Source: Lentisphaerae bacterium WC36 | GTDB lineage: Bacteria; Verrucomicrobiota; Lentisphaeria; Victivallales; SZUA-371 | Reading direction: 5' to 3' | Assembly (NCBI GenBank): GCA_020683205.1 | Contig: CP085689.1 | Span: 2,162,230 to 2,226,229, forward strand | DNA length: 64,000 bases | Shown here: positions 1-64,000 of the stretch, piece by piece | Numbering within the stretch: position 1 is the stretch's first letter | Layout of the letters: every line of letters starts with the position of its first letter | Program-made: the position numbers and the translations under genes | Notes under the pieces: model-generated | What the model saw: only the letters and a program-made list of their open reading frames with translations | What the model was told of the DNA's origin: nothing | Database searches by the model: none

Positions 1-8440: not shown

Positions 8441-10558
8441 ATGATAAAAATTGCTGATAATTTTGTAGCAACAGAAAGCGCCATTGATGAAATCGAATAT
8501 GATCAACTTGAGGAAAGTGAATTTAGTCATGAAAAAATTCATAGTTCTTTAGTTGAAGAAACACGTCATTTTTTTATTCCAGATGGTGTGCTTTCAACTC
8601 ACGCCAAATTTTCAGGACGAAAATATGAATATCGTGAACAACAAACAGAGATGGCATTAGCAACTTCAGAAGCATTTAAAAAAAATCACAACCTTTGTGT
8701 TGAAGCGCCAACTGGAGTAGGTAAAAGTTTTGCATATTTAATTCCAGCAATCAACTACGCTGTAAATGAAGTTCGTCCTGTGATTATTACAACTGAAACA
8801 ATCAACCTTCAAGAGCAATTAATTAATAAAGATATTCCATTAATCAAGTCAATTTTAAAGAAGGCAAAAAAAGATAATTATAACTTTAGAGCTGTAATTG
8901 CCAAAGGACGAAGCAATTATTTGTGTTATCGCCGCTTAGCGATTGCCACAGATGAACGTCAAAATGAAATCTTCACAATGAATTCCATGGCTGCAGATGC
9001 TAAGCGCATAGCAGAATGGGCGGTTGAAGATGCAGTTGAAGGATCAATGAGCGAGATAAAGTTTCGTTTTGATGCCTCAGTATGGAGTTATTTGTGTAGC
9101 GAAGGCGGTAATTGTCGAGGTCCAAAGTGTGATTTCTTTAAAAAATGTTTTTACTGGAAAGCACGAAGGGAATGGGATCGAGCAGATATTATTATAGCTA
9201 ATCATGCATTATTTTTTACTGATATGAAAATTCGCTACATCGAAGAAGCTGAAGGTAATTTATTACCAGCATACAGTGCGGTAATTGTCGACGAAGCACA
9301 CGTTATTGAAGATACCGCGGCATCACAATTGGGAATTTTTGTTGCAGAAAGTGGTGTTAAATCATATTTAAATCGTCTATATAATGCTGAAAACGGTAAA
9401 GGGTTGTTAGTTCGTTCAGGAGAATTAGCAACTAAAATTAGAGCAAAAATTGCAGAACTTTTTGAGGCATCTACAGCATTTTTTTCATTAATCAATAATT
9501 TATTTAACGAATTAAATGTTAATAATTCAGAAAATACCATCAGAGTTACAACTCCACATATTGTGCCAGACACATTAACGGAAATATTTGGCGATTTAAG
9601 TGATCTGTTAAATAAATACATTGAAGAATTGGCGTTTAATGAAGATGACGATTTTAAACAGGAAATGGAAGCACAATTACTTCGCTGTGATGGTTTTATT
9701 GCGATGATTTTTAATTTTTTAAACATGAGTTTAGAGTCACACGTTTATTGGTTAGAAAAAACTCTTGGGGTAAATAGTAATATTACGTTACAGTCTGCGC
9801 CTTTAGACGTTAATGATCACCTTTTTAGATTATTGTTTAACCAAGATCGTCCAGTGATCGTAACAAGCGCAACGCTAGCAGTTAATGATTCGTTACAATA
9901 TTTCCGTCAGCGTTCTGGGTATGCAAATGGAGGTGAATTAATTTTAGATTCACCATTTGATCCTAAGCAATTAACTTTATATTTACCTAAATATATGCCA
10001 AATCCAAACGATACAAGTTTTGATGAAGCGGCAGCCAAACAAATTATTAATTTCACAAAAAAAACACATGGCAAAGCATTTGTGTTGTTTACAAGCTACC
10101 GCTCTTTGGTTAATTGTGCAGAATTAACTGAAGAATTTTTTGAAGATAACGATATAACTCAGTTAGTTCAAGGTCGTGACATGGGACGTAGTCGCATGGT
10201 TGAAATTTTTAAAGAAGATATTGATTCAGTATTATTTGGTACTACCAGTTTTTGGACTGGAGTAGACGTTCCAGGTGAAGCGTTAAGCAATGTTATTGTG
10301 ACAAAATTACCGTTTGCCGTACCGAGTCACCCGTTAATTAAAGCACGTTGTGAAAAAATTGAAGCACAAAATAAGAGTCCATTTTTCTATTATTCATTAC
10401 CTGAAGCAATTTTAAAACTTCGTCAGGGTATTGGTAGATTAATTCGTAGTCGTCAAGATGAGGGTATTGTCGTACTTTTAGATAATCGTGTAACGACCAA
10501 AGGTTATGGTAAAACAATTCTTAATTCATTACCGCCTTTTCCAATTGAATATTTTTAA
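8441..10558 (+). CDS. dinG: DinG/Rad3-family ATP-dependent DNA helicase
   Basis: Walker A VEAPTGVGKSFAYLIPA; DEAH-like VVDEAHVIED; a Cys cluster (CSEGGNCRGPKCDFFKKC) for an Fe-S domain; 705 aa. Confidence 0.75.
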   Translation: MIKIADNFVATESAIDEIEYDQLEESEFSHEKIHSSLVEETRHFFIPDGVLSTHAKFSGRKYEYREQQTEMALATSEAFKKNHNLCVEAPTGVGKSFAYLIPAINYAVNEVRPVIITTETINLQEQLINKDIPLIKSILKKAKKDNYNFRAVIAKGRSNYLCYRRLAIATDERQNEIFTMNSMAADAKRIAEWAVEDAVEGSMSEIKFRFDASVWSYLCSEGGNCRGPKCDFFKKCFYWKARREWDRADIIIANHALFFTDMKIRYIEEAEGNLLPAYSAVIVDEAHVIEDTAASQLGIFVAESGVKSYLNRLYNAENGKGLLVRSGELATKIRAKIAELFEASTAFFSLINNLFNELNVNNSENTIRVTTPHIVPDTLTEIFGDLSDLLNKYIEELAFNEDDDFKQEMEAQLLRCDGFIAMIFNFLNMSLESHVYWLEKTLGVNSNITLQSAPLDVNDHLFRLLFNQDRPVIVTSATLAVNDSLQYFRQRSGYANGGELILDSPFDPKQLTLYLPKYMPNPNDTSFDEAAAKQIINFTKKTHGKAFVLFTSYRSLVNCAELTEEFFEDNDITQLVQGRDMGRSRMVEIFKEDIDSVLFGTTSFWTGVDVPGEALSNVIVTKLPFAVPSHPLIKARCEKIEAQNKSPFFYYSLPEAILKLRQGIGRLIRSRQDEGIVVLLDNRVTTKGYGKTILNSLPPFPIEYF

Positions 10559-10648
10559 TTTTTAAACAATTCAATATTTGAAATAAATCTCCCATTATAG
10601 TAGTTTAAGTTGTACAATCTAAAAACAAAAATTCATAAGGAGAACACC

Positions 10649-11377
10649 ATGAAGTCAAAAAAATTTTTTAATTTCACCGAATTAATTGTAGTTATCACCG
10701 TCATCATAATTGCCTTAATGTTTTTATTCCCATTTTTAACAGGTCATCAACCTTACAGAAGAGAAAAGGCTCGCCAAATAGCTTGTGCCAGCAACCTTAA
10801 ACAGATTGGGACAGGCATTTGTATGTATGCATTAGAAAATGATGACAAGCTCCCTGCCGCAACTCTACCAAAAGAAAAAACTTTTGATGGTAATAAACTC
10901 TTAAAGAAATACAAGATTAGTGACACAAATTATTTTGCTGGAACAAATTTGGCAGGTACTTCTGCCGGAAACTTTGAAGAATTGCGCCTTTCTGGGATCT
11001 TGAAAGATGCTAAAATTTACAAGTGTCCATCATCTATTGATACAACTGGAACAATGGACATAGCATTAAAAAATGATGAATATTCTTATGCTTATGCAGT
11101 TGGCTTGGTCGTAGGTTCAAGTTTAATTATGGGCATGCCTGATTCTGGCGTTGTTGCTGATGTTATTGAAGGTAAAAACGTCAATCACGAAAATTATGGA
11201 AATACTTTATTTCTAGATGCTCATGTTATGGGGCAAAATGAAGTAACTTGGTATAAAAATAGTGGCATGTGGCAAAACAAGGCACCTACAAAAATGTTAC
11301 AAACAACTGATGAGATGTTTAATGACTCAACCCTTCACCCAACCCCAACTGTAAAAAATGAAACTGAAAAAAATTAA
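10649..11377 (+). CDS. Prepilin-type N-terminal domain protein (type II secretion pseudopilin-like, with an H-X9-D C-terminal motif)
   Basis: MKSKKFFN/FTELIVV N-terminus resembles a class-III signal plus hydrophobic helix; ATG at 10649 with AAGGAG at 10637-10642 (the ORF track begins at an upstream in-frame start, 10610); NHENYGNTLFLDAH near the C-terminus. Confidence 0.6.
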   Translation: MKSKKFFNFTELIVVITVIIIALMFLFPFLTGHQPYRREKARQIACASNLKQIGTGICMYALENDDKLPAATLPKEKTFDGNKLLKKYKISDTNYFAGTNLAGTSAGNFEELRLSGILKDAKIYKCPSSIDTTGTMDIALKNDEYSYAYAVGLVVGSSLIMGMPDSGVVADVIEGKNVNHENYGNTLFLDAHVMGQNEVTWYKNSGMWQNKAPTKMLQTTDEMFNDSTLHPTPTVKNETEKN

Positions 11378-12107
11378 TTATTTTAATCTTACGGAATTAA
11401 TTGTTATAATTTTTATTTTGTTAATTATTACAATTCTGACGGTTCCACTACTAGAGCCTACATGTCGACCTCGTGAAAGAAAAATTTCTTGCGCTAGTAA
11501 TCTAAAAGTAATTGGCACAGCATTAATTATGTACTCATTAGAACATGATGACCAATTTCCAAGAACTACTGCACCAAAAGCAACTTATTATAATAGAGAT
11601 AGACTATTAAAAAATTATAATATTGCTAATAACGATTACTTCACAGGTACTAATTTAGCGGGAACCTCTGCTGGGAACTTTGAAGAATTGCGCCTTGATG
11701 GAGTATTAAAAGATACAACAGCTTTTCTTTGTCCACAATCAAGTGATAACGCTGCAAAAAAAGATAAAGCGATGAAGTATGAACAAACTTCTTACGCCTA
11801 TGCTTTTGGCATGGTTGCTAACGAAAATATTACAAAGATGACTCCAGATTCAGGAGTGGTTGCTGACGCAATTGATAGTAAATTGAACAACCCAAAAACC
11901 AATCATGAAAATTTTGGGAATATTCTTTATTTAGATATTCATGTTGCTGGCTACAAAGGAGCAACTTGGTATAAAAATAGTGGCATGTGGCAAAACAAGG
12001 CACCTACAAAAATATTACAAACAACTGATGAAATGTTTAATGATTCAACCCTTCATTCAACACCGACTATGCCAATTCAAAAAACTAAAATTGAAACTAC
12101 TCCATAA
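11358..12107 (+). CDS. Prepilin-type N-terminal domain protein, paralogue of 10649..11377 (overlaps it by 20 nt)
   Basis: MKLKKINYFN/LTELIVII N-terminus; shares with the upstream paralogue the blocks GTNLAGTSAGNFEELRL, NHENFGNILYLDIH and WYKNSGMWQNKAPTK. Confidence 0.6.
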   Translation: MKLKKINYFNLTELIVIIFILLIITILTVPLLEPTCRPRERKISCASNLKVIGTALIMYSLEHDDQFPRTTAPKATYYNRDRLLKNYNIANNDYFTGTNLAGTSAGNFEELRLDGVLKDTTAFLCPQSSDNAAKKDKAMKYEQTSYAYAFGMVANENITKMTPDSGVVADAIDSKLNNPKTNHENFGNILYLDIHVAGYKGATWYKNSGMWQNKAPTKILQTTDEMFNDSTLHSTPTMPIQKTKIETTP

Positions 12108-12146
12108 AAAAACAAATAGATTCATAAAAAATTTTCTAATTAATTG

Positions 12147-12188
12147 ACCATATCAAAATAGATTTCAACTAATTGATATGGTTTTTTA
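12147..12188 (+). terminator. Putative terminator hairpin (accatatcaa…ttgatatggt plus a T-run)
   Basis: 10-bp perfect inverted repeat with a 16-nt loop followed by TTTTTT. Confidence 0.4.
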
Positions 12189-12242
12189 TGTAATTTTTAT
12201 GCTCAAAACAAAAAAATAATAATATTTATGCCAAAATATTGC

Positions 12243-12285
12243 TTGCATTGTTTTATATTTACCAGTATACTGTATTATAGTATAC
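12243..12285 (+). promoter_or_regulatory. Sigma-70-like promoter (TTGCAT-17 bp-TATACT) overlapping the dyad GTATAC-N9-GTATAC, a candidate PadR operator
   Basis: -35 TTGCAT at 12243-12248, 17-nt spacer, -10 TATACT at 12266-12271; dyad at 12265-12285; about 100 nt upstream of the 12386 ORF. Confidence 0.4.
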
Positions 12286-12385
12286 CACAAAAAATAATAG
12301 TCAAAGATAGGTCATACAAAGAAAGTAGTACTCGTTATTAAAATTAATTAATGTAGTTTTAACCTTTATTAACAAGGAGAAAAAA

Positions 12386-13354
12386 ATGTTTACTAGGATT
12401 TCAAGAAAAAAAAGCTGGCTTGCAAAAACTGCTGTTTTATTCACATCTGTATATCTAACAACAGTAATCACAGCGTGTTCAACAACCAATAAAGATGCAA
12501 AAGCACCAAAAATTGTTGCGACTTACCCTAAAAATTTAACCAATGATGTGCCGTTCGGCAAAATGCAAGTTTCAGTAACTTTTGATCAAGCAATGGGTTC
12601 GGGTTATTCATGGTGTAGTAACAGCAAATTTGCAATACCACAAAGTGAGTATAGACCTTATTACTCAAAAGATTTAAAAACTTGCTATCGAGATGTTGTT
12701 CTTGAACCAGATACAATTTATTATACCTCTTTCAATGCGAAAAAATTTGAATCTTTTAGAGCAAAAGACACCAAAAAACCTTCAAAACCATACGTTTTAA
12801 TTTTTGCAACTAAAACTCTCAACGGTAAACCAGGAACTATTCCTCAAGAAATAATTGATAAAGTAAACGCTCAAAATAATTGTTCAGAAGGTATCAAAAA
12901 ATTTGTTGAGGAAAAAGAAAATAGAAATAATCTTAATAAAAAACCAATTAGTTTAAACAGACCTAAGATTGTAAAGACATACCCAAAAACTCTAACAAAT
13001 AATGTTGACGCTGGAGCAATTACTTTAAGCGTTGAATTTGATCAAAAAATGGTCGATGGAGCTTGGAGTTGGTGCAATATTTCTCAAGACACATTTCCAT
13101 TGGGTGATAATAAACCATTTTTTAATGAAGATAAAAAAATCTGTAAATTAAAAGCAACTGTAGAACCTGGAAAAGTTTACTGGATTGGTTTTAATAGTAC
13201 TCGCTACAATTCATTTAGCAGTGCATCAAAATATAACTTTAGAGCAATGCCATATATTTTAGTATTCGCAACTAAAGATAAAAATGGCAAACCAACTCCG
13301 ATTCCAGAAAAATATATAAATGCAGTGAAAAAAGTTAATGAATCTCAACAATAA
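12386..13354 (+). CDS. Lipoprotein with two tandem Ig-like domains, paralogous to the ectodomain of 13716..14894
   Basis: Lipobox VITAC; two ~110-aa repeats, each YPKxLTNxVxxGxxxxSVxFDQxM…WSWC…C…LEPxxxYxIxFNS…PYxLxFATK…GKP; AGGAG RBS. Confidence 0.55.
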   Translation: MFTRISRKKSWLAKTAVLFTSVYLTTVITACSTTNKDAKAPKIVATYPKNLTNDVPFGKMQVSVTFDQAMGSGYSWCSNSKFAIPQSEYRPYYSKDLKTCYRDVVLEPDTIYYTSFNAKKFESFRAKDTKKPSKPYVLIFATKTLNGKPGTIPQEIIDKVNAQNNCSEGIKKFVEEKENRNNLNKKPISLNRPKIVKTYPKTLTNNVDAGAITLSVEFDQKMVDGAWSWCNISQDTFPLGDNKPFFNEDKKICKLKATVEPGKVYWIGFNSTRYNSFSSASKYNFRAMPYILVFATKDKNGKPTPIPEKYINAVKKVNESQQ

Positions 13355-13716
13355 TGAAAAAATTATTAAGGAGTTTAACTATGAGTTTTAATAATTGGCA
13401 AAGCCAAATGCGTAAAGGGTTATTGAACATTATCATTTTGAATGTTTTAAAACACAAGCGCTGCCATGGCTATGAAATGGTAAAAATATTGGATAAAACC
13501 ATGAATGTATCGCTTAGTGCGGGTAATATCTACCCAGTACTAGCACGCATGAAAAAAGATAATTTAGTTGATTCTGAAAATCAAGTTTCAAAGGATGGCC
13601 CTCCAAGAAAATACTTTTTTTTAACTTCAGCCGGAGAAGCGGAATTAGAAAAAATGAACCAACACTTCGAAAATATTTTTAACAACCTCGAATCAATTAA
13701 AAAAGGAGTACTATAA
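13354..13716 (+). CDS. padR: PadR-family transcriptional regulator
   Basis: Winged HTH (GYEMVKILDK…GNIYPVLARMKKDNLV…PRKYFFLTSAGEAEL); 120 aa; start overlaps the upstream stop. Confidence 0.8.
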   Translation: MKKLLRSLTMSFNNWQSQMRKGLLNIIILNVLKHKRCHGYEMVKILDKTMNVSLSAGNIYPVLARMKKDNLVDSENQVSKDGPPRKYFFLTSAGEAELEKMNQHFENIFNNLESIKKGVL

Positions 13717-14894
13717 TGAATGATATTGAACATAAATGGCAGAAAGCACGCAAAAAATATCTTAAGGATTTAAAGAAAATCTTAAATTATTCAAAATCAA
13801 AATCAAAAAAAGAGATTCTCGAAAATGTTGCTTTACATTTAGATGAACAATATGCTGAAATGGCTAATGATAAAAATTTTGATAACCATAATATTGCTGA
13901 AATCATCAAAAATATGGGTAACGTCGAAGATTATGTTGAGGATTACCAAACACCTTCACTAAGCAAATTACGTTTTCGCAAACTTCTGCGTGTCATATTC
14001 GGAACAATAATTTTTATTTCAGTTGGACTAATTGCATTTATTGGTTATAGAATGTTATTGTTTAAATTTGGCTCTCAGCCAGTTGTTGTTGAAACCTACC
14101 CAGCACAATTAGCAAATGATGTTCCTTTCGGAAAAGTTAAACTTCATGTAAAATATGACCAAAGTATGGCGGGAGGTTATTCATGGTGTCATACCTCTGA
14201 TATAGCTCGCCCTAGAGGGACCAAGCGCCCATATTATAGTAACGACAGAAAAACCTGCTACTACGAGGCAATTCTTGAACCAAGCACCGTATATTATATT
14301 AAATTTAATAGCAAAGGATATGAGGCATTTAGATCTCAAAAATCTTTTAAGGCTGCAAAATACCATACCTTAATTTTTGCTACAAAATCTGTTGATGGAA
14401 AATCAACAAAAATTGCTCAAAAATATATTGATATGGTTAATGAAAATAATAATAATAATGTTAAGAAAACAGATCAAAAAGATAAAAAAGTTAAACGTTT
14501 TTCTATTCCAAAAGTGGTAAAAACATTTCCTAAAACATTGAGTAATGATGTTAATTTTGGCGATGTGACTTTAAGTGTGGAGTTTGATCAAAAAATGATT
14601 AATCGTTCATGGTCATGGTGCTATAAAGACAAAACAATGTATCCAGAGATTACTGGAACTCCATATTATGATAAAGAACGCAAAGTTTGTAATATGACGG
14701 CAAAATTAGAACCGGGAAAAATATATTGGATTGGACTTAATACAGGGCTAAATACTAATTTTAAAAGCGAATCGCATGAATTTGCAGCAACACCATACAT
14801 CTTGCTATTCTCGACAAAAACTAAAGATGGAAAACCAACTCCTATACCAGAGAAATTTCAAAAAGTAGCAAAAGCAATAAATGATAATCAATAA
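13716..14894 (+). CDS. Membrane protein with N-terminal HAAS/DUF1700-like domain, one TM helix, and two extracytoplasmic Ig-like domains
   Basis: The start overlaps the padR stop (ATGA). The N-terminal ~90 aa are a charged helical domain (typical PadR partner), then the TM helix IFGTIIFISVGLIAFIGY, then two repeats homologous to those in 12386..13354. Confidence 0.6.
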   Translation: MNDIEHKWQKARKKYLKDLKKILNYSKSKSKKEILENVALHLDEQYAEMANDKNFDNHNIAEIIKNMGNVEDYVEDYQTPSLSKLRFRKLLRVIFGTIIFISVGLIAFIGYRMLLFKFGSQPVVVETYPAQLANDVPFGKVKLHVKYDQSMAGGYSWCHTSDIARPRGTKRPYYSNDRKTCYYEAILEPSTVYYIKFNSKGYEAFRSQKSFKAAKYHTLIFATKSVDGKSTKIAQKYIDMVNENNNNNVKKTDQKDKKVKRFSIPKVVKTFPKTLSNDVNFGDVTLSVEFDQKMINRSWSWCYKDKTMYPEITGTPYYDKERKVCNMTAKLEPGKIYWIGLNTGLNTNFKSESHEFAATPYILLFSTKTKDGKPTPIPEKFQKVAKAINDNQ

Positions 14895-14914
14895 ATTATT
14901 AAACAAATAAAACT

Positions 14915-14956
14915 ACGTCATCAATCGTTATAGCCCGATTGATGACGTAATTTTTT
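14915..14956 (+). terminator. Rho-independent terminator (13-bp stem acgtcatcaatcg / cgattgatgacgt plus a T-run)
   Basis: Perfect 13-bp inverted repeat with an 8-nt loop followed by AATTTTTT. Confidence 0.6.
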
Positions 14957-16083
14957 ACAAGGAAAATTAAATATGAGAAAATCAATGTTATATAAATTTT
15001 TTAGGATTGGAAAAATTCCTCTAAAAATTCGCAAAACATTTAATGAAAATAAAATTAAGTTTAAAGAAGAAGGAATTAAAACATCAGTAATATTCACAAA
15101 ATTTATGTCAAAAAATCATACAACCCTTTACCGCAAAATGATTGGTTCTTCAGCAATTTTATAACTGACGATAAATTTATTATTCATACAAATTTCACTA
15201 ATATAGTCAATGTACTTCTCGATCATAAAAAATTTAAAACATTAATTATTTCAATACCAAAACAAAACCTTTTACTGATTAAATTTAATGCTGAAAATTT
15301 TAACAATTCACAAAAAGGAGATATTAAAATAAATCTCAAAACAGAAAATGATCAAAAGTTATTACATTTATTAAATATAACATTAATTAATAATTTTTAA
15401 TGTGCTTTTATCTTGATTTTTTGGAAACTGTTGAAAAAATAATGGACATTAACTATAAGATAAAACTTGGTAAAAACATAATTTTAGACATTAAAGCACT
15501 TCTTATTTATCTTTTTTTCAACTTAGCTGAGGTATTTTATTTTTTTAAATCAACTACTATATTACAAATTTGTTGCAAAGAATTAAAGTCTGCAAATGGA
15601 TACATTGAATAATATCGAAATAAAAAATATTTTGCCTTTTCAACGAAATTAAATCTACTAATTATCATTAATACTATTCAAAATGATACTGTTATAGTGA
15701 AAATCACTTCATTGTATAATTGCATCGAAAAACAATCACAATAAAGATAATTAGAAATACTTAAACAAGCAAATGACGTCATTTCCAAACAACTTTTTTA
15801 TCACTTGAAATTTCAAATTCACAATTAAACTTTAATAGTAATCTATTAAATAAATCCCAATCCGATTTTTCCGCCACCACTTTAGGATCTATACAGTCAT
15901 CATAATAAAACCATAACAAATCTACAAAATAATAAACTACGTCATCATCAGAAGTAATTTTAAACAAAATATCATTTAACTCAAATGCAGTGATTTCTTC
16001 ATTCACATACTTTCTAATAGCATCAATTAAAGCAACCCGAGCGCGTCTATCATTATTTACTCCCCATATTTATTATTCCCTAT

Positions 16084-16947
16084 TTATTTTGGAGGAGGTT
16101 TAAGCTTATAAGTTCGCGTAGTATCAGACTTAATTTTGACTTTGATATCAAAATTATATTGAACACCAGTGCCACGTTTGAATTTACACTCATTATAATA
16201 TTTCATTGCTTCTGGCAATAATTTTTGAAGCTCCTCAAGGCGATCTTCACTCATTGGATGCGTTGATAAAAAGACCTCAAATGCCCCCACTTGAGATATT
16301 TCGCCAAACTTTTTCCAAAAATTGAGTGCCGCCTGCGGGTGATATCCTGCCTTTGCCATAAAAATAAGACCTAAATGATCTGCCTCATATTCATGTTTGC
16401 GGCTATATGGCAAACTAACACCAACATTCAACGTAGCTTGTGTCAATGCAGATGCAGCCTGACTTTCTAAAACAATACCAGCCGCAGTTGATGCCATATT
16501 TTTTAAAATATCTTGCGAAATCTGCTCTCCGCTATGCCGAGCAATTGCATGAGCAATTTCGTGTCCAACCACTGTAGCTAACTCTGCATCATTAGCAGTA
16601 TAATCAAATAATCCTGAAAATACCCCCACTTTTCCACCAGGCAAACAAAAGGCATTTGCCTGCTTGTTATCAAAAACGATAAACTCCCAGTCATAGTCAT
16701 TTTCTATTGCTATAGATAAATTACGCCCTACTCGCTTTAAGGCATCGTTATAACGCTCATTAGTACTCTTTTTATACTGTTTCTTTAATTGCTCCCATGA
16801 TTCTACGCCAATTTCCTGCTCTTTACTTTCACTTAAAATCAATAATTGGCAACGATTGGTGTATGGTACACTACGGCATGCATTAGTTAAAACAATTAAC
16901 ATGATTAACAACGTAACCTTTAGCATATTATAACATAATTTAGCCAT
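16084..16947 (-). CDS. M48-family zinc metallopeptidase, lipoprotein
   Basis: HEIAHAIARH (HExxH) plus a downstream E; lipobox LTNAC; 287 aa. Confidence 0.75.
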   Translation of the reverse strand: MAKLCYNMLKVTLLIMLIVLTNACRSVPYTNRCQLLILSESKEQEIGVESWEQLKKQYKKSTNERYNDALKRVGRNLSIAIENDYDWEFIVFDNKQANAFCLPGGKVGVFSGLFDYTANDAELATVVGHEIAHAIARHSGEQISQDILKNMASTAAGIVLESQAASALTQATLNVGVSLPYSRKHEYEADHLGLIFMAKAGYHPQAALNFWKKFGEISQVGAFEVFLSTHPMSEDRLEELQKLLPEAMKYYNECKFKRGTGVQYNFDIKVKIKSDTTRTYKLKPPPK

Positions 16948-16977
16948 CTATAATTACTCCTTTTTTAAGAGGTCATT

Positions 16978-18465
16978 TTATTCGTCAAACTCATCTTCTG
17001 GATCATAACCATCTTTTGGCTTTTTATCGCCTTTAGAATCTTCCTCTGAATCTAATTTTAAGTCACTTTGAGCATCTTCGGAAAATACTGTATATCCTAA
17101 ATATTTACGTTTCTGACGTAGAATTTTTTCGGCATTGCTTTCATCTGCAAACGAAGTATAAACAGCCGCTAATGAATCAGCAACTAAGGTTTTATGAATT
17201 AAATTTCTACTTTTCTTAAAATCATTAACCAAATATTTCGTCAACAGTTTTTTATCCAATTTAGTAAACAAGTTACCATTTTTTGTTTTTTCATATACCA
17301 TTAAAGCTTTTACCAAAGAATCTGTACGATATAAATTTTGTTTTAAAGCCTTTTTCAATAATGAATTTGCTTTTTCCTCGCCATCTGAATACAGTCTTTC
17401 AATAATAACTTTTGCCATAAAGTATGGACGAATATTTGCTGGCAATTTTTTATAACTTACTCTAATTGCTAAAAGTTCTTGTAAACTTTGATTATATTTG
17501 TCTTCCTTATTAGTAATATGTAATAGTGGCAACTCAAAGTAATAGATATTTACATTATTTTTATTTTTTATTTTAGCATTACTTAAATATTTTTGCATTT
17601 CCTCAATTTTACCAACATTTGAAGCTTTTTTATAACTTGAAAAATCACTATCAAAGGCTTTCATTCCTTGAAACACTTCACTAGCAATCGCTGTTAATTT
17701 GCTCATTTGAGTTCTATTTAAACGTGCTCTGCGAGCATGGGTGAATACTTCTTCGATATGAACAACAAGGTCATTATATTGTTGATATTCATAATTTAAA
17801 CGCACATTAATATATGAATAATTGGCAATTTTTCCTGAATCATTTTCAGGAATATCTAAACCATTCAAGCATGCGTCAAAACTGTCACGTGAAAATGATT
17901 TAAAATTACTTTTTTTTCCTTTTAATACCACATAGTCATTATAATTAAACAAAAAATTTAAAAATTTTGTCAACGAATCATGATTAAAAGAAAAATAATC
18001 TAATCTGCCATCAAGGAACTTCTGACTATTTTCTTCTTGGCTTGAATATAATAAACTTAATATATAAATAGCACTATACTCAGGACTTGTAAATCTCAAT
18101 CTATTATTGACAAATTCATCGGCACAATCAGAGTATTCACCTTTTGCAAACATTTTTTTTGCTTTTAATGCTCCCTGAGGATTATCAGCATCTTTATCTG
18201 TTGAACCATCTTTTCGGTCTTCTTTTTTCTTCTTTTTACTTCTATCACGTGAAATTTCGGTGTTAGTTCCAAATCCTTTCTCTCGCTTAAATCCAAAATT
18301 ATTTTTTGCGGCATTAGCTACTATTGAATTAATTAAAAACACGGCCACAATTAAACCGATAGTCCCAAACTTTAACTTCATTTTTACACCTTTGTATTGT
18401 TTTTTTGTTTTGTTTTTCTGCTTTGTCCAAATATCATTCAAATGATAATTATTAATGTTTCTCAA
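16978..18465 (-). CDS. Hypothetical membrane-anchored/secreted protein with a Lys-rich linker and an acidic C-terminus
   Basis: N-terminal TM/signal (FGTIGLIVAVFLINSIVANA), then a K/E-rich segment, ending …DGYDPEDEFDE; 495 aa. Confidence 0.5.
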   Translation of the reverse strand: MRNINNYHLNDIWTKQKNKTKKQYKGVKMKLKFGTIGLIVAVFLINSIVANAAKNNFGFKREKGFGTNTEISRDRSKKKKKEDRKDGSTDKDADNPQGALKAKKMFAKGEYSDCADEFVNNRLRFTSPEYSAIYILSLLYSSQEENSQKFLDGRLDYFSFNHDSLTKFLNFLFNYNDYVVLKGKKSNFKSFSRDSFDACLNGLDIPENDSGKIANYSYINVRLNYEYQQYNDLVVHIEEVFTHARRARLNRTQMSKLTAIASEVFQGMKAFDSDFSSYKKASNVGKIEEMQKYLSNAKIKNKNNVNIYYFELPLLHITNKEDKYNQSLQELLAIRVSYKKLPANIRPYFMAKVIIERLYSDGEEKANSLLKKALKQNLYRTDSLVKALMVYEKTKNGNLFTKLDKKLLTKYLVNDFKKSRNLIHKTLVADSLAAVYTSFADESNAEKILRQKRKYLGYTVFSEDAQSDLKLDSEEDSKGDKKPKDGYDPEDEFDE

Positions 18466-18630
18466 AATTTATTTTGGACTGTAATTATGCCTTATATAAG
18501 AAATTATAAAAAAATCCATAATTTAATTAACACACTATGACAATTAAAAATAGTATCAATTTGATCAAATTTCAAATAGATACTACCAAATAACTATCAT
18601 TAGACATTTTATATTTTTAAGAATATACAA

Positions 18631-19824
18631 TCACCAGAACTGTTTACCACGACGGCGCATTCCAGGAACAAGTTCATGCCAAATACTTTTACCACGTGGC
18701 GAAATCAGCCTTGTGGGTGAATTACGCTTAAATGCACGCATACCAGCTAAAAGATACTCAGCATTTTCAGTAATTTCACCTCCACGCAAATAAACACTAT
18801 TTAAGAAAATATGAACATTACTAATATAAAGCAATAAACTTCCTTTCATTGCATCACGAAGTAAATTAACATCATCTTCTCCATCAAGAATTGTTTGAAG
18901 AACACGATAATAAACTTTCACCATAGCTTGATAATAGGCGATACGACGTGGAAGATATTCTAAAACATGAGTTGCGGGATTAAAGTATAATAACCCTTCC
19001 CATGACTCAATATTCAAACTATATCCATACATATCACGAGCTAATTCATCTTTTGCTATATCTGGGAAATTACATTTAGATGCAAAATCAACAGGGCTAT
19101 AAGCCGTATTCATATTTGTATAATAAAATGAACTTTCTAGATCATTTTGTCGCATAGCAGTGGATTCAACTTCTTGTTCCAAAGCATTTATAACACGATT
19201 CTTTTTGCAAAAATGATCTAGCATTCCGTAAAGAAGGTCGGCAAGCCTTTTGGTTTCCTCATATGAATAAGGTATTAATTGCATTGGATTATCTGCACTA
19301 GGCATAAGTGGTTGATCAAACTCTGGAGGTTGCTTATAATAAAATGATAATAATACCCAAAAAGATGATAAATGTCTATGATTTCGCTTTAAAGCAGCGC
19401 GCGCATAATCTTTAACAGCACCATATAAGTGACGACTTATTTTATTTTCTTCAGCCATATCAATACTATTACAGCCAATAATTAGTTCAGGGATGTTTCG
19501 TTCAAGTAATCCACATGCAAAATCAAAGGCATAATCAAGGTCATTAAACTCATTTTTTCTTATTAAGAAATTCTTTTTTTTGACGTGAGGACTAACTGCT
19601 GCTCCAAAAATATCCCCAGTACCATATTTCAAGTTTTCATAGGTCATCAAAATAGGCAATAACCCACTGCTCATTACATACATACAATTACTACTACTTC
19701 GCCCTTCAAGCTGTCGATGACCATTATTTAAATAATAATTTACATAATGATTTAATTTTGATCGCTTACGAATCATACGCTGAATTTTGTCATTGTTTAG
19801 CAATAAACTTACAATTATATTCAT
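18631..19824 (-). CDS. Member 1 of a tandem three-gene family of unknown function (~400 aa, no signal peptide)
   Basis: Shares colinear blocks with the next two genes (HVNYFL-NGH, SNC-Y, SFWVL, ESWE-LLYF, LEYLP, LYIS--H-FL, TE-AEYLL-G-R-FKRNS, GKQF[WY]). Confidence 0.6.
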   Translation of the reverse strand: MNIIVSLLLNNDKIQRMIRKRSKLNHYVNYYLNNGHRQLEGRSSSNCMYVMSSGLLPILMTYENLKYGTGDIFGAAVSPHVKKKNFLIRKNEFNDLDYAFDFACGLLERNIPELIIGCNSIDMAEENKISRHLYGAVKDYARAALKRNHRHLSSFWVLLSFYYKQPPEFDQPLMPSADNPMQLIPYSYEETKRLADLLYGMLDHFCKKNRVINALEQEVESTAMRQNDLESSFYYTNMNTAYSPVDFASKCNFPDIAKDELARDMYGYSLNIESWEGLLYFNPATHVLEYLPRRIAYYQAMVKVYYRVLQTILDGEDDVNLLRDAMKGSLLLYISNVHIFLNSVYLRGGEITENAEYLLAGMRAFKRNSPTRLISPRGKSIWHELVPGMRRRGKQFW

Positions 19825-19858
19825 CTGATTGTCTCCAGTCTAATCTTATTATTAAATA

Positions 19859-21061
19859 TTAATAAAATTGTTTTCCTTCTCTGCAATTATTACCAATAGC
19901 TCCAGGTTGCCAAATATTAACTCCCCTAGCAGTAACAAGGCGGCTAACTGAGTTACGTTTGAAACTTCTAAAGCCACTTAATATATACTCCGCAGTTTCA
20001 GTAACTTGCCCAGATAAGTCATAAATACTACGCATAAATAAATGAAGGCTCGAAATATATAATTTGAAGTTCAATGCTAAATTTTCTCCAATAAAAGCAT
20101 CATCAAATTCACCACTGCGAACAAAATTAAAAACATTCCCATAAGTAGCTACCAGTAAATAACAGCACGCAATATTTTGTGGTAAATATTCTAAGCAACG
20201 AGTTTCTGGACTTATATAGAGCAATGATTCCCATGACTCTATTTGCATACTATATGCAAACAAATCTTGAGCCATTTCATCCAAAGCTTCACGCTGAAAT
20301 TGAGCCTTAACTGCAAAATCAATACACGTATAACTAGGAGATTCTTGAGTGTAGTAAATAGTTGATTCTAAAGGATGTTCTGTCGTAGCTAAGCCCGGTT
20401 TGGCCTCCGATGTTTGTTTAACACTATTTATATTTTTATTACGTACACAAAAATCATTTAAGGTATCTTTAATTAAATCCTCTAATTCAAAAAATCGTTG
20501 CTGTGTATATGGTACAACCTGCATCAAATTTGTTGAATCTGGAATTAATGCCTGATTATTAGGAGTCTCTTTGTAATAAAGAGCAGCTATTACCCAAAAA
20601 CTACATCCTGAAGAGGATTTTCTTTTTACCGCATTATTAGCTTTTTCCAAAACAAAAGCAGATAGCCTTTTACTGTTAACTTGATCCGTTAAAGATAATG
20701 CTGAAGTATTTACACCAAACTCAAGTGCTGGAATATGAACTTCAATTTCTCGGCATAAAATCATAAAATTTGCTGCAATATTTTTTGTCAAATCTCTTTT
20801 TTTTCCAAAAACCATACGCGCTTTTGATGAAGTTCCTCCAAACAGTGCTTTAGTATTTAATCTAATATTTTGATAGGTCATCAATGCAGGCAGCAAGTAC
20901 TGTGCTAATGCATAAACACAATTTGACGTATTACGACCAGTAGCAAGCTTTTCATGTCCGTTACTTAAAAAATAATTCACATGAGTTTTTATCTTTTGAA
21001 AGCGCATAAGAGCTACCTTAACAGTAGGATCTTTTTCTATCATTTGTAAAATTTGTTGCAA
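19859..21061 (-). CDS. Member 2 of the tandem family (400 aa)
   Basis: Same conserved blocks; only 34 nt separate it from member 1. Confidence 0.6.
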   Translation of the reverse strand: MQQILQMIEKDPTVKVALMRFQKIKTHVNYFLSNGHEKLATGRNTSNCVYALAQYLLPALMTYQNIRLNTKALFGGTSSKARMVFGKKRDLTKNIAANFMILCREIEVHIPALEFGVNTSALSLTDQVNSKRLSAFVLEKANNAVKRKSSSGCSFWVIAALYYKETPNNQALIPDSTNLMQVVPYTQQRFFELEDLIKDTLNDFCVRNKNINSVKQTSEAKPGLATTEHPLESTIYYTQESPSYTCIDFAVKAQFQREALDEMAQDLFAYSMQIESWESLLYISPETRCLEYLPQNIACCYLLVATYGNVFNFVRSGEFDDAFIGENLALNFKLYISSLHLFMRSIYDLSGQVTETAEYILSGFRSFKRNSVSRLVTARGVNIWQPGAIGNNCREGKQFY

Positions 21062-21188
21062 TATTAATACCTCAACCGTTTACATATAATTATATAATAA
21101 ATATTATAATTACAGAAAGAAATTTGACAACATTTTTCTGTTAGGTATTAACGTATAAATGCAACTCGTTTTTTATATAAAATTTTAT

Positions 21189-22297
21189 TTTATTGCCATA
21201 AACTGCTACCTCGTTGAGCAAGAAGAAGGCTCATTGAATTTTTCTTTAAGTAGCGCATAATGCTTAAAAGATGTCGTGCATTTTCTGTTGTTGCTCCTGT
21301 TTTTTTTGTAAATAGCCCTTAAAAAAATATGATGATTAGCAATGTACATCAAAATATTCATTTTAACACGAGGAAGTAAATTTGCTTCACTAGATGAACT
21401 TATATGCGAAAAAACAGAATTATAAACATTTTGAATAAATTTTGCAGAAGCTATTTCAAGAGGCAAATACTCTAAACAGCCACTATGGCTATCAAAAAAG
21501 AGTAAATTCTCCCAAGATTCAATAGCCATGCTAAAGCCATAAAAATCACGTGCCAAATGGTTGGCTAATTCTAATTGAAAATGACATCTTGCAGCCAAAT
21601 CTGCAGGAGATATTATAACTCCATCACCAGATTGATAAGGGTTTTCTGCTAAATTTTCCTTAGAGTGTGTCTGAGTAATGTCGTTAAGAATTCGATGCTT
21701 CTGTTTAAATGCATTAATTTTGTCATCACAAGATTGTTCAAGAAGTTTAAATTCAGCCAAAGAAAACTTTGTTAACTGAAAATGATTTCCAACCCTTGGA
21801 ACAAATGCTTCTAAATATGCTAACTCACTCTGATAATAGAAGGCTGCCAAAACCCAAAATGAACGCATATTCCCATGGTTTCTTTGCAAAGCAGTCTGTG
21901 CTTTTTCATCAATAAATTGACTAACAAACGCTTGGCTCTCTCTATAAACTCCTCGATGAGTTCCCTCTATTAAATCGGGTATATATTTTTCCATTGCTTT
22001 ACATGCAGTGATAATACAATCATCAATATCTTCACTAGGTCGTTGTCCAAATAATGGAGGAAAAAGATCATCGCTAACTGTGCAAATATTTAAATATGCA
22101 AGTAATGCTGGAAATAAAAAGGCACTCAAAGCCACCATACAATTTGAGCCAACATCTTTATCCAATTTTTTATAATTTTCATGTAAATAAAACTGTACAT
22201 GCTTATTTAACTTTGCATTACGAGACAAAGCATTTTTAACAGCTCTATTAGAAGTAATTAGTTGCCAAATATCGTCATTCACTACCTTAATCCTCAA
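21189..22297 (-). pseudogene. Member 3 of the tandem family, with the C-terminus displaced by a 1-nt frameshift in an A8/T8 homopolymer at about 21301-21309
   Basis: The called ORF (21206..22297) ends in non-homologous residues. Shifting frame at the A8 tract restores the family C-terminus (…TENARHLLSIMRYLKKNSMSLLLAQRGSSLWQ*) ending at 21189. Confidence 0.5.
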
Positions 22298-22520
22298 AAA
22301 TTTACTTGCTATTTATTTGTACCCCTAATAAAATTATCATAAACTCTTCAAAAGATTTTTGCAATAATATATTACTTTTTATTATTAATCATATTTCAAT
22401 CCCCTATCCAATTTTAAAAACAGCGAAATAAAAACTAATTTAAATAAGCACTAATAAAATAGGAAATTTTTCAAAATATGAAAAGTGTAAATATAGAATA
22501 TAACAGAATTAGAAAAGGAG

Positions 22521-22751
22521 TTGCAAGAAATGCCAGAAAAGAAATATTATGATATAAAAAAAGGAAAGTTAGCCGAAATTAAAAACGCATTTAATAATCC
22601 TGACAAGAAAAGTGACATTGATAGCTTTATTGGTATTGATGAACTGCTAAATACTGCTTCATTTCCTAAATCCTTGAATTATGACGATAATTTTAATAAT
22701 GAAGCTAATAAAAAGTTAGAATATGACTTTTTGAAAACAATTAACAATTAA
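22521..22751 (+). CDS. Small hypothetical protein (76 aa)
   Basis: ATG with AAAGGAG upstream; no homology recognised. Confidence 0.3.
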   Translation: MQEMPEKKYYDIKKGKLAEIKNAFNNPDKKSDIDSFIGIDELLNTASFPKSLNYDDNFNNEANKKLEYDFLKTINN

Positions 22752-23177
22752 AAATTTTTAGAGCCAATTGCAAAAGTCCTTGAGGTTGCTTGTTAATAAG
22801 TTTGTTGTCGTTAATTTTAGTATAGTGTGTTGAAATTTTCGTTTTTTTGCTCTTAACAAGACCTTTCAAGGCACGAGGAAAAAGTCCAGCTGTTGGATGG
22901 ATTTCGAATTTGCCGACTTGAATATATTGCAATTGATTCGTTAGTAGCACAAAATACTATTGAGCAAATTAAAAATTTACGAGATTCTGATATTATAAAT
23001 CAAATAATAAGAAATTACAGTGACCTATTTGATGGAATAACAAATTTTAAACATCAAAATTTTGAAGAAATACAATCCATCTCAAACAAAATTAAAAAAA
23101 TTATTGAAAGTTTAAAAGACAATGAACCCCAACATAGCGATTCTGAATAACGTCTGCCTAATTTTAAAATGATAGGC

Positions 23178-23216
23178 AAAAAAAAGAGTTGCCCAAAAAA
23201 TGACAACTCTTTTTTA
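23178..23216. terminator. Bidirectional rho-independent terminator (A-run, stem aaagagttg / caactcttt, T-run) downstream of argG
   Basis: 9-bp stem flanked by AAAAAAAA on one side and TTTTTT on the other. Confidence 0.5.
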
Positions 23217-23244
23217 ATATCATAAACTCAATATAAGTCAAGTT

Positions 23245-24444
23245 CTAGTAGCGACGTTGTTTGCTACGAGCTAGAGTTCTTAAACGTAAAGCGTTTAATT
23301 TAATGAATCCAGCTGCATCTTTGTGATCATATGAATCCTCATCATCCTCAAATGAAGCAACAGCTTCATCAAACAAGCTAAATTCAGAGCGACGACCAGT
23401 CACATGACAAGCGCCTTTGAATAACTTCACACGCACATCACCAGTTACAAACTTTTGTGATTCAGTGATTGCTGCTTGAAGCATTTCACGCTCTGGAGCA
23501 AACCAAAAACCATTATAAACTAACTCTGCATATTTAGGCACTAAACTATCGCGAATCGCCATCGCCTCTTTGTCCATTGTTAAAGTTTCTAAAGCGCGGT
23601 GAGCATGGTGTAAAATTGTACCACCTGGAGTTTCATAAACGCCACGAGATTTCATACCAACAAAACGGTTCTCAACGATATCAATACGACCAACTGCGTG
23701 CTCTTTACCAATAGCATTCAATTTACGCATAATATTTGCAGGACTTAATTCTTCTCCATTAACTGCTACAGGAATACCCTTTTCAAAAGTAATAACAACA
23801 TCTTCTGGCTCATCAGCTGCTTGTGATAAAGGCTTAGTCATTACGAATACTTCTTCTGGGCACTCCTTCCAAGGATCTTCAAGCACGCCACCTTCAAAAC
23901 TAATATGTAATAAATTACGATCCATACTATAAGGTTTTTCAGCAGTTGTAGTAACTTCAATACCGTTTTTCTCTGCATATTCACATAAATCCATACGACC
24001 TTTGAAGTCCCATTCACGCCAAGGAGCAATAACTTTAATATCTGGCTCCATTGCATAAGCTGCTAGTTCAAAACGAATTTGGTCATTACCTTTACCTGTC
24101 GCACCATGGCAAATTGCATCTGCGCCTTCAGCACGAGCAATTTCGATTAATCTTTTACCAATTAATGGACGCGCAATTGATGTTCCCAAAAGGTAAGTAC
24201 CTTCATAAATAGCATTAGCTTGCATCATTGGGAAAATGAAATCACGAGCAAATTCTTCTGTTAAATCCTCAACATAGCACTTCTCAGCACCAGTTTTTAT
24301 CGCTTTATCTTCAACACCGTCAAGCTCTTCTTCTTGACCAACATCTGCACAAAAACCAACTACATCAGCATTATAAGTTTCTTTTACCCATTTAACAATC
24401 ACTGAAGTATCAAGTCCTCCAGAATAAGCTACAACAACTTTCAT
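23245..24444 (-). CDS. argG: Argininosuccinate synthase
   Basis: [11 protein letters not shown]-loop; the full 399-aa length is colinear with ArgG. Confidence 0.9.
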
Positions 24445-24546
24445 CGTGTTATCTCCTAAAAATAAAATATCTATTCTTACTGTTTATATTAATTAATTAT
24501 TTTATCTAAAAATACCGCCTAATGTAGCACAATTTCATGATTTGTA

Positions 24547-26088
24547 CTAATCATTTTTTACATTAATTTGCAATTTTCTTTTGTCATCGCCTGCAACATA
24601 AACCGTTGAACTAGGGAAAGCAAAGTCAATAGAAGCTTCATTGAATCTTTTTAACACTCGCAAATTAACATCGCTATGCCATTTCATAGCTTCAAAATAC
24701 TCGTTTGGGTGATACCATGCAGTCACTTTTATATTTAAACTAAAGTCGCCAAAGTTATCAAACATTACTCGAGTACGATGAGGATTTTCTGGATCTCCTG
24801 CTGCAAATTCATGATATGGGTCGCAATTACAAGGAGGAATTTTACCATACTCTTCTTTCAAAATTGCAATCGCCTCCTCGACTTTCTCTGGTGATGTGTC
24901 ATATGTCAGTCCAATAGTCGGAGTAAATTTAATGTATGGTCGTTCGCTAATATTTTCAATGATAGTACTCGCTAGAACTTGATTAGGAATTGTTACTCTA
25001 TGCCCTAACAATGTTTTTATTGTTGTACTCCTAAAGCCAACATTTTCTACAACTCCATCATGATTATCGACAATAATACGATCATCATGCTTAAAAGGAC
25101 GGTCTAAAGTAATCATTATTGAGCCAAAGAAATTAGCAATCGTATCCTTTGCTGCAAACGCCACTGCTAAACCAACCACCCCAGCAGAGGCTAATAACGT
25201 AGTTATATCAATTGATAAAATATTTTTTCCAATAAATAACACTCCTGTTACAGCAATAAAAACTTTGAGTGTTTTACGTATTAGCGACACAATTAAGTTG
25301 TCTAAATTATTATCGGTACGGCGCGCTAACTTATGCAAGTAGTAATCTAAAACCATTACTAAACGGTATAAATACCAAACCACACTCCATGCAGCAGTTG
25401 CTAAAAACAGTCTTCCTAAGATATTGAAAACAAATGGAGGAAACAGCTTTATTAATGGATATGTACACGAAAAAACTACCACTGTAAAAATAAACAACGC
25501 CAAGCATGGCGAAATAGCAAGCACCATACGGTCATCTAATTCAGTATTAGTTTTACGGGCATATTTCTTTGCCAAATGATGTTCAAAAGCCCATCTGATA
25601 AAACGGTACAATAATAAACCAAAAATAATTCCAAAAAATGCGAGAAGCACACTTCCCCAATTTTGAAATTCTTTTATTTTCTTAAGGTCTCGAATAACTT
25701 TATAAAACAATCTTTTCATTCGTCCGAGCTGCTTTTCAGGATTAGCATCATCGATTTCAAGTTGTTTTTTTGCTTCTTCACTGGCAGCTTTATCTTTAGA
25801 ACTTAAATTTAAGTTACCATTCTCCAAGTTTGAAACATTTAAATAAAGCTTATCTACATTGTAAACAACATTTTTGTCCGTAGTTTTATTTTTTTGTTGA
25901 TCTTTTTTCAGTTGTTGATCTTTTTCAATTAAGTCAATCGATAGCGGAGTAGTATTTTCAGGCATTTCTTTAATTTCTGAAGAAATATCCTGAATATTTT
26001 CTTTGACATTTTTAATTGCAAAGGAGTTAAAAGAAAAGAATAACAAACTTAAAACTGTAATAATTAGAGTAATCAGATTTTTTTTCAT
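24547..26088 (-). CDS. Mechanosensitive ion channel, MscS family (large periplasmic N-terminus)
   Basis: Signal peptide plus three TM helices followed by the MscS β-domain (…GVVGLAVAFAAKDTIANFFGSIMITLDRPFKHDDRI…). Confidence 0.7.
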   Translation of the reverse strand: MKKNLITLIITVLSLLFFSFNSFAIKNVKENIQDISSEIKEMPENTTPLSIDLIEKDQQLKKDQQKNKTTDKNVVYNVDKLYLNVSNLENGNLNLSSKDKAASEEAKKQLEIDDANPEKQLGRMKRLFYKVIRDLKKIKEFQNWGSVLLAFFGIIFGLLLYRFIRWAFEHHLAKKYARKTNTELDDRMVLAISPCLALFIFTVVVFSCTYPLIKLFPPFVFNILGRLFLATAAWSVVWYLYRLVMVLDYYLHKLARRTDNNLDNLIVSLIRKTLKVFIAVTGVLFIGKNILSIDITTLLASAGVVGLAVAFAAKDTIANFFGSIMITLDRPFKHDDRIIVDNHDGVVENVGFRSTTIKTLLGHRVTIPNQVLASTIIENISERPYIKFTPTIGLTYDTSPEKVEEAIAILKEEYGKIPPCNCDPYHEFAAGDPENPHRTRVMFDNFGDFSLNIKVTAWYHPNEYFEAMKWHSDVNLRVLKRFNEASIDFAFPSSTVYVAGDDKRKLQINVKND

Positions 26089-26176
26089 AGGAATATTTTT
26101 TATTTTTATTAGGTTTTACCATTTTTAAATCTATTAATAAGCTGTATAGTTATATTTTAATTTGAATTAGAGTTAA

Positions 26177-27109
26177 GTGCAAACAGTTTTGGAAGATTTT
26201 ATGAATAAAGTTGATATTTTTGATAGCATAATTGAAGTTATTCAAGAAGAAAGCGATAAAAACGGTAAATTAATTGTTAGTAATATGGAAATTCTAAAAG
26301 AATTTTTTACTAATAATAATACTGATGGTAAAAACGTTAAGATCATTCAACATCAACATGCCCAAAAAGTTAAAACACAGCAACAGCAACCTACAAAAAG
26401 TAATAGGGTGCAACAAAATAAAATTACAAATATTGCACAAACACAACAGTCAGAGCAAAAAATAACTGACAAACATTTACAACAAAATAGTAACTCAAAT
26501 CAAACTATTCGTTCAATTAATAACGATAATAGTCCTAAAAGTGAATTTGCAAATCAATTAAACAATTACGACTTAGCGACATTGAAAAAACTCACCGACA
26601 ATTGTCAACGTTGCGATTTATGCAATAACCGTGGTCATGGTGTTTTTGGAGCAGGAAATCCTCATGCTGAATTAATGTTTATTGGTGAAGTTCCAACGGC
26701 AAATGATAATATTAGTGGAACACCATTTAATAATGTTGACGGGGAACTTTTAGCCAAAATGATTACGGCTATGAAGTTTAGCTGTGATGAAATTTTTATA
26801 ACTCATACAGTTAAATGCCACTCAGAAAATGAGCGGCAGCCATATCCAACTGAAGCTTTAAAATGTTTGCCATATTTAGAACGCCAAATTGAATTAGTTA
26901 AGCCTAAAGTAATTGTGTTATTAGGCGGAGTACCATTACGATATTTAATGAAACTCAATAACGTAAATAATTATCATGGTCAATGGCTTGATTACCACGG
27001 CATAAAAGTCATGCCTACATTCTCTCCTTCTTATTTGAATCGTTACCCAACCGAAAAGGGAAAAACATGGCATGATCTTAAACAAGTTATGGCATTTTTT
27101 GACCGTTAA
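26177..27109 (+). CDS. Uracil-DNA glycosylase superfamily protein (family 4/5-like, Fe-S) with a ~140-aa Q/N-rich N-terminal extension
   Basis: CQRCDLC…GAGNPHAELMFIGEVP…HTVKC…C Cys cluster and the GE-P motif region; low-complexity Q/N-rich N-terminus. Confidence 0.6.
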   Translation: MQTVLEDFMNKVDIFDSIIEVIQEESDKNGKLIVSNMEILKEFFTNNNTDGKNVKIIQHQHAQKVKTQQQQPTKSNRVQQNKITNIAQTQQSEQKITDKHLQQNSNSNQTIRSINNDNSPKSEFANQLNNYDLATLKKLTDNCQRCDLCNNRGHGVFGAGNPHAELMFIGEVPTANDNISGTPFNNVDGELLAKMITAMKFSCDEIFITHTVKCHSENERQPYPTEALKCLPYLERQIELVKPKVIVLLGGVPLRYLMKLNNVNNYHGQWLDYHGIKVMPTFSPSYLNRYPTEKGKTWHDLKQVMAFFDR

Positions 27110-27120
27110 ATATTAAAAAC

Positions 27121-28113
27121 TTAATTATTAACTTTACTTTTATTTGACGCCTGATTATCTTGTTTTCCTTTAGCATCAAGTTCAGCTAAATGTTGATTTA
27201 TTAAATCATAAGCTTTACCCAAAACATCGCCGTAATCTTCTGATTTGAAATCAAATTTTAAGTTTACAGCAGCTTTTACATCATCAAAATCAACTTTTAA
27301 ATCACGTTTCAATTTCTTAGCAAAAGTATCATCTTTTAATTGCATTCCAGCCACGGCAAAAAGTATATCACGATTTGCTAAATAACCTTCTTTCATATCT
27401 TTATAAGTTTCAATATCACTTAAATTCATAGTAGCATTTAGTTTAAAATTATTAACTTTAGCTTTTTTAGGTAATTCAAATGTTATTATGCCGTCAGCAA
27501 ACTCTGGAATATCACAAAGCAAGCCAAATCCATACTGTGAAATCAAATTAAAATCTTTTTTAGTTTTAGTAGTCAATTTACTCTTATTTTCATTATCAAT
27601 AAAGTTATTAATAAAATTTTTCAACGAAGCTTCGCTATCAGTTGCAACACTGGTCTTGTCATCAATAAAATAAACATAGTTTGGAGTTATTTCTCCAAAG
27701 ACATCTTTCTTTTTCGGAGTAATAATATAAATATCTTTATTTGCTAATTTTTTCTCATCAACACTATTAAATTTTTTTGCCACAGGCAAATATTCCTTTT
27801 TGGGCACAATATAAGTAGTAACTGCATAAAGGTTATTTTCATCCTTAACCACAATTAATGCCTCATCTTCAAGCCTACATTCTTCAAAGTCAATTCCATC
27901 GGATGCGCATACTGCCTTCATCAAACTTTCTAAATCTTTATGTTTAAGCATTTCTTGAACATTTATATAACCTAAAAAAGCATAATCATTTGAAAGATAT
28001 TTTTGAAGATAAGCTTTATTATTTTCTTTCAATTCACTGGCAGTAACTATTGTGCCAACACCAACGAATAAAGTTAACACAAAGAAAATAGAAATAAATA
28101 ATTTTTTAAACAT
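27121..28113 (-). CDS. Secreted hypothetical protein (330 aa)
   Basis: Signal peptide; no recognised domain. Confidence 0.5.
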   Translation of the reverse strand: MFKKLFISIFFVLTLFVGVGTIVTASELKENNKAYLQKYLSNDYAFLGYINVQEMLKHKDLESLMKAVCASDGIDFEECRLEDEALIVVKDENNLYAVTTYIVPKKEYLPVAKKFNSVDEKKLANKDIYIITPKKKDVFGEITPNYVYFIDDKTSVATDSEASLKNFINNFIDNENKSKLTTKTKKDFNLISQYGFGLLCDIPEFADGIITFELPKKAKVNNFKLNATMNLSDIETYKDMKEGYLANRDILFAVAGMQLKDDTFAKKLKRDLKVDFDDVKAAVNLKFDFKSEDYGDVLGKAYDLINQHLAELDAKGKQDNQASNKSKVNN

Positions 28114-28274
28114 TGCACACCCCTTAGGTTATTATATATTTTTTTAATGACTTTATTATTAATAAAAATATAATTAGTTTTTTAATTAATGCTAGTATTT
28201 TGTTCTATTAAAATTAAAATAGAATATAGAGCTTTTTACATTTTTTATATTCGATTAACAAAATAAGGTATCAA

Positions 28275-28727
28275 ATGAAATTTCCAAATATTTTCCAATA
28301 CTCAAAAAAACATTTTATCTTTGTCTCCGTGATAATTTTTTGTATAATAGTGCCAATCTTTATGATTATTGGCGAAAAATCTCTTAAATTACAAAAAGAT
28401 ACCTTTTTTGAAATGAAAAATATTTGCAACAAAATTACCACTGACTATCGAAAAAATAATTTCTTGCCACAAAAAATAAATCTTAAAAATTATTCAAAAA
28501 GTTCCATTGCAAATTTATTAACCTATAAATTTTTAAGCAACAACAAATTTGAATTAAGCTTTCAAGCAACTTCATTTGAAAATAATATCATTTTGACTGC
28601 AAGAATTGATAAAACTCTAAATGTTATTACTTATGAATTAAAATGTGATAACTATTTGGCAAATTATATTAAAAGGCGCTTTATGCATGACAAAAGATGG
28701 ATTGAACCTTATCAAACAAAACCATAA
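28275..28727 (+). CDS. Hypothetical membrane-anchored protein (150 aa)
   Basis: N-terminal TM helix; no homology recognised. Confidence 0.4.
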   Translation: MKFPNIFQYSKKHFIFVSVIIFCIIVPIFMIIGEKSLKLQKDTFFEMKNICNKITTDYRKNNFLPQKINLKNYSKSSIANLLTYKFLSNNKFELSFQATSFENNIILTARIDKTLNVITYELKCDNYLANYIKRRFMHDKRWIEPYQTKP

Positions 28728-28791
28728 AAAAACTGAGCATCAAAATTGATACTCAGTTTAATATATCGAAATGTGTTTAAATTTTTATAAT

Positions 28792-29616
28792 TTATACTTC
28801 AAGTTTATTTTTTTCTTTAGCGATAAAGTAATAACATGCTCCTAACAACGCACCACCGATAATATTACCAATTGATGCTGGAATAATATTATGAACCAAA
28901 TGCATAATTGTAATTTTTTCTGTTGTCAAAATTGCTAACGGAAACAATGTCATATTTGCCACGCTGTGTTCAAATCCAGAACTAATAAATGCAAACAAAC
29001 ACCAAAAAATCAATGCTAATTTTGCCATATCATTCTTAGTACGAGCACAAGTCCACACTGCCAAACAAACTAAAATGTTACATAAAATACCTTTTACCAT
29101 CAAGCTAAAAAATGGCGAGGCAGCTTTATAACTTGCTAAATATTCGGTAAAAGCAGCAGTTTCACCTTTTATTAGTCCACTCGCTTTAATCGTGAATGCT
29201 AAGATTATTCCACCTACAAAATTACCAATATAACAAACAGTCCATAATTTAACCAAATTCATGAACTTTATTCTTTTATCAAGAACACCGATCGTCATAA
29301 TCATATTGTTACTTGTAAATAATTCCGCTCCAGCAAAAATTACCAACGTCAACGCAAGACCAAACGCTAACCCAATCAACGTCTTCAAGAATGGATTGTG
29401 AGCGGCGTGCAATGGCGCACCAATATTAATAATTAGAATTACAGCAAACCCAACATAAATCGATGCAAGAATTGCCATTAAAAAATATTTTGCAATATCC
29501 AAATTAAGAAATTTAATTTTCTTAACTGCCATATTGCTAAAATTTTCAATTGTTTCTAAAACCATTTTTACTCCTAAAAAAACTTTAAAACTTCCTATAG
29601 TGCTACAAAAACACAA
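28792..29616 (-). CDS. Formate/nitrite transporter (FNT) family channel
   Basis: Six-TM FNT pattern with LFTSNN and GGALLG-like loops; the true start is probably the internal Met (MVLETIEN…) near 29565. Confidence 0.75.
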   Translation of the reverse strand: MCFCSTIGSFKVFLGVKMVLETIENFSNMAVKKIKFLNLDIAKYFLMAILASIYVGFAVILIINIGAPLHAAHNPFLKTLIGLAFGLALTLVIFAGAELFTSNNMIMTIGVLDKRIKFMNLVKLWTVCYIGNFVGGIILAFTIKASGLIKGETAAFTEYLASYKAASPFFSLMVKGILCNILVCLAVWTCARTKNDMAKLALIFWCLFAFISSGFEHSVANMTLFPLAILTTEKITIMHLVHNIIPASIGNIIGGALLGACYYFIAKEKNKLEV

Positions 29617-29830
29617 ATTAAAAAACTATTCGTATTAAAAATGCCAGTAAATTTGCGTTTGTCAAATAATTGATCAATAAAATTAATATTTTTTTATTAA
29701 TATTAAAAGATTATTTATTAGTCTACTATTCATATATAAAAAATAGCAAGTATAACTCATTACAAATTAGCCAGTTAGCATCCTTTTGTTATAAAGTTTC
29801 ACTAAAAATATAATTTTAGACAAAAATTGA

Positions 29831-31255
29831 TTATTTTGCAATATATTTTGGGTTTTTTCTAGTTGGAATTGGGGCATTATTTTCTTTGAGCCATTCTTCA
29901 AGCTTAATAATTAACTGCTTTTTAAGCTCAATTTTTTGATTAGCCAAATTATGTTGTTCACTTATATCATTTTTTAAATCGAACAACTCATAATCGTTTT
30001 TATCTTCATAATATTTGATTAATTTATAATTATTATAAATTATCACTGATCCTGGACGCGTTCTAAATAAAGGATCGCGGCTTTGCATATGCTTTGAAAT
30101 ACCATTTAATGCTTTACCTGTACATTGTAAATAAATTGGAAAATGGAAAAAAATTGCTCGTTCTGATATTTCTTTATTATTTTTTTTGTTAAAAATATAG
30201 CTACTGACATCAATACCATCAAATTTATTATTCTCAAGCTTAACATTAGCTAATCTTGCTAAAGTTGGTAGCAAATCAAGCTGGCTCACACGTTCATTCA
30301 AACGGCAATTCGCTGGAATTTTACCTTGCGGCCAACGAATTGCAAATGGCACTCGAATCCCACCTTCATAATACGTTCCCTTTCCTGCACGTAATGGTTT
30401 TTGAGGAGAAAAACTATAAACACTACCATTATCTCCAGTAAAAACAATAATAGTCTTATCTAATAAATTCTGTTGTTGTAAATAATTTGTTAAACGACCT
30501 ATATTATCATCCAAACTTTCAATCATAGCCGCATAACTTAACTGTTTTTCACTTTTAATTTTACCAATTTTACGGTATTTTTCAATTAACTCTTTTTTTC
30601 CCTGTAAGGGAGTGTGCACTGAATAATATGGCAAATAAAGAAAATATGGTTGCTGTTTGCTTTTTTCGATAAAATTAATTGCTTCAGATGTTAGGCGATA
30701 TGGTAAATGTTCACCTTTTTTACCATCTTTTAAGTTTTTATTTTTATAGGGACTAAAATAACTACTAGGATGTCCGGCGTGATTTCCCGCTATGTTACAG
30801 TCAAACCCGTAATTCAAAGGATTTTCACCAACATGAAATTTGCCAATATTAATGGTTTTGTACCCAGCATCACGAAAAATAGAAGCCATGGTTGGAAATT
30901 TTTCACTCAAAATAGTATTATTTTTAACAGGAATAATTTTTCGATTTTTAGCTTTCCCACGACTAGAAGAATTAACAGTAAAAATTTTATGCTTTGGCGT
31001 ATTTAATCCTGTTAAAAGGCAGGCTCTACTTGGTGCGCAATTAGCAGCTCCCGCATAACCATTGTTAAAAATTACTCCTTGTGAAACTAATTTATCAATA
31101 TTTGGAGTTGAGTAATACTTTGAACCATTAAAACCAACATCTTTATATCCTAAATCATCAACATTAATCAAAATTATACTTGGTTTGTTTTGCGCAACAG
31201 CAATTGATGATAAAGAGGAAACTGCAACAATTGTAAAAAATTTTATCTTATTCAT
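29831..31255 (-). CDS. Secreted sulfatase (formylglycine-dependent arylsulfatase family)
   Basis: Signal peptide; ILINVDDLGY and the CAPSRACLLTG sulfatase signature; 474 aa. Confidence 0.8.
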   Translation of the reverse strand: MNKIKFFTIVAVSSLSSIAVAQNKPSIILINVDDLGYKDVGFNGSKYYSTPNIDKLVSQGVIFNNGYAGAANCAPSRACLLTGLNTPKHKIFTVNSSSRGKAKNRKIIPVKNNTILSEKFPTMASIFRDAGYKTINIGKFHVGENPLNYGFDCNIAGNHAGHPSSYFSPYKNKNLKDGKKGEHLPYRLTSEAINFIEKSKQQPYFLYLPYYSVHTPLQGKKELIEKYRKIGKIKSEKQLSYAAMIESLDDNIGRLTNYLQQQNLLDKTIIVFTGDNGSVYSFSPQKPLRAGKGTYYEGGIRVPFAIRWPQGKIPANCRLNERVSQLDLLPTLARLANVKLENNKFDGIDVSSYIFNKKNNKEISERAIFFHFPIYLQCTGKALNGISKHMQSRDPLFRTRPGSVIIYNNYKLIKYYEDKNDYELFDLKNDISEQHNLANQKIELKKQLIIKLEEWLKENNAPIPTRKNPKYIAK

Positions 31256-31373
31256 ATATCTCTACCTTTTATTTTCGTTTATAAATTCAAACGCAAAAAA
31301 AGAACAAATATTGTATTATGTTTAACAATATTTGCTCTTTTACCAAATAGCTCTAAAAATTAGTTGCTCTAAA

Positions 31374-32627
31374 TTATTTTTTAACTTTCGTAGTTTCTAC
31401 AACTTCTTTTTGCGGCTTGTCATTAATCAATTTTAACATAAACATTTTCATTAAGTCATTATTTGCCGATAAAGAATTAATTGACCCAGTTGCTCCAGTA
31501 CCACCACCACTTACAATAACTGTTTGAGGCAATGTTAAACCACGAATTGCAGATGCAACTTCCGCGGCAGTACGAATTTGTTTATTAGCTTCAATTTCGG
31601 CTAAAACACGATCTTTTTCAGTAATTGCCCCAGAAAGTTCAATCTCTTTTTGTTTCGCCAACGCCAATTCAATTTTTGCTTTTGCATCTAATTTTGCCTG
31701 TTCTAGTTCAATGCGCGCAACTTCCTCTTTACGGGCAGCATTTACCATCGCTGTTCTTTTATCAATTTCAGCCAATTCTAGAATCTTTTGTTGTTTTACT
31801 AATGCTTCTTTCTTCTCTAGTTCAGCAACAGTAACTTTTCTTTCAGCATCAATTTTTGCTAACTCAGCTTCACGTTCAGCGTCTGTAACAGCCTTCATCT
31901 TTTGCATTTCAGCTTTACCTTTTTCTTCAGCAATTTGCTGCTTATACTTTGCATCAGTTTCTTTCAACTGCATATCATATTTAATTTTATTAGCTTCTGC
32001 TTCTTTTCCTAATAAAATAGCCTTTTGTTGAGCCTTAAATAATCCAATTGTATCTTGATCAAAATCAATGCTAGTAACCTCAATTTTTTCGATAGCAACA
32101 CCCATTTTTGCTAATTCCTCGTTATTTAGAATATCTTTTCTAAGCGCACTAATGTAACTTTCTTGACGTTCAATGATTTCACTTGAAGTCATTTCAGAAC
32201 CACGCACTCGAGCAATTTCTTTAATTTTTGATAATACTAAAGAGTCAGCAATTTCGATATCACCACCACAGTTCTCATGCATAATTGTAATAGTTTCATT
32301 AGTTGTATACAATCTGTAAGTCACGCGTGTACTAATGTAGCCAATACCTTTATTTTTGAAACGAACTTCAATAGATTCATCTAAAGGAGATCCTTCGCGT
32401 TTATCACGAGAAAAATATACATTACGAATTTTAGGGTATGTCCAAACGGTCGCAAAAAATTTAGTGTAATATCCACCTTGGGCATTAATATTAATATTTC
32501 CACTTAAAGACTGAATGATTTGAAAGTTTTGAACTTCATTTTTCCCCACAAGCTGTGTAAAACAAGCTACAACAAAAATTGCAAAAACTGCAATGACCGA
32601 ACCAAAAATAATTAATTTTTTCTTCAT
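31374..32627 (-). CDS. SPFH/band-7 (flotillin/YqiK-like) membrane protein with a long coiled-coil
   Basis: N-terminal TM helix, SPFH domain, then an extended A/E/K-rich heptad region; 417 aa. Confidence 0.7.
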   Translation of the reverse strand: MKKKLIIFGSVIAVFAIFVVACFTQLVGKNEVQNFQIIQSLSGNININAQGGYYTKFFATVWTYPKIRNVYFSRDKREGSPLDESIEVRFKNKGIGYISTRVTYRLYTTNETITIMHENCGGDIEIADSLVLSKIKEIARVRGSEMTSSEIIERQESYISALRKDILNNEELAKMGVAIEKIEVTSIDFDQDTIGLFKAQQKAILLGKEAEANKIKYDMQLKETDAKYKQQIAEEKGKAEMQKMKAVTDAEREAELAKIDAERKVTVAELEKKEALVKQQKILELAEIDKRTAMVNAARKEEVARIELEQAKLDAKAKIELALAKQKEIELSGAITEKDRVLAEIEANKQIRTAAEVASAIRGLTLPQTVIVSGGGTGATGSINSLSANNDLMKMFMLKLINDKPQKEVVETTKVKK

Positions 32628-32808
32628 TAATTTTTCCTTCCTTTTTAAAAAATTTATTTACATAGTCATAAAAAATAACACTCTAATAAAATAGCATAAT
32701 GTTATATTTTTTCAAATTTTCCTCTCGCCTAAATATATAGAAACAAAAAAACCATCAACATTTAATTTGATGGTTTTTTTAATTATTCTACACTAGTCAG
32801 TTAAAATA

Positions 32809-34752
32809 TTAATATGCGCGTTCTTTTCGCCCTTCAACAAAGTTTACAAACGCTTGATTAACCACACGATGTCCGCCTGGTGTTGGATAATCTCCAGTAA
32901 AATACCAATCACCTTTATGATTTGGACACGCTTCATGCAACGCTTCTATCGTTTGAAAGATAATTTCAACTTTAGCCTTGATATTTTCTGGTTTTAAAAT
33001 TTCTGAAATTTTTGCAGAAATTTGTTCAGGGCTAAATGGACTATAAATATTTTTTACAACATTAACCATCTCATTATCAGACAACTTTAATTGCTCTAAT
33101 GCTAACTTATAAGTATCTTCGATAACCTGCATTTGATCAGTATCTTTTAATAATTCAATTGCAGCCTTAAAAGCACAAAAATCTTCTAAATTAGCCATAT
33201 CAATACCGTAACAATCTGGGTAACGAATTTGCGGAGCACTTGATAAAACAATAATCTTTTTAGGACCTAAACGATCTAAAATACGTAAAATGCTCTGACG
33301 CATTGTAGTTCCACGTACAATCGAATCGTCAACTACTACAATATTATCTTCACCCTTGTTTACGGTATTATAACTAATATCATAAACATAAGTTGCTAAG
33401 TCATTACGCATACTGTCATCAGAAATAAAAGTTCGCATCTTAACATCTTTCACGGCTAACTTTTCAGTTCTTGGCGTATAATTAAGAATTTCATCAATTT
33501 TATCAGCATCAAGATTATCAGTTTCTAAAAGCATTTTTTTCTGTTCATCACGACAAAATGACTGTAACCCTTTCACTAATCCATAATAACAATTTTCGGC
33601 AGTATTAGGAATAAATGAAAAAACGGTGTGACGAATATCATAATTAATTGATTTTAATACTTGAGGAGTTAAAAACCAACCTAATTGCTTACGCTCCTGA
33701 TAAATGTCTGCGTCAGTACCACGTGAAAAATAAATACGTTCAAATGAACAAGGTTTTTTCTCAGTTGGTTCTTTATAGTAATCTAAATTGATTGAACCAT
33801 CTTTGTGAATAATTAAAGCTTGAGCAGGCTCTAACTCTTTAAGTTGTTCAGTATCTAAATTAAATGCTGTTTGAATGGCTGGACGTTCAGAAGCGCATAC
33901 AATAATTTCATCATCAGCATAATAAAATGCTGGACGAATCCCTGCAGGATCGCGCATAATAAAACTATCGCCATGCCCAATAATCCCACTAACAATATAA
34001 CCGCCGTCCCAATTTTTACAGGCATTAGTCAATACTTTATTGACGTCTAAATTTTCAGAAATGTATTTAGTAATATCTTGGCCAATAACTTTTTCTTGCT
34101 TAAGCTTTGAAACTAAAGCATTATTTTCCTCATCAAGGTAGTGTGCCAAAGATTCAAGCATTGTTACTGTATCTGCATATTCCGTTGGTTGCTGACCAAT
34201 TTCAACTAATTGGTTGAAAAGCTTTTTAACATTTGTTAAGTTAAAATTACCAGCAATTAATAGATTACGGGTTTTCCAATTGCTTTTACGTGAAAATGGA
34301 TGACACGCATCAATGTTATTACGTCCGAAAGTTCCATAACGCAAATGTCCTAAATAAATATCTCCACAAAAGTCGATGTTATCACGCAACCAAGTTTCAT
34401 CACTAAAATTATCTTTATTGCCATTATTGTATTCAAGAGCAATGCTCTCATTAATATTTTTAAAGACATCCTGAATTGGAGATTGAGCAATTGACTTTTG
34501 CACATTGACATATTTTTTCCCAGGCTCACTATCTAGTTTTAAACATGCTAATCCAACACCATCTTGACCACGATTATGTTGTTTCTCCATCATTAGCTGC
34601 ATTTTATTCAAGCCCCAAAAAGGCGATCCATATTTTTCGATATAATATGAAGTTGGTTTTAAAAGTCGCAAATAAGCAATACCACATTCATGTTTTATTT
34701 CGTCACTCATAAAAGTCCTTTTGCATCCTATTTCTTTACAGGTGTTTATCAA
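32809..34752 (-). CDS. purF: Amidophosphoribosyltransferase (long-form Ntn glutamine amidotransferase)
   Basis: Propeptide followed by nucleophile Cys (HECGIAY); PRTase motif VVVDDSIVRGTT; 647 aa. Confidence 0.75.
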   Translation of the reverse strand: MINTCKEIGCKRTFMSDEIKHECGIAYLRLLKPTSYYIEKYGSPFWGLNKMQLMMEKQHNRGQDGVGLACLKLDSEPGKKYVNVQKSIAQSPIQDVFKNINESIALEYNNGNKDNFSDETWLRDNIDFCGDIYLGHLRYGTFGRNNIDACHPFSRKSNWKTRNLLIAGNFNLTNVKKLFNQLVEIGQQPTEYADTVTMLESLAHYLDEENNALVSKLKQEKVIGQDITKYISENLDVNKVLTNACKNWDGGYIVSGIIGHGDSFIMRDPAGIRPAFYYADDEIIVCASERPAIQTAFNLDTEQLKELEPAQALIIHKDGSINLDYYKEPTEKKPCSFERIYFSRGTDADIYQERKQLGWFLTPQVLKSINYDIRHTVFSFIPNTAENCYYGLVKGLQSFCRDEQKKMLLETDNLDADKIDEILNYTPRTEKLAVKDVKMRTFISDDSMRNDLATYVYDISYNTVNKGEDNIVVVDDSIVRGTTMRQSILRILDRLGPKKIIVLSSAPQIRYPDCYGIDMANLEDFCAFKAAIELLKDTDQMQVIEDTYKLALEQLKLSDNEMVNVVKNIYSPFSPEQISAKISEILKPENIKAKVEIIFQTIEALHEACPNHKGDWYFTGDYPTPGGHRVVNQAFVNFVEGRKERAY

Positions 34753-34861
34753 AATTATATCTTGATTTCAACTAGTTTTAATTTAGCCTTTTATCAAGAA
34801 AAAGTTACAATTAATTTAACCTCAAAATAAAAAATATCAAGATTTTTTTTAATATCAGTCC

Positions 34862-34906
34862 CATTAAAAACAGATAATCTACGAACTTAAATAGCTCGTA
34901 GATTAT
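34862..34906 (-). terminator. Terminator hairpin downstream of glnA (ataatctacga / tcgtagattat followed by a T-run on the minus strand)
   Basis: 11-bp inverted repeat at 34874-34906; the minus-strand 3' flank is TCTGTTTTTAATGG. Confidence 0.45.
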
Positions 34907-34951
34907 TGTATTTAATTTTTTTATGCTTTATTATTAGCAATAAATTACAAT

Positions 34952-37096
34952 TTAATAGATGAAAAGAAGCTCACTATATTTTGCTAGTGGCCATAAATTA
35001 TCATCAACAATATCTTCTAATTCATCAGCATATTTTCTAACATTATTTGTATAATCAATAATAGTTTTGTAACATTTAGCTTCTTCAACAGCTGCATTTA
35101 AAGTATTAATTGCATCATTTAAACTATTTGTTAAAGCTGTGACATTAGATAACAGTTCAGTTTGAGCAGTTGGATCAATGCCTAGTTCTTTAACTTTTAA
35201 TGCAGAATTTGCTAATTTAGTTTGATATTTAACAGCAACTGGTAAAATTACAGTTTTGGCAATGTTAGCAGCTACTTTACCTTCGATATCAATAATTTTT
35301 TCATATTCTTCAGTTAAGATTTCGTAACGTGATTCGATTTCTTTGTCAGTGAATACGCCATATTTAGCAAACATTGCTTTATTATCAGCAGAACGGAAAT
35401 ATTCTAATGCCTCTGGAGTTGTGCGTAAGTTTAATAAACCACGTCTTTCAGCTTCAACCGTCCACGCATCAGCATAATTGTCACCATTAAAAATAACACG
35501 TTTATGATTTTTGATTACATTACGTAAAACTTCTTCAAGCTTAGTGTTAAAGTTATCTGCATCAGCTTTTTCAAGCTCTGTAGCAATTTCATCCATTGCT
35601 TCCGCAACAATTGTATTAAGAATAACATTTGCTCCAGCACAAGATTGATTAGATCCAACAGCACGGAATTCAAACTTATTACCCGTAAAAGCAAATGGGC
35701 TAGTACGGTTACGATCCGTAGTATCTTTTCTGAATACAGGTAACGCATCAACGCCAACGTGCATTGCTGATTTATGATTAGCATTGCTAGGAACGCCTGT
35801 TTCAATTTCTTCGATAACATCGTTTAGCTCATCACCTAAGAAAATACTAATAATTGCTGGAGGAGCTTCATTTGCACCTAAACGGTGGTCATTTCCTGCA
35901 GATGCAGCAGCAATACGTAAAAGATCAGCGTGTTTATCAACAGCTTGAATAATCGCACATAAAGTTGTTACAAATACAGCATTTGATTTTGGATCATCAC
36001 CTGGCTCAAGCATATTCATGCCGTTAGCACCAATCGACCAGTTATTATGTTTACCAGAACCGTTAACACCAGCAAATGGTTTTTCATGCATCAAGCAAAC
36101 TAAACCATGATTTTCAGCAGTGTTACGTAAAACTTCCATAATCATCATGTTCTGGTCAACAGCTAAGTTTAATTCAGCATATAAAGGTGCTAATTCAAAC
36201 TGAGCAGGAGCTACTTCATTATGACGAGTTTTTGCAGGGATACCTAAAGCCCATAACGCACGGTCAACATCAGACATATAGTTTAAGATACGGCGTTTAA
36301 TTGCACCAAAATAGTGGTCTTCCATCTGTTGATGTTTTGCTGGAGTTGTACCGAACAGAGTTCTTCCTGTTTGAACTAAGTCAGGTCTAGACATATATAA
36401 TTTTCTATCAATCAGGAAGTACTCCTGTTCAGCACCTAAAGTTGGATTTACTTTGCCATCAACTTCGATACCAAAGCAGTTTAAAATTCTTTCAGCTTGT
36501 TTAGAAACAGCTTGTAATGAACGTAGTAATGGAGTCTTTTTGTCAAGAGCTTCACCAGTGTAAGAACAAAATGCTGTAGGAATACATAATGTAGCTCCAT
36601 TGTCATTACGCTTAATGAAAGCTGGACTTGTTGGATCCCAAGCAGTATAACCACGTGCTTCAAATGTCGCACGTAACCCACCTGACGGAAAACTTGATGC
36701 ATCTGGCTCACCTTTAATTAAATTAGACCCACTAAAATTCATAATTACGCCACCTTCACTGTTTGGCTCAATAAATGAATCATGTTTTTCTGCAGTAGAA
36801 CCAGTTAATGGTTGGAACCAGTGAGTATAGTGACTAACACCACGCTCTAATGCCCAACGCTTCATTGCATTTGCAACGCTATCAGCAATATTAGCATCTA
36901 AAATAGAACCAGCATTAATTGTTTTCATTAAAGCTTTAAAAGTATCGCGTGGTAAGTATTCGCGCATCGTTTTTAAGTTAAATACGTCCTTGCCATAAAT
37001 AGAATTAATATCACCATCTTTTCCTTCACAGCTTGGGGCAACGTAAGGATTATCAGTCATTGATTTAATTCCATCTTTTCTTAAATTTTTACTCAT
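34952..37096 (-). CDS. glnA: Glutamine synthetase, type III (GSIII)
   Basis: 714 aa, colinear with ~730-aa GSIII proteins; an ATP/glutamate-binding GS core sits in the middle of a long protein. Confidence 0.85.
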   Translation of the reverse strand: MSKNLRKDGIKSMTDNPYVAPSCEGKDGDINSIYGKDVFNLKTMREYLPRDTFKALMKTINAGSILDANIADSVANAMKRWALERGVSHYTHWFQPLTGSTAEKHDSFIEPNSEGGVIMNFSGSNLIKGEPDASSFPSGGLRATFEARGYTAWDPTSPAFIKRNDNGATLCIPTAFCSYTGEALDKKTPLLRSLQAVSKQAERILNCFGIEVDGKVNPTLGAEQEYFLIDRKLYMSRPDLVQTGRTLFGTTPAKHQQMEDHYFGAIKRRILNYMSDVDRALWALGIPAKTRHNEVAPAQFELAPLYAELNLAVDQNMMIMEVLRNTAENHGLVCLMHEKPFAGVNGSGKHNNWSIGANGMNMLEPGDDPKSNAVFVTTLCAIIQAVDKHADLLRIAAASAGNDHRLGANEAPPAIISIFLGDELNDVIEEIETGVPSNANHKSAMHVGVDALPVFRKDTTDRNRTSPFAFTGNKFEFRAVGSNQSCAGANVILNTIVAEAMDEIATELEKADADNFNTKLEEVLRNVIKNHKRVIFNGDNYADAWTVEAERRGLLNLRTTPEALEYFRSADNKAMFAKYGVFTDKEIESRYEILTEEYEKIIDIEGKVAANIAKTVILPVAVKYQTKLANSALKVKELGIDPTAQTELLSNVTALTNSLNDAINTLNAAVEEAKCYKTIIDYTNNVRKYADELEDIVDDNLWPLAKYSELLFIY

Positions 37097-37175
37097 TGTA
37101 AAATTTACTCCATTTAAAAATAATTTTTAACTTTGTTAAGTTATCTTCTTGTTATATAGTTTTGTTATTTGACTT

Positions 37176-37209
37176 AAAAAAACATTGAGAAGCGTCAATT
37201 TTTCTCAAT
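37176..37209 (-). terminator. Rho-independent terminator after gltD (attgagaa / ttctcaat stem plus a U7 run on the minus strand)
   Basis: 8-bp stem with the A7 run at 37176-37182 on the plus strand; a second 10-bp hairpin (ccgtcaaaat…attttgacgg) lies at 37233-37270. Confidence 0.5.
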
Positions 37210-37316
37210 TAAATAAATATTTATTATCGAACCGTCAAAATTTTATAAAAAAGTTATGCCATTTTGACGGCTCTAAATAAACACTTACATTTTTGTAACT
37301 ATTTATTTAATGTGAT

Positions 37317-38744
37317 CTATTTTAAATAGTTATCAACGTCTATAGCCATATCTTTACCAGCTTTAATCGCTCTAACTACTAATGATGCGCCTGAAACAAT
37401 ATCACCCGCTGCAAAAACTTTTTCAGCACTTGTCATACCGTTTTCATTAACCACAATATTACCACGCGGGTCTAAGTTTAAACCCAAATCATCAATTGAG
37501 CCAACTTTCTCAGGACCAACGAATCCCATTGCTAAAAGAACTAAATCAGCTTTTAGCTGGAATTCACTTCCTTCAACCTCTGTGAAGCTAACTGGACGAC
37601 CATTTTCGATTTTCCATTCAACTTTAGCACAGTTTAATGCAGTAACATGGCCTTCATCATTTGTCACAACTTCTTTTGTTAATACATCCCACATACGTTC
37701 ACAACCTTCTTTATGGCTGCTTGAAGTACGTAGCATATAAGGCCATTCTGGCCAAGGAGTTGACGCATCACGTGTTTCTGGAGGACATGGCATAATCTCA
37801 ATTTGAGTAACGCTTTTTGCTCCTTGACGATTAGATGTACCAACACAGTCAGAACCAGTATCACCACCACCAATAACAACGATATTTTTATCTATAGCTA
37901 AAAGCTCATCGCCTGCAACTTTTTCACCACTCACGCGACAATTTTGTTGTGTCAAGAAATCCATTGCATACTCAACACCTTTAGCATTGCGACCAACTAC
38001 GTTTTCTGGTAAACCACGTGGAGCACGAGCGCCATATGTTAAGCAAACTGCATCAAAATCTGCTAGAATATCAGCAATTTTTGTATCAACACCAACATTA
38101 ACGCCAAATTTGAACGTAACGCCTTCTTCAGTCATTAAATCAACACGACGTTGAACGATATTTTTATCTAATTTAAAATCTGGAATACCATAACGTAATA
38201 AACCACCAGCATAATTAGCACGCTCAAAAACTGTTACATTATGACCCATTTTATTTAAATCATCAGCAACCGCCATACCAGCAGGCCCTGCACCGATTAC
38301 AGCAATTTTCTTATCAGAACGCTCTTTTGGAGGTTGTGGCTTAATCCAACCTTCTTCAAAACCTTTTTCAACTAAGAATTTTTCAATCTGACGAATTGTT
38401 ACAGCCTCTCCATCAATGCCTGATGTACAAGATGCCTCACAAAGAGCTGGGCAAATTCTACCAGTAAATTCTGGGAAATTACTTGTATCAAGAAGCAATT
38501 CTAATGCTTCTTGATATTTTCCTTGACTTGCTAACTCATTCCACTCAGGAATCACATTAGATAATGGACAACCTAAACCATGACAAAATGGAATACCACA
38601 GTCCATACATCTTGATGATTGGCTTTTGATCTCATCTTCAGATAAAAACTTCTCAACTTCTTTATAATCTTTGACCCTTTCATCTTTATTTCTGTAACCA
38701 GGATCAACTCTATCTATTTCTAAAAAACCTCTTGGATTACTCAT
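37317..38744 (-). CDS. gltD: Glutamate synthase small (NADPH) subunit
   Basis: Cys clusters CMDCGIPFCH…C; FAD/NAD Rossmann motifs AVIGAGPAGMA and VVIGGGDTGSDC; 475 aa. Confidence 0.85.
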   Translation of the reverse strand: MSNPRGFLEIDRVDPGYRNKDERVKDYKEVEKFLSEDEIKSQSSRCMDCGIPFCHGLGCPLSNVIPEWNELASQGKYQEALELLLDTSNFPEFTGRICPALCEASCTSGIDGEAVTIRQIEKFLVEKGFEEGWIKPQPPKERSDKKIAVIGAGPAGMAVADDLNKMGHNVTVFERANYAGGLLRYGIPDFKLDKNIVQRRVDLMTEEGVTFKFGVNVGVDTKIADILADFDAVCLTYGARAPRGLPENVVGRNAKGVEYAMDFLTQQNCRVSGEKVAGDELLAIDKNIVVIGGGDTGSDCVGTSNRQGAKSVTQIEIMPCPPETRDASTPWPEWPYMLRTSSSHKEGCERMWDVLTKEVVTNDEGHVTALNCAKVEWKIENGRPVSFTEVEGSEFQLKADLVLLAMGFVGPEKVGSIDDLGLNLDPRGNIVVNENGMTSAEKVFAAGDIVSGASLVVRAIKAGKDMAIDVDNYLK

Positions 38745-38760
38745 TTATCTCACCTGTATG

Positions 38761-41700
38761 TTAGTCGTTGATAACTTCACGCTTTACTTCAGCGTCTTCT
38801 TTTGACATTTTTCCTAAAACTTTACGATATTCAGTTGGGAAAACTTTTACAAATTTATGTAAATTTTCGCTCCAGTTATCTAGAATACTTTTAGCTTTTG
38901 GACTTTCTGTATACTCGAAATGTTTCTCAATCATGCCTTTTAATAATGCTTCATCTTCTGCGCTCACCACAGGCTCTAAGTCAATCATTTCTAAGTTACA
39001 TTTTAAGTCAAAGTCACCTTTCTCATCTAGGATATAAGCAAATCCAGCACTCATTCCAGCACCGAAGTTCACACCAGTGTCACCTAGACAAACTACAATA
39101 CCACCAGTCATATATTCACAGCAATGATCTCCAGCACCCTCAATAACAGTTTTTGCACCACTGTTACGGATTGCGAAACGTTCACCAACTTGACCATTAA
39201 CATATAACTCACCGCTTGTTGCGCCATATAATAATACGTTACCAGCTAAAACGTTATCTTCAGGAGTGAAATCACTAACGCGTGGAGGACGGATACTAAT
39301 AATACCACCACTTAAACCTTTACCAACGTAATCATTACCCTCACCTTCTAGACGGAACGTGATACCTTTCTTCAAGAACGTACCGAAACTTTGTCCCGCA
39401 CAACCTGTAAATGTGAAATCAATTGTATGATCTGGTAAACCGGCTAAACCATGAGCTTTAACAACTGCATTTGATAACATTGGTCCAGCAGTACGGTTTA
39501 AGTTACAGATATCAACTGTTTTCTTTGTTGGAACGCTTGCGTCAGATAAAGTTTCCGCAGCTTCTTTAATTAGCAATTGGTCATATGCTTTATCAATGCC
39601 GTGATCTTGAGCTACGCTTTGTTTTACTGGTAATGAATCATACTCAGTAGGACGAGCAAAAATAGCACTGAAATCTAAGTTTTTAGTCTTCCAGAAGCCA
39701 ATTGCGTCATTCATTTCCAATAGGTCAGTTCGACCTACAGCTTCATCAATCGAACGTAAACCAAGGCTTGCTAAGTATTCACGAACCTCTTCAGCTACAA
39801 AGTAGAAGAAGTTGATTAAATGCTCAGGTTTTCCTGGGAAACGACTACGGCACTCTGGATCTTGAGTCGCTACACCTACAGGACATGTATTACTGTGGCA
39901 TTGACGCATCATTAAGCAACCAATCATTACTAGAGCAGTTGTACCAAAACCGAATTCTTCAGCACCAAGTAAAGCACCGATAATCACATCACGACCAGTT
40001 TTCATTTGACCGTCAACTTGGACTCGGATACGATCACGAAGTTTATTTAATACTAATGTTTGTTGAGTTTCAGCTAAACCTAATTCCCAAGGCAAACCAG
40101 CATGTTTAATAGATGTCATTGGAGATGCACCAGTACCGCCATCGTGACCTGAAATCAATACCATGTCACTATGAGCTTTAGATACACCAGCCGCGACTGT
40201 ACCAACACCAACTTCTGATACTAACTTAACGCTAATACGAGCTTGTGGATTCGAGTTCTTCAAGTCATAAATCAACTGAGCTAAGTCCTCAATAGAATAA
40301 ATATCATGATGTGGAGGTGGTGAAATTAATGTTACACCTGGTACCGAGTTACGAACTTTAGCGATGAATTCATCAACTTTAAATCCTGGTAACTGACCAC
40401 CTTCGCCTGGTTTTGCGCCTTGAGATACTTTAATTTGTAATTCTTTAGCATGACTTAAATAATCAATTGTTACACCAAAACGCCCACTTGCAATCTGTTT
40501 AATTGCACTACATTTATCATCACCGTTTGGCATTGGAGTAAAACGAACAGGATCTTCACCACCCTCACCACTGTTACTCATACCACCAATACGGTTCATA
40601 GCGATTGCCATAGTTTCGTGTGCTTCTTTTGATAATGAACCAAGAGACATTGCACCTGTTACGAAACGTTTTACAATCTCATCAGCAGACTCAACTTCAT
40701 CAATTGAAATTGGAGTTGCGTTTTTAAATTTAAACAATCCACGCAGAGTACAAAGGTTTTTCTCTTGATTATTGATTGTTTCAGCATATTCTTTATATGC
40801 TTTTTTATCGTTATTACGAACTGCATATTGAACTTTTGTAATGTTCTCTGGAGTCCATAAATGTTTCTCACCATTGTTACGGTAACGATATACACCACCT
40901 TCACTTAAGATAGATGATTTATCAGTTGCCGCAGCTTCAACACGCATTGTTGCTTCTTTAGCGATTTCATCTAAACCAATACCAGCAACACGGCTAGCAG
41001 TGTTTGTGAAATAATTATCAATTACTGCTTTATTTAAACCAACAGCTTCGAAAACTTGCGCGCCACGGTAACTACGTAATGTAGCTATACCCATTTTAGA
41101 CATAATTTTCATTAAGCCTTTACCTGTAGCTTTGATATAATTTTCAATAGCTTTCACTGTATCAACGCCGGCTTTCAATGCTCTTTTGTCAGCTAGATCA
41201 GCAATTGTTTCTAACGCTAAGTATGGGTTAATTGCAGTTGCACCATAACCTAATAATAATGCATAATGCATAATTTCACGAGCTTCACCAGTTTCAACGA
41301 CTAAACCTGCACTTGTACGAATACCTTCGTTCGTTAGGAAGTTGTTAACAGCAGCAACTGCTAATAATGATGGAATCGGCGCTTCGTTAGCAGCTAAATT
41401 ACGGTCTGAAAGAATAATTACGCTGTTACCATCAGCAATCGCTGCCTTTGCCGCTTCACAAACATCTTCTAATGCAGCTTTTAATGAAGAACCTTCACCA
41501 TCAGCTGCAAAACCAATCTTAATTGTTTGTGATTGGAATGTATCAATTTTAGCCTTTTGCAGACGACATAAGTCATCATTAGTTAAAATTGGTTGTTTCA
41601 TTTTTAATAAATGAGCATTGCATGGAGTTTCTTCAAGTATATTGCTGTGGTTTCCAATAAAAGTAGTTAAACTCATCACTAACGACTCACGAATTGGATC

Positions 41701-43308
41701 AATCGCAGGATTTGTAACCTGGGCAAATAATTGTTTGAAGTATGCAAATAATAATTGTGGCTTTTCAGATAAAACTGCTAATGCCGCATCATTACCCATT
41801 GAACCAGTCGGCTCCATGCCATTTTCACTCATAGGCTTAATTACAACATTAACGTCTTCACGACTGTAACCAAACATTTTTTGACGTTTTAATAAATCAG
41901 CTTCTGCTTTTGGAGTAGCATTTTCATTATTATATAAACCGCGTAATTCAATTTTGTTTTCTTGAACCCAACGACGATATGGTTGACTACGAGCAATTCT
42001 GCTCTTTAACTCTGTATCGAAAACAACACGGTCATTATTAATATCAACAAACATCATCTGCCCTGGCTTAATACGACCACGCTTTGCAATGTTTACATCT
42101 TCAATATCAATAACTCCAGCCTCTGAAGCCATGAAAATTTTATTATCTTTAGTGATTGTATAACGAGCTGGACGTAAACCATTACGGTCTAACATTGCAC
42201 CAATGCCACGACCATCACTAAATGCAACAGCAGCAGGACCATCCCATGGTTCCATGATACCAGCATGGTATTCGTAGAAACCTCTTAGATCATGCCCCAT
42301 GTAATATTTCTCTCCCCAAGCTTGAGGGATTAACATCATCGCTGAATGCGTCATGCTACGACCACTCTTTGAGAATAACTCTAAAGCATTATCCAAACAT
42401 GCACTATCACTTTGTCCTTGTTTAATAACAGGAATAATTTTCTTAATATCTTCACCATATAATTCACTAGCAAATGACGTTTCACGTGCGCGCATGTGAT
42501 TATAGTTACCACGTAATGTATTAATCTCACCATTATGTGCTAAGTAGCGGAATGGTTGAGCTAATGGCCACGTTGGGAAGGTATTTGTAGAGAAACGTTG
42601 GTGAACAACTGCGATTGCAGATTCCATATCTACATCATTTAAGTCGTGGAAGAATTTTGTAACTTGAGGAGCTAACAATAATCCTTTATAAACAACTGTT
42701 AATGATGAAAAACTACAAAAATAGAAATCATCACCGTCTTGCTCATTAGCAACAGCAGTGTTTTCAATATCACGTCTTAATACATATAATTCACGTTCGA
42801 AATTATCGGCATTTGTGAATTCTTTAGTACTTTCAACAAAACATTGCATAATCACTGGCATAGATTCTTTTGCTAAGCTACCAACATAATTGGTATCAAC
42901 TGGAACAGCTCTCCATCCCAATAACTTAAGGTTATTCTCAACAATTTTATCTTCGATTAATTTTGTTAACTCTGTACGTGCACCATCTTCTTGTGGCAAG
43001 AAAATCATTGCTACACCATATTTACCAGCTTCAGGTAATGTGATGTTGATCTCTTTACATGCTTTTTGGAAGAATTTATCTGGAACCTGCATTAAAATAC
43101 CAGCACCGTCACCAGTTTCTGGGTCGCATCCTACAGCACCACGGTGCTCAATACGTTCTAAAATTGTAATTCCGTCACGAATAATTTGATGGCTTTTACT
43201 TCCGTCAATGTTTGCAGCGAAGCCAACACCACAAGCATCGTGCTCAAATTGACTACTGTATAGTCCTTGAGTCTCTGGGTAAACATTTTTAAATTTACGT
43301 TTGTTCAT
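38761..43308 (-). CDS. gltB: Glutamate synthase large subunit
   Basis: N-terminal Cys1 amidotransferase (DACGVGF); FMN and 3Fe-4S domains; 1515 aa. Confidence 0.9.
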   Translation of the reverse strand: MNKRKFKNVYPETQGLYSSQFEHDACGVGFAANIDGSKSHQIIRDGITILERIEHRGAVGCDPETGDGAGILMQVPDKFFQKACKEINITLPEAGKYGVAMIFLPQEDGARTELTKLIEDKIVENNLKLLGWRAVPVDTNYVGSLAKESMPVIMQCFVESTKEFTNADNFERELYVLRRDIENTAVANEQDGDDFYFCSFSSLTVVYKGLLLAPQVTKFFHDLNDVDMESAIAVVHQRFSTNTFPTWPLAQPFRYLAHNGEINTLRGNYNHMRARETSFASELYGEDIKKIIPVIKQGQSDSACLDNALELFSKSGRSMTHSAMMLIPQAWGEKYYMGHDLRGFYEYHAGIMEPWDGPAAVAFSDGRGIGAMLDRNGLRPARYTITKDNKIFMASEAGVIDIEDVNIAKRGRIKPGQMMFVDINNDRVVFDTELKSRIARSQPYRRWVQENKIELRGLYNNENATPKAEADLLKRQKMFGYSREDVNVVIKPMSENGMEPTGSMGNDAALAVLSEKPQLLFAYFKQLFAQVTNPAIDPIRESLVMSLTTFIGNHSNILEETPCNAHLLKMKQPILTNDDLCRLQKAKIDTFQSQTIKIGFAADGEGSSLKAALEDVCEAAKAAIADGNSVIILSDRNLAANEAPIPSLLAVAAVNNFLTNEGIRTSAGLVVETGEAREIMHYALLLGYGATAINPYLALETIADLADKRALKAGVDTVKAIENYIKATGKGLMKIMSKMGIATLRSYRGAQVFEAVGLNKAVIDNYFTNTASRVAGIGLDEIAKEATMRVEAAATDKSSILSEGGVYRYRNNGEKHLWTPENITKVQYAVRNNDKKAYKEYAETINNQEKNLCTLRGLFKFKNATPISIDEVESADEIVKRFVTGAMSLGSLSKEAHETMAIAMNRIGGMSNSGEGGEDPVRFTPMPNGDDKCSAIKQIASGRFGVTIDYLSHAKELQIKVSQGAKPGEGGQLPGFKVDEFIAKVRNSVPGVTLISPPPHHDIYSIEDLAQLIYDLKNSNPQARISVKLVSEVGVGTVAAGVSKAHSDMVLISGHDGGTGASPMTSIKHAGLPWELGLAETQQTLVLNKLRDRIRVQVDGQMKTGRDVIIGALLGAEEFGFGTTALVMIGCLMMRQCHSNTCPVGVATQDPECRSRFPGKPEHLINFFYFVAEEVREYLASLGLRSIDEAVGRTDLLEMNDAIGFWKTKNLDFSAIFARPTEYDSLPVKQSVAQDHGIDKAYDQLLIKEAAETLSDASVPTKKTVDICNLNRTAGPMLSNAVVKAHGLAGLPDHTIDFTFTGCAGQSFGTFLKKGITFRLEGEGNDYVGKGLSGGIISIRPPRVSDFTPEDNVLAGNVLLYGATSGELYVNGQVGERFAIRNSGAKTVIEGAGDHCCEYMTGGIVVCLGDTGVNFGAGMSAGFAYILDEKGDFDLKCNLEMIDLEPVVSAEDEALLKGMIEKHFEYTESPKAKSILDNWSENLHKFVKVFPTEYRKVLGKMSKEDAEVKREVIND

Positions 43309-43394
43309 TTTACTTGACCTGACTTTCTTTATCTTAATTTTTACTTAAAGTTCTTAATTTATTATATTTTATTTCAAAATTCAGCATTTTAATT

Positions 43395-43410
43395 AGCAAA
43401 TATCATGCCA
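43395..43410 (-). promoter_or_regulatory. Sigma-54 (-24/-12) promoter TGGCAT-N5-TTGCT directed at gltB
   Basis: The plus-strand agcaaatatcatgcca is the reverse complement of TGGCATGATATTTGCT; GG and GC have the correct 10-nt spacing; about 85 nt upstream of the gltB ATG. Confidence 0.55.
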
Positions 43411-43729
43411 ACTTCTATATTATAGTTATAATAGATTAATTTTCAACTTGTTAGGTTTTTTTAAAAATCCCATTACTTAATTATAACATTACAAAAATGT
43501 CATAAATTTAAGACTTTATTACATTTTTGTATTTTTTTTAAAAACTTTTGTTTTTTTTCATATTATCCCTAGATTTTTTAAAAAAAAGACCTATGTGTTT
43601 AGTATAGCATTTATTTTTTTTAGAAATTATTAACTTTAATTTTTTAGTAATTCCAAACTAAACAAAAATTTTAAAATAGCGTAATTTTTGAAAAAAACTA
43701 AAAATTTTTAATAAAAATGGTAAATTAAA

Positions 43730-45268
43730 GTGAAAAACATTGAAAAAAACCTTGAATTACGAGTTTTAAATAAAATCAGCACTACAATTGTTCGCGAGCG
43801 TAATGTGGGTCAAATGTTCAAGGATACTTTTAATATTCTTTCTCATGAGCTGAATATTGAGCGTGGGACACTTACCTTAAAGCGTGGAAATGAGTTATTT
43901 ATTGAAGCATCTCATGGGTTAAGCAGTGAAGAGCGTCGCCGAGGAAAATATGCTCTTGGAGAAGGAGTTACGGGTCAGGTTGCAATGCGCGGCGAAGCTA
44001 TTACAATCCCTAATATTAGTCAAGAACCGGCATTTTTATACCGAACTGGAGTCAAACGTGTTGCGCATGGCGCTTTTATTTGTGTACCAATTAAAAGCGA
44101 AGGCGATGTTATTGGGACACTTAGTATAGAATTACTTGAAGATGACGCTGATTATCTTGAACAATTAGAATTTCTTCTTTCAACAGTTGCGAATATTATG
44201 GCAAATGCTGCGGCTGCTATTCTAATGGAAATTGAAGAACATGAAAAACTTGTAGAAGAAAATCAACGTTTAAAAATTGAACTAAATCATCATTTTATTC
44301 CCGAAAATATGATTGGTACAGGTAGCCAAATGCGTGAAATTTTCGTGCAAGTGGGGCAAGTTGCAGAATCACCAGCGACAGTATTAATTACAGGAGAATC
44401 TGGTACTGGTAAAGAATTAATTGCCCGTGCAATTCACAATGCTAGTCCTAGAAAAAATAATCCATTCATAGCAGTAAACTGCGGAGCTTTGCCAGAAAAT
44501 TTAGTTGAAAGTGAACTTTTCGGACATGAAAAGGGTGCATTTACTGGCGCAGTTGAACGTCGAAAGGGGCGCTGTGAACTTTCTGATGGTGGAACGCTAT
44601 TTTTAGATGAAATTGGTGATATTTCAATCCCAGTCCAGGTAAAATTATTACGTTTTTTACAAGAAAAAACGTTTCAACGAGTTGGTGGATCGATTGACAT
44701 TAATGTTGATGTTAGAATTATTGCTGCAACAAGCCGAAATTTAGAAGATTACATTGCTAATGATAGATTTCGAGAGGACCTTTATTACCGCTTAAATGTA
44801 TTTCCGATTCACCTACCAAATTTACGCAAACGCCGTACCGATATTATTCCATTGGCAGAACATTTCCTTGAAAAATTCAACAAAATGTATGGCAAAAATA
44901 TCAAACGAATTTCTACACCAGCAATTAATATGCTTTTATCATATCACTGGCCAGGGAACGTGCGTGAACTTGAAAACTGTATAGAGCGAGTTGTTTTAAC
45001 AACTCAAGATGAGGTTATTAGAGGTTATAATATGCCTCCATCACTGCAAACAGCACAAGCAACAAACACGACTATTATTCCAGAAGATAATAGCGGAGTT
45101 TCGCTTGAAACAATGATGGAGCTGTACGAAAAAGAGTTAATTATTGATGCATTGAAAAATCACCGTGGTAATGTGGCTGCGACGTCAAGATTCTTAAAAA
45201 GCACTCCGCGAATCATACACTACAAGATTAAACAATTAAAAATTGATCCATCAAAATTTAAACTTTAG
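43730..45268 (+). CDS. Sigma-54-dependent transcriptional activator with an N-terminal GAF domain (NifA-like bacterial enhancer-binding protein)
   Basis: GAF-like N-terminus; AAA+ domain with GESGTGKE Walker A and the GAFTGA motif; C-terminal HTH (…[25 protein letters not shown]); 512 aa. Confidence 0.8.
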
Positions 45269-45534
45269 ATTAAATTTTGATGACATATAAGATGTAATAA
45301 CTCTTTCAAATTAAGAATTATTGCATCTTTTTTTATTTTTTATTGTAGATTTTATCTTCTAAAAAAGTCACAATTTTGTCATATTTATTTTTTACATCCT
45401 ACTAGTTACCGTTAATATAGTAAATTACTCTGCCTTAAAATGAAATTATGCCAGAAAACTCAAATATTTTAATAAATGAGATTTTCTGACATAAAATTTT
45501 ACTTCATTATTTTTTTATATTCATCTACAGATAG

Positions 45535-48195
45535 TTAATGCGTGTGTTCCCCCAATTCAGGATGAGAATGTGTTCCCTCATAAACTCCACCCATACCAAT
45601 TGTTGAATAGATATAACTACAATGGTAACATTTATATTTTGTTACACCGTCTTCTTCTGGACAACCACATGTTAAAGAATTAGGGAAAAAATCTCCACAA
45701 GCTGCACATTCAGATCCATATAAATAAATACATGAACTAATATTAGGATTTGAATCTCCTGACCCTGAATCTCCTGACCCTGAATCTCCTGACCCTGAAT
45801 CTCCTGACCCTGAATCTCCTGAACCTGAATCTCCTGAACCTGAATCTCCTGAACCTGAATCTCCTGAACCTGAATCTCCTGAACCTGAATCTCCTGACCC
45901 TGAATCTCCTGAGCCTGAATCTCCTGAGCCTGAATCTCCTGAACCTGAATCTCCTGAACCTGAATCTCCTGAACCTCCTGATCCGTTAGAATCATGCGAA
46001 TGTTCACCTAATTCAGGGTGTGAGTGTGTTCCCTCATAAGCTCCACCCATGCCAGTTGTTATGTAAATATAGCTACAGTGATAACATTTATACTTTGTTA
46101 CACCATCTTCTTCTGGACAACCACATGTCAAAGAATTAGGGAAAAAATCCCCACAAGCTGCACATTCAGATCCATGCAAATAAACACATTGCACTGGGTC
46201 AGAAATTACCACCTTTAACACTCCCTTGTATAACTCAAGCATATCTGGCATCCATGCTGAAATTGCTTTTGTATATATATAATAAACTCCTGGCGTATTA
46301 AAAGTAACAAATTTTCTTGTAACTTCTTTTTTTTGTTCTATTAAGGTATTTTCAACAAGAGCTGGTCCATAAAATTCGAAATGAACAAATTCTAAAGTTG
46401 AATACCCCTTCCCTATCAGTTTATATGTTGTATTTGTAGTTCCATAAAAAATTTCGCCATTATCGGCAGCTATTCTGCTAGGCATTCTAGATGTAGCAAA
46501 TATCTCACCTGTTGTCGCATCTGTGATAGAAGCCTCAAGGAAACACTCTTCATATTCGTCAGCGACAGTAATTTTTCTATAAATATATACTGGTTCACCT
46601 TCTGGTCCAGTTCTTTCTAATTGCCCTCGAATCACATATGTTCCTGGTAAACTAATAGCAAATCGTTTAGCACCTGATAAAACTGTTTTTACAAGAGTTC
46701 CATCACCTTCAACCGTGATTAATGACGCAACATTATCTTTTATGCTTTCTTGACACGATAAAAATTCTGAAAGCTCAACCATCTCAAAAGCATTAACATC
46801 ATAGGTGACACTACTTTTTTTACAATTTTCTAAATTATAATATATAGGACCATCCCCTGGGTTTGACGATGACTCTGAAATTACAACCTTTAACACTCCC
46901 TTGTATAACTCAAGCATATCTGGTAGCCATGCTGAAATTGCTTTTGTATATATATAATAAACTCCTGGAGTCTTAAAAGTAACGAATTTTCTTGTAACTT
47001 CTTTTTTTTGTTCTATTAAAGTATTTTCAACAAGAGCTGGTCCATAAAATTCGAAATGAACAAATTCTAAAGTTGAATAACCTTTCCCTATCAATTTATA
47101 TGTTGTATTTGTAGTTCCATAAAAAATTTCGCCATTATCAGCAGCTATTCTGCTAGGCATTTTAGATGTAGCAAACACCTCACCTGTTGTCGCATCTGCA
47201 ATAGAAGCCTCAAGGTAGCATCCTTCATATTCGTCAGCCACAGTAATTTTTCTGTAAATATATACTGGTTCACCTTCTGGTCCAGTTCTTTCTAATTCAC
47301 CTCGAATTACATAAGTTCCTGGTAAACTAATAGCAAATCGTTTAGCCCCAGATGCAACAGTTTGTACAAGAGTACCATCACCTTCAATCGTGATTAATGA
47401 TGCAACATTATCTTTTATGCTTTCTTGACACGATAAAAATTCTAAAAGAACAACCATTTCATAGGCATTAACATCATAGGTAGCGTTATCATTTTTTGAT
47501 TCTTCTAAGTCATAATATACAGAACTTGTAACCGAGCCCCCAGAACCTGAATCTCCTGAACCTGAATCTCCTGAACCTGAATCTCCTGAACCTGAATCTC
47601 CTGAACCTGAATCTCCTGAACCTGAATCTCCTGAACCTGAATCTCCTGAACCTGAATCTCCTGAACCTGAATCTCCTGAACCTGAATCTCCTGAACCTGA
47701 ATCTCCTGAACCTGAATCTCCTGAACCTGAATCTCCTGAACCTGAATCTCCTGAACCTGAATCTCCTGAACCTGAATCTCCTGAACCTGAATCTCCTGAG
47801 CCTGAATCTCCTGAGCCTGAATCTCCTGAGCCTGAATCTCCTGAGCCTGAATCTCCTGAGCCTGAATCACCTGAGCCTGAATCTCCTGAGCCTTCGTTCT
47901 CATGAGTATGTTCTCCTAATTCAGGATGTGAATGTGACCCCTCGTACAATCCCCCCATATATGTGTTATATTCATAACTACAATGATAACAACGGTAGAT
48001 GGTCGACCCATCTTCCTCTGGACAACCGCATGTTGGAGAATAGTACACTGACTTTGCACAAGCGGCACAATCTGATCTAAATAAATAAACACATGAACTA
48101 CTTGGAACAGCTTCTGTTTCACCTTTTACTAATGGCGTTGTTATCATAGAGGTTAATAACAACATCATCGAAAATACAAATTTTTTAAATTTCAT
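45535..48195 (-). CDS. Large secreted modular repeat protein with three Cys7/His-rich modules, two (SGD)n linkers and a duplicated ~210-aa domain
   Basis: Signal peptide. Architecture is A1–(GDSGS)~23–B1–B2–A2–(GDSGS)~16–A3, where A = C-x7-C-x2-C…CGCPEEDG…YxCYHCSY…HSHPELGEH[TS]H. Confidence 0.6.
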   Translation of the reverse strand: MKFKKFVFSMMLLLTSMITTPLVKGETEAVPSSSCVYLFRSDCAACAKSVYYSPTCGCPEEDGSTIYRCYHCSYEYNTYMGGLYEGSHSHPELGEHTHENEGSGDSGSGDSGSGDSGSGDSGSGDSGSGDSGSGDSGSGDSGSGDSGSGDSGSGDSGSGDSGSGDSGSGDSGSGDSGSGDSGSGDSGSGDSGSGDSGSGDSGSGDSGSGDSGSGDSGSGGSVTSSVYYDLEESKNDNATYDVNAYEMVVLLEFLSCQESIKDNVASLITIEGDGTLVQTVASGAKRFAISLPGTYVIRGELERTGPEGEPVYIYRKITVADEYEGCYLEASIADATTGEVFATSKMPSRIAADNGEIFYGTTNTTYKLIGKGYSTLEFVHFEFYGPALVENTLIEQKKEVTRKFVTFKTPGVYYIYTKAISAWLPDMLELYKGVLKVVISESSSNPGDGPIYYNLENCKKSSVTYDVNAFEMVELSEFLSCQESIKDNVASLITVEGDGTLVKTVLSGAKRFAISLPGTYVIRGQLERTGPEGEPVYIYRKITVADEYEECFLEASITDATTGEIFATSRMPSRIAADNGEIFYGTTNTTYKLIGKGYSTLEFVHFEFYGPALVENTLIEQKKEVTRKFVTFNTPGVYYIYTKAISAWMPDMLELYKGVLKVVISDPVQCVYLHGSECAACGDFFPNSLTCGCPEEDGVTKYKCYHCSYIYITTGMGGAYEGTHSHPELGEHSHDSNGSGGSGDSGSGDSGSGDSGSGDSGSGDSGSGDSGSGDSGSGDSGSGDSGSGDSGSGDSGSGDSGSGDSGSGDSGSGDSNPNISSCIYLYGSECAACGDFFPNSLTCGCPEEDGVTKYKCYHCSYIYSTIGMGGVYEGTHSHPELGEHTH
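45750..45985. repeat. Perfect 15-bp tandem repeat (cctgaatctcctgaN), about 16 units, coding for (SGDSG)n
   Basis: Seen directly; units differ only at wobble positions. Confidence 0.85.
46200..47540. repeat. Tandem duplication of about 680 bp, two copies at about 95% identity, inside the repeat-protein gene
   Basis: The same strings (e.g. acctttaacactcccttgtataactcaagcatatctgg) occur at 46209 and 46887; the encoded 210-aa domains are nearly identical. Confidence 0.8.
47545..47893. repeat. Second block of the same 15-bp tandem repeat, about 23 units
   Basis: Seen directly. Confidence 0.85.
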
Positions 48196-48487
48196 TTTTC
48201 TTCCTTTTTGTTTTGTTTAAAATTGACTCTAACAAATTGATTAAAAATGATTTAAAAAATAATAAAAACCAATATAAAAAAAACACCACTAAACACCTAC
48301 ATATCAACCTTTAAAGATAATTTAAACACTAAAAATCAATCATTTAGACTACTAATCAAACAATATCATACTAATTTATAATTGCAAACTGTTTTATTAT
48401 ACTAATGTTTTAATTTAATTCAAAAAAAAGGTTATAGCTGAAACTTCAGCTATAACCTTTTATAAATACTGCTAGAAAAGAAACTAA

Positions 48488-50884
48488 TTATTCTTTATTA
48501 ATTATAAAATTTTGATTACTACCATAAATTTTAAAGTCTTTAATCCGTCCAGTTGCTTTATTTGCTCGTGGCAAATACAACAATTTACCAACATCTTGCT
48601 TTTTACCCAAATCAATTACAATCTGATGTGGATGAGTTGGAGTATTACCACCTTGCCATTTTGTATGCCAATAAGTCACTGGCTGATTATCAATAATATT
48701 ATCAGCTCCGCCTGACTCCCCAACTTTTTCCTCACTATCGGCATAAATAACCTTCCAGCCATTGCGATCTATTTCAGCACCATCCTTATCAAACATATGA
48801 ACTTCAGCAATCGTCGTATACTTATCGTTTTTACTGAATGAACTCAATGCCTCAATACAAATATAGCGACACTTCGTCCCTTTATTAAAAGCAACTGTTT
48901 GCCCAACTGCTGAATTTTTAAACTGCCCTTGAGCAACAATATCACTTTGCTGTAATTTTAATTCTTGCCCAGCCTTGCGTAAATATTTGATTCCAGAATC
49001 ATTCTTCAATTCATAGACCATATTTTTTAAACCTTGAACTTTATTAATATTTTTTGGCTCAAGGTCCATAACAATAATCTCATTATTACCACGCTTTAAC
49101 CAGCATCCTGGTAAATAAAGAGCCTGTTGAGGTCCAATACTCCAGAATCTACCCAAGTTGTGACCATTAACCCAAACCATACCTTTTCCCCATTTTCTCA
49201 TATCAAGAAATGTATCACCAATTTCATTTAACGTGAAAATTCCTTTATAAAAGTATGGCATGGCGTTTTGTGCTTTTGTAACTTTTGAAAACTTTAATTC
49301 ATCGATATTATCGAGGGGAAATCCAATCATTTGCCAATTTTTAAGTTCTTTATTCGCTAATAAAACTTTTCCAGGAATACCTTTGCGATCAGTTACCATG
49401 GTGTGAGAGAAATTAATATGCCCCATATTTTCAACCAAAATATCAAGCGTGGCATTGCCCGCAGGAATATCAACTTCAATGCTTTTTTGATTATTGCCAT
49501 GACGTCGATCCAATGTCCCAACTTTTTTGCCATTGACAATAATAATTGCACGATCACTTAACGTTGAAAAAGTTAATTTGCCTTTAACAGGTCCAGTTAT
49601 ATTAGTTTTATATAAAACAAATCCTTGATTAACATCAATTGCTTCCATATAAGTTGGCACTTCAACATTAACTGGCGAGCTCGCTAATTGACTAAATGAA
49701 GCCATTTGACTCATCCCAAATGTTGGAATAGTAATTTTCTTAATTGGTTTAGGCATTGGCGGTAAAACAGTTCCCTCTGGAAGATATTTTTTGATAACAT
49801 TTTGGAAATCATAAAATTTCTTTGCTGGTGTACCGTCTTCATGTAAGTTTGCTGAATAATCATAACTAGTAGTATCAACGCTATATTTTCCTGACCAATT
49901 TGCTCCAGAACTAAAACCAAAATTTGTTCCACCAATGAACATATAATTATTAAATGAAATATTATTTTTTAGCATCCACTCAATCATTACAGCTTTTTCT
50001 TTACCATTAGTACTGTGATGTTGAGCGCCCCAATGGTCAAACCAGCCAGTCCAAAATTCTCCAGCCATTCGTGGCAATTTGGGGCAATATTTATCAAAAA
50101 CTTTAAATGCATTTTGTGGATTATTACCAAAATTCATGCTTGGAGTAACCCCATCAATGTGACCATTTTCAATATTTGCTTTTCTTGGCCAGTCACACCT
50201 TATCAATAAACTATCGGTAAAACCAGCTTCAACGTAAAGCTGTTTCATTTGATTTAAATATTCTTTATCCTTTCCAAAAACTGCATATTCATTTTCTACC
50301 TGAGTCATAATAATTGGACCACCACGATCAATTTGCAAGTCGCGAAGTTGTTCGCCAACGGCATTTAAATAGCGTTTTGTAGCTGCCATAAATTTTGGAT
50401 CTTTACTTCTAATTACCATCTTTGGATCTTTCAATAACCACGCTGGCATACCACCTAAATCCCATTCAGAGCAAATATAAGGGCCAGGACGTAAAATTAC
50501 CCATAAACCTTCATCTTGGGCAATTCGACAAAATTCAGCAATGTCCAATTCTCCAGTAAAATCAAATTGACCTGGTTGTTTTTCATGAGCATTCCAAAAA
50601 ACGTAAGTACTAATAGTGTTCAGACCCATCGCACGTGCTTTTTTCATGCGATCACGCCAATATGCTCTAGGAACACGAGTATAGTGCAATGATCCAGACA
50701 TTATTAAAGCTGGCTTATTGTTAAAAACAAAATTTCTTTTTTCAATGCCAAAAGTTGGTTGCTTTTCGCCTTGAGAGTTAGGAATTGGTGCTAAATTTAC
50801 AGTTTGAGCGCTACTAACTAAAGCTCCTAAACTCACAGCAGCGAACAATAAATTTTTAAATTTTTTCTTCTTATTTTGTTTCAC
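48488..50884 (-). CDS. Secreted GH35-family beta-galactosidase with a C-terminal F5/8 type C (discoidin) domain
   Basis: Signal peptide; GH35 core (GLNTISTYVFWNAHE, PGPYICSEWDLGGMPAWL, catalytic ENEY); a discoidin-like tail; 798 aa. Confidence 0.8.
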   Translation of the reverse strand: MKQNKKKKFKNLLFAAVSLGALVSSAQTVNLAPIPNSQGEKQPTFGIEKRNFVFNNKPALIMSGSLHYTRVPRAYWRDRMKKARAMGLNTISTYVFWNAHEKQPGQFDFTGELDIAEFCRIAQDEGLWVILRPGPYICSEWDLGGMPAWLLKDPKMVIRSKDPKFMAATKRYLNAVGEQLRDLQIDRGGPIIMTQVENEYAVFGKDKEYLNQMKQLYVEAGFTDSLLIRCDWPRKANIENGHIDGVTPSMNFGNNPQNAFKVFDKYCPKLPRMAGEFWTGWFDHWGAQHHSTNGKEKAVMIEWMLKNNISFNNYMFIGGTNFGFSSGANWSGKYSVDTTSYDYSANLHEDGTPAKKFYDFQNVIKKYLPEGTVLPPMPKPIKKITIPTFGMSQMASFSQLASSPVNVEVPTYMEAIDVNQGFVLYKTNITGPVKGKLTFSTLSDRAIIIVNGKKVGTLDRRHGNNQKSIEVDIPAGNATLDILVENMGHINFSHTMVTDRKGIPGKVLLANKELKNWQMIGFPLDNIDELKFSKVTKAQNAMPYFYKGIFTLNEIGDTFLDMRKWGKGMVWVNGHNLGRFWSIGPQQALYLPGCWLKRGNNEIIVMDLEPKNINKVQGLKNMVYELKNDSGIKYLRKAGQELKLQQSDIVAQGQFKNSAVGQTVAFNKGTKCRYICIEALSSFSKNDKYTTIAEVHMFDKDGAEIDRNGWKVIYADSEEKVGESGGADNIIDNQPVTYWHTKWQGGNTPTHPHQIVIDLGKKQDVGKLLYLPRANKATGRIKDFKIYGSNQNFIINKE

Positions 50885-51866
50885 GGTGTTTTTCCTTTAA
50901 ACTTTTTTAATTGCAATAAAAATATTTTATTGTGTGAAAATTCAATATAACCTCAAAACACCAACAAGCAAATAAAAATAACAAAATGATCCTTTATAAA
51001 ATTATGCTAACTAACTATTTTATGTTGCAAGTCATTTCAAAAATTAAAATTAATTTACTATAGTTTATTCTTTAATCATATCTTCATAAAAAATTCTAAT
51101 TTAATAATTTTTAGAGATACAACAAAGTTTAATCTAAGACGCTATTTGATAAGGGTTGAAAATATTTTTTGCGCATTTCACTATATAATTTTACATTTAA
51201 AAACAATACAAAGGATTAAATTGATTGCAACAATAATATATTGAACAACATTAAATAACCACTCAGTATAATAAAAGTAACAAATGATAGCTGCAAAATC
51301 ATAGCTTATTGAGAGCATAATTAAGGTCTAATAATTTTCTTAAAGCATTAAACGAAACATTAACAATTGTATAAGAAATTAAAAAAGAATACGATATTGA
51401 TGGTAATTTTGTGAATAAATTAGAGTACAAAACTTTATATAAAAAAGTTTCCTCTTTGTCAAAAAATGTAATTGTATATAAATAATGAAATTGCTAAAAC
51501 TAGACCAGATAAATAAAGATTCAGATATAGTATATTTTCAATGCTGCTCAAAAAAATTATTAATCATTACAGAAAAAATCAAGTATTGCATTTTATCATG
51601 AAAACAACGAATATTAATGGTAATTGAGCTTTTTTTCATAATAGTGCTACTCTGCATTTTCTTGTTTTTCACCATATTTTTTGAACCATTTTATCATTCC
51701 ACAATCACATTTTATCTATAAACATATATCAAATATACCTTAACTTTATAGTCATCTAAGGGTAAATCAAATTGTTATAGCAATATTCTACACTTGTTGA
51801 AATGATTACATTAATTTATTAATTAGCACCCAAATAAATAGTAAGAAAAGTAGATAAATTACACAT

Positions 51867-52157
51867 CTAAATTTTCTTACTAAAAAAATAATTTTTACGC
51901 TCAATAATTTCTACATTTGCTTTAAAAATCACTGATTGCTCCAGCGCTAAGTAATAAAATATCTCTTCAAATGAAGTAAGATAAGTATAACATTTTTTTC
52001 CAATTACGATTTTGAATAATTTTTTTCTAGTAATAACCTTGCTTCTTGATTTGGCTAATATTTTTCGAAAATCGTCCTTATAAACAACTATGTCTCCTTT
52101 ATTTATAACTTTTATAAGAAAGATTAAAATCAAATAAAGAACTACAATTATTCCCAA
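51867..52157 (-). CDS. Hypothetical small protein (96 aa); doubtful
   Basis: The only ORF in a 1.3-kb AT-rich low-coding stretch; no supporting signals. Confidence 0.2.
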   Translation of the reverse strand: MGIIVVLYLILIFLIKVINKGDIVVYKDDFRKILAKSRSKVITRKKLFKIVIGKKCYTYLTSFEEIFYYLALEQSVIFKANVEIIERKNYFFSKKI

Positions 52158-52246
52158 CTAACTTTCCAGAATTACCCTATACATCAAATTATCATCTTAC
52201 AAATATCGCATTAATTCATAAACACCAATAAAAACTTCCTTTCATT

Positions 52247-52933
52247 TCAATTTCCAGCATTACCTATTACTGTAAATTTATATAATTTTTTTGCCTCAGT
52301 GACTACATAAATAGATTTAATAAACGGACCTGAAAGTTCTTTATTAGCGATTAATTTTACAGTTATAATAGCTGATTCATTCGGTTTTAATTCCTTGTTT
52401 GATGACGAAACTTTTGCACAACCGCAAGTTTTTCTTAATTGAGAGATTTTTATTATTTTTTTTGAAATGTTTTTGAGTGTAAAATTAACAATTCTAATTT
52501 CATTGCGCTTGAATGATCCAACTGTAAATTCATCTTTTTGAGTGTTGAATACTTTAACTTTTTTCTCAAAATCTGCCAAATGTTTTTTTATAAAATTATT
52601 ACTTTTTACCAATTTTTGTTCTGTAGAGATTTTTTCATTTAAAATAGCTATCAAGCTTTTATAAAATTTACTTTTTAAGTCTTGAGATTGATCAATCAAT
52701 TCTTGGACTCGATAGTCATTTATTTTACTTTTCTCAATCAAATCAGTTAATTTAATTTGAGGATCATATTTAATTTTTTTTATATGCTCAGGAAAATTTT
52801 TCAATACCCAAAAAACAATACTATTTTCCACAGATACATTTTTTTTACTACTTGATTTATTAATCGTTGCATTAATGTTATAAATTCCAATAAGACAACC
52901 CAACAATACAATTAATACTATTTTTATTTTCAT
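52247..52933 (-). CDS. Secreted protein with a C-terminal DUF1573-like domain
   Basis: Signal peptide; …FTLKNISKKII…TCGCAKV…ITVKL… resembles the DUF1573 CGC-containing β-sandwich. Confidence 0.4.
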   Translation of the reverse strand: MKIKIVLIVLLGCLIGIYNINATINKSSSKKNVSVENSIVFWVLKNFPEHIKKIKYDPQIKLTDLIEKSKINDYRVQELIDQSQDLKSKFYKSLIAILNEKISTEQKLVKSNNFIKKHLADFEKKVKVFNTQKDEFTVGSFKRNEIRIVNFTLKNISKKIIKISQLRKTCGCAKVSSSNKELKPNESAIITVKLIANKELSGPFIKSIYVVTEAKKLYKFTVIGNAGN

Positions 52934-53143
52934 AATTACCTCTTTATTACACTTTATAATTTAATATATATTCTACATTAAAGAAAACAATTTTTAGTAT
53001 AAAAAAACACCACAATTTTTCAACTATGCTGTTTGATTACATTACTCATGTTTTGATAGTTTTTTATTAATTTACTAAATGGCGAATAATCATAACGATT
53101 CGCTATCGGACCTGAACTCATAGCAATCAATGGATAAACGTTT

Positions 53144-53380
53144 TTATTTAGATTTTGTTAATAAAGATTTTTTATTGTACTCAAGAACATATTTAGCCAA
53201 TTCTCTAGTTTTTTTATCTAGGTCATTTTCATATATATAATTTGCTTTTTCTTCTAACTTATTTAGTGAAATTAATATTAATGCTAATCCGTCTTGACGA
53301 CAGCAAGGATCATTGCTGGTTAAAAATTTATCAATGGTATTCTCTGTTACTAAAATTTGATTTGCTATAATTAATCTCAT
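53144..53380 (-). CDS. Small hypothetical protein (78 aa)
   Basis: ORF only. Confidence 0.25.
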   Translation of the reverse strand: MRLIIANQILVTENTIDKFLTSNDPCCRQDGLALILISLNKLEEKANYIYENDLDKKTRELAKYVLEYNKKSLLTKSK

Positions 53381-53658
53381 AGAATTTTTTTATTTTCTTC
53401 ATCTTGAAATAATTTTTTTTCTAATGTTAATTGTAACTGAGGAATTTTCTTCATTTTTTTAAAAAATTTATTTGCAATATATATAATTTTTTTTGTTTCT
53501 TTTGGAGAAAAATTAGTGTAATCTTTTGATAAATTTTTATTTATTTCAATGCTAATATTACGGTAAAATTTTTCAGTATTAAATTGTTCACTTCGACTTG
53601 AAAAAAAAGTTTGAAGAAGCATAACAGAGATTAGTGCAAATATTAGTATATTTTTCAT
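53377..53658 (-). CDS. Small secreted hypothetical protein (93 aa)
   Basis: Signal peptide-like N-terminus; overlaps the next gene by 4 nt. Confidence 0.3.
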   Translation of the reverse strand: MKNILIFALISVMLLQTFFSSRSEQFNTEKFYRNISIEINKNLSKDYTNFSPKETKKIIYIANKFFKKMKKIPQLQLTLEKKLFQDEENKKIL

Positions 53659-53675
53659 AAGTATAACCTATATAT

Positions 53676-54023
53676 CTATTTTTTTGCAAATTTACACGAT
53701 TTTGAAAGTGAAAGAAAGAACGCATCTAGAGCCTTTTCTATAGCTATTGCAGCTTTTGCATCTCCTGATTTTATACCAACTGTTAGTCCAACTTCTTTTG
53801 CACACTTCATCCCTTTACTCGCTACTTCATCGCAACATCCTTTCTTTAATGCATTATATGCTTCTTTGCATACAGGAATAGATGCCAAAGCACCTAAAGT
53901 TTGATCGGCAATAAGGAGTTGTGCTATTTGTTTCGACGAGAACTTACCTGCCAACAGATTTATTAAACCAATTGCATCATTTAGTTTATTTTTGAATTTT
54001 TCTCCATCTTTAAAAGGATCTTT
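53676..54023 (-). CDS. Small Cys-containing hypothetical protein; the frame is open upstream to 54023 with no ATG (TTG start at 53954)
   Basis: ORF with an alternative start; possibly a gene remnant. Confidence 0.2.
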   Translation of the reverse strand, partial: KDPFKDGEKFKNKLNDAIGLINLLAGKFSSKQIAQLLIADQTLGALASIPVCKEAYNALKKGCCDEVASKGMKCAKEVGLTVGIKSGDAKAAIAIEKALDAFFLSLSKSCKFAKK

Positions 54024-54110
54024 TTAGGGCTTATTTTTACTACCATTAGATGAACCACCTGAATTTGGTTTCAATTTTGGACTACTAAACTAACTGGCTG
54101 CCTAAAGTCA

Positions 54111-54344
54111 CTATTCTTCCTTAACTTTTATAAGAATCAATGTATTTATTATATAGAATTGTTGTGTAGCGATAACATTGCCCGAGTATTTAAAATAATT
54201 TTTAGGAATACCACCAATTTTTAAACTTTCATATCCTATTAATGTTATTTTTTTACCATTTTGACTTTTTAATTTTTTATAAAAGGGCATACCAATATTA
54301 ATTTTTTGTTTAAGTTTTTTCCCATTTATTTCTTCCACATTCAT
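54111..54344 (-). CDS. Small hypothetical protein (77 aa), possibly an immunity gene at the end of the Rhs-CT array
   Basis: Lies downstream of the last toxin cassette; no homology recognised. Confidence 0.3.
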   Translation of the reverse strand: MNVEEINGKKLKQKINIGMPFYKKLKSQNGKKITLIGYESLKIGGIPKNYFKYSGNVIATQQFYIINTLILIKVKEE

Positions 54345-54391
54345 TGTTAATTGATTATATTCTCCTTTTATATTCTTTTTTGCATATAGTA

Positions 54392-54589
54392 TTACTCTCT
54401 CTTAAGAGTCAAAATGGTACCGAAAGAATGTTGTAGTTTTGGATATATACCTAAAGTTTTACTACCTCCTAAATTTTCATCTGATTGTTTACTTAATAAT
54501 TGATTATTTAGGTTATTGATTTTATACTGGCATGAAACCATCATTAGTACGGTAACAATTATATATAGAAATACTATATTTTTTTTCAT
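54392..54589 (-). CDS. Small lipoprotein (65 aa), candidate immunity protein for cassette 1
   Basis: Signal/lipobox MMVSC; starts 22 nt after the toxin-1 stop. Confidence 0.35.
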   Translation of the reverse strand: MKKNIVFLYIIVTVLMMVSCQYKINNLNNQLLSKQSDENLGGSKTLGIYPKLQHSFGTILTLKRE

Positions 54590-54611
54590 ATTGATAAGTC
54601 CTTATATAGAT

Positions 54612-55499
54612 TTAGTAATTACTGCATGTTTTACCTTTTGATTTAAAAGTAGGATTACTACATTGAATACACCATGCTTCAGAATTAAAGTCTGCATAGC
54701 TTTCTTTCCACTCCTCTTCAGTACTTTCATAAATTGTTCCACTTCTTATTGGATAATCAGGATGATAATCACCTGTACCATCATCATCTATATCGGGATT
54801 GTGATATTGGTCAGCATGTGTAATAGAACCATCTGGATTTACATAACCATAATCAAACTTAATACTATCTTCATCCATACCTTCCTTATCCCAATTACTA
54901 AAATCAGCTTTGCCTGTTTTAGGGTCAAACGTTACATCAGGATTTATACCATCTTTGCCTTTATCATTCCAAAAGTGAACTGAAAACATTTTTGGACAAA
55001 CCTTGTCTTTGCATTTATTTTTCATTTCTCCCTGAGCATCTGTTGCTTGTTGTTTTGTTTTATAGCAATTATCATGATTTTCAATAACTCCAGTATTAGC
55101 ACAAACAACTCCGACACATCCCCTATTTATTTGTTTTCTCACCCAAGGTGCATATATAATATTCCCAGGATTTTCTTTAAATTTAGGGTGTGCATCAAAA
55201 TATTTTTTTAAATAATCTTCCAACGACATTTCTGTTCTTAATCCTAAAATATCATAGAAAACAATTGGATTATTGTACGAATTCCCATAAATGTTTTCTC
55301 CACCTTTTTCTTGGATTGGGTCACGTTTTAACCATTTTCCTGTGCTTGGGTTGTAATAACGGTAATTGTAATAGATTAATCCTGTTTCTTTTTCAGCATA
55401 TTCACTACTGAATTTGAACACGTTTTCAACATTCTCATCTGTTTTTGCTAATTGTCCAAATGGGCTATAATCGTATTTATTAGCGATTTCTCCTGTTGT
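54612..55499 (-). CDS. Rhs-family C-terminal orphan cassette 1; homology begins right after a stop at about 55499, with the first ATG at 55421
   Basis: …LTTGEIANKYDYSPFGQLAKTDENVENVFKFSSEYAEKETGLIYYNYRYYNPSTGKWLKRDPIQEKGGENIYG…DILGL followed by a unique ~200-aa Cys-rich C-terminal domain. Confidence 0.65.
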   Translation of the reverse strand, partial: TTGEIANKYDYSPFGQLAKTDENVENVFKFSSEYAEKETGLIYYNYRYYNPSTGKWLKRDPIQEKGGENIYGNSYNNPIVFYDILGLRTEMSLEDYLKKYFDAHPKFKENPGNIIYAPWVRKQINRGCVGVVCANTGVIENHDNCYKTKQQATDAQGEMKNKCKDKVCPKMFSVHFWNDKGKDGINPDVTFDPKTGKADFSNWDKEGMDEDSIKFDYGYVNPDGSITHADQYHNPDIDDDGTGDYHPDYPIRSGTIYESTEEEWKESYADFNSEAWCIQCSNPTFKSKGKTCSNY

Positions 55500-55565
55500 T
55501 AATTATCTTATCCTTGTTAATCACATCCTAAATATTTAAACTTCTTTTATACTTTTTTTACAAAA

Positions 55566-55594
55566 AACATCGATCAAAAATTTTAATCGATGTT
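55566..55594 (-). terminator. Hairpin (aacatcgat…atcgatgtt) followed by a T-run on the minus strand, downstream of the immunity gene 55620..55835
   Basis: 9-bp perfect inverted repeat; the minus-strand 3' flank is TTTTTGTAAAAAAA. Confidence 0.4.
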
Positions 55595-55619
55595 AATTTG
55601 TTTTCTCACTTTTGATAAT

Positions 55620-55835
55620 TTAAGTTCTTATTTTGGGCAAAAAAACTGTAAATATATATATAACATAAACGACTATTAGTAGAAAAATAAGACATATTTT
55701 TTTAAATAGTTTTTTTTCTTTTATAAGATTTTTTAAAATAATAATAAAACCATATAAATAAAAAATAAATTTAATAATTTCTAATATTTTCATAATTATC
55801 CATTTTTTAATAATATAGTAAATAACATTAAGCAC
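55620..55835 (-). CDS. 71-aa two-TM membrane protein, candidate immunity protein for cassette 2
   Basis: Begins 3 nt after the toxin-2 stop; entirely hydrophobic helices. Confidence 0.5.
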   Translation of the reverse strand: MLNVIYYIIKKWIIMKILEIIKFIFYLYGFIIILKNLIKEKKLFKKICLIFLLIVVYVIYIFTVFLPKIRT

Positions 55836-55838
55836 ATA

Positions 55839-56588
55839 CTATTCTCTTTTACTTAGACATTTATCCATGCAATTTTGATGATTCTCTCTAATATTATTTT
55901 GCTCTATTATAAATAACGCTGATACCAATGCAGCACAAGGTAAAGCAAAAGGTCCTCCTCCTGCAAGGCAGACTGCTACCTTAAGTAAATAAGCTGAATT
56001 TGAAATACCTAGAGCAACAATTAAAGCCGCTTCACAACAATTAGCACACTTTTTCTTGCAGTGCTTACCGCAACCTTTAGCAAACCAATCTACGCCTCTT
56101 AAAAGTAATTCTGCTCCAAGACCAATTATTGTAAACTTCGCTACAAAGTCTTGCCCTAAATGGTCTTTGTTTGATATAGGTTGATTATTAACAAAACCGT
56201 ATAAATTAAATCCACCGTCTTCTTCGATTGGGTCGCGGGATAGCCATTTTCCTGTGCTTGGATTATAATAACGGTAATTGTAATAAATTAAGCCACTTTT
56301 TTCGTCATGGAATTCAGAACTGAATTTGAAAACATTCGCCACGGTTTCGTTATCTAACGATAACTGACCGAATGGCGAATAATCATAACGATTCGCAACC
56401 GAACCTGAACTCATATCAATCAACTGCGTAATATTTTTATTGCCATCTGCGATGTAATTAAATACCACTCCATCTTTTTCTAATGCCAATAAATTATCAC
56501 CTAACCATACAAATCTATTACTTATTAACGAACTATTCAACTCATTAACGGTTTTTATTAGCTTATATTTGTTAAGAAAACACACCAT
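55839..56588 (-). CDS. Rhs C-terminal orphan cassette 2 with a small hydrophobic, Gly/Ala/Cys-rich (membrane-targeting?) toxin domain
   Basis: N-terminus retains …FVWLGDNLLALEKDGVVFNYIADGNKNITQLIDMSSGSVANRYDYSPFGQL…YYNYRYYNPSTGKWLSRDPIEEDGG…DHLGQ; the C-terminus is …AGGGPFALPCAALVSALFII…. Confidence 0.65.
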   Translation of the reverse strand: MVCFLNKYKLIKTVNELNSSLISNRFVWLGDNLLALEKDGVVFNYIADGNKNITQLIDMSSGSVANRYDYSPFGQLSLDNETVANVFKFSSEFHDEKSGLIYYNYRYYNPSTGKWLSRDPIEEDGGFNLYGFVNNQPISNKDHLGQDFVAKFTIIGLGAELLLRGVDWFAKGCGKHCKKKCANCCEAALIVALGISNSAYLLKVAVCLAGGGPFALPCAALVSALFIIEQNNIRENHQNCMDKCLSKRE

Positions 56589-56655
56589 AATTTGTCAAAT
56601 TATGGTGTTTAAAAATTCTTCAATTGATCTAATTTACAAGTTAAAGAGTTAAAAT

Positions 56656-57135
56656 TTATTTTTTTAATGGCTTGTCAAACGCTGGAATAACATATTCATT
56701 CCACATTTTTTTAGTAATCCAAGTCTTACCGCCTTCTTTATATTTTAATTTATCTAGCTCAATTCCAGGAATTTTTATTTCATGAACCCCACTTTTGTCG
56801 ACAATTAGAATTTTCCCTAATGCGTCAATTTTTTTGCCATCAAAATATACTTGATTCTTATAGCTAGAAAAATATGTTAATCCTTTACTAGTTATGAGCT
56901 TTTTATCAAATTTTATATAACTTAAATTTGTCCAATATACACCTTTTTTTATGAACATTATGTATTGTACTTTATCCTTGTAACAAATTGCCTCCCAACT
57001 ATATGAGTAATTAGTTTTCTCATCAAAGTAATTACTGTTTGAAATAACACTAAAATCGTCCATAGAAGGCTTACAGCTAGTAAAAATAAATATAGTATAA
57101 AATAAACTAAACATTAATACAGTTTTTTTCATCAA
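56656..57135 (-). CDS. Lipoprotein (159 aa), candidate immunity protein for cassette 3
   Basis: ATG at 57132 with AGGAGA; lipobox FTSC; starts 6 nt after the toxin-3 stop. Confidence 0.5.
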   Translation of the reverse strand: MMKKTVLMFSLFYTIFIFTSCKPSMDDFSVISNSNYFDEKTNYSYSWEAICYKDKVQYIMFIKKGVYWTNLSYIKFDKKLITSKGLTYFSSYKNQVYFDGKKIDALGKILIVDKSGVHEIKIPGIELDKLKYKEGGKTWITKKMWNEYVIPAFDKPLKK

Positions 57136-57141
57136 TATCTC

Positions 57142-58137
57142 CTATTTTTTACATGAACATATTAAAACAAAAGTTCGGTGAACTTTCCATACCGCCCCTG
57201 CATTATGACTAATACTTCTTTCATTAGAAACCCCTCCTACATCACCGTTACCAATATTTACCCCATCAGCATTTGTGATAGCTCCACCAACTTTACCAAT
57301 TAGGTTTAAACTAATAGTTACGGTATGTTCTTTTTCTCCTTGATTGTCAATTGTTGGAGTGTCCATTAAAACTTTAACATAGAGGGGACCACTACTTGTA
57401 TTTTTTGCTGAACCTTTATCTGTTGACCCAGTCATTCTTATTTGTCCTGTATCAGAATCACATTTGAAGGAAAGTTTAATTCTTGTTGACACATCATATG
57501 TTTTCCATCCTGTAAATGTCCGCATGAAAGAATTTGCATACCTAAATCGCCCTCTTATAACAGCACTAACTGAATTACTTGAAGCAGTAGCCATTCCTCC
57601 AAATTGAACTCTAGATTTGTATTTATACAAAAGACCTGGCTGACCTGGAGCAAAAGAATGCTGTCTCAACCAGAACGAATAATCTTGCACTTCTTCGTCA
57701 ATGTGCAATTTTCCAGGTTCTCCCTCTGGCGCATCCCAGCTCCATTTTAATCCTAAACTATCTATATTTTTTATAGTATCATTGCCTACAAAACTATATA
57801 AATTGTCTCCGCCTTTTTCTTCGATTGGGTCTCTGCTGAGCCATTTGCCGTTTACAGGATTATAATATCTATAATTGTAATAAATTAAGCCTGTTTCTTT
57901 TTCAGCGTATTCGCTTGAAAATTTGAATGGATTTTCAACCGTTTCTACGTCCGCAATTAGCTGACCAAAAGGCGAATAATCATAACGATTCGCTATTGAA
58001 CCCGAACTCATATCAATCAACTGAGTGATATTTTTATTGCCATCTGCGATGTAATTAAATGCTACGCCATCTTTTTCTAATGCCAATAAATTATCACCTA
58101 ACCATACAAATCTATCACTTATTGAGCTACCATTCAA
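57142..58137 (-). CDS. Rhs C-terminal orphan cassette 3 (TTG start; frame open from a TAATAA at about 58160)
   Basis: Conserved FVWLGDNLLALEKDG…YYNYRYYNPVNGKWLSRDPIEEKGG…DSLGL followed by a unique ~200-aa C-terminal domain. Confidence 0.65.
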   Translation of the reverse strand: MNGSSISDRFVWLGDNLLALEKDGVAFNYIADGNKNITQLIDMSSGSIANRYDYSPFGQLIADVETVENPFKFSSEYAEKETGLIYYNYRYYNPVNGKWLSRDPIEEKGGDNLYSFVGNDTIKNIDSLGLKWSWDAPEGEPGKLHIDEEVQDYSFWLRQHSFAPGQPGLLYKYKSRVQFGGMATASSNSVSAVIRGRFRYANSFMRTFTGWKTYDVSTRIKLSFKCDSDTGQIRMTGSTDKGSAKNTSSGPLYVKVLMDTPTIDNQGEKEHTVTISLNLIGKVGGAITNADGVNIGNGDVGGVSNERSISHNAGAVWKVHRTFVLICSCKK

Positions 58138-58229
58138 CTCATTGCTATTTTTTTATTAGCTTATATTTGTTATAAAAACACCACAACTTTTTGCATTATG
58201 GTGTTTTATTTACTATCCTTAGACCAAGT

Positions 58230-58955
58230 TTATTTAACAATAAAGCTTTTTATAAATTTATGCGTTGACGCATCAAAGAATAAATACAAGACTCCTCCAA
58301 GCATCGAATCATTAAGATCTTTCCATGTTGGTCGTTCGCTTACATCTACTAAAATAAAATCTTCTCCAGAACCATTTAGTTTAAAAGCTTCAGCATTGTA
58401 TCTATCAATAAAAGCAATCCCCTTTACACAATTCGTGAGTTCTTCATAATTATATATTGGATTACTTTTTACCTTTTTATTTATTACATTATAAAGTATT
58501 TCTCTAAAAGACGTCGTTATTTTTGCTTTTAAATGAAACAGGTCTTTAGTAACTTTTAAAGAGTTATTTTTAGGCTTAAATAAAATTTTTTTTATTATTT
58601 TACATTTTTTATAATCTGCCAGCAAAACAATATCTCCATATTCAGCTTGAGTTGAGCTCAGTGTGATTATAACAAAACCAGAATGTTTTTTCTTTTCGTC
58701 TAATTTGTAGTTATAAACCTTCAATAGAAGCCCTTTCACTGTTTCATAAGATACAAGTCGGACTCTTTTTAAAATGTATTTTTTTTCAATTAATTTATTT
58801 TTTTCCGCATACTCATCTACCAAATTTAAATATGGAGCTATTCTTAAATTTTTGTAAGAGAAAGTTTTTAATCTATTTTTTTCACACATAAAATAAGAAC
58901 AAATAGCTAATAAAAAAACAATTAATATTGTGAATATTACAATTTTATTTTTCAT
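58230..58955 (-). CDS. Membrane-anchored protein (241 aa), candidate immunity protein for cassette 4; paralogue of 63187..63942
   Basis: N-terminal TM helix; colinear similarity to 63187..63942 (FSY--L-I--YL--VD--A-ENKLIEKKY-L-R…). Confidence 0.5.
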   Translation of the reverse strand: MKNKIVIFTILIVFLLAICSYFMCEKNRLKTFSYKNLRIAPYLNLVDEYAEKNKLIEKKYILKRVRLVSYETVKGLLLKVYNYKLDEKKKHSGFVIITLSSTQAEYGDIVLLADYKKCKIIKKILFKPKNNSLKVTKDLFHLKAKITTSFREILYNVINKKVKSNPIYNYEELTNCVKGIAFIDRYNAEAFKLNGSGEDFILVDVSERPTWKDLNDSMLGGVLYLFFDASTHKFIKSFIVK

Positions 58956-58970
58956 TTTATATTACCTTTT

Positions 58971-59909
58971 TTATTTAATAGGACCATAATCTGTGACGCT
59001 TTCATCATCAACAGGTGAACCATCATCAGAACCTGAGCCTGGATCAAATTTTTTCATATTTCCCTGAGGGGTAAAGAGATAATTAGGCATTCGATTCTTA
59101 CGTGAATATGGTTTGTCTCCTATGTTTTTCTCCGTGTCTTCGTCATAGTCCTCTGAAAATTCTTCATTTTCTTCAGGAGTATTACGCTTCATTCTGAATC
59201 CCCATGCCTTGTCAAAGTCTGTTTTAGCTTTACTATTTGGATCATTACTACCGTGAGTATGCCAAATTGCGGTAGGCTTAGAACCACTAGGACATGGTGC
59301 ATTTGTAGGGTCACAACCTTGCACATCTCCTTTTGTCACCGTTGTAAAATATTTATATTTACCTTTTACACACTTTTTACAAACATACCCACAATACTCA
59401 ATATCCTCTTTTATTGATTTAGGATTCATCTCCTTGCCTCGTTTTCTTGCAGCATCTATCTCGCTGTCTGAATAATCAGGATCTTTAGGTTTAGGCTTGC
59501 GAGGAACGTAATAATGGGGATAGTTTTCTTTATGATTCCTTGAATTACTGCCAATAATACCATGAAAACTTAAGCCCAAAATATCAATATAATTTATTGA
59601 ATCATTATAAATAAAGTTATAAATATTCCACGCACCATATTCTTCTATTGGGTCGCGGTTAAGCCATTTTCCGTTTACAGGATTATAATATCTATAATTA
59701 TAGTAAACTAGACCTGTTTCTTTTTCGGCATATTCACTACTGAATTTGAATACGTTTTCAACATTCTCATCTGTTTTTGCTAATTGTCCAAATGGGCTAT
59801 AATCGTATTTATTAGCGATTTCTCCTGTTGTTAAATTAATCAACTGCGTGATATTTTTATTGCCATCGGCGATGTAATTAAATACCACACCATCTTTTTC
59901 TAATGCCAA
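58971..59909 (-). CDS. Rhs C-terminal orphan cassette 4 (no ATG; the frame opens directly after the TGA/TAG of the upstream immunity gene)
   Basis: …FVWLGDNLLALEKDGVVFNYIADGNKNITQLINLTTGEIANKYDYSPFGQL…YYNYRYYNPVNGKWLNRDPIEEYG…DILGL; the C-terminal domain has Cys clusters and IWHTHG. Confidence 0.6.
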   Translation of the reverse strand: MALEKDGVVFNYIADGNKNITQLINLTTGEIANKYDYSPFGQLAKTDENVENVFKFSSEYAEKETGLVYYNYRYYNPVNGKWLNRDPIEEYGAWNIYNFIYNDSINYIDILGLSFHGIIGSNSRNHKENYPHYYVPRKPKPKDPDYSDSEIDAARKRGKEMNPKSIKEDIEYCGYVCKKCVKGKYKYFTTVTKGDVQGCDPTNAPCPSGSKPTAIWHTHGSNDPNSKAKTDFDKAWGFRMKRNTPEENEEFSEDYDEDTEKNIGDKPYSRKNRMPNYLFTPQGNMKKFDPGSGSDDGSPVDDESVTDYGPIK

Positions 59910-59941
59910 TAAATTATCACCTAACCATACAAAAACAGGCG

Positions 59942-60763
59942 CTAATTTACTTCACTGAAATTTTCAATAATTTTACTACGATTTCTATCTTTCTTATATT
60001 TATTTTTATACTCTTTTGTAGCCTTATTTTCAACAGCTCCTAACTCTTTTAAGCAACTAATAATTTTATCATTGGCTCCATATGAATAAGCACAATTTAA
60101 AACGTTGTTATTTTTATCATACCAACTTGTTGAGTTGATATCAAATCCCTCTTGACATAGCAATTTTAAAACTTCAACATTTTCTTCAACAATAGCTTTT
60201 CTAAATAAAAAAAATGATTCCGTTTTCTTTTTGATTCCTGTTAAAATAAACTTTAAACATTTCATACTTTTATATTTCAATGCCAAAGCATAAATATTAC
60301 TCTGAGAGTAAGAAAGATTATTTTTTTCTTTATTAGCAATCCATTGTTTTAAAGCCTGAAGGTTATCGACACTAATTTCATACGCAATAGTTTTTTTCAC
60401 TCCATTTTTCAATAATGTTTGCGTCATCTTTTTTCTTTTTAAAAAAATGGTCCTGTTCAAATAATGTTGTTGCTTATATCTAAATTGAAAATTATTTTCA
60501 ATTAAGCATTTAAAATGATCGAACATATTATGGGTAATACAAAAATCTAAATAATCACTACCATACTTATCTTTCAATTTAAAAACTTCAGGATTTGTAT
60601 TAATTTTTTGAACAAGTTCTTTATTATCCATTGCACAGAGATTTCGAAAAATTTCTATTACACTATCCTTTTCTTTAATTATGTGACTGCTTTTATAATA
60701 AAGAACCAGTATCATTGCTAAAATCGTTACACTAATTGAAATATATTTAAGTTTTTTTTTCAT
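59942..60763 (-). CDS. Ankyrin-repeat-like membrane-anchored protein (273 aa), candidate immunity protein for cassette 5
   Basis: Signal/TM; repeats of the …LNCAYSYGANDKIISCLKELGA… type. Confidence 0.45.
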   Translation of the reverse strand: MKKKLKYISISVTILAMILVLYYKSSHIIKEKDSVIEIFRNLCAMDNKELVQKINTNPEVFKLKDKYGSDYLDFCITHNMFDHFKCLIENNFQFRYKQQHYLNRTIFLKRKKMTQTLLKNGVKKTIAYEISVDNLQALKQWIANKEKNNLSYSQSNIYALALKYKSMKCLKFILTGIKKKTESFFLFRKAIVEENVEVLKLLCQEGFDINSTSWYDKNNNVLNCAYSYGANDKIISCLKELGAVENKATKEYKNKYKKDRNRSKIIENFSEVN

Positions 60764-60850
60764 AAACTACCCTTTTTATCTTGGTAATCATCTTTTAAAA
60801 AAAGATGATTACCTAACTTTTAAAGTAATATTGTAAAATTTAAGCCAAGG

Positions 60851-64000: not shown

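Follow-up and report, generated by a model that had tools for sequence, protein, structure and literature searches.

A predicted sigma-54 promoter for a Lentisphaerota glutamate synthase operon and its probable activator, a divergently encoded GAF–AAA+–HTH protein

The position of a glutamate synthase operon next to a divergent gene for an enhancer-binding protein (EBP) raises the question of how this operon is switched on, and through which DNA sites. We analysed it in a window of 64 kb, meaning the whole stretch of DNA under study, which holds the following genes and transcript end:

38761-43308, minus strand: gltB, glutamate synthase large subunit (NF008730, 1784 bits; four GOGAT Pfam domains)
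37317-38744, minus strand: gltD, glutamate synthase small subunit (TIGR01317, 596 bits)
37174-37273, minus strand: two hairpins after gltD (a 13-bp stem at 37273-37229; a stem with a U-run at 37208-37176)
34952-37096, minus strand: type-III glutamine synthetase, GS-III (Pfam GSIII_N and Gln-synt_C-ter)
32809-34752, minus strand: purF-like gene (TIGR01134, 123 bits against a cutoff of 350)
43730-45268, plus strand: enhancer-binding protein of 512 amino acids (Pfam and NCBIfam profile matches)

The order gltB, gltD, type-III glnA and purF on the minus strand, as given by the first-pass annotation, is borne out by these coordinates and profile matches. Its description of the last gene as a long-form purF is only partly sustained, since the translation contains the amidotransferase cysteine in an N-terminal 'HECGIA' and the PRPP motif VVVDDSIVRGTT, but scores below the TIGR01134 cutoff. 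With this sub-threshold score the gene is plausibly a purF, and its true start is likely the ATG at 34710. The gltD gene comes second, 16 nt after gltB. Hairpin terminators, which had been placed between these genes, were found between gltD and glnA, between glnA and purF (z = -6.7) and 3' of purF (z = -5.8), but not in the 16-nt gltB-gltD junction. The hairpins after gltD have a minimum free energy of -32.4 kcal/mol (z = -5.16), and none of 200 shuffles was equally stable; the gltBD transcript likely ends there. The earlier picture of a nitrogen cluster under one sigma-54 promoter holds for the gltB-gltD operon, but not for GS-III and purF, which are sited beyond terminators.

Upstream of gltB, two features were delineated:

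43410-43395, minus strand: predicted sigma-54 promoter TGGCATGATATTTGCT, with TGGCAT (-24) and TTGCT (-12), the sole exact match to TGGCAY-N5-TTGCW
43309-43384, minus strand: predicted gltB 5' leader of about 76 nt, unstructured (fold z +1.45)

The GG (43409-43408) and GC (43397-43396) doublets of the promoter are spaced by 10 bp, and TGGCATGATATTTGCT lies 86 nt from the gltB ATG on the same strand as the gene. A scan of the 64-kb window for further TGGCAY-N5-TTGCW sites, as had been proposed, returned no second exact match. By chance, 0.19 matches are expected per window, and 19 of 100 shuffled windows hold at least one, a frequency that makes the match by itself only suggestive. We nevertheless consider it more than a chance occurrence because it is kept in relatives and comes with an enhancer architecture. 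In L080 and L081, relatives of 88 and 78% identity that both keep the divergent layout of gltB and activator gene, TTGGCA-N7-TGCTAA is invariant whereas the spacer and the AT-rich flanks diverge. The window promoter also fits the consensus T-GG-CA-Y...T-GC-T shared by 24 promoters of the family. The near-consensus element first annotated at about 85 nt from gltB is thus upheld at 86 nt, conserved and accompanied by an enhancer pair.

Transcription of gltBD is predicted to start near 43384. In the resulting leader, a block GAAAGTCAGGTC ahead of the gltB ATG is conserved in relatives. Rfam families searched across the whole window, leader included, gave no match, and a riboswitch or leader structure 5' of gltB was rejected on this ground and on the lack of folding. 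Visual inspection suggested a possible IHF site, TTTCAACTTGTTA (43439-43451), which lacks conservation and for which we make no claim. No rpoN, PII or amtB gene was found among the Pfam-scanned ORFs of the window, a set that excludes five ORFs of at least 100 amino acids at 58.9-63.9 kb. Both Lentisphaerae genomes included in a 2011 survey encode RpoN (COG1508) (PMC3372290).

Just upstream of the sigma-54 element, TTGAAA-16-TATAAT (43446-43419) matches the sigma-70 type at 11 of 12 positions. The housekeeping sigma factor could thus drive gltBD through these hexamers, the sigma-54-like sequence being a chance match of the kind met in 19% of the shuffled windows. However, the hexamers are conserved in neither L080 nor L081, while the -24/-12 element is, and sigma-70-like matches occur at chance density in this AT-rich DNA (57 found versus 55.9 expected). 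The sigma-54 element, moreover, carries the enhancer pair of the family at the canonical distance. We regard control by the housekeeping factor in place of sigma-54 as very unlikely; a weak basal sigma-70 promoter could exist alongside the sigma-54 element.

A sigma-54 promoter calls for an activator, and the product of the divergent gene has the corresponding domains: a GAF domain (residues 25-160), Sigma54_activat (PF00158, residues 194-361, 244 bits over the full model), AAA_lid_14 and a Fis-type C-terminal helix-turn-helix, HTH_8 (PF02954, residues 464-502). Its sequence carries GAFTGA and Walker motifs, and the linker (residues 160-190) appears by eye heptad-like, resembling a coiled coil. 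Pfam gave no Response_reg match in the protein. An NCBI protein entry from Lentisphaerota bacterium WC36G has the identical sequence. Domain profiles and sequence thus agree with the earlier description of a GAF–AAA+(GAFTGA)–HTH protein without a receiver, and the choice between GAF and PAS for its N-terminus, raised at the same time, falls on GAF. The best PDB match of the GAF domain is Aquifex Nlh1 (4g3k, E = 2.5e-17, residues 7-177), ahead of NifA, whereas at full length it is a NifA structure (9qq6_C, E = 7e-108). The best NCBIfam model is nifA (TIGR01817), with 470.9 bits under a cutoff of 528.85, and the match to TIGR01818 (NtrC) is confined to the AAA+ part. Two other identities were rejected, NorR (367 against a cutoff of 476) and FhlA (match beginning only at residue 117), the regulon in both cases pointing to nitrogen assimilation.

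The region between the two divergent genes contains two candidate upstream activating sequences (UAS), and a third palindrome of the same type lies elsewhere in the window:

43490-43501, no strand assigned: proximal putative UAS TACAAAAATGTC, one mismatch to TACA-N4-TGTA
43520-43531, no strand assigned: distal putative UAS TACATTTTTGTA, exact TACA-N4-TGTA palindrome
37286-37297, no strand assigned: lone exact TACA-N4-TGTA just past the gltD stop, upstream of GS-III

The proximal site is centred near -111, some 87 bp ahead of the -24 GG, a position repeated in eight other loci (L080, L081, L016, L017, L003, L049, L051 and L058). The distal site is about 117 bp upstream of the GG, near -141, and 30 bp from the proximal one. 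Exact TACA[W4]TGTA occurs three times in the window versus 0.41 expected, and none of 100 shuffles gave three. The lone site at 37286-37297 has no sigma-54 element nearby and is missing from the equivalent spacer of L081. The inverted-repeat UAS that had been suspected in the spacer was therefore found as a pair of TACA-N4-TGTA sites, but not in the TGT-N10-ACA form: the latter has 22 matches in the window, a chance-level count, with none within 43309-43729, and a NifA-type UAS was rejected on this basis. An N5 spacer for the palindrome was likewise discarded, as the sites have N4.

In about 25 related loci, sigma-54 promoters have this UAS pair in front of them with unchanged spacing, and the targets there are GS-III, GS-I–gltBD, amtB–glnK and a paralogue of the activator itself. 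The motif occurs at 0.15 per kb over 1.3 Mb of related loci, and 31 of its 45 exact matches are intergenic, although intergenic DNA makes up 7.7% of this sequence; GS-III, amtB or the activator gene lies downstream of most of these intergenic matches. Of the 14 best intergenic sigma-54 sites, 12 are preceded at 73-150 bp by one to four UAS motifs, typically at about 87 and 117 bp, which are the positions found in the window. GS-III follows this enhancer and sigma-54 code in at least 12 related loci. The GS-III gene of the window is without the promoter borne by its orthologues: a search of the window gave no sigma-54 site 5' of GS-III or purF, and GG-N10-GC is absent from 37097-37316, upstream of GS-III.

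A composite pattern (two UAS and TGGCAY-N6-TGC) was also searched in metagenome contigs and returned 120 loci. In about 78% of them, a gene for GS, AmtB, GlnD, PII, NifH, glutamate dehydrogenase (GDH) or GOGAT is directly downstream. The first downstream gene is most often GS (30), AmtB (26), GlnD (22) or PII (8), and more rarely GOGAT-type (3), NifH (2), GDH (1) or CarA (1). An EBP homologue with 33-61% identity is present in 25 of the 120 loci, often immediately beside the motif, and about 18 of these 25 align over nearly the full length, GAF included. Homologues from Opitutales (43-49% identity; L052-L056 and L071-L079) have neither the motif nor nitrogen neighbours, which places the boundary of the family above them.

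These data also bear on whether the activator might be a genuine NifA aimed at nitrogenase genes elsewhere in the genome, its place beside gltB being incidental. The nifA model and the NifA structure that head its matches would fit, as would the label 'Nif-specific regulatory protein' given to homologues by JGI and the presence of nifH behind the same cis-code in 2 of the 120 metagenome loci. Yet the nifA score stays under its cutoff, the spacer is devoid of TGT-N10-ACA and the protein has no Cys-rich interdomain linker. Furthermore, neither the scanned window ORFs nor the genes conserved as neighbours in 81 related loci include a nif gene, and it is GS, GOGAT and AmtB that are conserved as targets. 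We consider a nitrogenase-directed NifA extremely unlikely, and an activator of ammonium assimilation remains our reading of this gene.

A motif of this kind has been described before. Kazakov et al. (2015; PMC4641369) computed the regulon of DVU1949, a single-component activator of Desulfovibrionales, and their 16-mers, such as GTTACATTTTTGTAAT and ATTACAAAATTGTAAT, precede amt-PII-glnD and GS-III as well as the DVU3392, DVU1823-1821 and DVU3290-3292 operons. The UAS of the window and the 24 promoters of the family match the published DVU1949 site list (TTACA-N4-TGTAA). We take DVU3392, DVU1823-1821 and DVU3290-3292 to be GS-I and glutamate synthase genes, from the D. vulgaris annotation. The palindromes could be bound by another regulator encoded elsewhere, for instance a true DVU1949 orthologue, the adjacent activator serving another promoter or being a chance neighbour. 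Over the 42 amino acids compared, the DNA-binding domain of the window protein is 46% identical to that of DVU0569, for which another motif was predicted, and 31% identical to that of DVU1949, so that it is co-localisation, and co-localisation only, that assigns the protein to the motif. The L081 locus, in addition, encodes a receiver-type EBP with a histidine kinase at a distance of about 7 kb. Against a separate regulator, the motif is found upstream of or beside genes of the GAF-EBP family in dozens of loci of 33-66% GC and at least two phyla, with sites 28-130 bp ahead of the activator's own start codon in related loci, and no other regulator gene is conserved beside it. TPRxxxY[KR]I[KR]Q is also common to the recognition helix of the window protein and that of DVU1949. 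We judge binding by a regulator from elsewhere to be unlikely, and given the co-localisation seen here it may be necessary to reconsider whether the motif belongs to DVU1949, as was assigned in 2015.

Taken together, the conserved promoter element, the UAS pair at fixed distance and the family-wide code support what the first-pass annotation had proposed, a sigma-54 gltBD promoter served by the divergent receiver-less EBP, and on these comparative grounds we consider it probable that the GAF–AAA+–HTH protein acts there via the two palindromes. In the mechanism that we propose, gltB-gltD would be transcribed from the promoter at 43410-43395, the opening of which would require the ATP-driven activator. 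Dimers of this protein would bind the palindromes at 43520-43531 and 43490-43501, whose 30-bp separation corresponds to about three helical turns. When the GAF domain lifts its inhibition, the AAA+ domains would form a ring. With its GAFTGA loop this ring would make contact with sigma-54 over the A/T-rich DNA in between and so bring about the open complex, the transcript finally stopping at the hairpins after gltD. We infer that the activator binds both UAS sites and that activation occurs under nitrogen limitation, the GAF domain presumably reading nitrogen status as 2-oxoglutarate or glutamine, either directly or via PII.

The second of these routes deserves weight, as the wiring could be as described and the GAF domain nonetheless be controlled by PII (GlnB/GlnK), in which case the activator would be no true one-component sensor. 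The glnK gene, and glnD in many metagenome loci, belong to the same regulon, and PII is an established controller of the NifA GAF, as in Azospirillum, Herbaspirillum and Rhodospirillum (PMC3854208; PMC9866876). On the other hand, the scanned window ORFs include no PII gene, and the GAF of Azotobacter NifA binds 2-oxoglutarate directly (Little and Dixon 2003, as related in PMC9866876). Many invariant polar residues of the family GAF (E59, E68, R71, Y74, E78 and T130) would suit a small-ligand pocket. These points are not decisive, and control through PII is in our view quite possible, though less likely than not.

Our proposal is that, in Lentisphaerota, Kiritimatiellia, some Verrucomicrobiota and Desulfobacterales, this family governs the set of genes for ammonium assimilation. 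The set would comprise GS-III or GS-I, GOGAT, AmtB-GlnK, GlnD, sometimes nifH, and usually the activator gene itself. GOGAT would then be under direct sigma-54 control along with GS and AmtB, putting the high-affinity GS-GOGAT pathway on one switch. More tentatively, and with rather less than even confidence, the UAS pair, the sigma-54 promoter and the NifA/Nlh1-like GAF activator might constitute one ancient master nitrogen regulon across phyla (Lentisphaerota, Kiritimatiellota/Verrucomicrobiota and Desulfobacterota), replacing NtrBC in many gut and sediment anaerobes and sensing 2-oxoglutarate or glutamine directly via GAF. For the PVC superphylum and for many anaerobes, nitrogen control is essentially unstudied, and a literature search on sigma-54 nitrogen control in Lentisphaerota or PVC bacteria found nothing specific. 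The locus is a clean model open to testing, and it has only four components: a single activator gene, two sites of 12 bp, a sigma-54 promoter and an operon. With its roughly 78% of nitrogen-gene matches, the cis-code is specific enough to pick out members of the regulon straight from metagenomes, so that it can serve for annotating genes that respond to nitrogen in uncultured Lentisphaerota, Kiritimatiellia and Desulfobacterales, and the large and diverse family provides material to identify the ligand of Nlh-type GAF domains.

Among known systems, NtrB-NtrC likewise activates glnA and amtB-glnK with sigma-54 from tandem upstream sites and is autoregulated. The window activator differs from it by having neither a receiver nor an adjacent kinase, by its GAF input and by its binding site, and we propose that it is functionally an NtrC equivalent with a NifA/Nlh1-type sensor. 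Having gltBD as a direct sigma-54 target is not the E. coli scheme. With NifA the protein shares the domain order, a full-length alignment (9qq6_C) and a recognition helix that we take to be NifA-like in type; however, its enhancer is TACA-N4-TGTA, its targets are GS, GOGAT and AmtB, and both a NifL partner and a Cys-rich redox linker are absent. Also comparable are Nlh1 (AQ_218) and Nlh2, NifA-like homologues of the non-diazotroph Aquifex aeolicus with the same GAF–AAA+–HTH order. Studholme and colleagues reportedly found in 2000 that AQ_218 binds about 100 bp upstream of glnBA. Nlh1 is thought to govern nitrogen assimilation and not fixation (PMC9866876). The Aquifex proteins belong to another lineage and are distant in sequence, whereas in the window system gltBD is a target, and regulon and enhancer were defined by comparative genomics and not by biochemistry. 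The nearest counterpart is DVU1949, also a single-component sigma-54 activator with GAFTGA (the proteins being compared by their 42-amino-acid DNA-binding domain), whose motif tTTACA-N4-TGTAAa mostly occurs as multiple copies within the stretch 90-400 bp ahead of a target gene, with ammonium transporter-PII-GlnD and GS-III as targets, together with the operons taken above to be GS-I and glutamate synthase, and with autoregulation. The window system differs in its occurrence in Lentisphaerota and in its bacterial-type gltBD GOGAT divergent from the activator gene. The wiring is therefore, as first annotated, not that of the textbook NtrBC or GltC schemes, but it is not new, both motif and regulon having been predicted by Kazakov et al. 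(2015; PMC4641369). Since motif and regulon match that prediction and the GAF domain is closest to Nlh1, the window system would belong to a known kind, and we regard this locus as a new example of it and not as a new type of system.

Upstream of gltB, the first-pass annotation had placed a sigma-54 promoter, served by a divergently encoded NifA-like activator devoid of a receiver domain. The features on which this proposal bears, in a window of about 32% GC, are the following.

32809-34752, minus strand: purF-like gene, long amidophosphoribosyltransferase-like, TTG start as listed
34952-37096, minus strand: type-III glutamine synthetase (GS-III, glnA)
37317-38744, minus strand: gltD
38761-43308, minus strand: gltB
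43410-43395, minus strand: sigma-54 -24/-12 element TGGCATGATATTTGCT, 86 nt before the gltB ATG
43490-43501: predicted proximal enhancer site, TACA-N4-TGTA with one mismatch, centre 87 bp upstream of the -24 GG, near -111
43520-43531: predicted distal enhancer site, exact TACA-N4-TGTA, centre 117 bp upstream of the -24 GG, near -141
43730-45268, divergent from gltB: activator of 512 aa with GAF (25-160), sigma-54 interaction domain, AAA lid and Fis-type HTH

The head-to-tail order of the four minus-strand genes is as first described, and strong hairpins do lie 3' of gltD, glnA and the purF-like gene (z -5.2, -6.7 and -5.8, respectively). Since only 16 nt separate gltB from gltD and a hairpin follows gltD, gltB-gltD is taken as the transcription unit of the promoter; the gltB leader is unstructured in the fold analysis, and a search of Rfam families across the whole window gave no match. 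The reading of the last gene as a long-form purF holds in part: the PRPP motif is present, as is the context of the N-terminal catalytic Cys, but the protein scores far under the purF equivalog cutoff. Its true start is probably the ATG at 34710 (MSDEIKHECGIA…), and TTAAAA-16-TATAAT is found directly upstream of the ORF, at 34781-34754.

The sigma-54 element is present where it had been proposed, and TGGCAY-N5-TTGCW is matched exactly nowhere else in the window. Taken alone this is weak evidence, since such a match also turns up in 19 of 100 shuffled windows. Conservation was assessed with two close relatives that keep the divergent gltB/activator layout, L080 (88% protein identity) and L081 (78%). 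Across the three aligned spacers TTGGCA-N7-TGCTAA is invariant, while the five spacer bases of the promoter and most of its AT-rich flanks vary. Immediately upstream, on the minus strand (43419-43446), a sigma-70-like TTGAAA-16-TATAAT matching at 11 of 12 positions could provide basal gltBD expression; the alignment revealed no conservation of it in the two relatives. As for the sigma factor itself, rpoN is encoded by both Lentisphaerae genomes surveyed in 2011 (PMC3372290).

Domain search and sequence reading bear out the GAF–AAA+–HTH architecture of the activator, with a complete sigma-54 interaction domain that carries GAFTGA and the Walker motifs; the domain search found no receiver domain, and the N-terminus, for which GAF and PAS had been considered, is a GAF domain. 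NtrC is rejected on the missing receiver, and NorR and other named activators on scores under cutoff. NifA is rejected as well, the nifA model reaching 470.9 against a cutoff of 528.85, with no Cys-rich linker, no nif genes among the neighbouring ORFs scanned and no NifA-type TGT-N10-ACA in the gltB/activator spacer. The inverted-repeat enhancer sought in this spacer thus failed to appear in its NifA form, but the three-spacer alignment revealed two other conserved 12-bp palindromes, TACA-N4-TGTA with TTACA...TGTAA flanks, spaced by 30 bp in the window. Exact copies number three in the window for 0.41 expected, a count reached in none of 100 shuffles. One is a lone site at 37286-37297, 20 nt past the gltD stop and upstream of GS-III, with a TGGCAT 22 nt downstream that lacks the -12 GC; it is missing in L081. 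In most relatives a sigma-54 promoter precedes GS-III, and the lone site may be the relic of such a promoter.

The GAF domain of the family, searched against a genome collection, returned 79 loci, mostly from Lentisphaerota and Victivallales, with some labelled Kiritimatiellia, Verrucomicrobiota or Opitutales. The conserved neighbours of the activator are GS-III (about 14 loci), a class-I/II aminotransferase (15 loci), amtB-glnK and gltBD, and high-scoring sigma-54 sites stand before GS-III, amtB, a GS-I–gltB–gltD operon (L078) and a paralogous activator gene. Of the 14 best intergenic sigma-54 sites, 12 have TACA-N4-TGTA upstream in one to four copies, at distances of 73-150 bp, usually at about 87 and 117 bp or at 75 and 105 bp, and 31 of 45 exact matches are intergenic, for 7.7% intergenic sequence. 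Many of these precede the start codon of the activator itself by 28-130 bp, and the motif was assigned to the activator on this ground, the usual argument of comparative genomics; the same positions suggest autoregulation. In the GS-III/activator divergent spacers of L037-L058, the block AATATAGT is conserved immediately distal to the enhancer pair. Read on the opposite strand, it resembles a -10 hexamer that would serve the activator gene, whose predicted promoter would then abut the activator's binding sites.

Metagenome contigs were then searched with a pattern defined on DNA only (TACA-N4-TGTA, N17-19, TACA-N4-TGTA, N60-85, TGGCAY-N6-TGC), which matched at least 120 loci of 33-66% GC. Among the matches listed, the first downstream gene encodes glutamine synthetase (30), AmtB (26), GlnD at the head of glnD-amtB-glnK-glnA operons (22), PII (8), a GOGAT-type protein (3), NifH (2), GDH (1) or CarA (1), and about 78% have a canonical nitrogen gene first. 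At least 25 loci hold an enhancer-binding protein homologue (33-61% identity), often right beside the motif; about 18 of these, among the matches listed, align over nearly the full length, GAF domain included, and one, from Desulfobacterales, shares 48% identity with the window protein. The downstream nitrogen genes, the homologues and the Desulfobacterales case together mark this code as a widespread nitrogen-regulon signature, beyond Lentisphaerota. In L093 and L167 it stands before nifH followed by PII-like genes, and the family may also control nitrogenase in some organisms. Four further matches (L107, L126, L142, L201) lie upstream of phenol/methane-hydroxylase-family genes adjoining an activator without the GAF region, and are either chance or a related enhancer of another enhancer-binding protein.

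Other genes of the window were noted in passing. The gene that converges on that of the activator (45535-48195, minus strand) encodes a hypothetical protein of 886 aa, which has only a weak pentapeptide-repeat match and is a singleton in the protein collection. In a minus-strand array of at least six ORFs (54612-63942), the N-terminal parts are 55-84% identical and have an Rhs/YD-type core motif (…YNYRYYNPSTGKWLKRDPI…) at their end, the C-termini diverge, and small lipoprotein-like ORFs are interspersed; no array ORF scanned had a Pfam match, and the arrangement resembles a set of orphan Rhs toxin/immunity cassettes. At 18631-22297 (minus strand), three paralogous ORFs in tandem, 363-400 aa long and with 31-37% mutual identity, lack a Pfam family, and a FlgN-like flagellar chaperone gene (121-558) occurs in this Lentisphaerota genome. 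A PL8 polysaccharide lyase (3437-5521), a sulfatase (29831-31255) and a GH35 beta-galactosidase with an F5/8 type C domain (48488-50884) suggest degradation of sulfated glycans.

Taken together, the conserved promoter, the enhancer pair and the association with nitrogen genes support the core of the first-pass reading, a gltBD sigma-54 promoter under a divergent GAF activator. We propose that activator dimers would occupy both palindromes, three helical turns apart; once GAF-mediated repression is lifted, the AAA+ domains would assemble as a ring and touch sigma-54 through GAFTGA, opening the gltB promoter. The signal should be nitrogen limitation, since the co-regulated set consists of GS, GOGAT, AmtB-GlnK and GlnD, and the GAF domain might bind 2-oxoglutarate or glutamine directly or be controlled by PII. 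The closest solved relative of this domain is that of Aquifex Nlh1; Aquifex is a non-diazotroph, and this NifA-like protein is presumed to regulate its nitrogen assimilation (PMC9866876).

A comparable system was predicted by Kazakov et al. (2015, PMC4641369), who reconstructed the sigma-54 regulome of Desulfovibrio vulgaris and gave the single-component activator DVU1949 a regulon of nine operons, labelled 'nitrogen metabolism and transport', including DVU1231-1233 (ammonium transporter, PII, GlnD), DVU1258 (GS-III), DVU3392, DVU1823-1821, DVU3290-3292 and its own operon. The published sites, among them GTTACATTTTTGTAAT, ATTACAAAATTGTAAT and ATTACATTTTTGTAAC, follow the same motif that we derived independently. 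In the literature searched, no further paper mentions DVU1949. The DNA-binding domain of the window protein, compared alone, has 46% identity to that of DVU0569, for which another motif and a role as alanine dehydrogenase regulator are predicted, and only 31% to that of DVU1949, with which it shares TPRxxxY[KR]I[KR]Q in the recognition helix. The 2015 assignment was based on presumed autoregulation, not on adjacency; judging from these sequences, either specificity would rest on few residues or the DVU1949-motif assignment would deserve a second look. The gltBD/activator locus adds a well-defined member, from a new phylum, to a kind of system so far apparently known only from computational prediction.

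Follow-up and report, generated by a model that had tools for sequence, protein, structure and literature searches.

The 886-aa hypothetical protein of Lentisphaerae bacterium WC36 is an exported protein of the "beads-on-a-string" type, composed of four predicted Ig-like domains, two acidic spacers and three copies of a module rich in cysteine and histidine (module A), and it is encoded by a real, lineage-restricted gene of this strain. The probability that, once exported, it chelates metals or binds some other ligand through tethered modules is put at roughly 40%. Metal binding by module A is a reasonable proposal, as judged from the sequence, given the presence of 7 Cys and 5 His per 65 aa, the purifying selection on the module and the strictly anaerobic life of the host.

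The gene was analyzed within a 64-kb stretch of the WC36 genome, called the window below. The 886-aa open reading frame reported at 45535-48195 in the initial annotation was recovered on the minus strand with an ATG start, and it has been deposited in GenBank as a "hypothetical protein" under the entries UDQ96731.1 and WZV05448.1 (LJT99_09515 and AAEX28_06650), which are identical. These entries come from the WC36 and WC36G assemblies, two assemblies of one strain that may not be independent. The strain is a strict anaerobe of cold-seep, deep-sea origin; it is grown with cysteine as reductant, was isolated with polysaccharides, which also stimulate it, and its genome was sequenced with Illumina and Nanopore. 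It also carries chronic phages. The protein was not found in any other isolate or metagenome and forms a singleton cluster; a guessed 3' fragment of the gene gave no record in the Logan assemblies, and the gene does not appear in those supplementary files of the paper on the strain that were searched. The features of the locus are the following:

45535-48195, minus strand: coding sequence of the 886-aa protein, with an ATG start and a C-terminus ending in GEHTH
48121-48195, minus strand: Sec-type signal peptide assigned by inspection, aa 1-25, MKFKKFVFSMMLLLTSMITTPLVKG, followed by ETE after the cleavage site
47902-48093, minus strand: module A1, aa 35-98, C-x7-C-x2-C-x9-C-x-CPEEDG-x5-C-x2-C ... 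MGG-YEG-HSHPELGEHTH
47542-47886, minus strand: spacer 1, aa 104-218, (GDSGS)23, 23 units of 15 bp, with GGAGATTCAGGTTCA identical in 16 consecutive units
46876-47517, minus strand: domain B1, aa 227-440, a predicted tandem pair of Ig-like beta-sandwiches
46201-46842, minus strand: domain B2, aa 452-665, 91.4% identical to B1 in nucleotides
45994-46188, minus strand: module A2, aa 670-734, a sequence repeat of A1
45751-45975, minus strand: spacer 2, (GSGDS)15, 15 units of 15 bp, the dominant unit being that of spacer 1, cyclically permuted
45538-45732, minus strand: module A3, aa 822-886, the last His being the C-terminal residue, followed by the stop codon
48200-48205, minus strand: ribosome-binding site AGGAAG, 4 nt 5' of the ATG
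48396-48423, minus strand: candidate sigma-70-like promoter TTGAAT-16-TATAAT, matching the consensus at 10 of 12 positions
48426-48461, minus strand: intrinsic terminator of the upstream GH35 beta-galactosidase gene, a 16-bp stem with a T run
45672-46007 and 47505-47903, same strand as the gene: two QEIQ... open reading frames, frameshifted relative to the coding sequence
45750-45989, plus strand: LNLL... open reading frame, antisense to the gene

The promoter-like site lies directly past the terminator of the upstream gene, whose product is a secreted GH35 beta-galactosidase carrying an F5/8-type-C domain, and because of this terminator the 886-aa gene was considered to form its own transcription unit. 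The neighbor on the other side is a convergent sigma-54 activator gene, itself divergent from gltBD. Of the two kinds of open reading frame described earlier as antisense, only LNLL... is so; the QEIQ... frames share the strand of the gene.

The order of the parts, namely signal peptide, A1, (GDSGS)x23, B1, B2, A2, (GSGDS)x15 and A3, was as claimed before and follows from the translation of the frame. The protein is very acidic, with a pI of about 4.3. By inspection, the signal peptide has a KFKK n-region, a 15-residue hydrophobic core and a V-K-G cleavage site, and it contains neither a twin arginine nor a lipobox Cys. The description as a secreted modular protein is thus supported by a Sec-like N-terminus, and the homologs of the B domains likewise carry signal peptides. 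The further description as a surface protein was not supported, since no lipobox, LPXTG motif, C-terminal sorting domain or hydrophobic tail is present and the protein terminates within A3.

Module A is the part of the protein on which the proposed function is centered. Its cysteines are spaced C-x7-C-x2-C-x9-C-x-C-x10-C-x2-C; the seven Cys given in the initial annotation were confirmed, while the spacings x11-13 and x6 had to be corrected to x9 and x5, the expression claimed having matched nothing. Across the three copies of the 65-aa module, 44 columns are invariant, and every one of the 7 Cys and 5 His falls among them. Each module also holds 6 Glu and a tail of the form HxH-x5-HxH, and is rich in aromatic residues, with 6-9 Tyr. 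The comparison of A2 with A3 gave dS 0.62, dN 0.047 and dN/dS 0.075 (Fisher p 1e-8), that of A1 with A2 gave dS > 1 with saturated synonymous sites and dN/dS 0.16, and the range over the A-module comparisons was 0.075-0.28. The low ratio for A2/A3, together with the retention of Cys and His in A1 despite saturation, indicates that A is under selection; the repetition of A goes beyond chance, the invariant columns having persisted despite diverged or saturated synonymous sites. The B1/B2 comparison (dS 0.24, dN/dS 0.22, p 7e-8) led to the same result, so purifying selection acts on the A modules and the B domains alike.

The earlier statement that module A cannot be placed was upheld in protein, genome, metagenome, viral and PDB searches. 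No homolog of A was found among about 15 billion proteins, and there was no significant match in Pfam, NCBIfam or PDB sequence searches. An exhaustive phmmer search of 1.84 billion representatives returned nothing beyond the protein itself and a single protein carrying B alone. Word-indexed searches of 5.8 billion clusters gave no match, either with the A alignment (E <= 10) or with a B2+A2 query, for which the index missed the protein itself too. In GTDB genomes, JGI metagenomes and IMG/VR, degenerate-pattern scans brought up no relative, whether B2+A2 or the A alignment served as query; tblastn gave no match against plasmids and phages, the 886-aa protein was unmatched in PHROGs and PADLOC, and no paralog of A or B occurs elsewhere in the window. 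Structure prediction, which had been proposed as a check, was informative for B, where an Ig-like model of moderate confidence was obtained, and not for A, where pLDDT was < 50 in both AF2 models; the single-sequence model had a pLDDT of 36.7.

B1 and B2 share 91.4% nucleotide identity over 642 nt and 87% amino acid identity over a wider segment, and they repeat every 675 bp, so the former values of about 95% and about 680 bp were too high. With a dS of 0.24, the duplication is not a fresh one as had been claimed. In about 15 billion proteins, the B family forms just three clusters; the homologs are two metagenomic proteins (P0004 and P0005) that contain B alone with a signal peptide at each N-terminus, and each B can therefore be regarded as an autonomous exported unit. 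AF2 with 6 sequences gave a pLDDT of 55-86 across B, and the model conforms to the seven- to nine-stranded Greek-key sandwich of Ig-like (E-set) domains. At E 1e-5, Foldseek matched it to Ig pairs of filamin and to SGBP-B of Bacteroides. Each B is thus predicted, with moderate confidence, to be two Ig-like beta-sandwiches. Among the closest known systems are tandem Ig-like domains of the E-set/filamin type in extracellular adhesins and stalk proteins, such as those of AgI/II-BspA C-domains, PrgB, invasin/intimin and SGBP-B, but the likeness is that of a moderate-confidence model, and B is unmatched by the sequence models of named Ig-like families: Pfam and NCBIfam (Big_1-13, PKD, Filamin, He_PIG and others) gave no match even at E <= 10, and a profile search of PDB gave nothing significant. 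An internal duplication of B was considered but found no support, because the halves show no significant likeness (hhalign probability 2.5%) beyond a GTY-x-I strand motif. The Cys residues of B vary among B1, B2, P0004 and P0005, which suggests that the protein does not depend on disulfides in general.

The spacers evolve at a different tempo. TRF found exactly two arrays in the whole window, at 47543-47893 (period 15, 23.4 copies, 99% matches) and 45751-45976 (period 15, 15.1 copies, 98% matches). The identical consecutive units of spacer 1 span 240 bp. The count of about 23 units for the first spacer held, and that of about 16 for the second was reduced to 14-15, with 14 full GDSGS units in the register used before. 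Comparison of the units bore out the claim that they differ only at wobble sites: the differences are confined to codon third positions, nearly all in Gly codons and one in a Ser codon of the last unit of spacer 1, and the variants are arranged blockwise. One dominant 15-bp unit is common to both arrays, though the flanking A1 and A2 have dS > 1. The purity of 98-99% and the common unit indicate that the spacers turn over far faster than the modules, and their homogenization far beyond the flanking modules suggests that slippage in replication or unequal exchange continues to determine their length. Since the unit is a multiple of 3, length alone can vary and the on/off state cannot; no non-triplet or promoter repeat for phase switching was found, the 15-bp unit lying in frame inside the coding sequence. 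The proposed hypervariability is seen as a signature of slippage or concerted evolution in the DNA and not as variation, the two assemblies encoding the same protein.

Several known families were compared with the protein. The only family above cut-off was PF01469 (Pentapeptide_2; 45.3 bits against a cut-off of 26.4), which describes the mycobacterial PPE-MPTR repeats NxGxGNxG. The match lies entirely on the low-complexity (GDSGS)n array (aa 100-138 and on), whose motif has no Asn; no PPE domain was found by Pfam, and the host belongs to Lentisphaerae while the PPE context is actinobacterial. The match was treated as compositional, as was an Rfam match to CsrC on the spacer (E 0.069). A literature search for GDSGS repeat strings found no papers. 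The spacers resemble the Sdr/Clf staphylococcal adhesins, and other acidic Ser-rich stalks of low complexity, in having a long acidic, Ser/Asp-rich disordered stretch, tandem at the DNA level, between folded modules, and as in those adhesins length variation by slippage would be expected. Unlike them, the protein has a GDSGS pentapeptide unit of 15 bp rather than an SD dipeptide and two arrays in one chain, it ends in HPELGEHTH without LPXTG, no glycosyltransferase genes are adjacent, and its host, a member of the PVC bacteria, is diderm.

Pht (polyhistidine-triad) proteins, ZinT and ZnuA are exported and capture Zn via His-rich regions or repeated His motifs. By analogy, the export of the 886-aa protein and its several copies of the short cluster HxH-x5-HxH would make a similar logic of extracytoplasmic metal capture plausible, but there is no sequence relation and no Pfam His-triad match, and in A the His cluster is joined to a unit with 7 Cys. 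The CxxC, CxC and CxHC knuckles of A, 9-10 residues apart, are like those of zinc-knuckle, ribbon, C2H2 and PHD treble-clef fingers; seven Cys and one His would provide eight ligands as in two-Zn RING/PHD fingers, whose ligand order differs. Zinc fingers and SmtA/BmtA are cytoplasmic or nuclear, whereas A is Sec-exported. Against SmtA/BmtA metallothionein, hhalign (to SmtA) gave a probability of 0.2%, and Pfam gave no match. A1 and A2 fit cupin motif 1, G-x5-HxH-x3,4-E-x6-G, by inspection; a cupin assignment was rejected because motif 2 (G-x5-PxG-x2-H-x3-N), which in cupins accompanies motif 1 within a beta-barrel of at least 100 aa, is absent, the spacer or the stop codon coming next, and Pfam gave no cupin match, so the analogy is one of ligand spacing only.

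On the favored reading, the three A modules would be small metal-chelating knobs on disordered polyanionic tethers of about 115 and 75 residues around an Ig-like core. The ion bound would most likely be Zn(II), or else a different thiophilic or borderline one (Ni, Cu, Co, Fe2+), and the ligands might plausibly be arranged as Cys4 or Cys3His zinc-knuckle sites (CAAC ... CGC ... CYHC) together with a 4-His/Glu site. In the periplasm or beyond the cell, the soluble, Sec-exported protein would then serve to capture metal ions, buffer them or present them, the habitat being sulfidic and poor in free metals; alternatively, metals may stabilize small binding heads. The sub-threshold similarities of A are all to zinc-finger-type knuckles, and none is significant (Pfam zf-C2H2_7th_ZNF462, 19 bits with a cut-off of 27; IS1_IS1595_Zn, 10.7 bits with a cut-off of 28; a PHD finger in the PDB search, E 0.44). 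Thiols on an exported protein could escape oxidation in this host, a strict anaerobe cultured with cysteine. Against metal binding, the odd number of Cys equally fits three disulfides and one free thiol, A has no homolog of known function and no confident structure, no metal-related gene, including an ABC metal importer, stands beside the 886-aa gene, and no metal riboswitch was found in the 5' UTR by Rfam and folding (z-score 0.62). The more specific proposal, that A is the first of an undescribed Sec-exported Cys7/His5 metal-binding class whose three tethered copies scavenge or buffer Zn, Ni, Co or Cu outside the cytoplasm in sulfidic sediment, is rather doubtful; in such a protein "metallophore", slippage would tune spacer length.

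The same architecture could serve adhesion or glycan binding, with Ig-like B pairs and Tyr-rich A heads, held by disulfides or structural Zn, binding a polysaccharide or surface while the spacers project the heads, much as happens in SD-repeat adhesins or the surface glycan-binding proteins of Bacteroides. This is a possibility of some substance, if still a minority one: in structure B comes closest to Ig domains of bacterial adhesins and to SGBP-B, A is rich in Tyr, the gene lies directly downstream of the secreted GH35 enzyme, and WC36 was isolated on and is stimulated by polysaccharides. However, the Ig-like fold is generic, being used widely as a scaffold in adhesins and extracellular stalks, the two genes are parted by a strong terminator, no anchor, lipobox or sorting signal would retain the protein on the cell, CBM and lectin families in Pfam and NCBIfam are unmatched, and the four invariant His and the Glu at each A end are left unexplained. 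A contingency-type envelope antigen, in which spacer length and B copy number vary for phage evasion or surface change and A and B are secondary, appears unlikely. It would account for the two perfect arrays, in which the 15-bp unit occurs 23 and 15 times and consecutive identical units cover 240 bp, for the sharing of one unit despite old flanks and for the tandem B duplicate with 91% identity, and the host does carry chronic phages; the protein is nevertheless the same in both assemblies of the strain, a unit divisible by three makes on/off switching impossible, and strong purifying selection shows that the A and B modules themselves matter.

An exported iron-sulfur or redox protein, with the seven Cys of each A ligating clusters as in 7Fe ferredoxins or the hydrogenase proximal cluster, is very improbable. 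The Cys count, the initial C-x7-C and the weak likeness of SCVYLHGSECAACG to the [NiFe]-hydrogenase small-subunit motif SVVYLHNAECTGCS (E 0.58) point that way, but the last similarity is not significant, neither the ferredoxin-type CxxCxxCxxxCP pattern nor a Fer4 Pfam match was found, and the signal peptide is Sec-type, its KFKK n-region having no RR, while cofactor-loaded FeS proteins are exported via Tat. Equally slight is the chance of a non-functional or artefactual frame, whether through repeat assembly error, gene decay or a multi-core RiPP/bacteriocin precursor. The protein is an ORFan without an annotated family, and repeats are prone to assembly errors; against this stand the dN/dS of the internal copies, well below 1, a frame that runs unbroken for 2.6 kb although the genome is AT-rich (32% GC), and a sequence that is identical in the two assemblies of a strain sequenced with Illumina and Nanopore. 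Maturase, radical-SAM and ABC-exporter genes are not adjacent, and PADLOC and PHROGs gave no match. The earlier suggestion of a bacteriocin-like module found no support.

The protein presents three tempos in one open reading frame, with old selected modules, a domain duplication of middle age and rapidly homogenized spacers, and its internal paralogs permit dN/dS to be estimated without any ortholog, which makes it a clean natural experiment. None of the findings upsets present understanding, and if A does not bind metal, the protein would be one further lineage-specific hypothetical protein. If it does, the Lentisphaerae, a group little studied so far, would have yielded a new fold for binding metal outside the cytoplasm, with rare reduced-thiol metal sites in an exported protein, and this would bear on the way in which anaerobes acquire trace metals in places where these are removed by sulfide.

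The open reading frame at 45535-48195 on the minus strand is real; it starts with ATG and encodes 886 amino acids ending in ...HPELGEHTH*. The protein (UDQ96731.1 = WZV05448.1, 'hypothetical protein') is a singleton cluster, encoded identically by the WC36 and WC36G assemblies of Lentisphaerae bacterium, and the window sequence matches exactly within the 3.66-Mb chromosome CP151801.1. WC36 is a strict anaerobe isolated from a cold seep at 1146 m and was sequenced with Illumina and Nanopore (PMC11361711); the gene is absent from the supplementary tables of that paper (PMC11361711). The product is acidic (pI 4.3), and its N-terminus carries neither a twin arginine nor a lipobox Cys. The modular secreted repeat protein described in the initial annotation was confirmed, with numerical corrections, in the following layout (N- to C-terminus, minus strand).

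Sec-type N-terminus: MKFKKFVFSMMLLLTSMITTPLVKG, then ETE
Module A1 (Cys/His-rich): aa 35-98
Spacer 1, (GDSGS)x23: aa 104-218; window 47542-47886
Domain B1: aa 227-440
Domain B2: aa 452-665
Module A2: aa 670-734
Spacer 2, fifteen 15-bp units: between A2 and A3; window 45751-45975
Module A3: aa 822-886, its last His being the C-terminal residue

The protein thus laid out belongs to a known type, the secreted modular repeat proteins with Ig-like domains and low-complexity stalks; it carries module A, a true orphan of Cys7/His5 composition. The three copies share the pattern C-x7-C-x2-C-x9-C-x-CPEEDG-x5-C-x2-C, followed by SY.Y...MGG.YEG.HSHPELGEH[TS]H; the Cys spacing first proposed (x11-13 and x6) was slightly off, and the corresponding regular expression matched nothing. 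All seven Cys are among the 44 invariant columns of the alignment, as are H42, CPEEDG and the HxH...HxH cluster. No relative of A was found in Pfam, NCBIfam, GTDB genomes, JGI metagenomes, viral contigs, plasmids or phages, in protein searches including phmmer with B2+A2 against 1.84 billion representatives of ~15 billion proteins, or elsewhere in the window. The top matches of A among PDB sequences fell short of significance: a PHD finger at E 0.44 and, at E 0.58, the proximal-cluster motif in the small subunit of a [NiFe]-hydrogenase. A word-indexed protein search (query 45991-46875, minus strand) returned nothing and missed even the 886-aa source protein, which exact look-up found to be a cluster representative in the same collection; hence, its negatives alone need caution.

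Domain B likewise has no Pfam or NCBIfam match; the only match above threshold in either, Pentapeptide_2, falls on the low-complexity spacer. Exhaustive phmmer recovered only the protein itself and P0004, a 265-aa metagenomic protein (28% identity across B, E 6.6e-10), and a profile search added a second, P0005. Both consist of a signal peptide and a single B domain and lie on short metagenome contigs of 31% GC adjoining DUF188; a peptidase M3 gene also lies beside the relative on the longer contig L007. The only B relatives are 265-aa secreted single-domain proteins on ENA metagenome contigs (L005-L008), L005 and L007 sharing ~77% DNA identity. AF2 failed from a single sequence (pLDDT 36.7); with the six available sequences, it modelled B as two consecutive beta-sandwiches (pLDDT 55-86), and A remained below 50. 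A Foldseek comparison of the B model with the PDB brought up intimin, S-layer domains, Bacteroides SGBP-B and filamin Ig pairs, with E as low as 1.5e-5 and a TM of ~0.6 for single domains. On the basis of this model and these matches, B is predicted to be a tandem Ig-like unit; such a fold is generic for extracellular scaffolds and says little about the ligand. The halves of B show no detectable homology when compared with each other.

Upstream lies a GH35 beta-galactosidase gene, and the intervening signals are as follows.

48488-50884: GH35 gene
48461-48426: its strong intrinsic terminator (16-bp stem and T run)
48423-48396: promoter-like site TTGAAT-16-TATAAT
4 nt before the ATG: ribosome-binding site AGGAAG

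Because of these signals, the gene appears monocistronic. Rfam gave no match at threshold, and the 5' UTR folds no better than shuffled sequence. The convergent downstream neighbour is a GAF/sigma-54 activator gene which, being divergent from gltB-gltD-GSIII, more probably serves nitrogen assimilation; this cluster (32809-45268: GATase-domain protein, type III glutamine synthetase, gltD, gltB and the activator) is unrelated to the gene under study. Two 1.85-kb Logan contigs (L003, SRR23915081; L004, SRR17146412) cover the activator gene alone with ~150 nt on either side (~43580-45436); they resemble WC36 transcripts assembled from RNA-seq, and suggest transcript ends near 45436, ~100 nt from the stop codon of the target gene. 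Elsewhere, six orphan C-terminal 'tip' cassettes of the RHS/YD-repeat type are arrayed over the low-GC stretch 54612-63181 (minus strand; GC 0.25-0.30; RHS motifs at 55373, 56285, 57882, 59705, 61576 and 62956), each beginning EYAEKETGL[IV]YYNYRYYNP..GKW..RDPI...GL and ending in a different tail, one with DUF4329. Small ORFs between them, including an ankyrin-repeat protein (59942-60763), are probably immunity genes, and the region looks like a polymorphic-toxin reservoir.

We infer that A may be a metal-chelating knob. This reading draws on the ligand density (12 Cys/His and 6 Glu per 65 aa), the knuckle-type spacing of CAAC, CGC and CYHC (seven Cys and one His, giving eight ligands), the terminal HxH-x5-HxH cluster, which leads straight into spacer or stop codon, the reducing, strictly anaerobic lifestyle of the host, the lack of Cys conservation in B, and the unlikelihood of Fe-S clusters, given export by Sec and not Tat. 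The absence of any metal-related genomic context counts against it. The chief competing reading is that the protein acts as an adhesin or binds glycans, to which the Ig-like matches of B, the neighbouring GH35 gene and the Tyr-richness of A all point; however, the terminator parts the two genes, the protein has no anchor, and the His cluster of A would be left unexplained.

Divergence between internal copies was estimated by the Nei-Gojobori method, with Fisher tests.

Divergence between internal paralogues
B1/B2 (91.4% nt identity, 642 nt): dS 0.24, dN 0.053, dN/dS 0.22, p 7e-8
A2/A3: dS 0.62, dN 0.047, dN/dS 0.075, p 1e-8
A1/A2: dS > 1, dN 0.285, dN/dS 0.16, p 3e-5
A1/A3: dS > 1, dN 0.288, dN/dS 0.28

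Both module types are held by purifying selection. The earlier interpretation is supported in part: it stands for an exported modular protein and fails for a 'freshly duplicated' B, given the B1/B2 dS of 0.24; none of the duplications is recent. TRF detected just two arrays in the 64 kb, both of period 15: 47543-47893 (spacer 1; 23.4 copies, 99% matches) and 45751-45976 (spacer 2; 15.1 copies, 98% matches). They share the dominant unit GGAGATTCAGGTTCA; variants fall only at third codon positions, in Gly codons throughout except for a single Ser codon in the final unit of spacer 1, and are grouped in blocks, with 16 consecutive identical units in spacer 1. Of the repeat-artefact ORFs, LNLL... 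alone is antisense; both QEIQ... ORFs are alternative frames of the same strand. Each unit also contains AGGAGA, a Shine-Dalgarno-like/GGA motif (38 in-frame mRNA copies), which accounts for a weak match to CsrC that stays below threshold (E 0.069); the recurrence is probably compositional, though it could cause ribosome pausing or binding of CsrA-type proteins. Spacer DNA is near-identical within and between arrays although its flanks are synonymously saturated, a contrast that bears the hallmark of ongoing slippage or conversion. Hypervariability on evolutionary timescales is plausible, but the two assemblies agree in the protein they encode, and length is the only thing that a change in copy number of the 15-bp unit can alter. 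The protein is exported, acidic and modular, and the disordered spacers that link its selected modules evolve fast; with its selected modules, B duplication and homogenised spacers, this one gene therefore combines three coexisting evolutionary tempos.

Follow-up and report, generated by a model that had tools for sequence, protein, structure and literature searches.

An orphan rhs array in a Lentisphaerota bacterium: repeats as probable recombination handles and hairpins as predicted terminators

Near-identical DNA repeats and conserved hairpins recur between the toxin cassettes of a locus in Lentisphaerota bacterium WC36G, and raise the question of what they do: are the repeats substrates for toxin switching, and do the hairpins conceal translation starts? 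The window – the whole stretch of 64,000 nt that was analysed – holds six orphan rhs-CT/immunity cassettes, each headed by a 3′ fragment of the rhs core, from an array (array 1) that has 11 orphans as a whole. All genes of the region lie on the minus strand.

The main full-length gene lies upstream of the orphans:
3′ end ~6 kb past the window end (window-equivalent 69932), same orientation as the orphans: main full-length rhs, outside the window

This gene has a called length of 1962 aa; its 3′ 1336 codons, the part that was read, match YD_repeat_2x (E 7e-25), RHS_core and Rhs_assc_core. YD repeats are present and the core ends as it does in the orphans. An upstream YD-shell rhs gene, a switch from core to CT, a small ORF after each CT and homology between main gene and orphans were all found. 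We consider it likely that the locus is an orphan rhs array in which the most conserved block of the repeat (B1) serves as a recombination handle, the hairpins are Rho-independent terminators, and the ATG found inside one stem is a by-product.

The toxin and immunity ORFs of the window are as follows:
62240-63181, minus strand: orphan toxin ORF, core fragment plus CT
60851-61786, minus strand: orphan toxin ORF, core fragment plus CT
58971-59909, minus strand: orphan toxin ORF, core fragment plus CT
57142-58137, minus strand: orphan toxin ORF, core fragment plus CT
55839-56588, minus strand: orphan toxin ORF, core fragment plus CT
54612-55499, minus strand: orphan toxin ORF, core fragment plus CT
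63187-63942, minus strand: putative immunity gene
61758-62222, minus strand: putative immunity gene
59942-60763, minus strand: putative immunity gene with ankyrin repeats
58230-58955, minus strand: putative immunity gene of cassette 4
56656-57132, minus strand: putative immunity gene of cassette 3
55620-55835, minus strand: putative immunity gene of cassette 2
54392-54589, minus strand: putative immunity gene

Among the six CTs (putative toxins) only that of cassette 4 has a Pfam match (DUF4329); for the CT of cassette 3 a single clear relative turned up among 1.8 billion representatives. Genome and metagenome scans yielded no close strain, only relatives at 46-53% amino-acid identity. The putative immunity ORFs encode 65-273 aa, all with a hydrophobic or lipoprotein-like N-terminal segment, and begin 3-90 nt past the toxin stop or overlap the next orphan ORF. 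An SD-like motif precedes most of them. The best example is AGGAGA at 57138-57143, 5 nt ahead of the ATG at 57132; the suggestion that each immunity gene keeps a strong SD holds for two of the seven and fails for the others, four of which have the weaker AAGGA or AAGG.

The repeated string and the rhs core

A preliminary description placed near-identical repeats at about 56440, 58040, 59865 and 63105, and these were found, ~10 nt off at most. A 67-nt string has exactly four copies in the window (56434-56500, 58031-58097, 59854-59920 and 63105-63171), which differ from one another at 2-3 of 67 positions, with 0-1 mismatches outside the degenerate positions originally given. The copies are neither shorter than 30 bp nor rich in mismatches. 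What had been taken for a ~90-bp repeat is real as a string of 67 nt, yet it is part of a longer direct repeat of 268-424 nt, present six times in the window, of which it forms the most conserved ~100-nt block (B1; 85-97% identity).

The repeated string codes for protein and belongs to the 3′ end of the rhs core (TIGR03696). All six orphans match TIGR03696 Rhs_assc_core with E values of 1e-21 to 1e-24. Their homology stops at a D-x-x-G-L/Q motif, beyond which lie variable, mutually unrelated CTs of 103-208 aa. The core fragments are:
62822..63175, minus strand: cassette 6, string at 63105-63171; ends at DDLGL; TIGR03696 E 3.5e-24
61442..61755, minus strand: cassette 5, truncated inside B1, retaining just the final 24 nt of the string
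59571..59937, minus strand: cassette 4, string at 59854-59920; 102-nt exact tract shared with main rhs
57748..58171, minus strand: cassette 3, string at 58031-58097; leader with a 1-nt frameshift
56151..56573, minus strand: cassette 2, string at 56434-56500; leader in frame
55239..55506, minus strand: cassette 1, truncated in B2; 83-nt exact tract shared with main rhs
53066..53148, minus strand: 83-nt rhs core remnant near the array end, with 80% identity to cassettes 2/3 and lacking a toxin domain

Cassette 1 does start mid-motif, as first described: its core begins partway, at 55506. Between hairpin and repeat, cassettes 2 and 3 have a leader that shows homology to main rhs codons (NKYKLIKTV...) and, by this resemblance, is former rhs coding sequence.

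Exchange within B1 and between two arrays

Main rhs and orphans have exact tracts of 102, 83, 64, 62, 54, 49 and 44 nt in common. B1 is 87-97% identical to the main gene; whole orphan core fragments are ~68-89% identical to it over the BLAST-aligned part, a modest figure at which recombination would be infrequent. Synonymous codon differences between the two B2 lineages amount to 0.12 in B1 as against 0.53 in B2: B1 is homogenised at synonymous sites, which supports recombination. Moreover, B2 type and a downstream block of Arg codons occur in four of four possible combinations (9/6/8/2).

The same genome carries a second array (array 2) of 32 core fragments, with a full-length rhs absent from its head. 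The two arrays share one long tract:
59848..63159, minus strand: 3.3-kb tract shared with array 2, whose copy lies 1.95 Mb away, inverted

From 63159 to 60077 the copies are 100% identical (3083 nt); past 60077 there are five mismatches over ~230 nt, and the copies diverge from 59847. Each end of the tract lies within a B1 copy, the first in the repeat of cassette 6 and the second in that of cassette 4.

The near-identity of B1 in the main gene and most orphans would permit homologous recombination within the block, with two outcomes: the main Rhs shell could acquire an orphan toxin domain in frame, or entire cassettes could pass from one array to another. The second is shown by the sequence of the shared tract, and the exchange visible in this genome is inter-array only, with no fusion of main gene and orphan seen. 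The first would follow by analogy with Salmonella. Since all six orphan frames are open from the repeat through to the stop codon, an in-register crossover would yield an in-frame chimeric Rhs. The earlier view of the repeats as recombination substrates stands on the exact tracts of 44-102 nt, the open frames and the 3.3-kb tract bounded by repeats; its corollary, the graft of an orphan onto the main gene, draws on the Salmonella case. The data support the repeats as plausible, and demonstrably used, substrates of homologous recombination. A simple deletion would also take out the immunity gene of main rhs together with the cassettes in between.

The identity of B1 might instead be kept by a function at the nucleotide level, as an internal ribosome-binding site (AGGTGAT, 6 nt, TTG) for stand-alone translation of orphans rather than recombination. 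B1 does read TT AGGTGAT AATTTA TTG, an SD-like motif followed by TTG; several orphans start at this TTG in the NCBI annotation (MALEKDG...), and SD motifs are in use in the organism, with 14 of 21 genes having one against a background of 9%. We nonetheless regard this explanation as unlikely: the motif is not conserved in a related metagenome contig, which has TGGATCGGCGATAATTTGTTA there, the homogenised stretch of ~100 nt far exceeds such a site, and the perfect inter-array tract together with the four-gamete pattern shows recombination directly.

Hairpins, translation starts and competing readings

Four hairpins bear on the second question:
58175..58207, minus strand: family hairpin with U-tail, 23 nt past the cassette-4 immunity stop; likely intrinsic terminator
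56582..56608, minus strand: family hairpin with U-tail (GUUUUCUU), 48 nt past the cassette-3 immunity stop; likely intrinsic terminator
55566..55594, minus strand: hairpin of unrelated sequence, 13 pairs then UUUUUU, after the cassette-2 immunity gene; terminator-like
53005..53035, minus strand: family hairpin with U-tail, closes array 1

Perfect palindromes had been reported at both internal family sites. That at 56582-56608 is one (13+1+13 in DNA) and folds into 12 bp with a 3-nt loop (-14.4 kcal/mol, z -3.3), a stem that persists in a 146-nt context; that at 58175-58207 is mismatched at two of 13 positions in DNA, and forms 13 pairs, two of them G·U, as minus-strand RNA (-14.8 kcal/mol, versus -8.3 on the other strand). 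The two-hairpin pattern gave three matches in the window, representing two sites (the 56583-56607 palindrome matches on both strands), versus none in 100 shuffles.

The family numbers 14 copies, three of them in a metagenomic relative. Array 1 has it at three of 11 cassette junctions plus one copy closing the array, array 2 has seven copies for 32 fragments, and both arrays are closed by the same hairpin followed by the same downstream flank. Stems are of 12-13 pairs (-12 to -16 kcal/mol), AT-rich with only three G-C pairs, and lead into tails of UUUUU or longer; every member has a T-run and lies 12-48 nt past a stop codon. Among the 13 aligned members (one further copy closes array 2) nine are more stable as coding-strand RNA. 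Alignment cells are paired in 90.5% of cases, and where one side alone has changed the result is G·U on the coding strand; compensatory (double) covariation was absent from this alignment, so conservation could be plain descent. A terminator scan returned 11 terminator-like sites where 3.7 were expected, calling 56608-56582 (minus strand) and passing over 58207-58175. The elements of a terminator are present: past a stop codon, the transcribed strand carries a stem-loop and, directly after it, a U-tract. Given the position after stops, the U-tract, the better fold of the coding strand and the fact that the family closes both arrays, the hairpins are most likely ordinary intrinsic terminators, at which termination is predicted.

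Such hairpins may derive from the locus-closing terminator, copied into the array by tandem duplication of the locus; the duplication junction would lie at a TTTATA microhomology, where the terminator tail meets rhs codons (...FIY, then NKYKLIK). At least 10 orphans have nearly the same 5′ boundary (...T, then AACAAATATAAG), and the hairpin is absent upstream of four of ten, so that a single ancestral junction is not the full explanation.

This shared boundary raises the possibility that the hairpins serve a cassette-capture system, one with a dedicated recombinase and fixed insertion point, as recombination sites like integron attC or the targets of hairpin-recognising transposases. That the stem sequence, beyond mere structure, is kept in all 14 copies, and always at cassette borders, is in keeping with capture. 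Yet most junctions of array 1 and most fragments of array 2 do without the family hairpin, no integrase or transposase was found (the scanned genes beside both arrays match only Pfam DUF1573), and the one recent transfer seen has both its ends within the B1 coding repeat instead of at hairpins. attC sites are single imperfect palindromes of 57-141 nt, one per cassette, with a tyrosine recombinase nearby. The hairpins here are simple stem-loops of 24-33 nt that lack this architecture, and an integron-like attC site was rejected on their size, their presence at a minority of junctions and the absence of the recombinase family from the flanking genes scanned. Capture is, in our judgement, very unlikely.

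Still less probable is that the hairpin exerts translational control, hiding the start of cassette 2 and keeping the orphan silent until recombination removes the leader. The observation behind it is sound: the minus-strand ATG (CAT at 56586-56588) is part of the 3′ arm of the stable stem, the ORF from this ATG is open through the toxin, and a paralogous junction outside the window (o2) has the same in-frame ATG. However, no SD precedes the cassette-2 ATG, and NCBI places the start of this gene at a downstream TTG. At the other four of six paralogous junctions GTG or ATA takes the place of the arm ATG, or the codon is out of frame, since the T-run varies in length. The U-tail and the position just past the upstream stop are terminator-like, and the same hairpin closes both arrays with no orphan after it. 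A start-codon-occluding hairpin, and with it the buried start as a translational switch, is not supported, given the two-in-six count and the missing SD. On the terminator reading, the ATG would arise incidentally from the stem AUUAUGGUG, read in the frame of the former rhs, and would not be a regulated start.

As to the remaining starts, ATG is absent at the head of cassettes 3, 4 and 5, and cassette 6 has one without a good SD. The statement that cassettes 3 and 4 have TTG only is correct upstream of the block; further down, in-frame ATGs occur internally. In array 2 some orphans have a conserved SD plus ATG leader. Cassettes 2 and 3 may plausibly be silent until recombined.

Least credible of all is that the identical 3.1-kb tract is an assembly artefact of a repeat-rich region, and hence records no recent exchange: arrays of >40 similar fragments are hard to assemble, but the record consists of one contig of 3.66 Mb, unique cassettes that differ between the arrays border the tract on either side, and identity falls from 100% to ~60% at the biologically meaningful B1/B2 boundary.

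Comparison with known systems

The closest parallel is Salmonella Typhimurium LT2, where main and orphan rhs share 522 bp at 95%, the orphan has no initiation or export signals, and experiments have shown that homologous recombination in the core fragment joins the toxin of the orphan with main Rhs (Koskiniemi et al. 2014; PMC3967940). As there, a full-length rhs is followed by orphan CT/immunity modules that start with a core fragment near-identical to the main gene. Salmonella has one orphan, whereas here there are 11 in array 1 and 32 core fragments in array 2; the homologous stretch is shorter here and a mosaic (~100 nt at 85-97%, including exact tracts of 44-102 nt), the bacterium belongs to the phylum Lentisphaerota, and main/orphan fusion would hold by analogy.

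C-terminal displacement arrays of rhs are described from Enterobacteria and from bee-gut Snodgrassella and Gilliamella, and G. apicola has orphan-only sets without a full-length rhs gene (PMC8125069). An orphan-only set exists here too, and the reservoir hypothesis is equally applicable (PMC8125069). What sets this locus apart from those arrays is the perfect 3.1-kb tract that the main array has in common with a remote, inverted one in which a full-length gene is missing, and the family terminator hairpins that stand at some cassette borders.

The orphan cdiA-CT/cdiI modules of CDI, reportedly described by Poole and colleagues in 2011, are said to stand in tandem, each keeping a short conserved region upstream of the variable CT. 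In both systems the retained stretch can serve as a recombination handle; the delivery protein there is CdiA, with a VENN motif, as opposed to an Rhs YD shell with a DxxGL boundary here. Neisseria pilE/pilS and Borrelia vlsE combine one expression site with many promoterless partial copies, copied via short conserved blocks. The likeness to such silent-cassette gene conversion is functional only: high frequency, directionality and a dedicated initiating structure are not in evidence here, and whole toxin-plus-immunity cassettes move rather than short variable segments.

The hairpins resemble Rho-independent terminators in having a stem-loop and then a U-tract just past a stop codon on the coding strand. 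Here, unlike in the usual case, one and the same stem sequence (AACACCAUAAU...AUUAUGGUGUU) recurs at many borders between cassettes and also in a related organism; this speaks for its having been passed on with the cassette rather than having arisen independently.

The mechanism is already known, from C-terminal displacement and from orphan Rhs switching in Salmonella, and this locus is a well-documented example of it, in a phylum new to it, Lentisphaerota, and on an unusual scale.

Anatomy of the repeat and of the two arrays

The string reported in the preliminary description as recurring almost base for base is real: 67 nt long, it is present in exactly four copies in the window, with 0–1 mismatches outside the positions already given as variable. 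A longer direct repeat, present six times in the window, has this string at its core. All genes at the locus lie on the minus strand, and the repeats belong to rhs core fragments that are coding: 6/6 orphan ORFs (those of cassettes 1–6, the orphan rhs-CT/immunity units) match TIGR03696 (RHS repeat-associated core domain, E 1e-21 to 1e-24). Homology among orphans ends at a D-x-x-G-L motif, beyond which lie unrelated C-terminal toxin domains (CTs) of 103–208 aa, each with a putative immunity gene on its 3′ side, a small ORF whose product has a hydrophobic N-terminus. The point at which homology to the main gene begins differs from orphan to orphan, and the supposed leader of cassettes 2 and 3 corresponds to normal coding sequence in the main rhs (…KSFIY NKYKLIKTVDELNNGSISDRFVWLGDNLLALEKDG…).

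Features of the two arrays (bare coordinates are window positions)
56434-56500, 58031-58097, 59854-59920, 63105-63171: the four copies of the 67-nt string
53066-53148: 83-nt remnant of the repeat
53676-54021, minus strand: degenerate extra orphan whose core remnant, some 20 codons long, reads KDPFKDGEKFKNKLNDAIGL; next a 92-aa CT-like ORF, then small ORFs at 53377-53658 and 53144-53380
54581-54868: 288 nt in which the cassette-1 toxin ends and the next gene begins; 97.6% identity with L001 5318-5605 (3′ end of orphan o1, in the window's flank), a second kind of internal repeat in array 1
Array 1 (window plus flank L001): main gene, ten clear orphans, one degenerate orphan and the remnant
Array 2 (within CP151801.1 3,507,765-3,568,874; stretches L014, L018, L013, L017): 32 rhs core fragments spanning ~49 kb in a single orientation

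The flank of array 1 holds the full-length rhs gene, called at 1962 aa; the 3′ 1336 codons were read and contain YD repeats. Its 3′ end lies ~6 kb beyond the window, and four more orphans follow it. Array 2 lies 1.95 Mb from array 1 in inverted orientation, with no full-length rhs at its head. Both arrays close with the same recurrent stem-loop (the family hairpin), a shared downstream flank and a DUF1573 gene (86% nucleotide identity). At least 43 core fragments were counted in the 3.66-Mb genome, CP151801.1, of which the window is a part.

Recombination through the conserved block

Conservation along the repeat is uneven. The best-conserved ~100 nt (B1), which contain the 67-nt string, show 85–97% identity across the main gene and the six orphans in which they survive. 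Block B2, which comes next, has two lineages, with at least 94% identity within and 55–60% between, and the last 145 nt of the repeat are 62–82% identical. Exact tracts shared with the main gene measure 102 nt in cassette 4, 83 in cassette 1, 64 in cassette 3, 54 in cassette 6 and 49 in cassette 2, with further tracts of 62 and 44 nt. RecA-dependent exchange in E. coli has a minimum of roughly 25 nt, which all of these exceed.

Codon bias alone as a cause of B1's DNA-level identity was rejected on the evidence of synonymous sites: where the two B2 lineages share an amino acid, their codons differ in 12% of cases in B1 and in 53% in B2. Neither codon bias nor protein constraint can therefore explain the identity of B1; homogenisation can. 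B2 lineage and a downstream block of Arg codons are found in all four combinations (9, 6, 8 and 2).

A trace of exchange is also seen between the arrays. Over 3083 nt, window 63159-60077 matches array 2 at 100% identity; beyond 60077 there are five mismatches in ~230 nt, and identity collapses at 59847. This tract, the only long near-identical one between the two arrays, runs from within the cassette 6 B1 to the end of the cassette 4 B1; both breakpoints fall within copies of the 67-nt string. The proposal that the repeats serve as recombination substrates is thus borne out by B1 homogenisation, by the four combinations and by the ends of the tract: recombination through such a repeat is known biology, for which these sequences now supply intragenomic support.

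In every window orphan the reading frame is open from the repeat to the stop codon, so a crossover in register with the main gene would yield an in-frame chimera; it would delete 7.6–15.1 kb. An exact-pattern scan of the genome contig collection for the B1 string gave 0 matches. Protein-profile scans returned one Victivallaceae metagenome-assembled genome (49%) among genome contigs and ten human-gut contigs (46–53%) among metagenome contigs; neither collection yielded strain-level variants.

Hairpins, start signals and orphan expression

The two palindromes described earlier as perfect differ. That at 56582-56608 is perfect (13+1+13) and contains the minus-strand ATG (56588-56586); that at 58175-58207 has mismatches as DNA, yet the minus-strand RNA folds into 13 pairs, G·U in two cases. 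A pattern fitting both has 3 window matches, representing two sites (the perfect palindrome matches on both strands), and 0 in 100 shuffles. They lie 48 and 23 nt, respectively, past the stop codons of upstream immunity genes and have U-rich tails. A terminator scan found 11 sites against 3.7 expected and called one of the two. Both are members of a 14-copy hairpin family whose stem reads AACACCAUAAU/AUUAUGGUGUU.

Copies of the family hairpin
Array 1: four
Array 2: seven
4.2-kb metagenome contig of a relative: three

In 9/13 aligned copies the RNA of the coding strand has a clear stability advantage over that of the other strand. Pairing holds in 90.5% of cells of the family alignment, and changes on one side only leave a G·U pair on the coding strand; double compensatory changes are absent, and covariation is informative only for this G·U asymmetry. 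Most likely, then, the hairpins are intrinsic terminators, as predicted from these features. No Rfam family matches the window at gathering thresholds. A terminator-like hairpin unrelated in sequence to the family stands 3′ of the cassette-2 immunity gene. Between the cassette-5 toxin stop and the ankyrin-repeat immunity gene of that cassette there is a perfect 14-bp palindrome at 60783-60813 (GGTAATCATCTTTT…AAAAGATGATTACC; −20 kcal/mol in context, z −3.9); its coding strand has no U-tail.

The preliminary description had instead placed translational control in the stem, by way of its buried ATG. An in-frame ATG occurs in 2/6 junctions only; elsewhere the codon is GTG, ATA or out of frame, the last because the length of the T-run varies. 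No Shine-Dalgarno (SD) motif precedes the cassette-2 stem ATG, in an organism in which 14/21 long ORFs have one, against 9% background. The translational reading is most likely wrong, and this ATG is most likely a by-product of the stem sequence rather than a conserved device. An integron-like reading of the hairpins was rejected, with the family hairpin found at a minority of junctions and no recombinase among the flanking genes scanned.

The junctions suggest how the hairpins came to precede orphans. Six orphans share the order hairpin, T-run, AACAAATATAAG; at the junction point the main gene reads CATTTATATAT followed by AAC, and the terminal hairpin reads GGTGTTTTTTTATAC. These sequences fit a single old tandem duplication, which would have been joined at TTTATA microhomology and then carried along as the cassettes multiplied. 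Separately, in at least 10 orphans (array 1: L001 6234, 15772 and 17370; array 2: seven sites) homology to the main gene begins within a few nt of the boundary before AACAAATATAAGCTAAT, and four of these have unrelated upstream sequence, not the hairpin. One ancestral junction would account for only part of this shared boundary.

Orphan silence, proposed as a general property, may hold in part. Cassettes 2 and 3 sit directly behind predicted terminators without a start signal and are thus plausibly silent. The general claim is qualified by two findings. First, B1 holds AGGTGAT, 6 nt and then TTG, which the NCBI annotation uses as a start. Second, two array-2 orphans and two in the relative (L013 5150-5330; L014 15942-16122; L015 710-960 and 2371-2620) carry a conserved leader: the family hairpin, ~70 nt of promoter-like AT-rich sequence (TTAAGATATATTA), an GGAAGGTG SD and an ATG opening MLNECLKL(D/E), joined to the core at differing points. 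This suggests that some orphans may be independent expression units. The claim that each immunity gene keeps a strong SD stands for two, which have AGGAGA; four have the weaker AAGG(A).

Toxins, cassette switching and known systems

The cassette-3 CT (57142-57747) has no Pfam match and was unique in a word-index search; an exhaustive search of 1.84 billion representative proteins gave one clear relative (46% identity, 179 aa) and three marginal ones. Neither search placed it on a full-length Rhs elsewhere. Three paralogous cassettes carry a DUF4329 toxin domain (window 58971-59570, in cassette 4; L001 9144-10004; L013 12036-13665), with related immunity proteins of 241–251 aa; nucleotide identity between cassette 4 and the L013 copy is 83%. 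All seven putative immunity proteins (window 54392-63942) have an MKK… start and a hydrophobic stretch, and several a lipobox-like Cys. They look exported or membrane-anchored, and their N-termini hint that the toxins act at the envelope.

A broader reading, which we consider unlikely, would join these elements into two-site switching. The full-length rhs with its 11 orphans would be the expression locus, and the remote, inverted set of 32 cassettes, which lacks a full-length rhs at the head, the archive; gene conversion would use B1 on both sides of cassette blocks to copy cassettes between them, much as in pilE/pilS pilin gene conversion. The orphan subclass whose leader (terminator, promoter-like stretch, SD and ATG “MLNECLKL”) is kept in a related organism would be expressed, either as stand-alone mini-Rhs proteins or as drivers of their own immunity genes.

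The locus is notable for scale and clean breakpoints. It offers unusually clean sequence evidence on the use of orphan Rhs toxin reservoirs: a perfect 3.1-kb cassette block with both ends inside a short conserved core block, itself homogenised at synonymous sites while the remaining core splits into old lineages. Since the strain is cultured, toxin switching, terminator insulation and orphan expression are directly testable.

The current model of Rhs evolution is unchanged. Orphan-only genomes and long orphan arrays were already known (PMC8125069); the phenomenon is here extended, on a large scale, to Lentisphaerota (PVC group). The mechanism is that of the Salmonella LT2 orphan Rhs, where recombination was shown experimentally, the homology between main gene and orphan is 522 bp long at 95%, and the main immunity gene is kept because recombination follows a duplication (PMC3967940).
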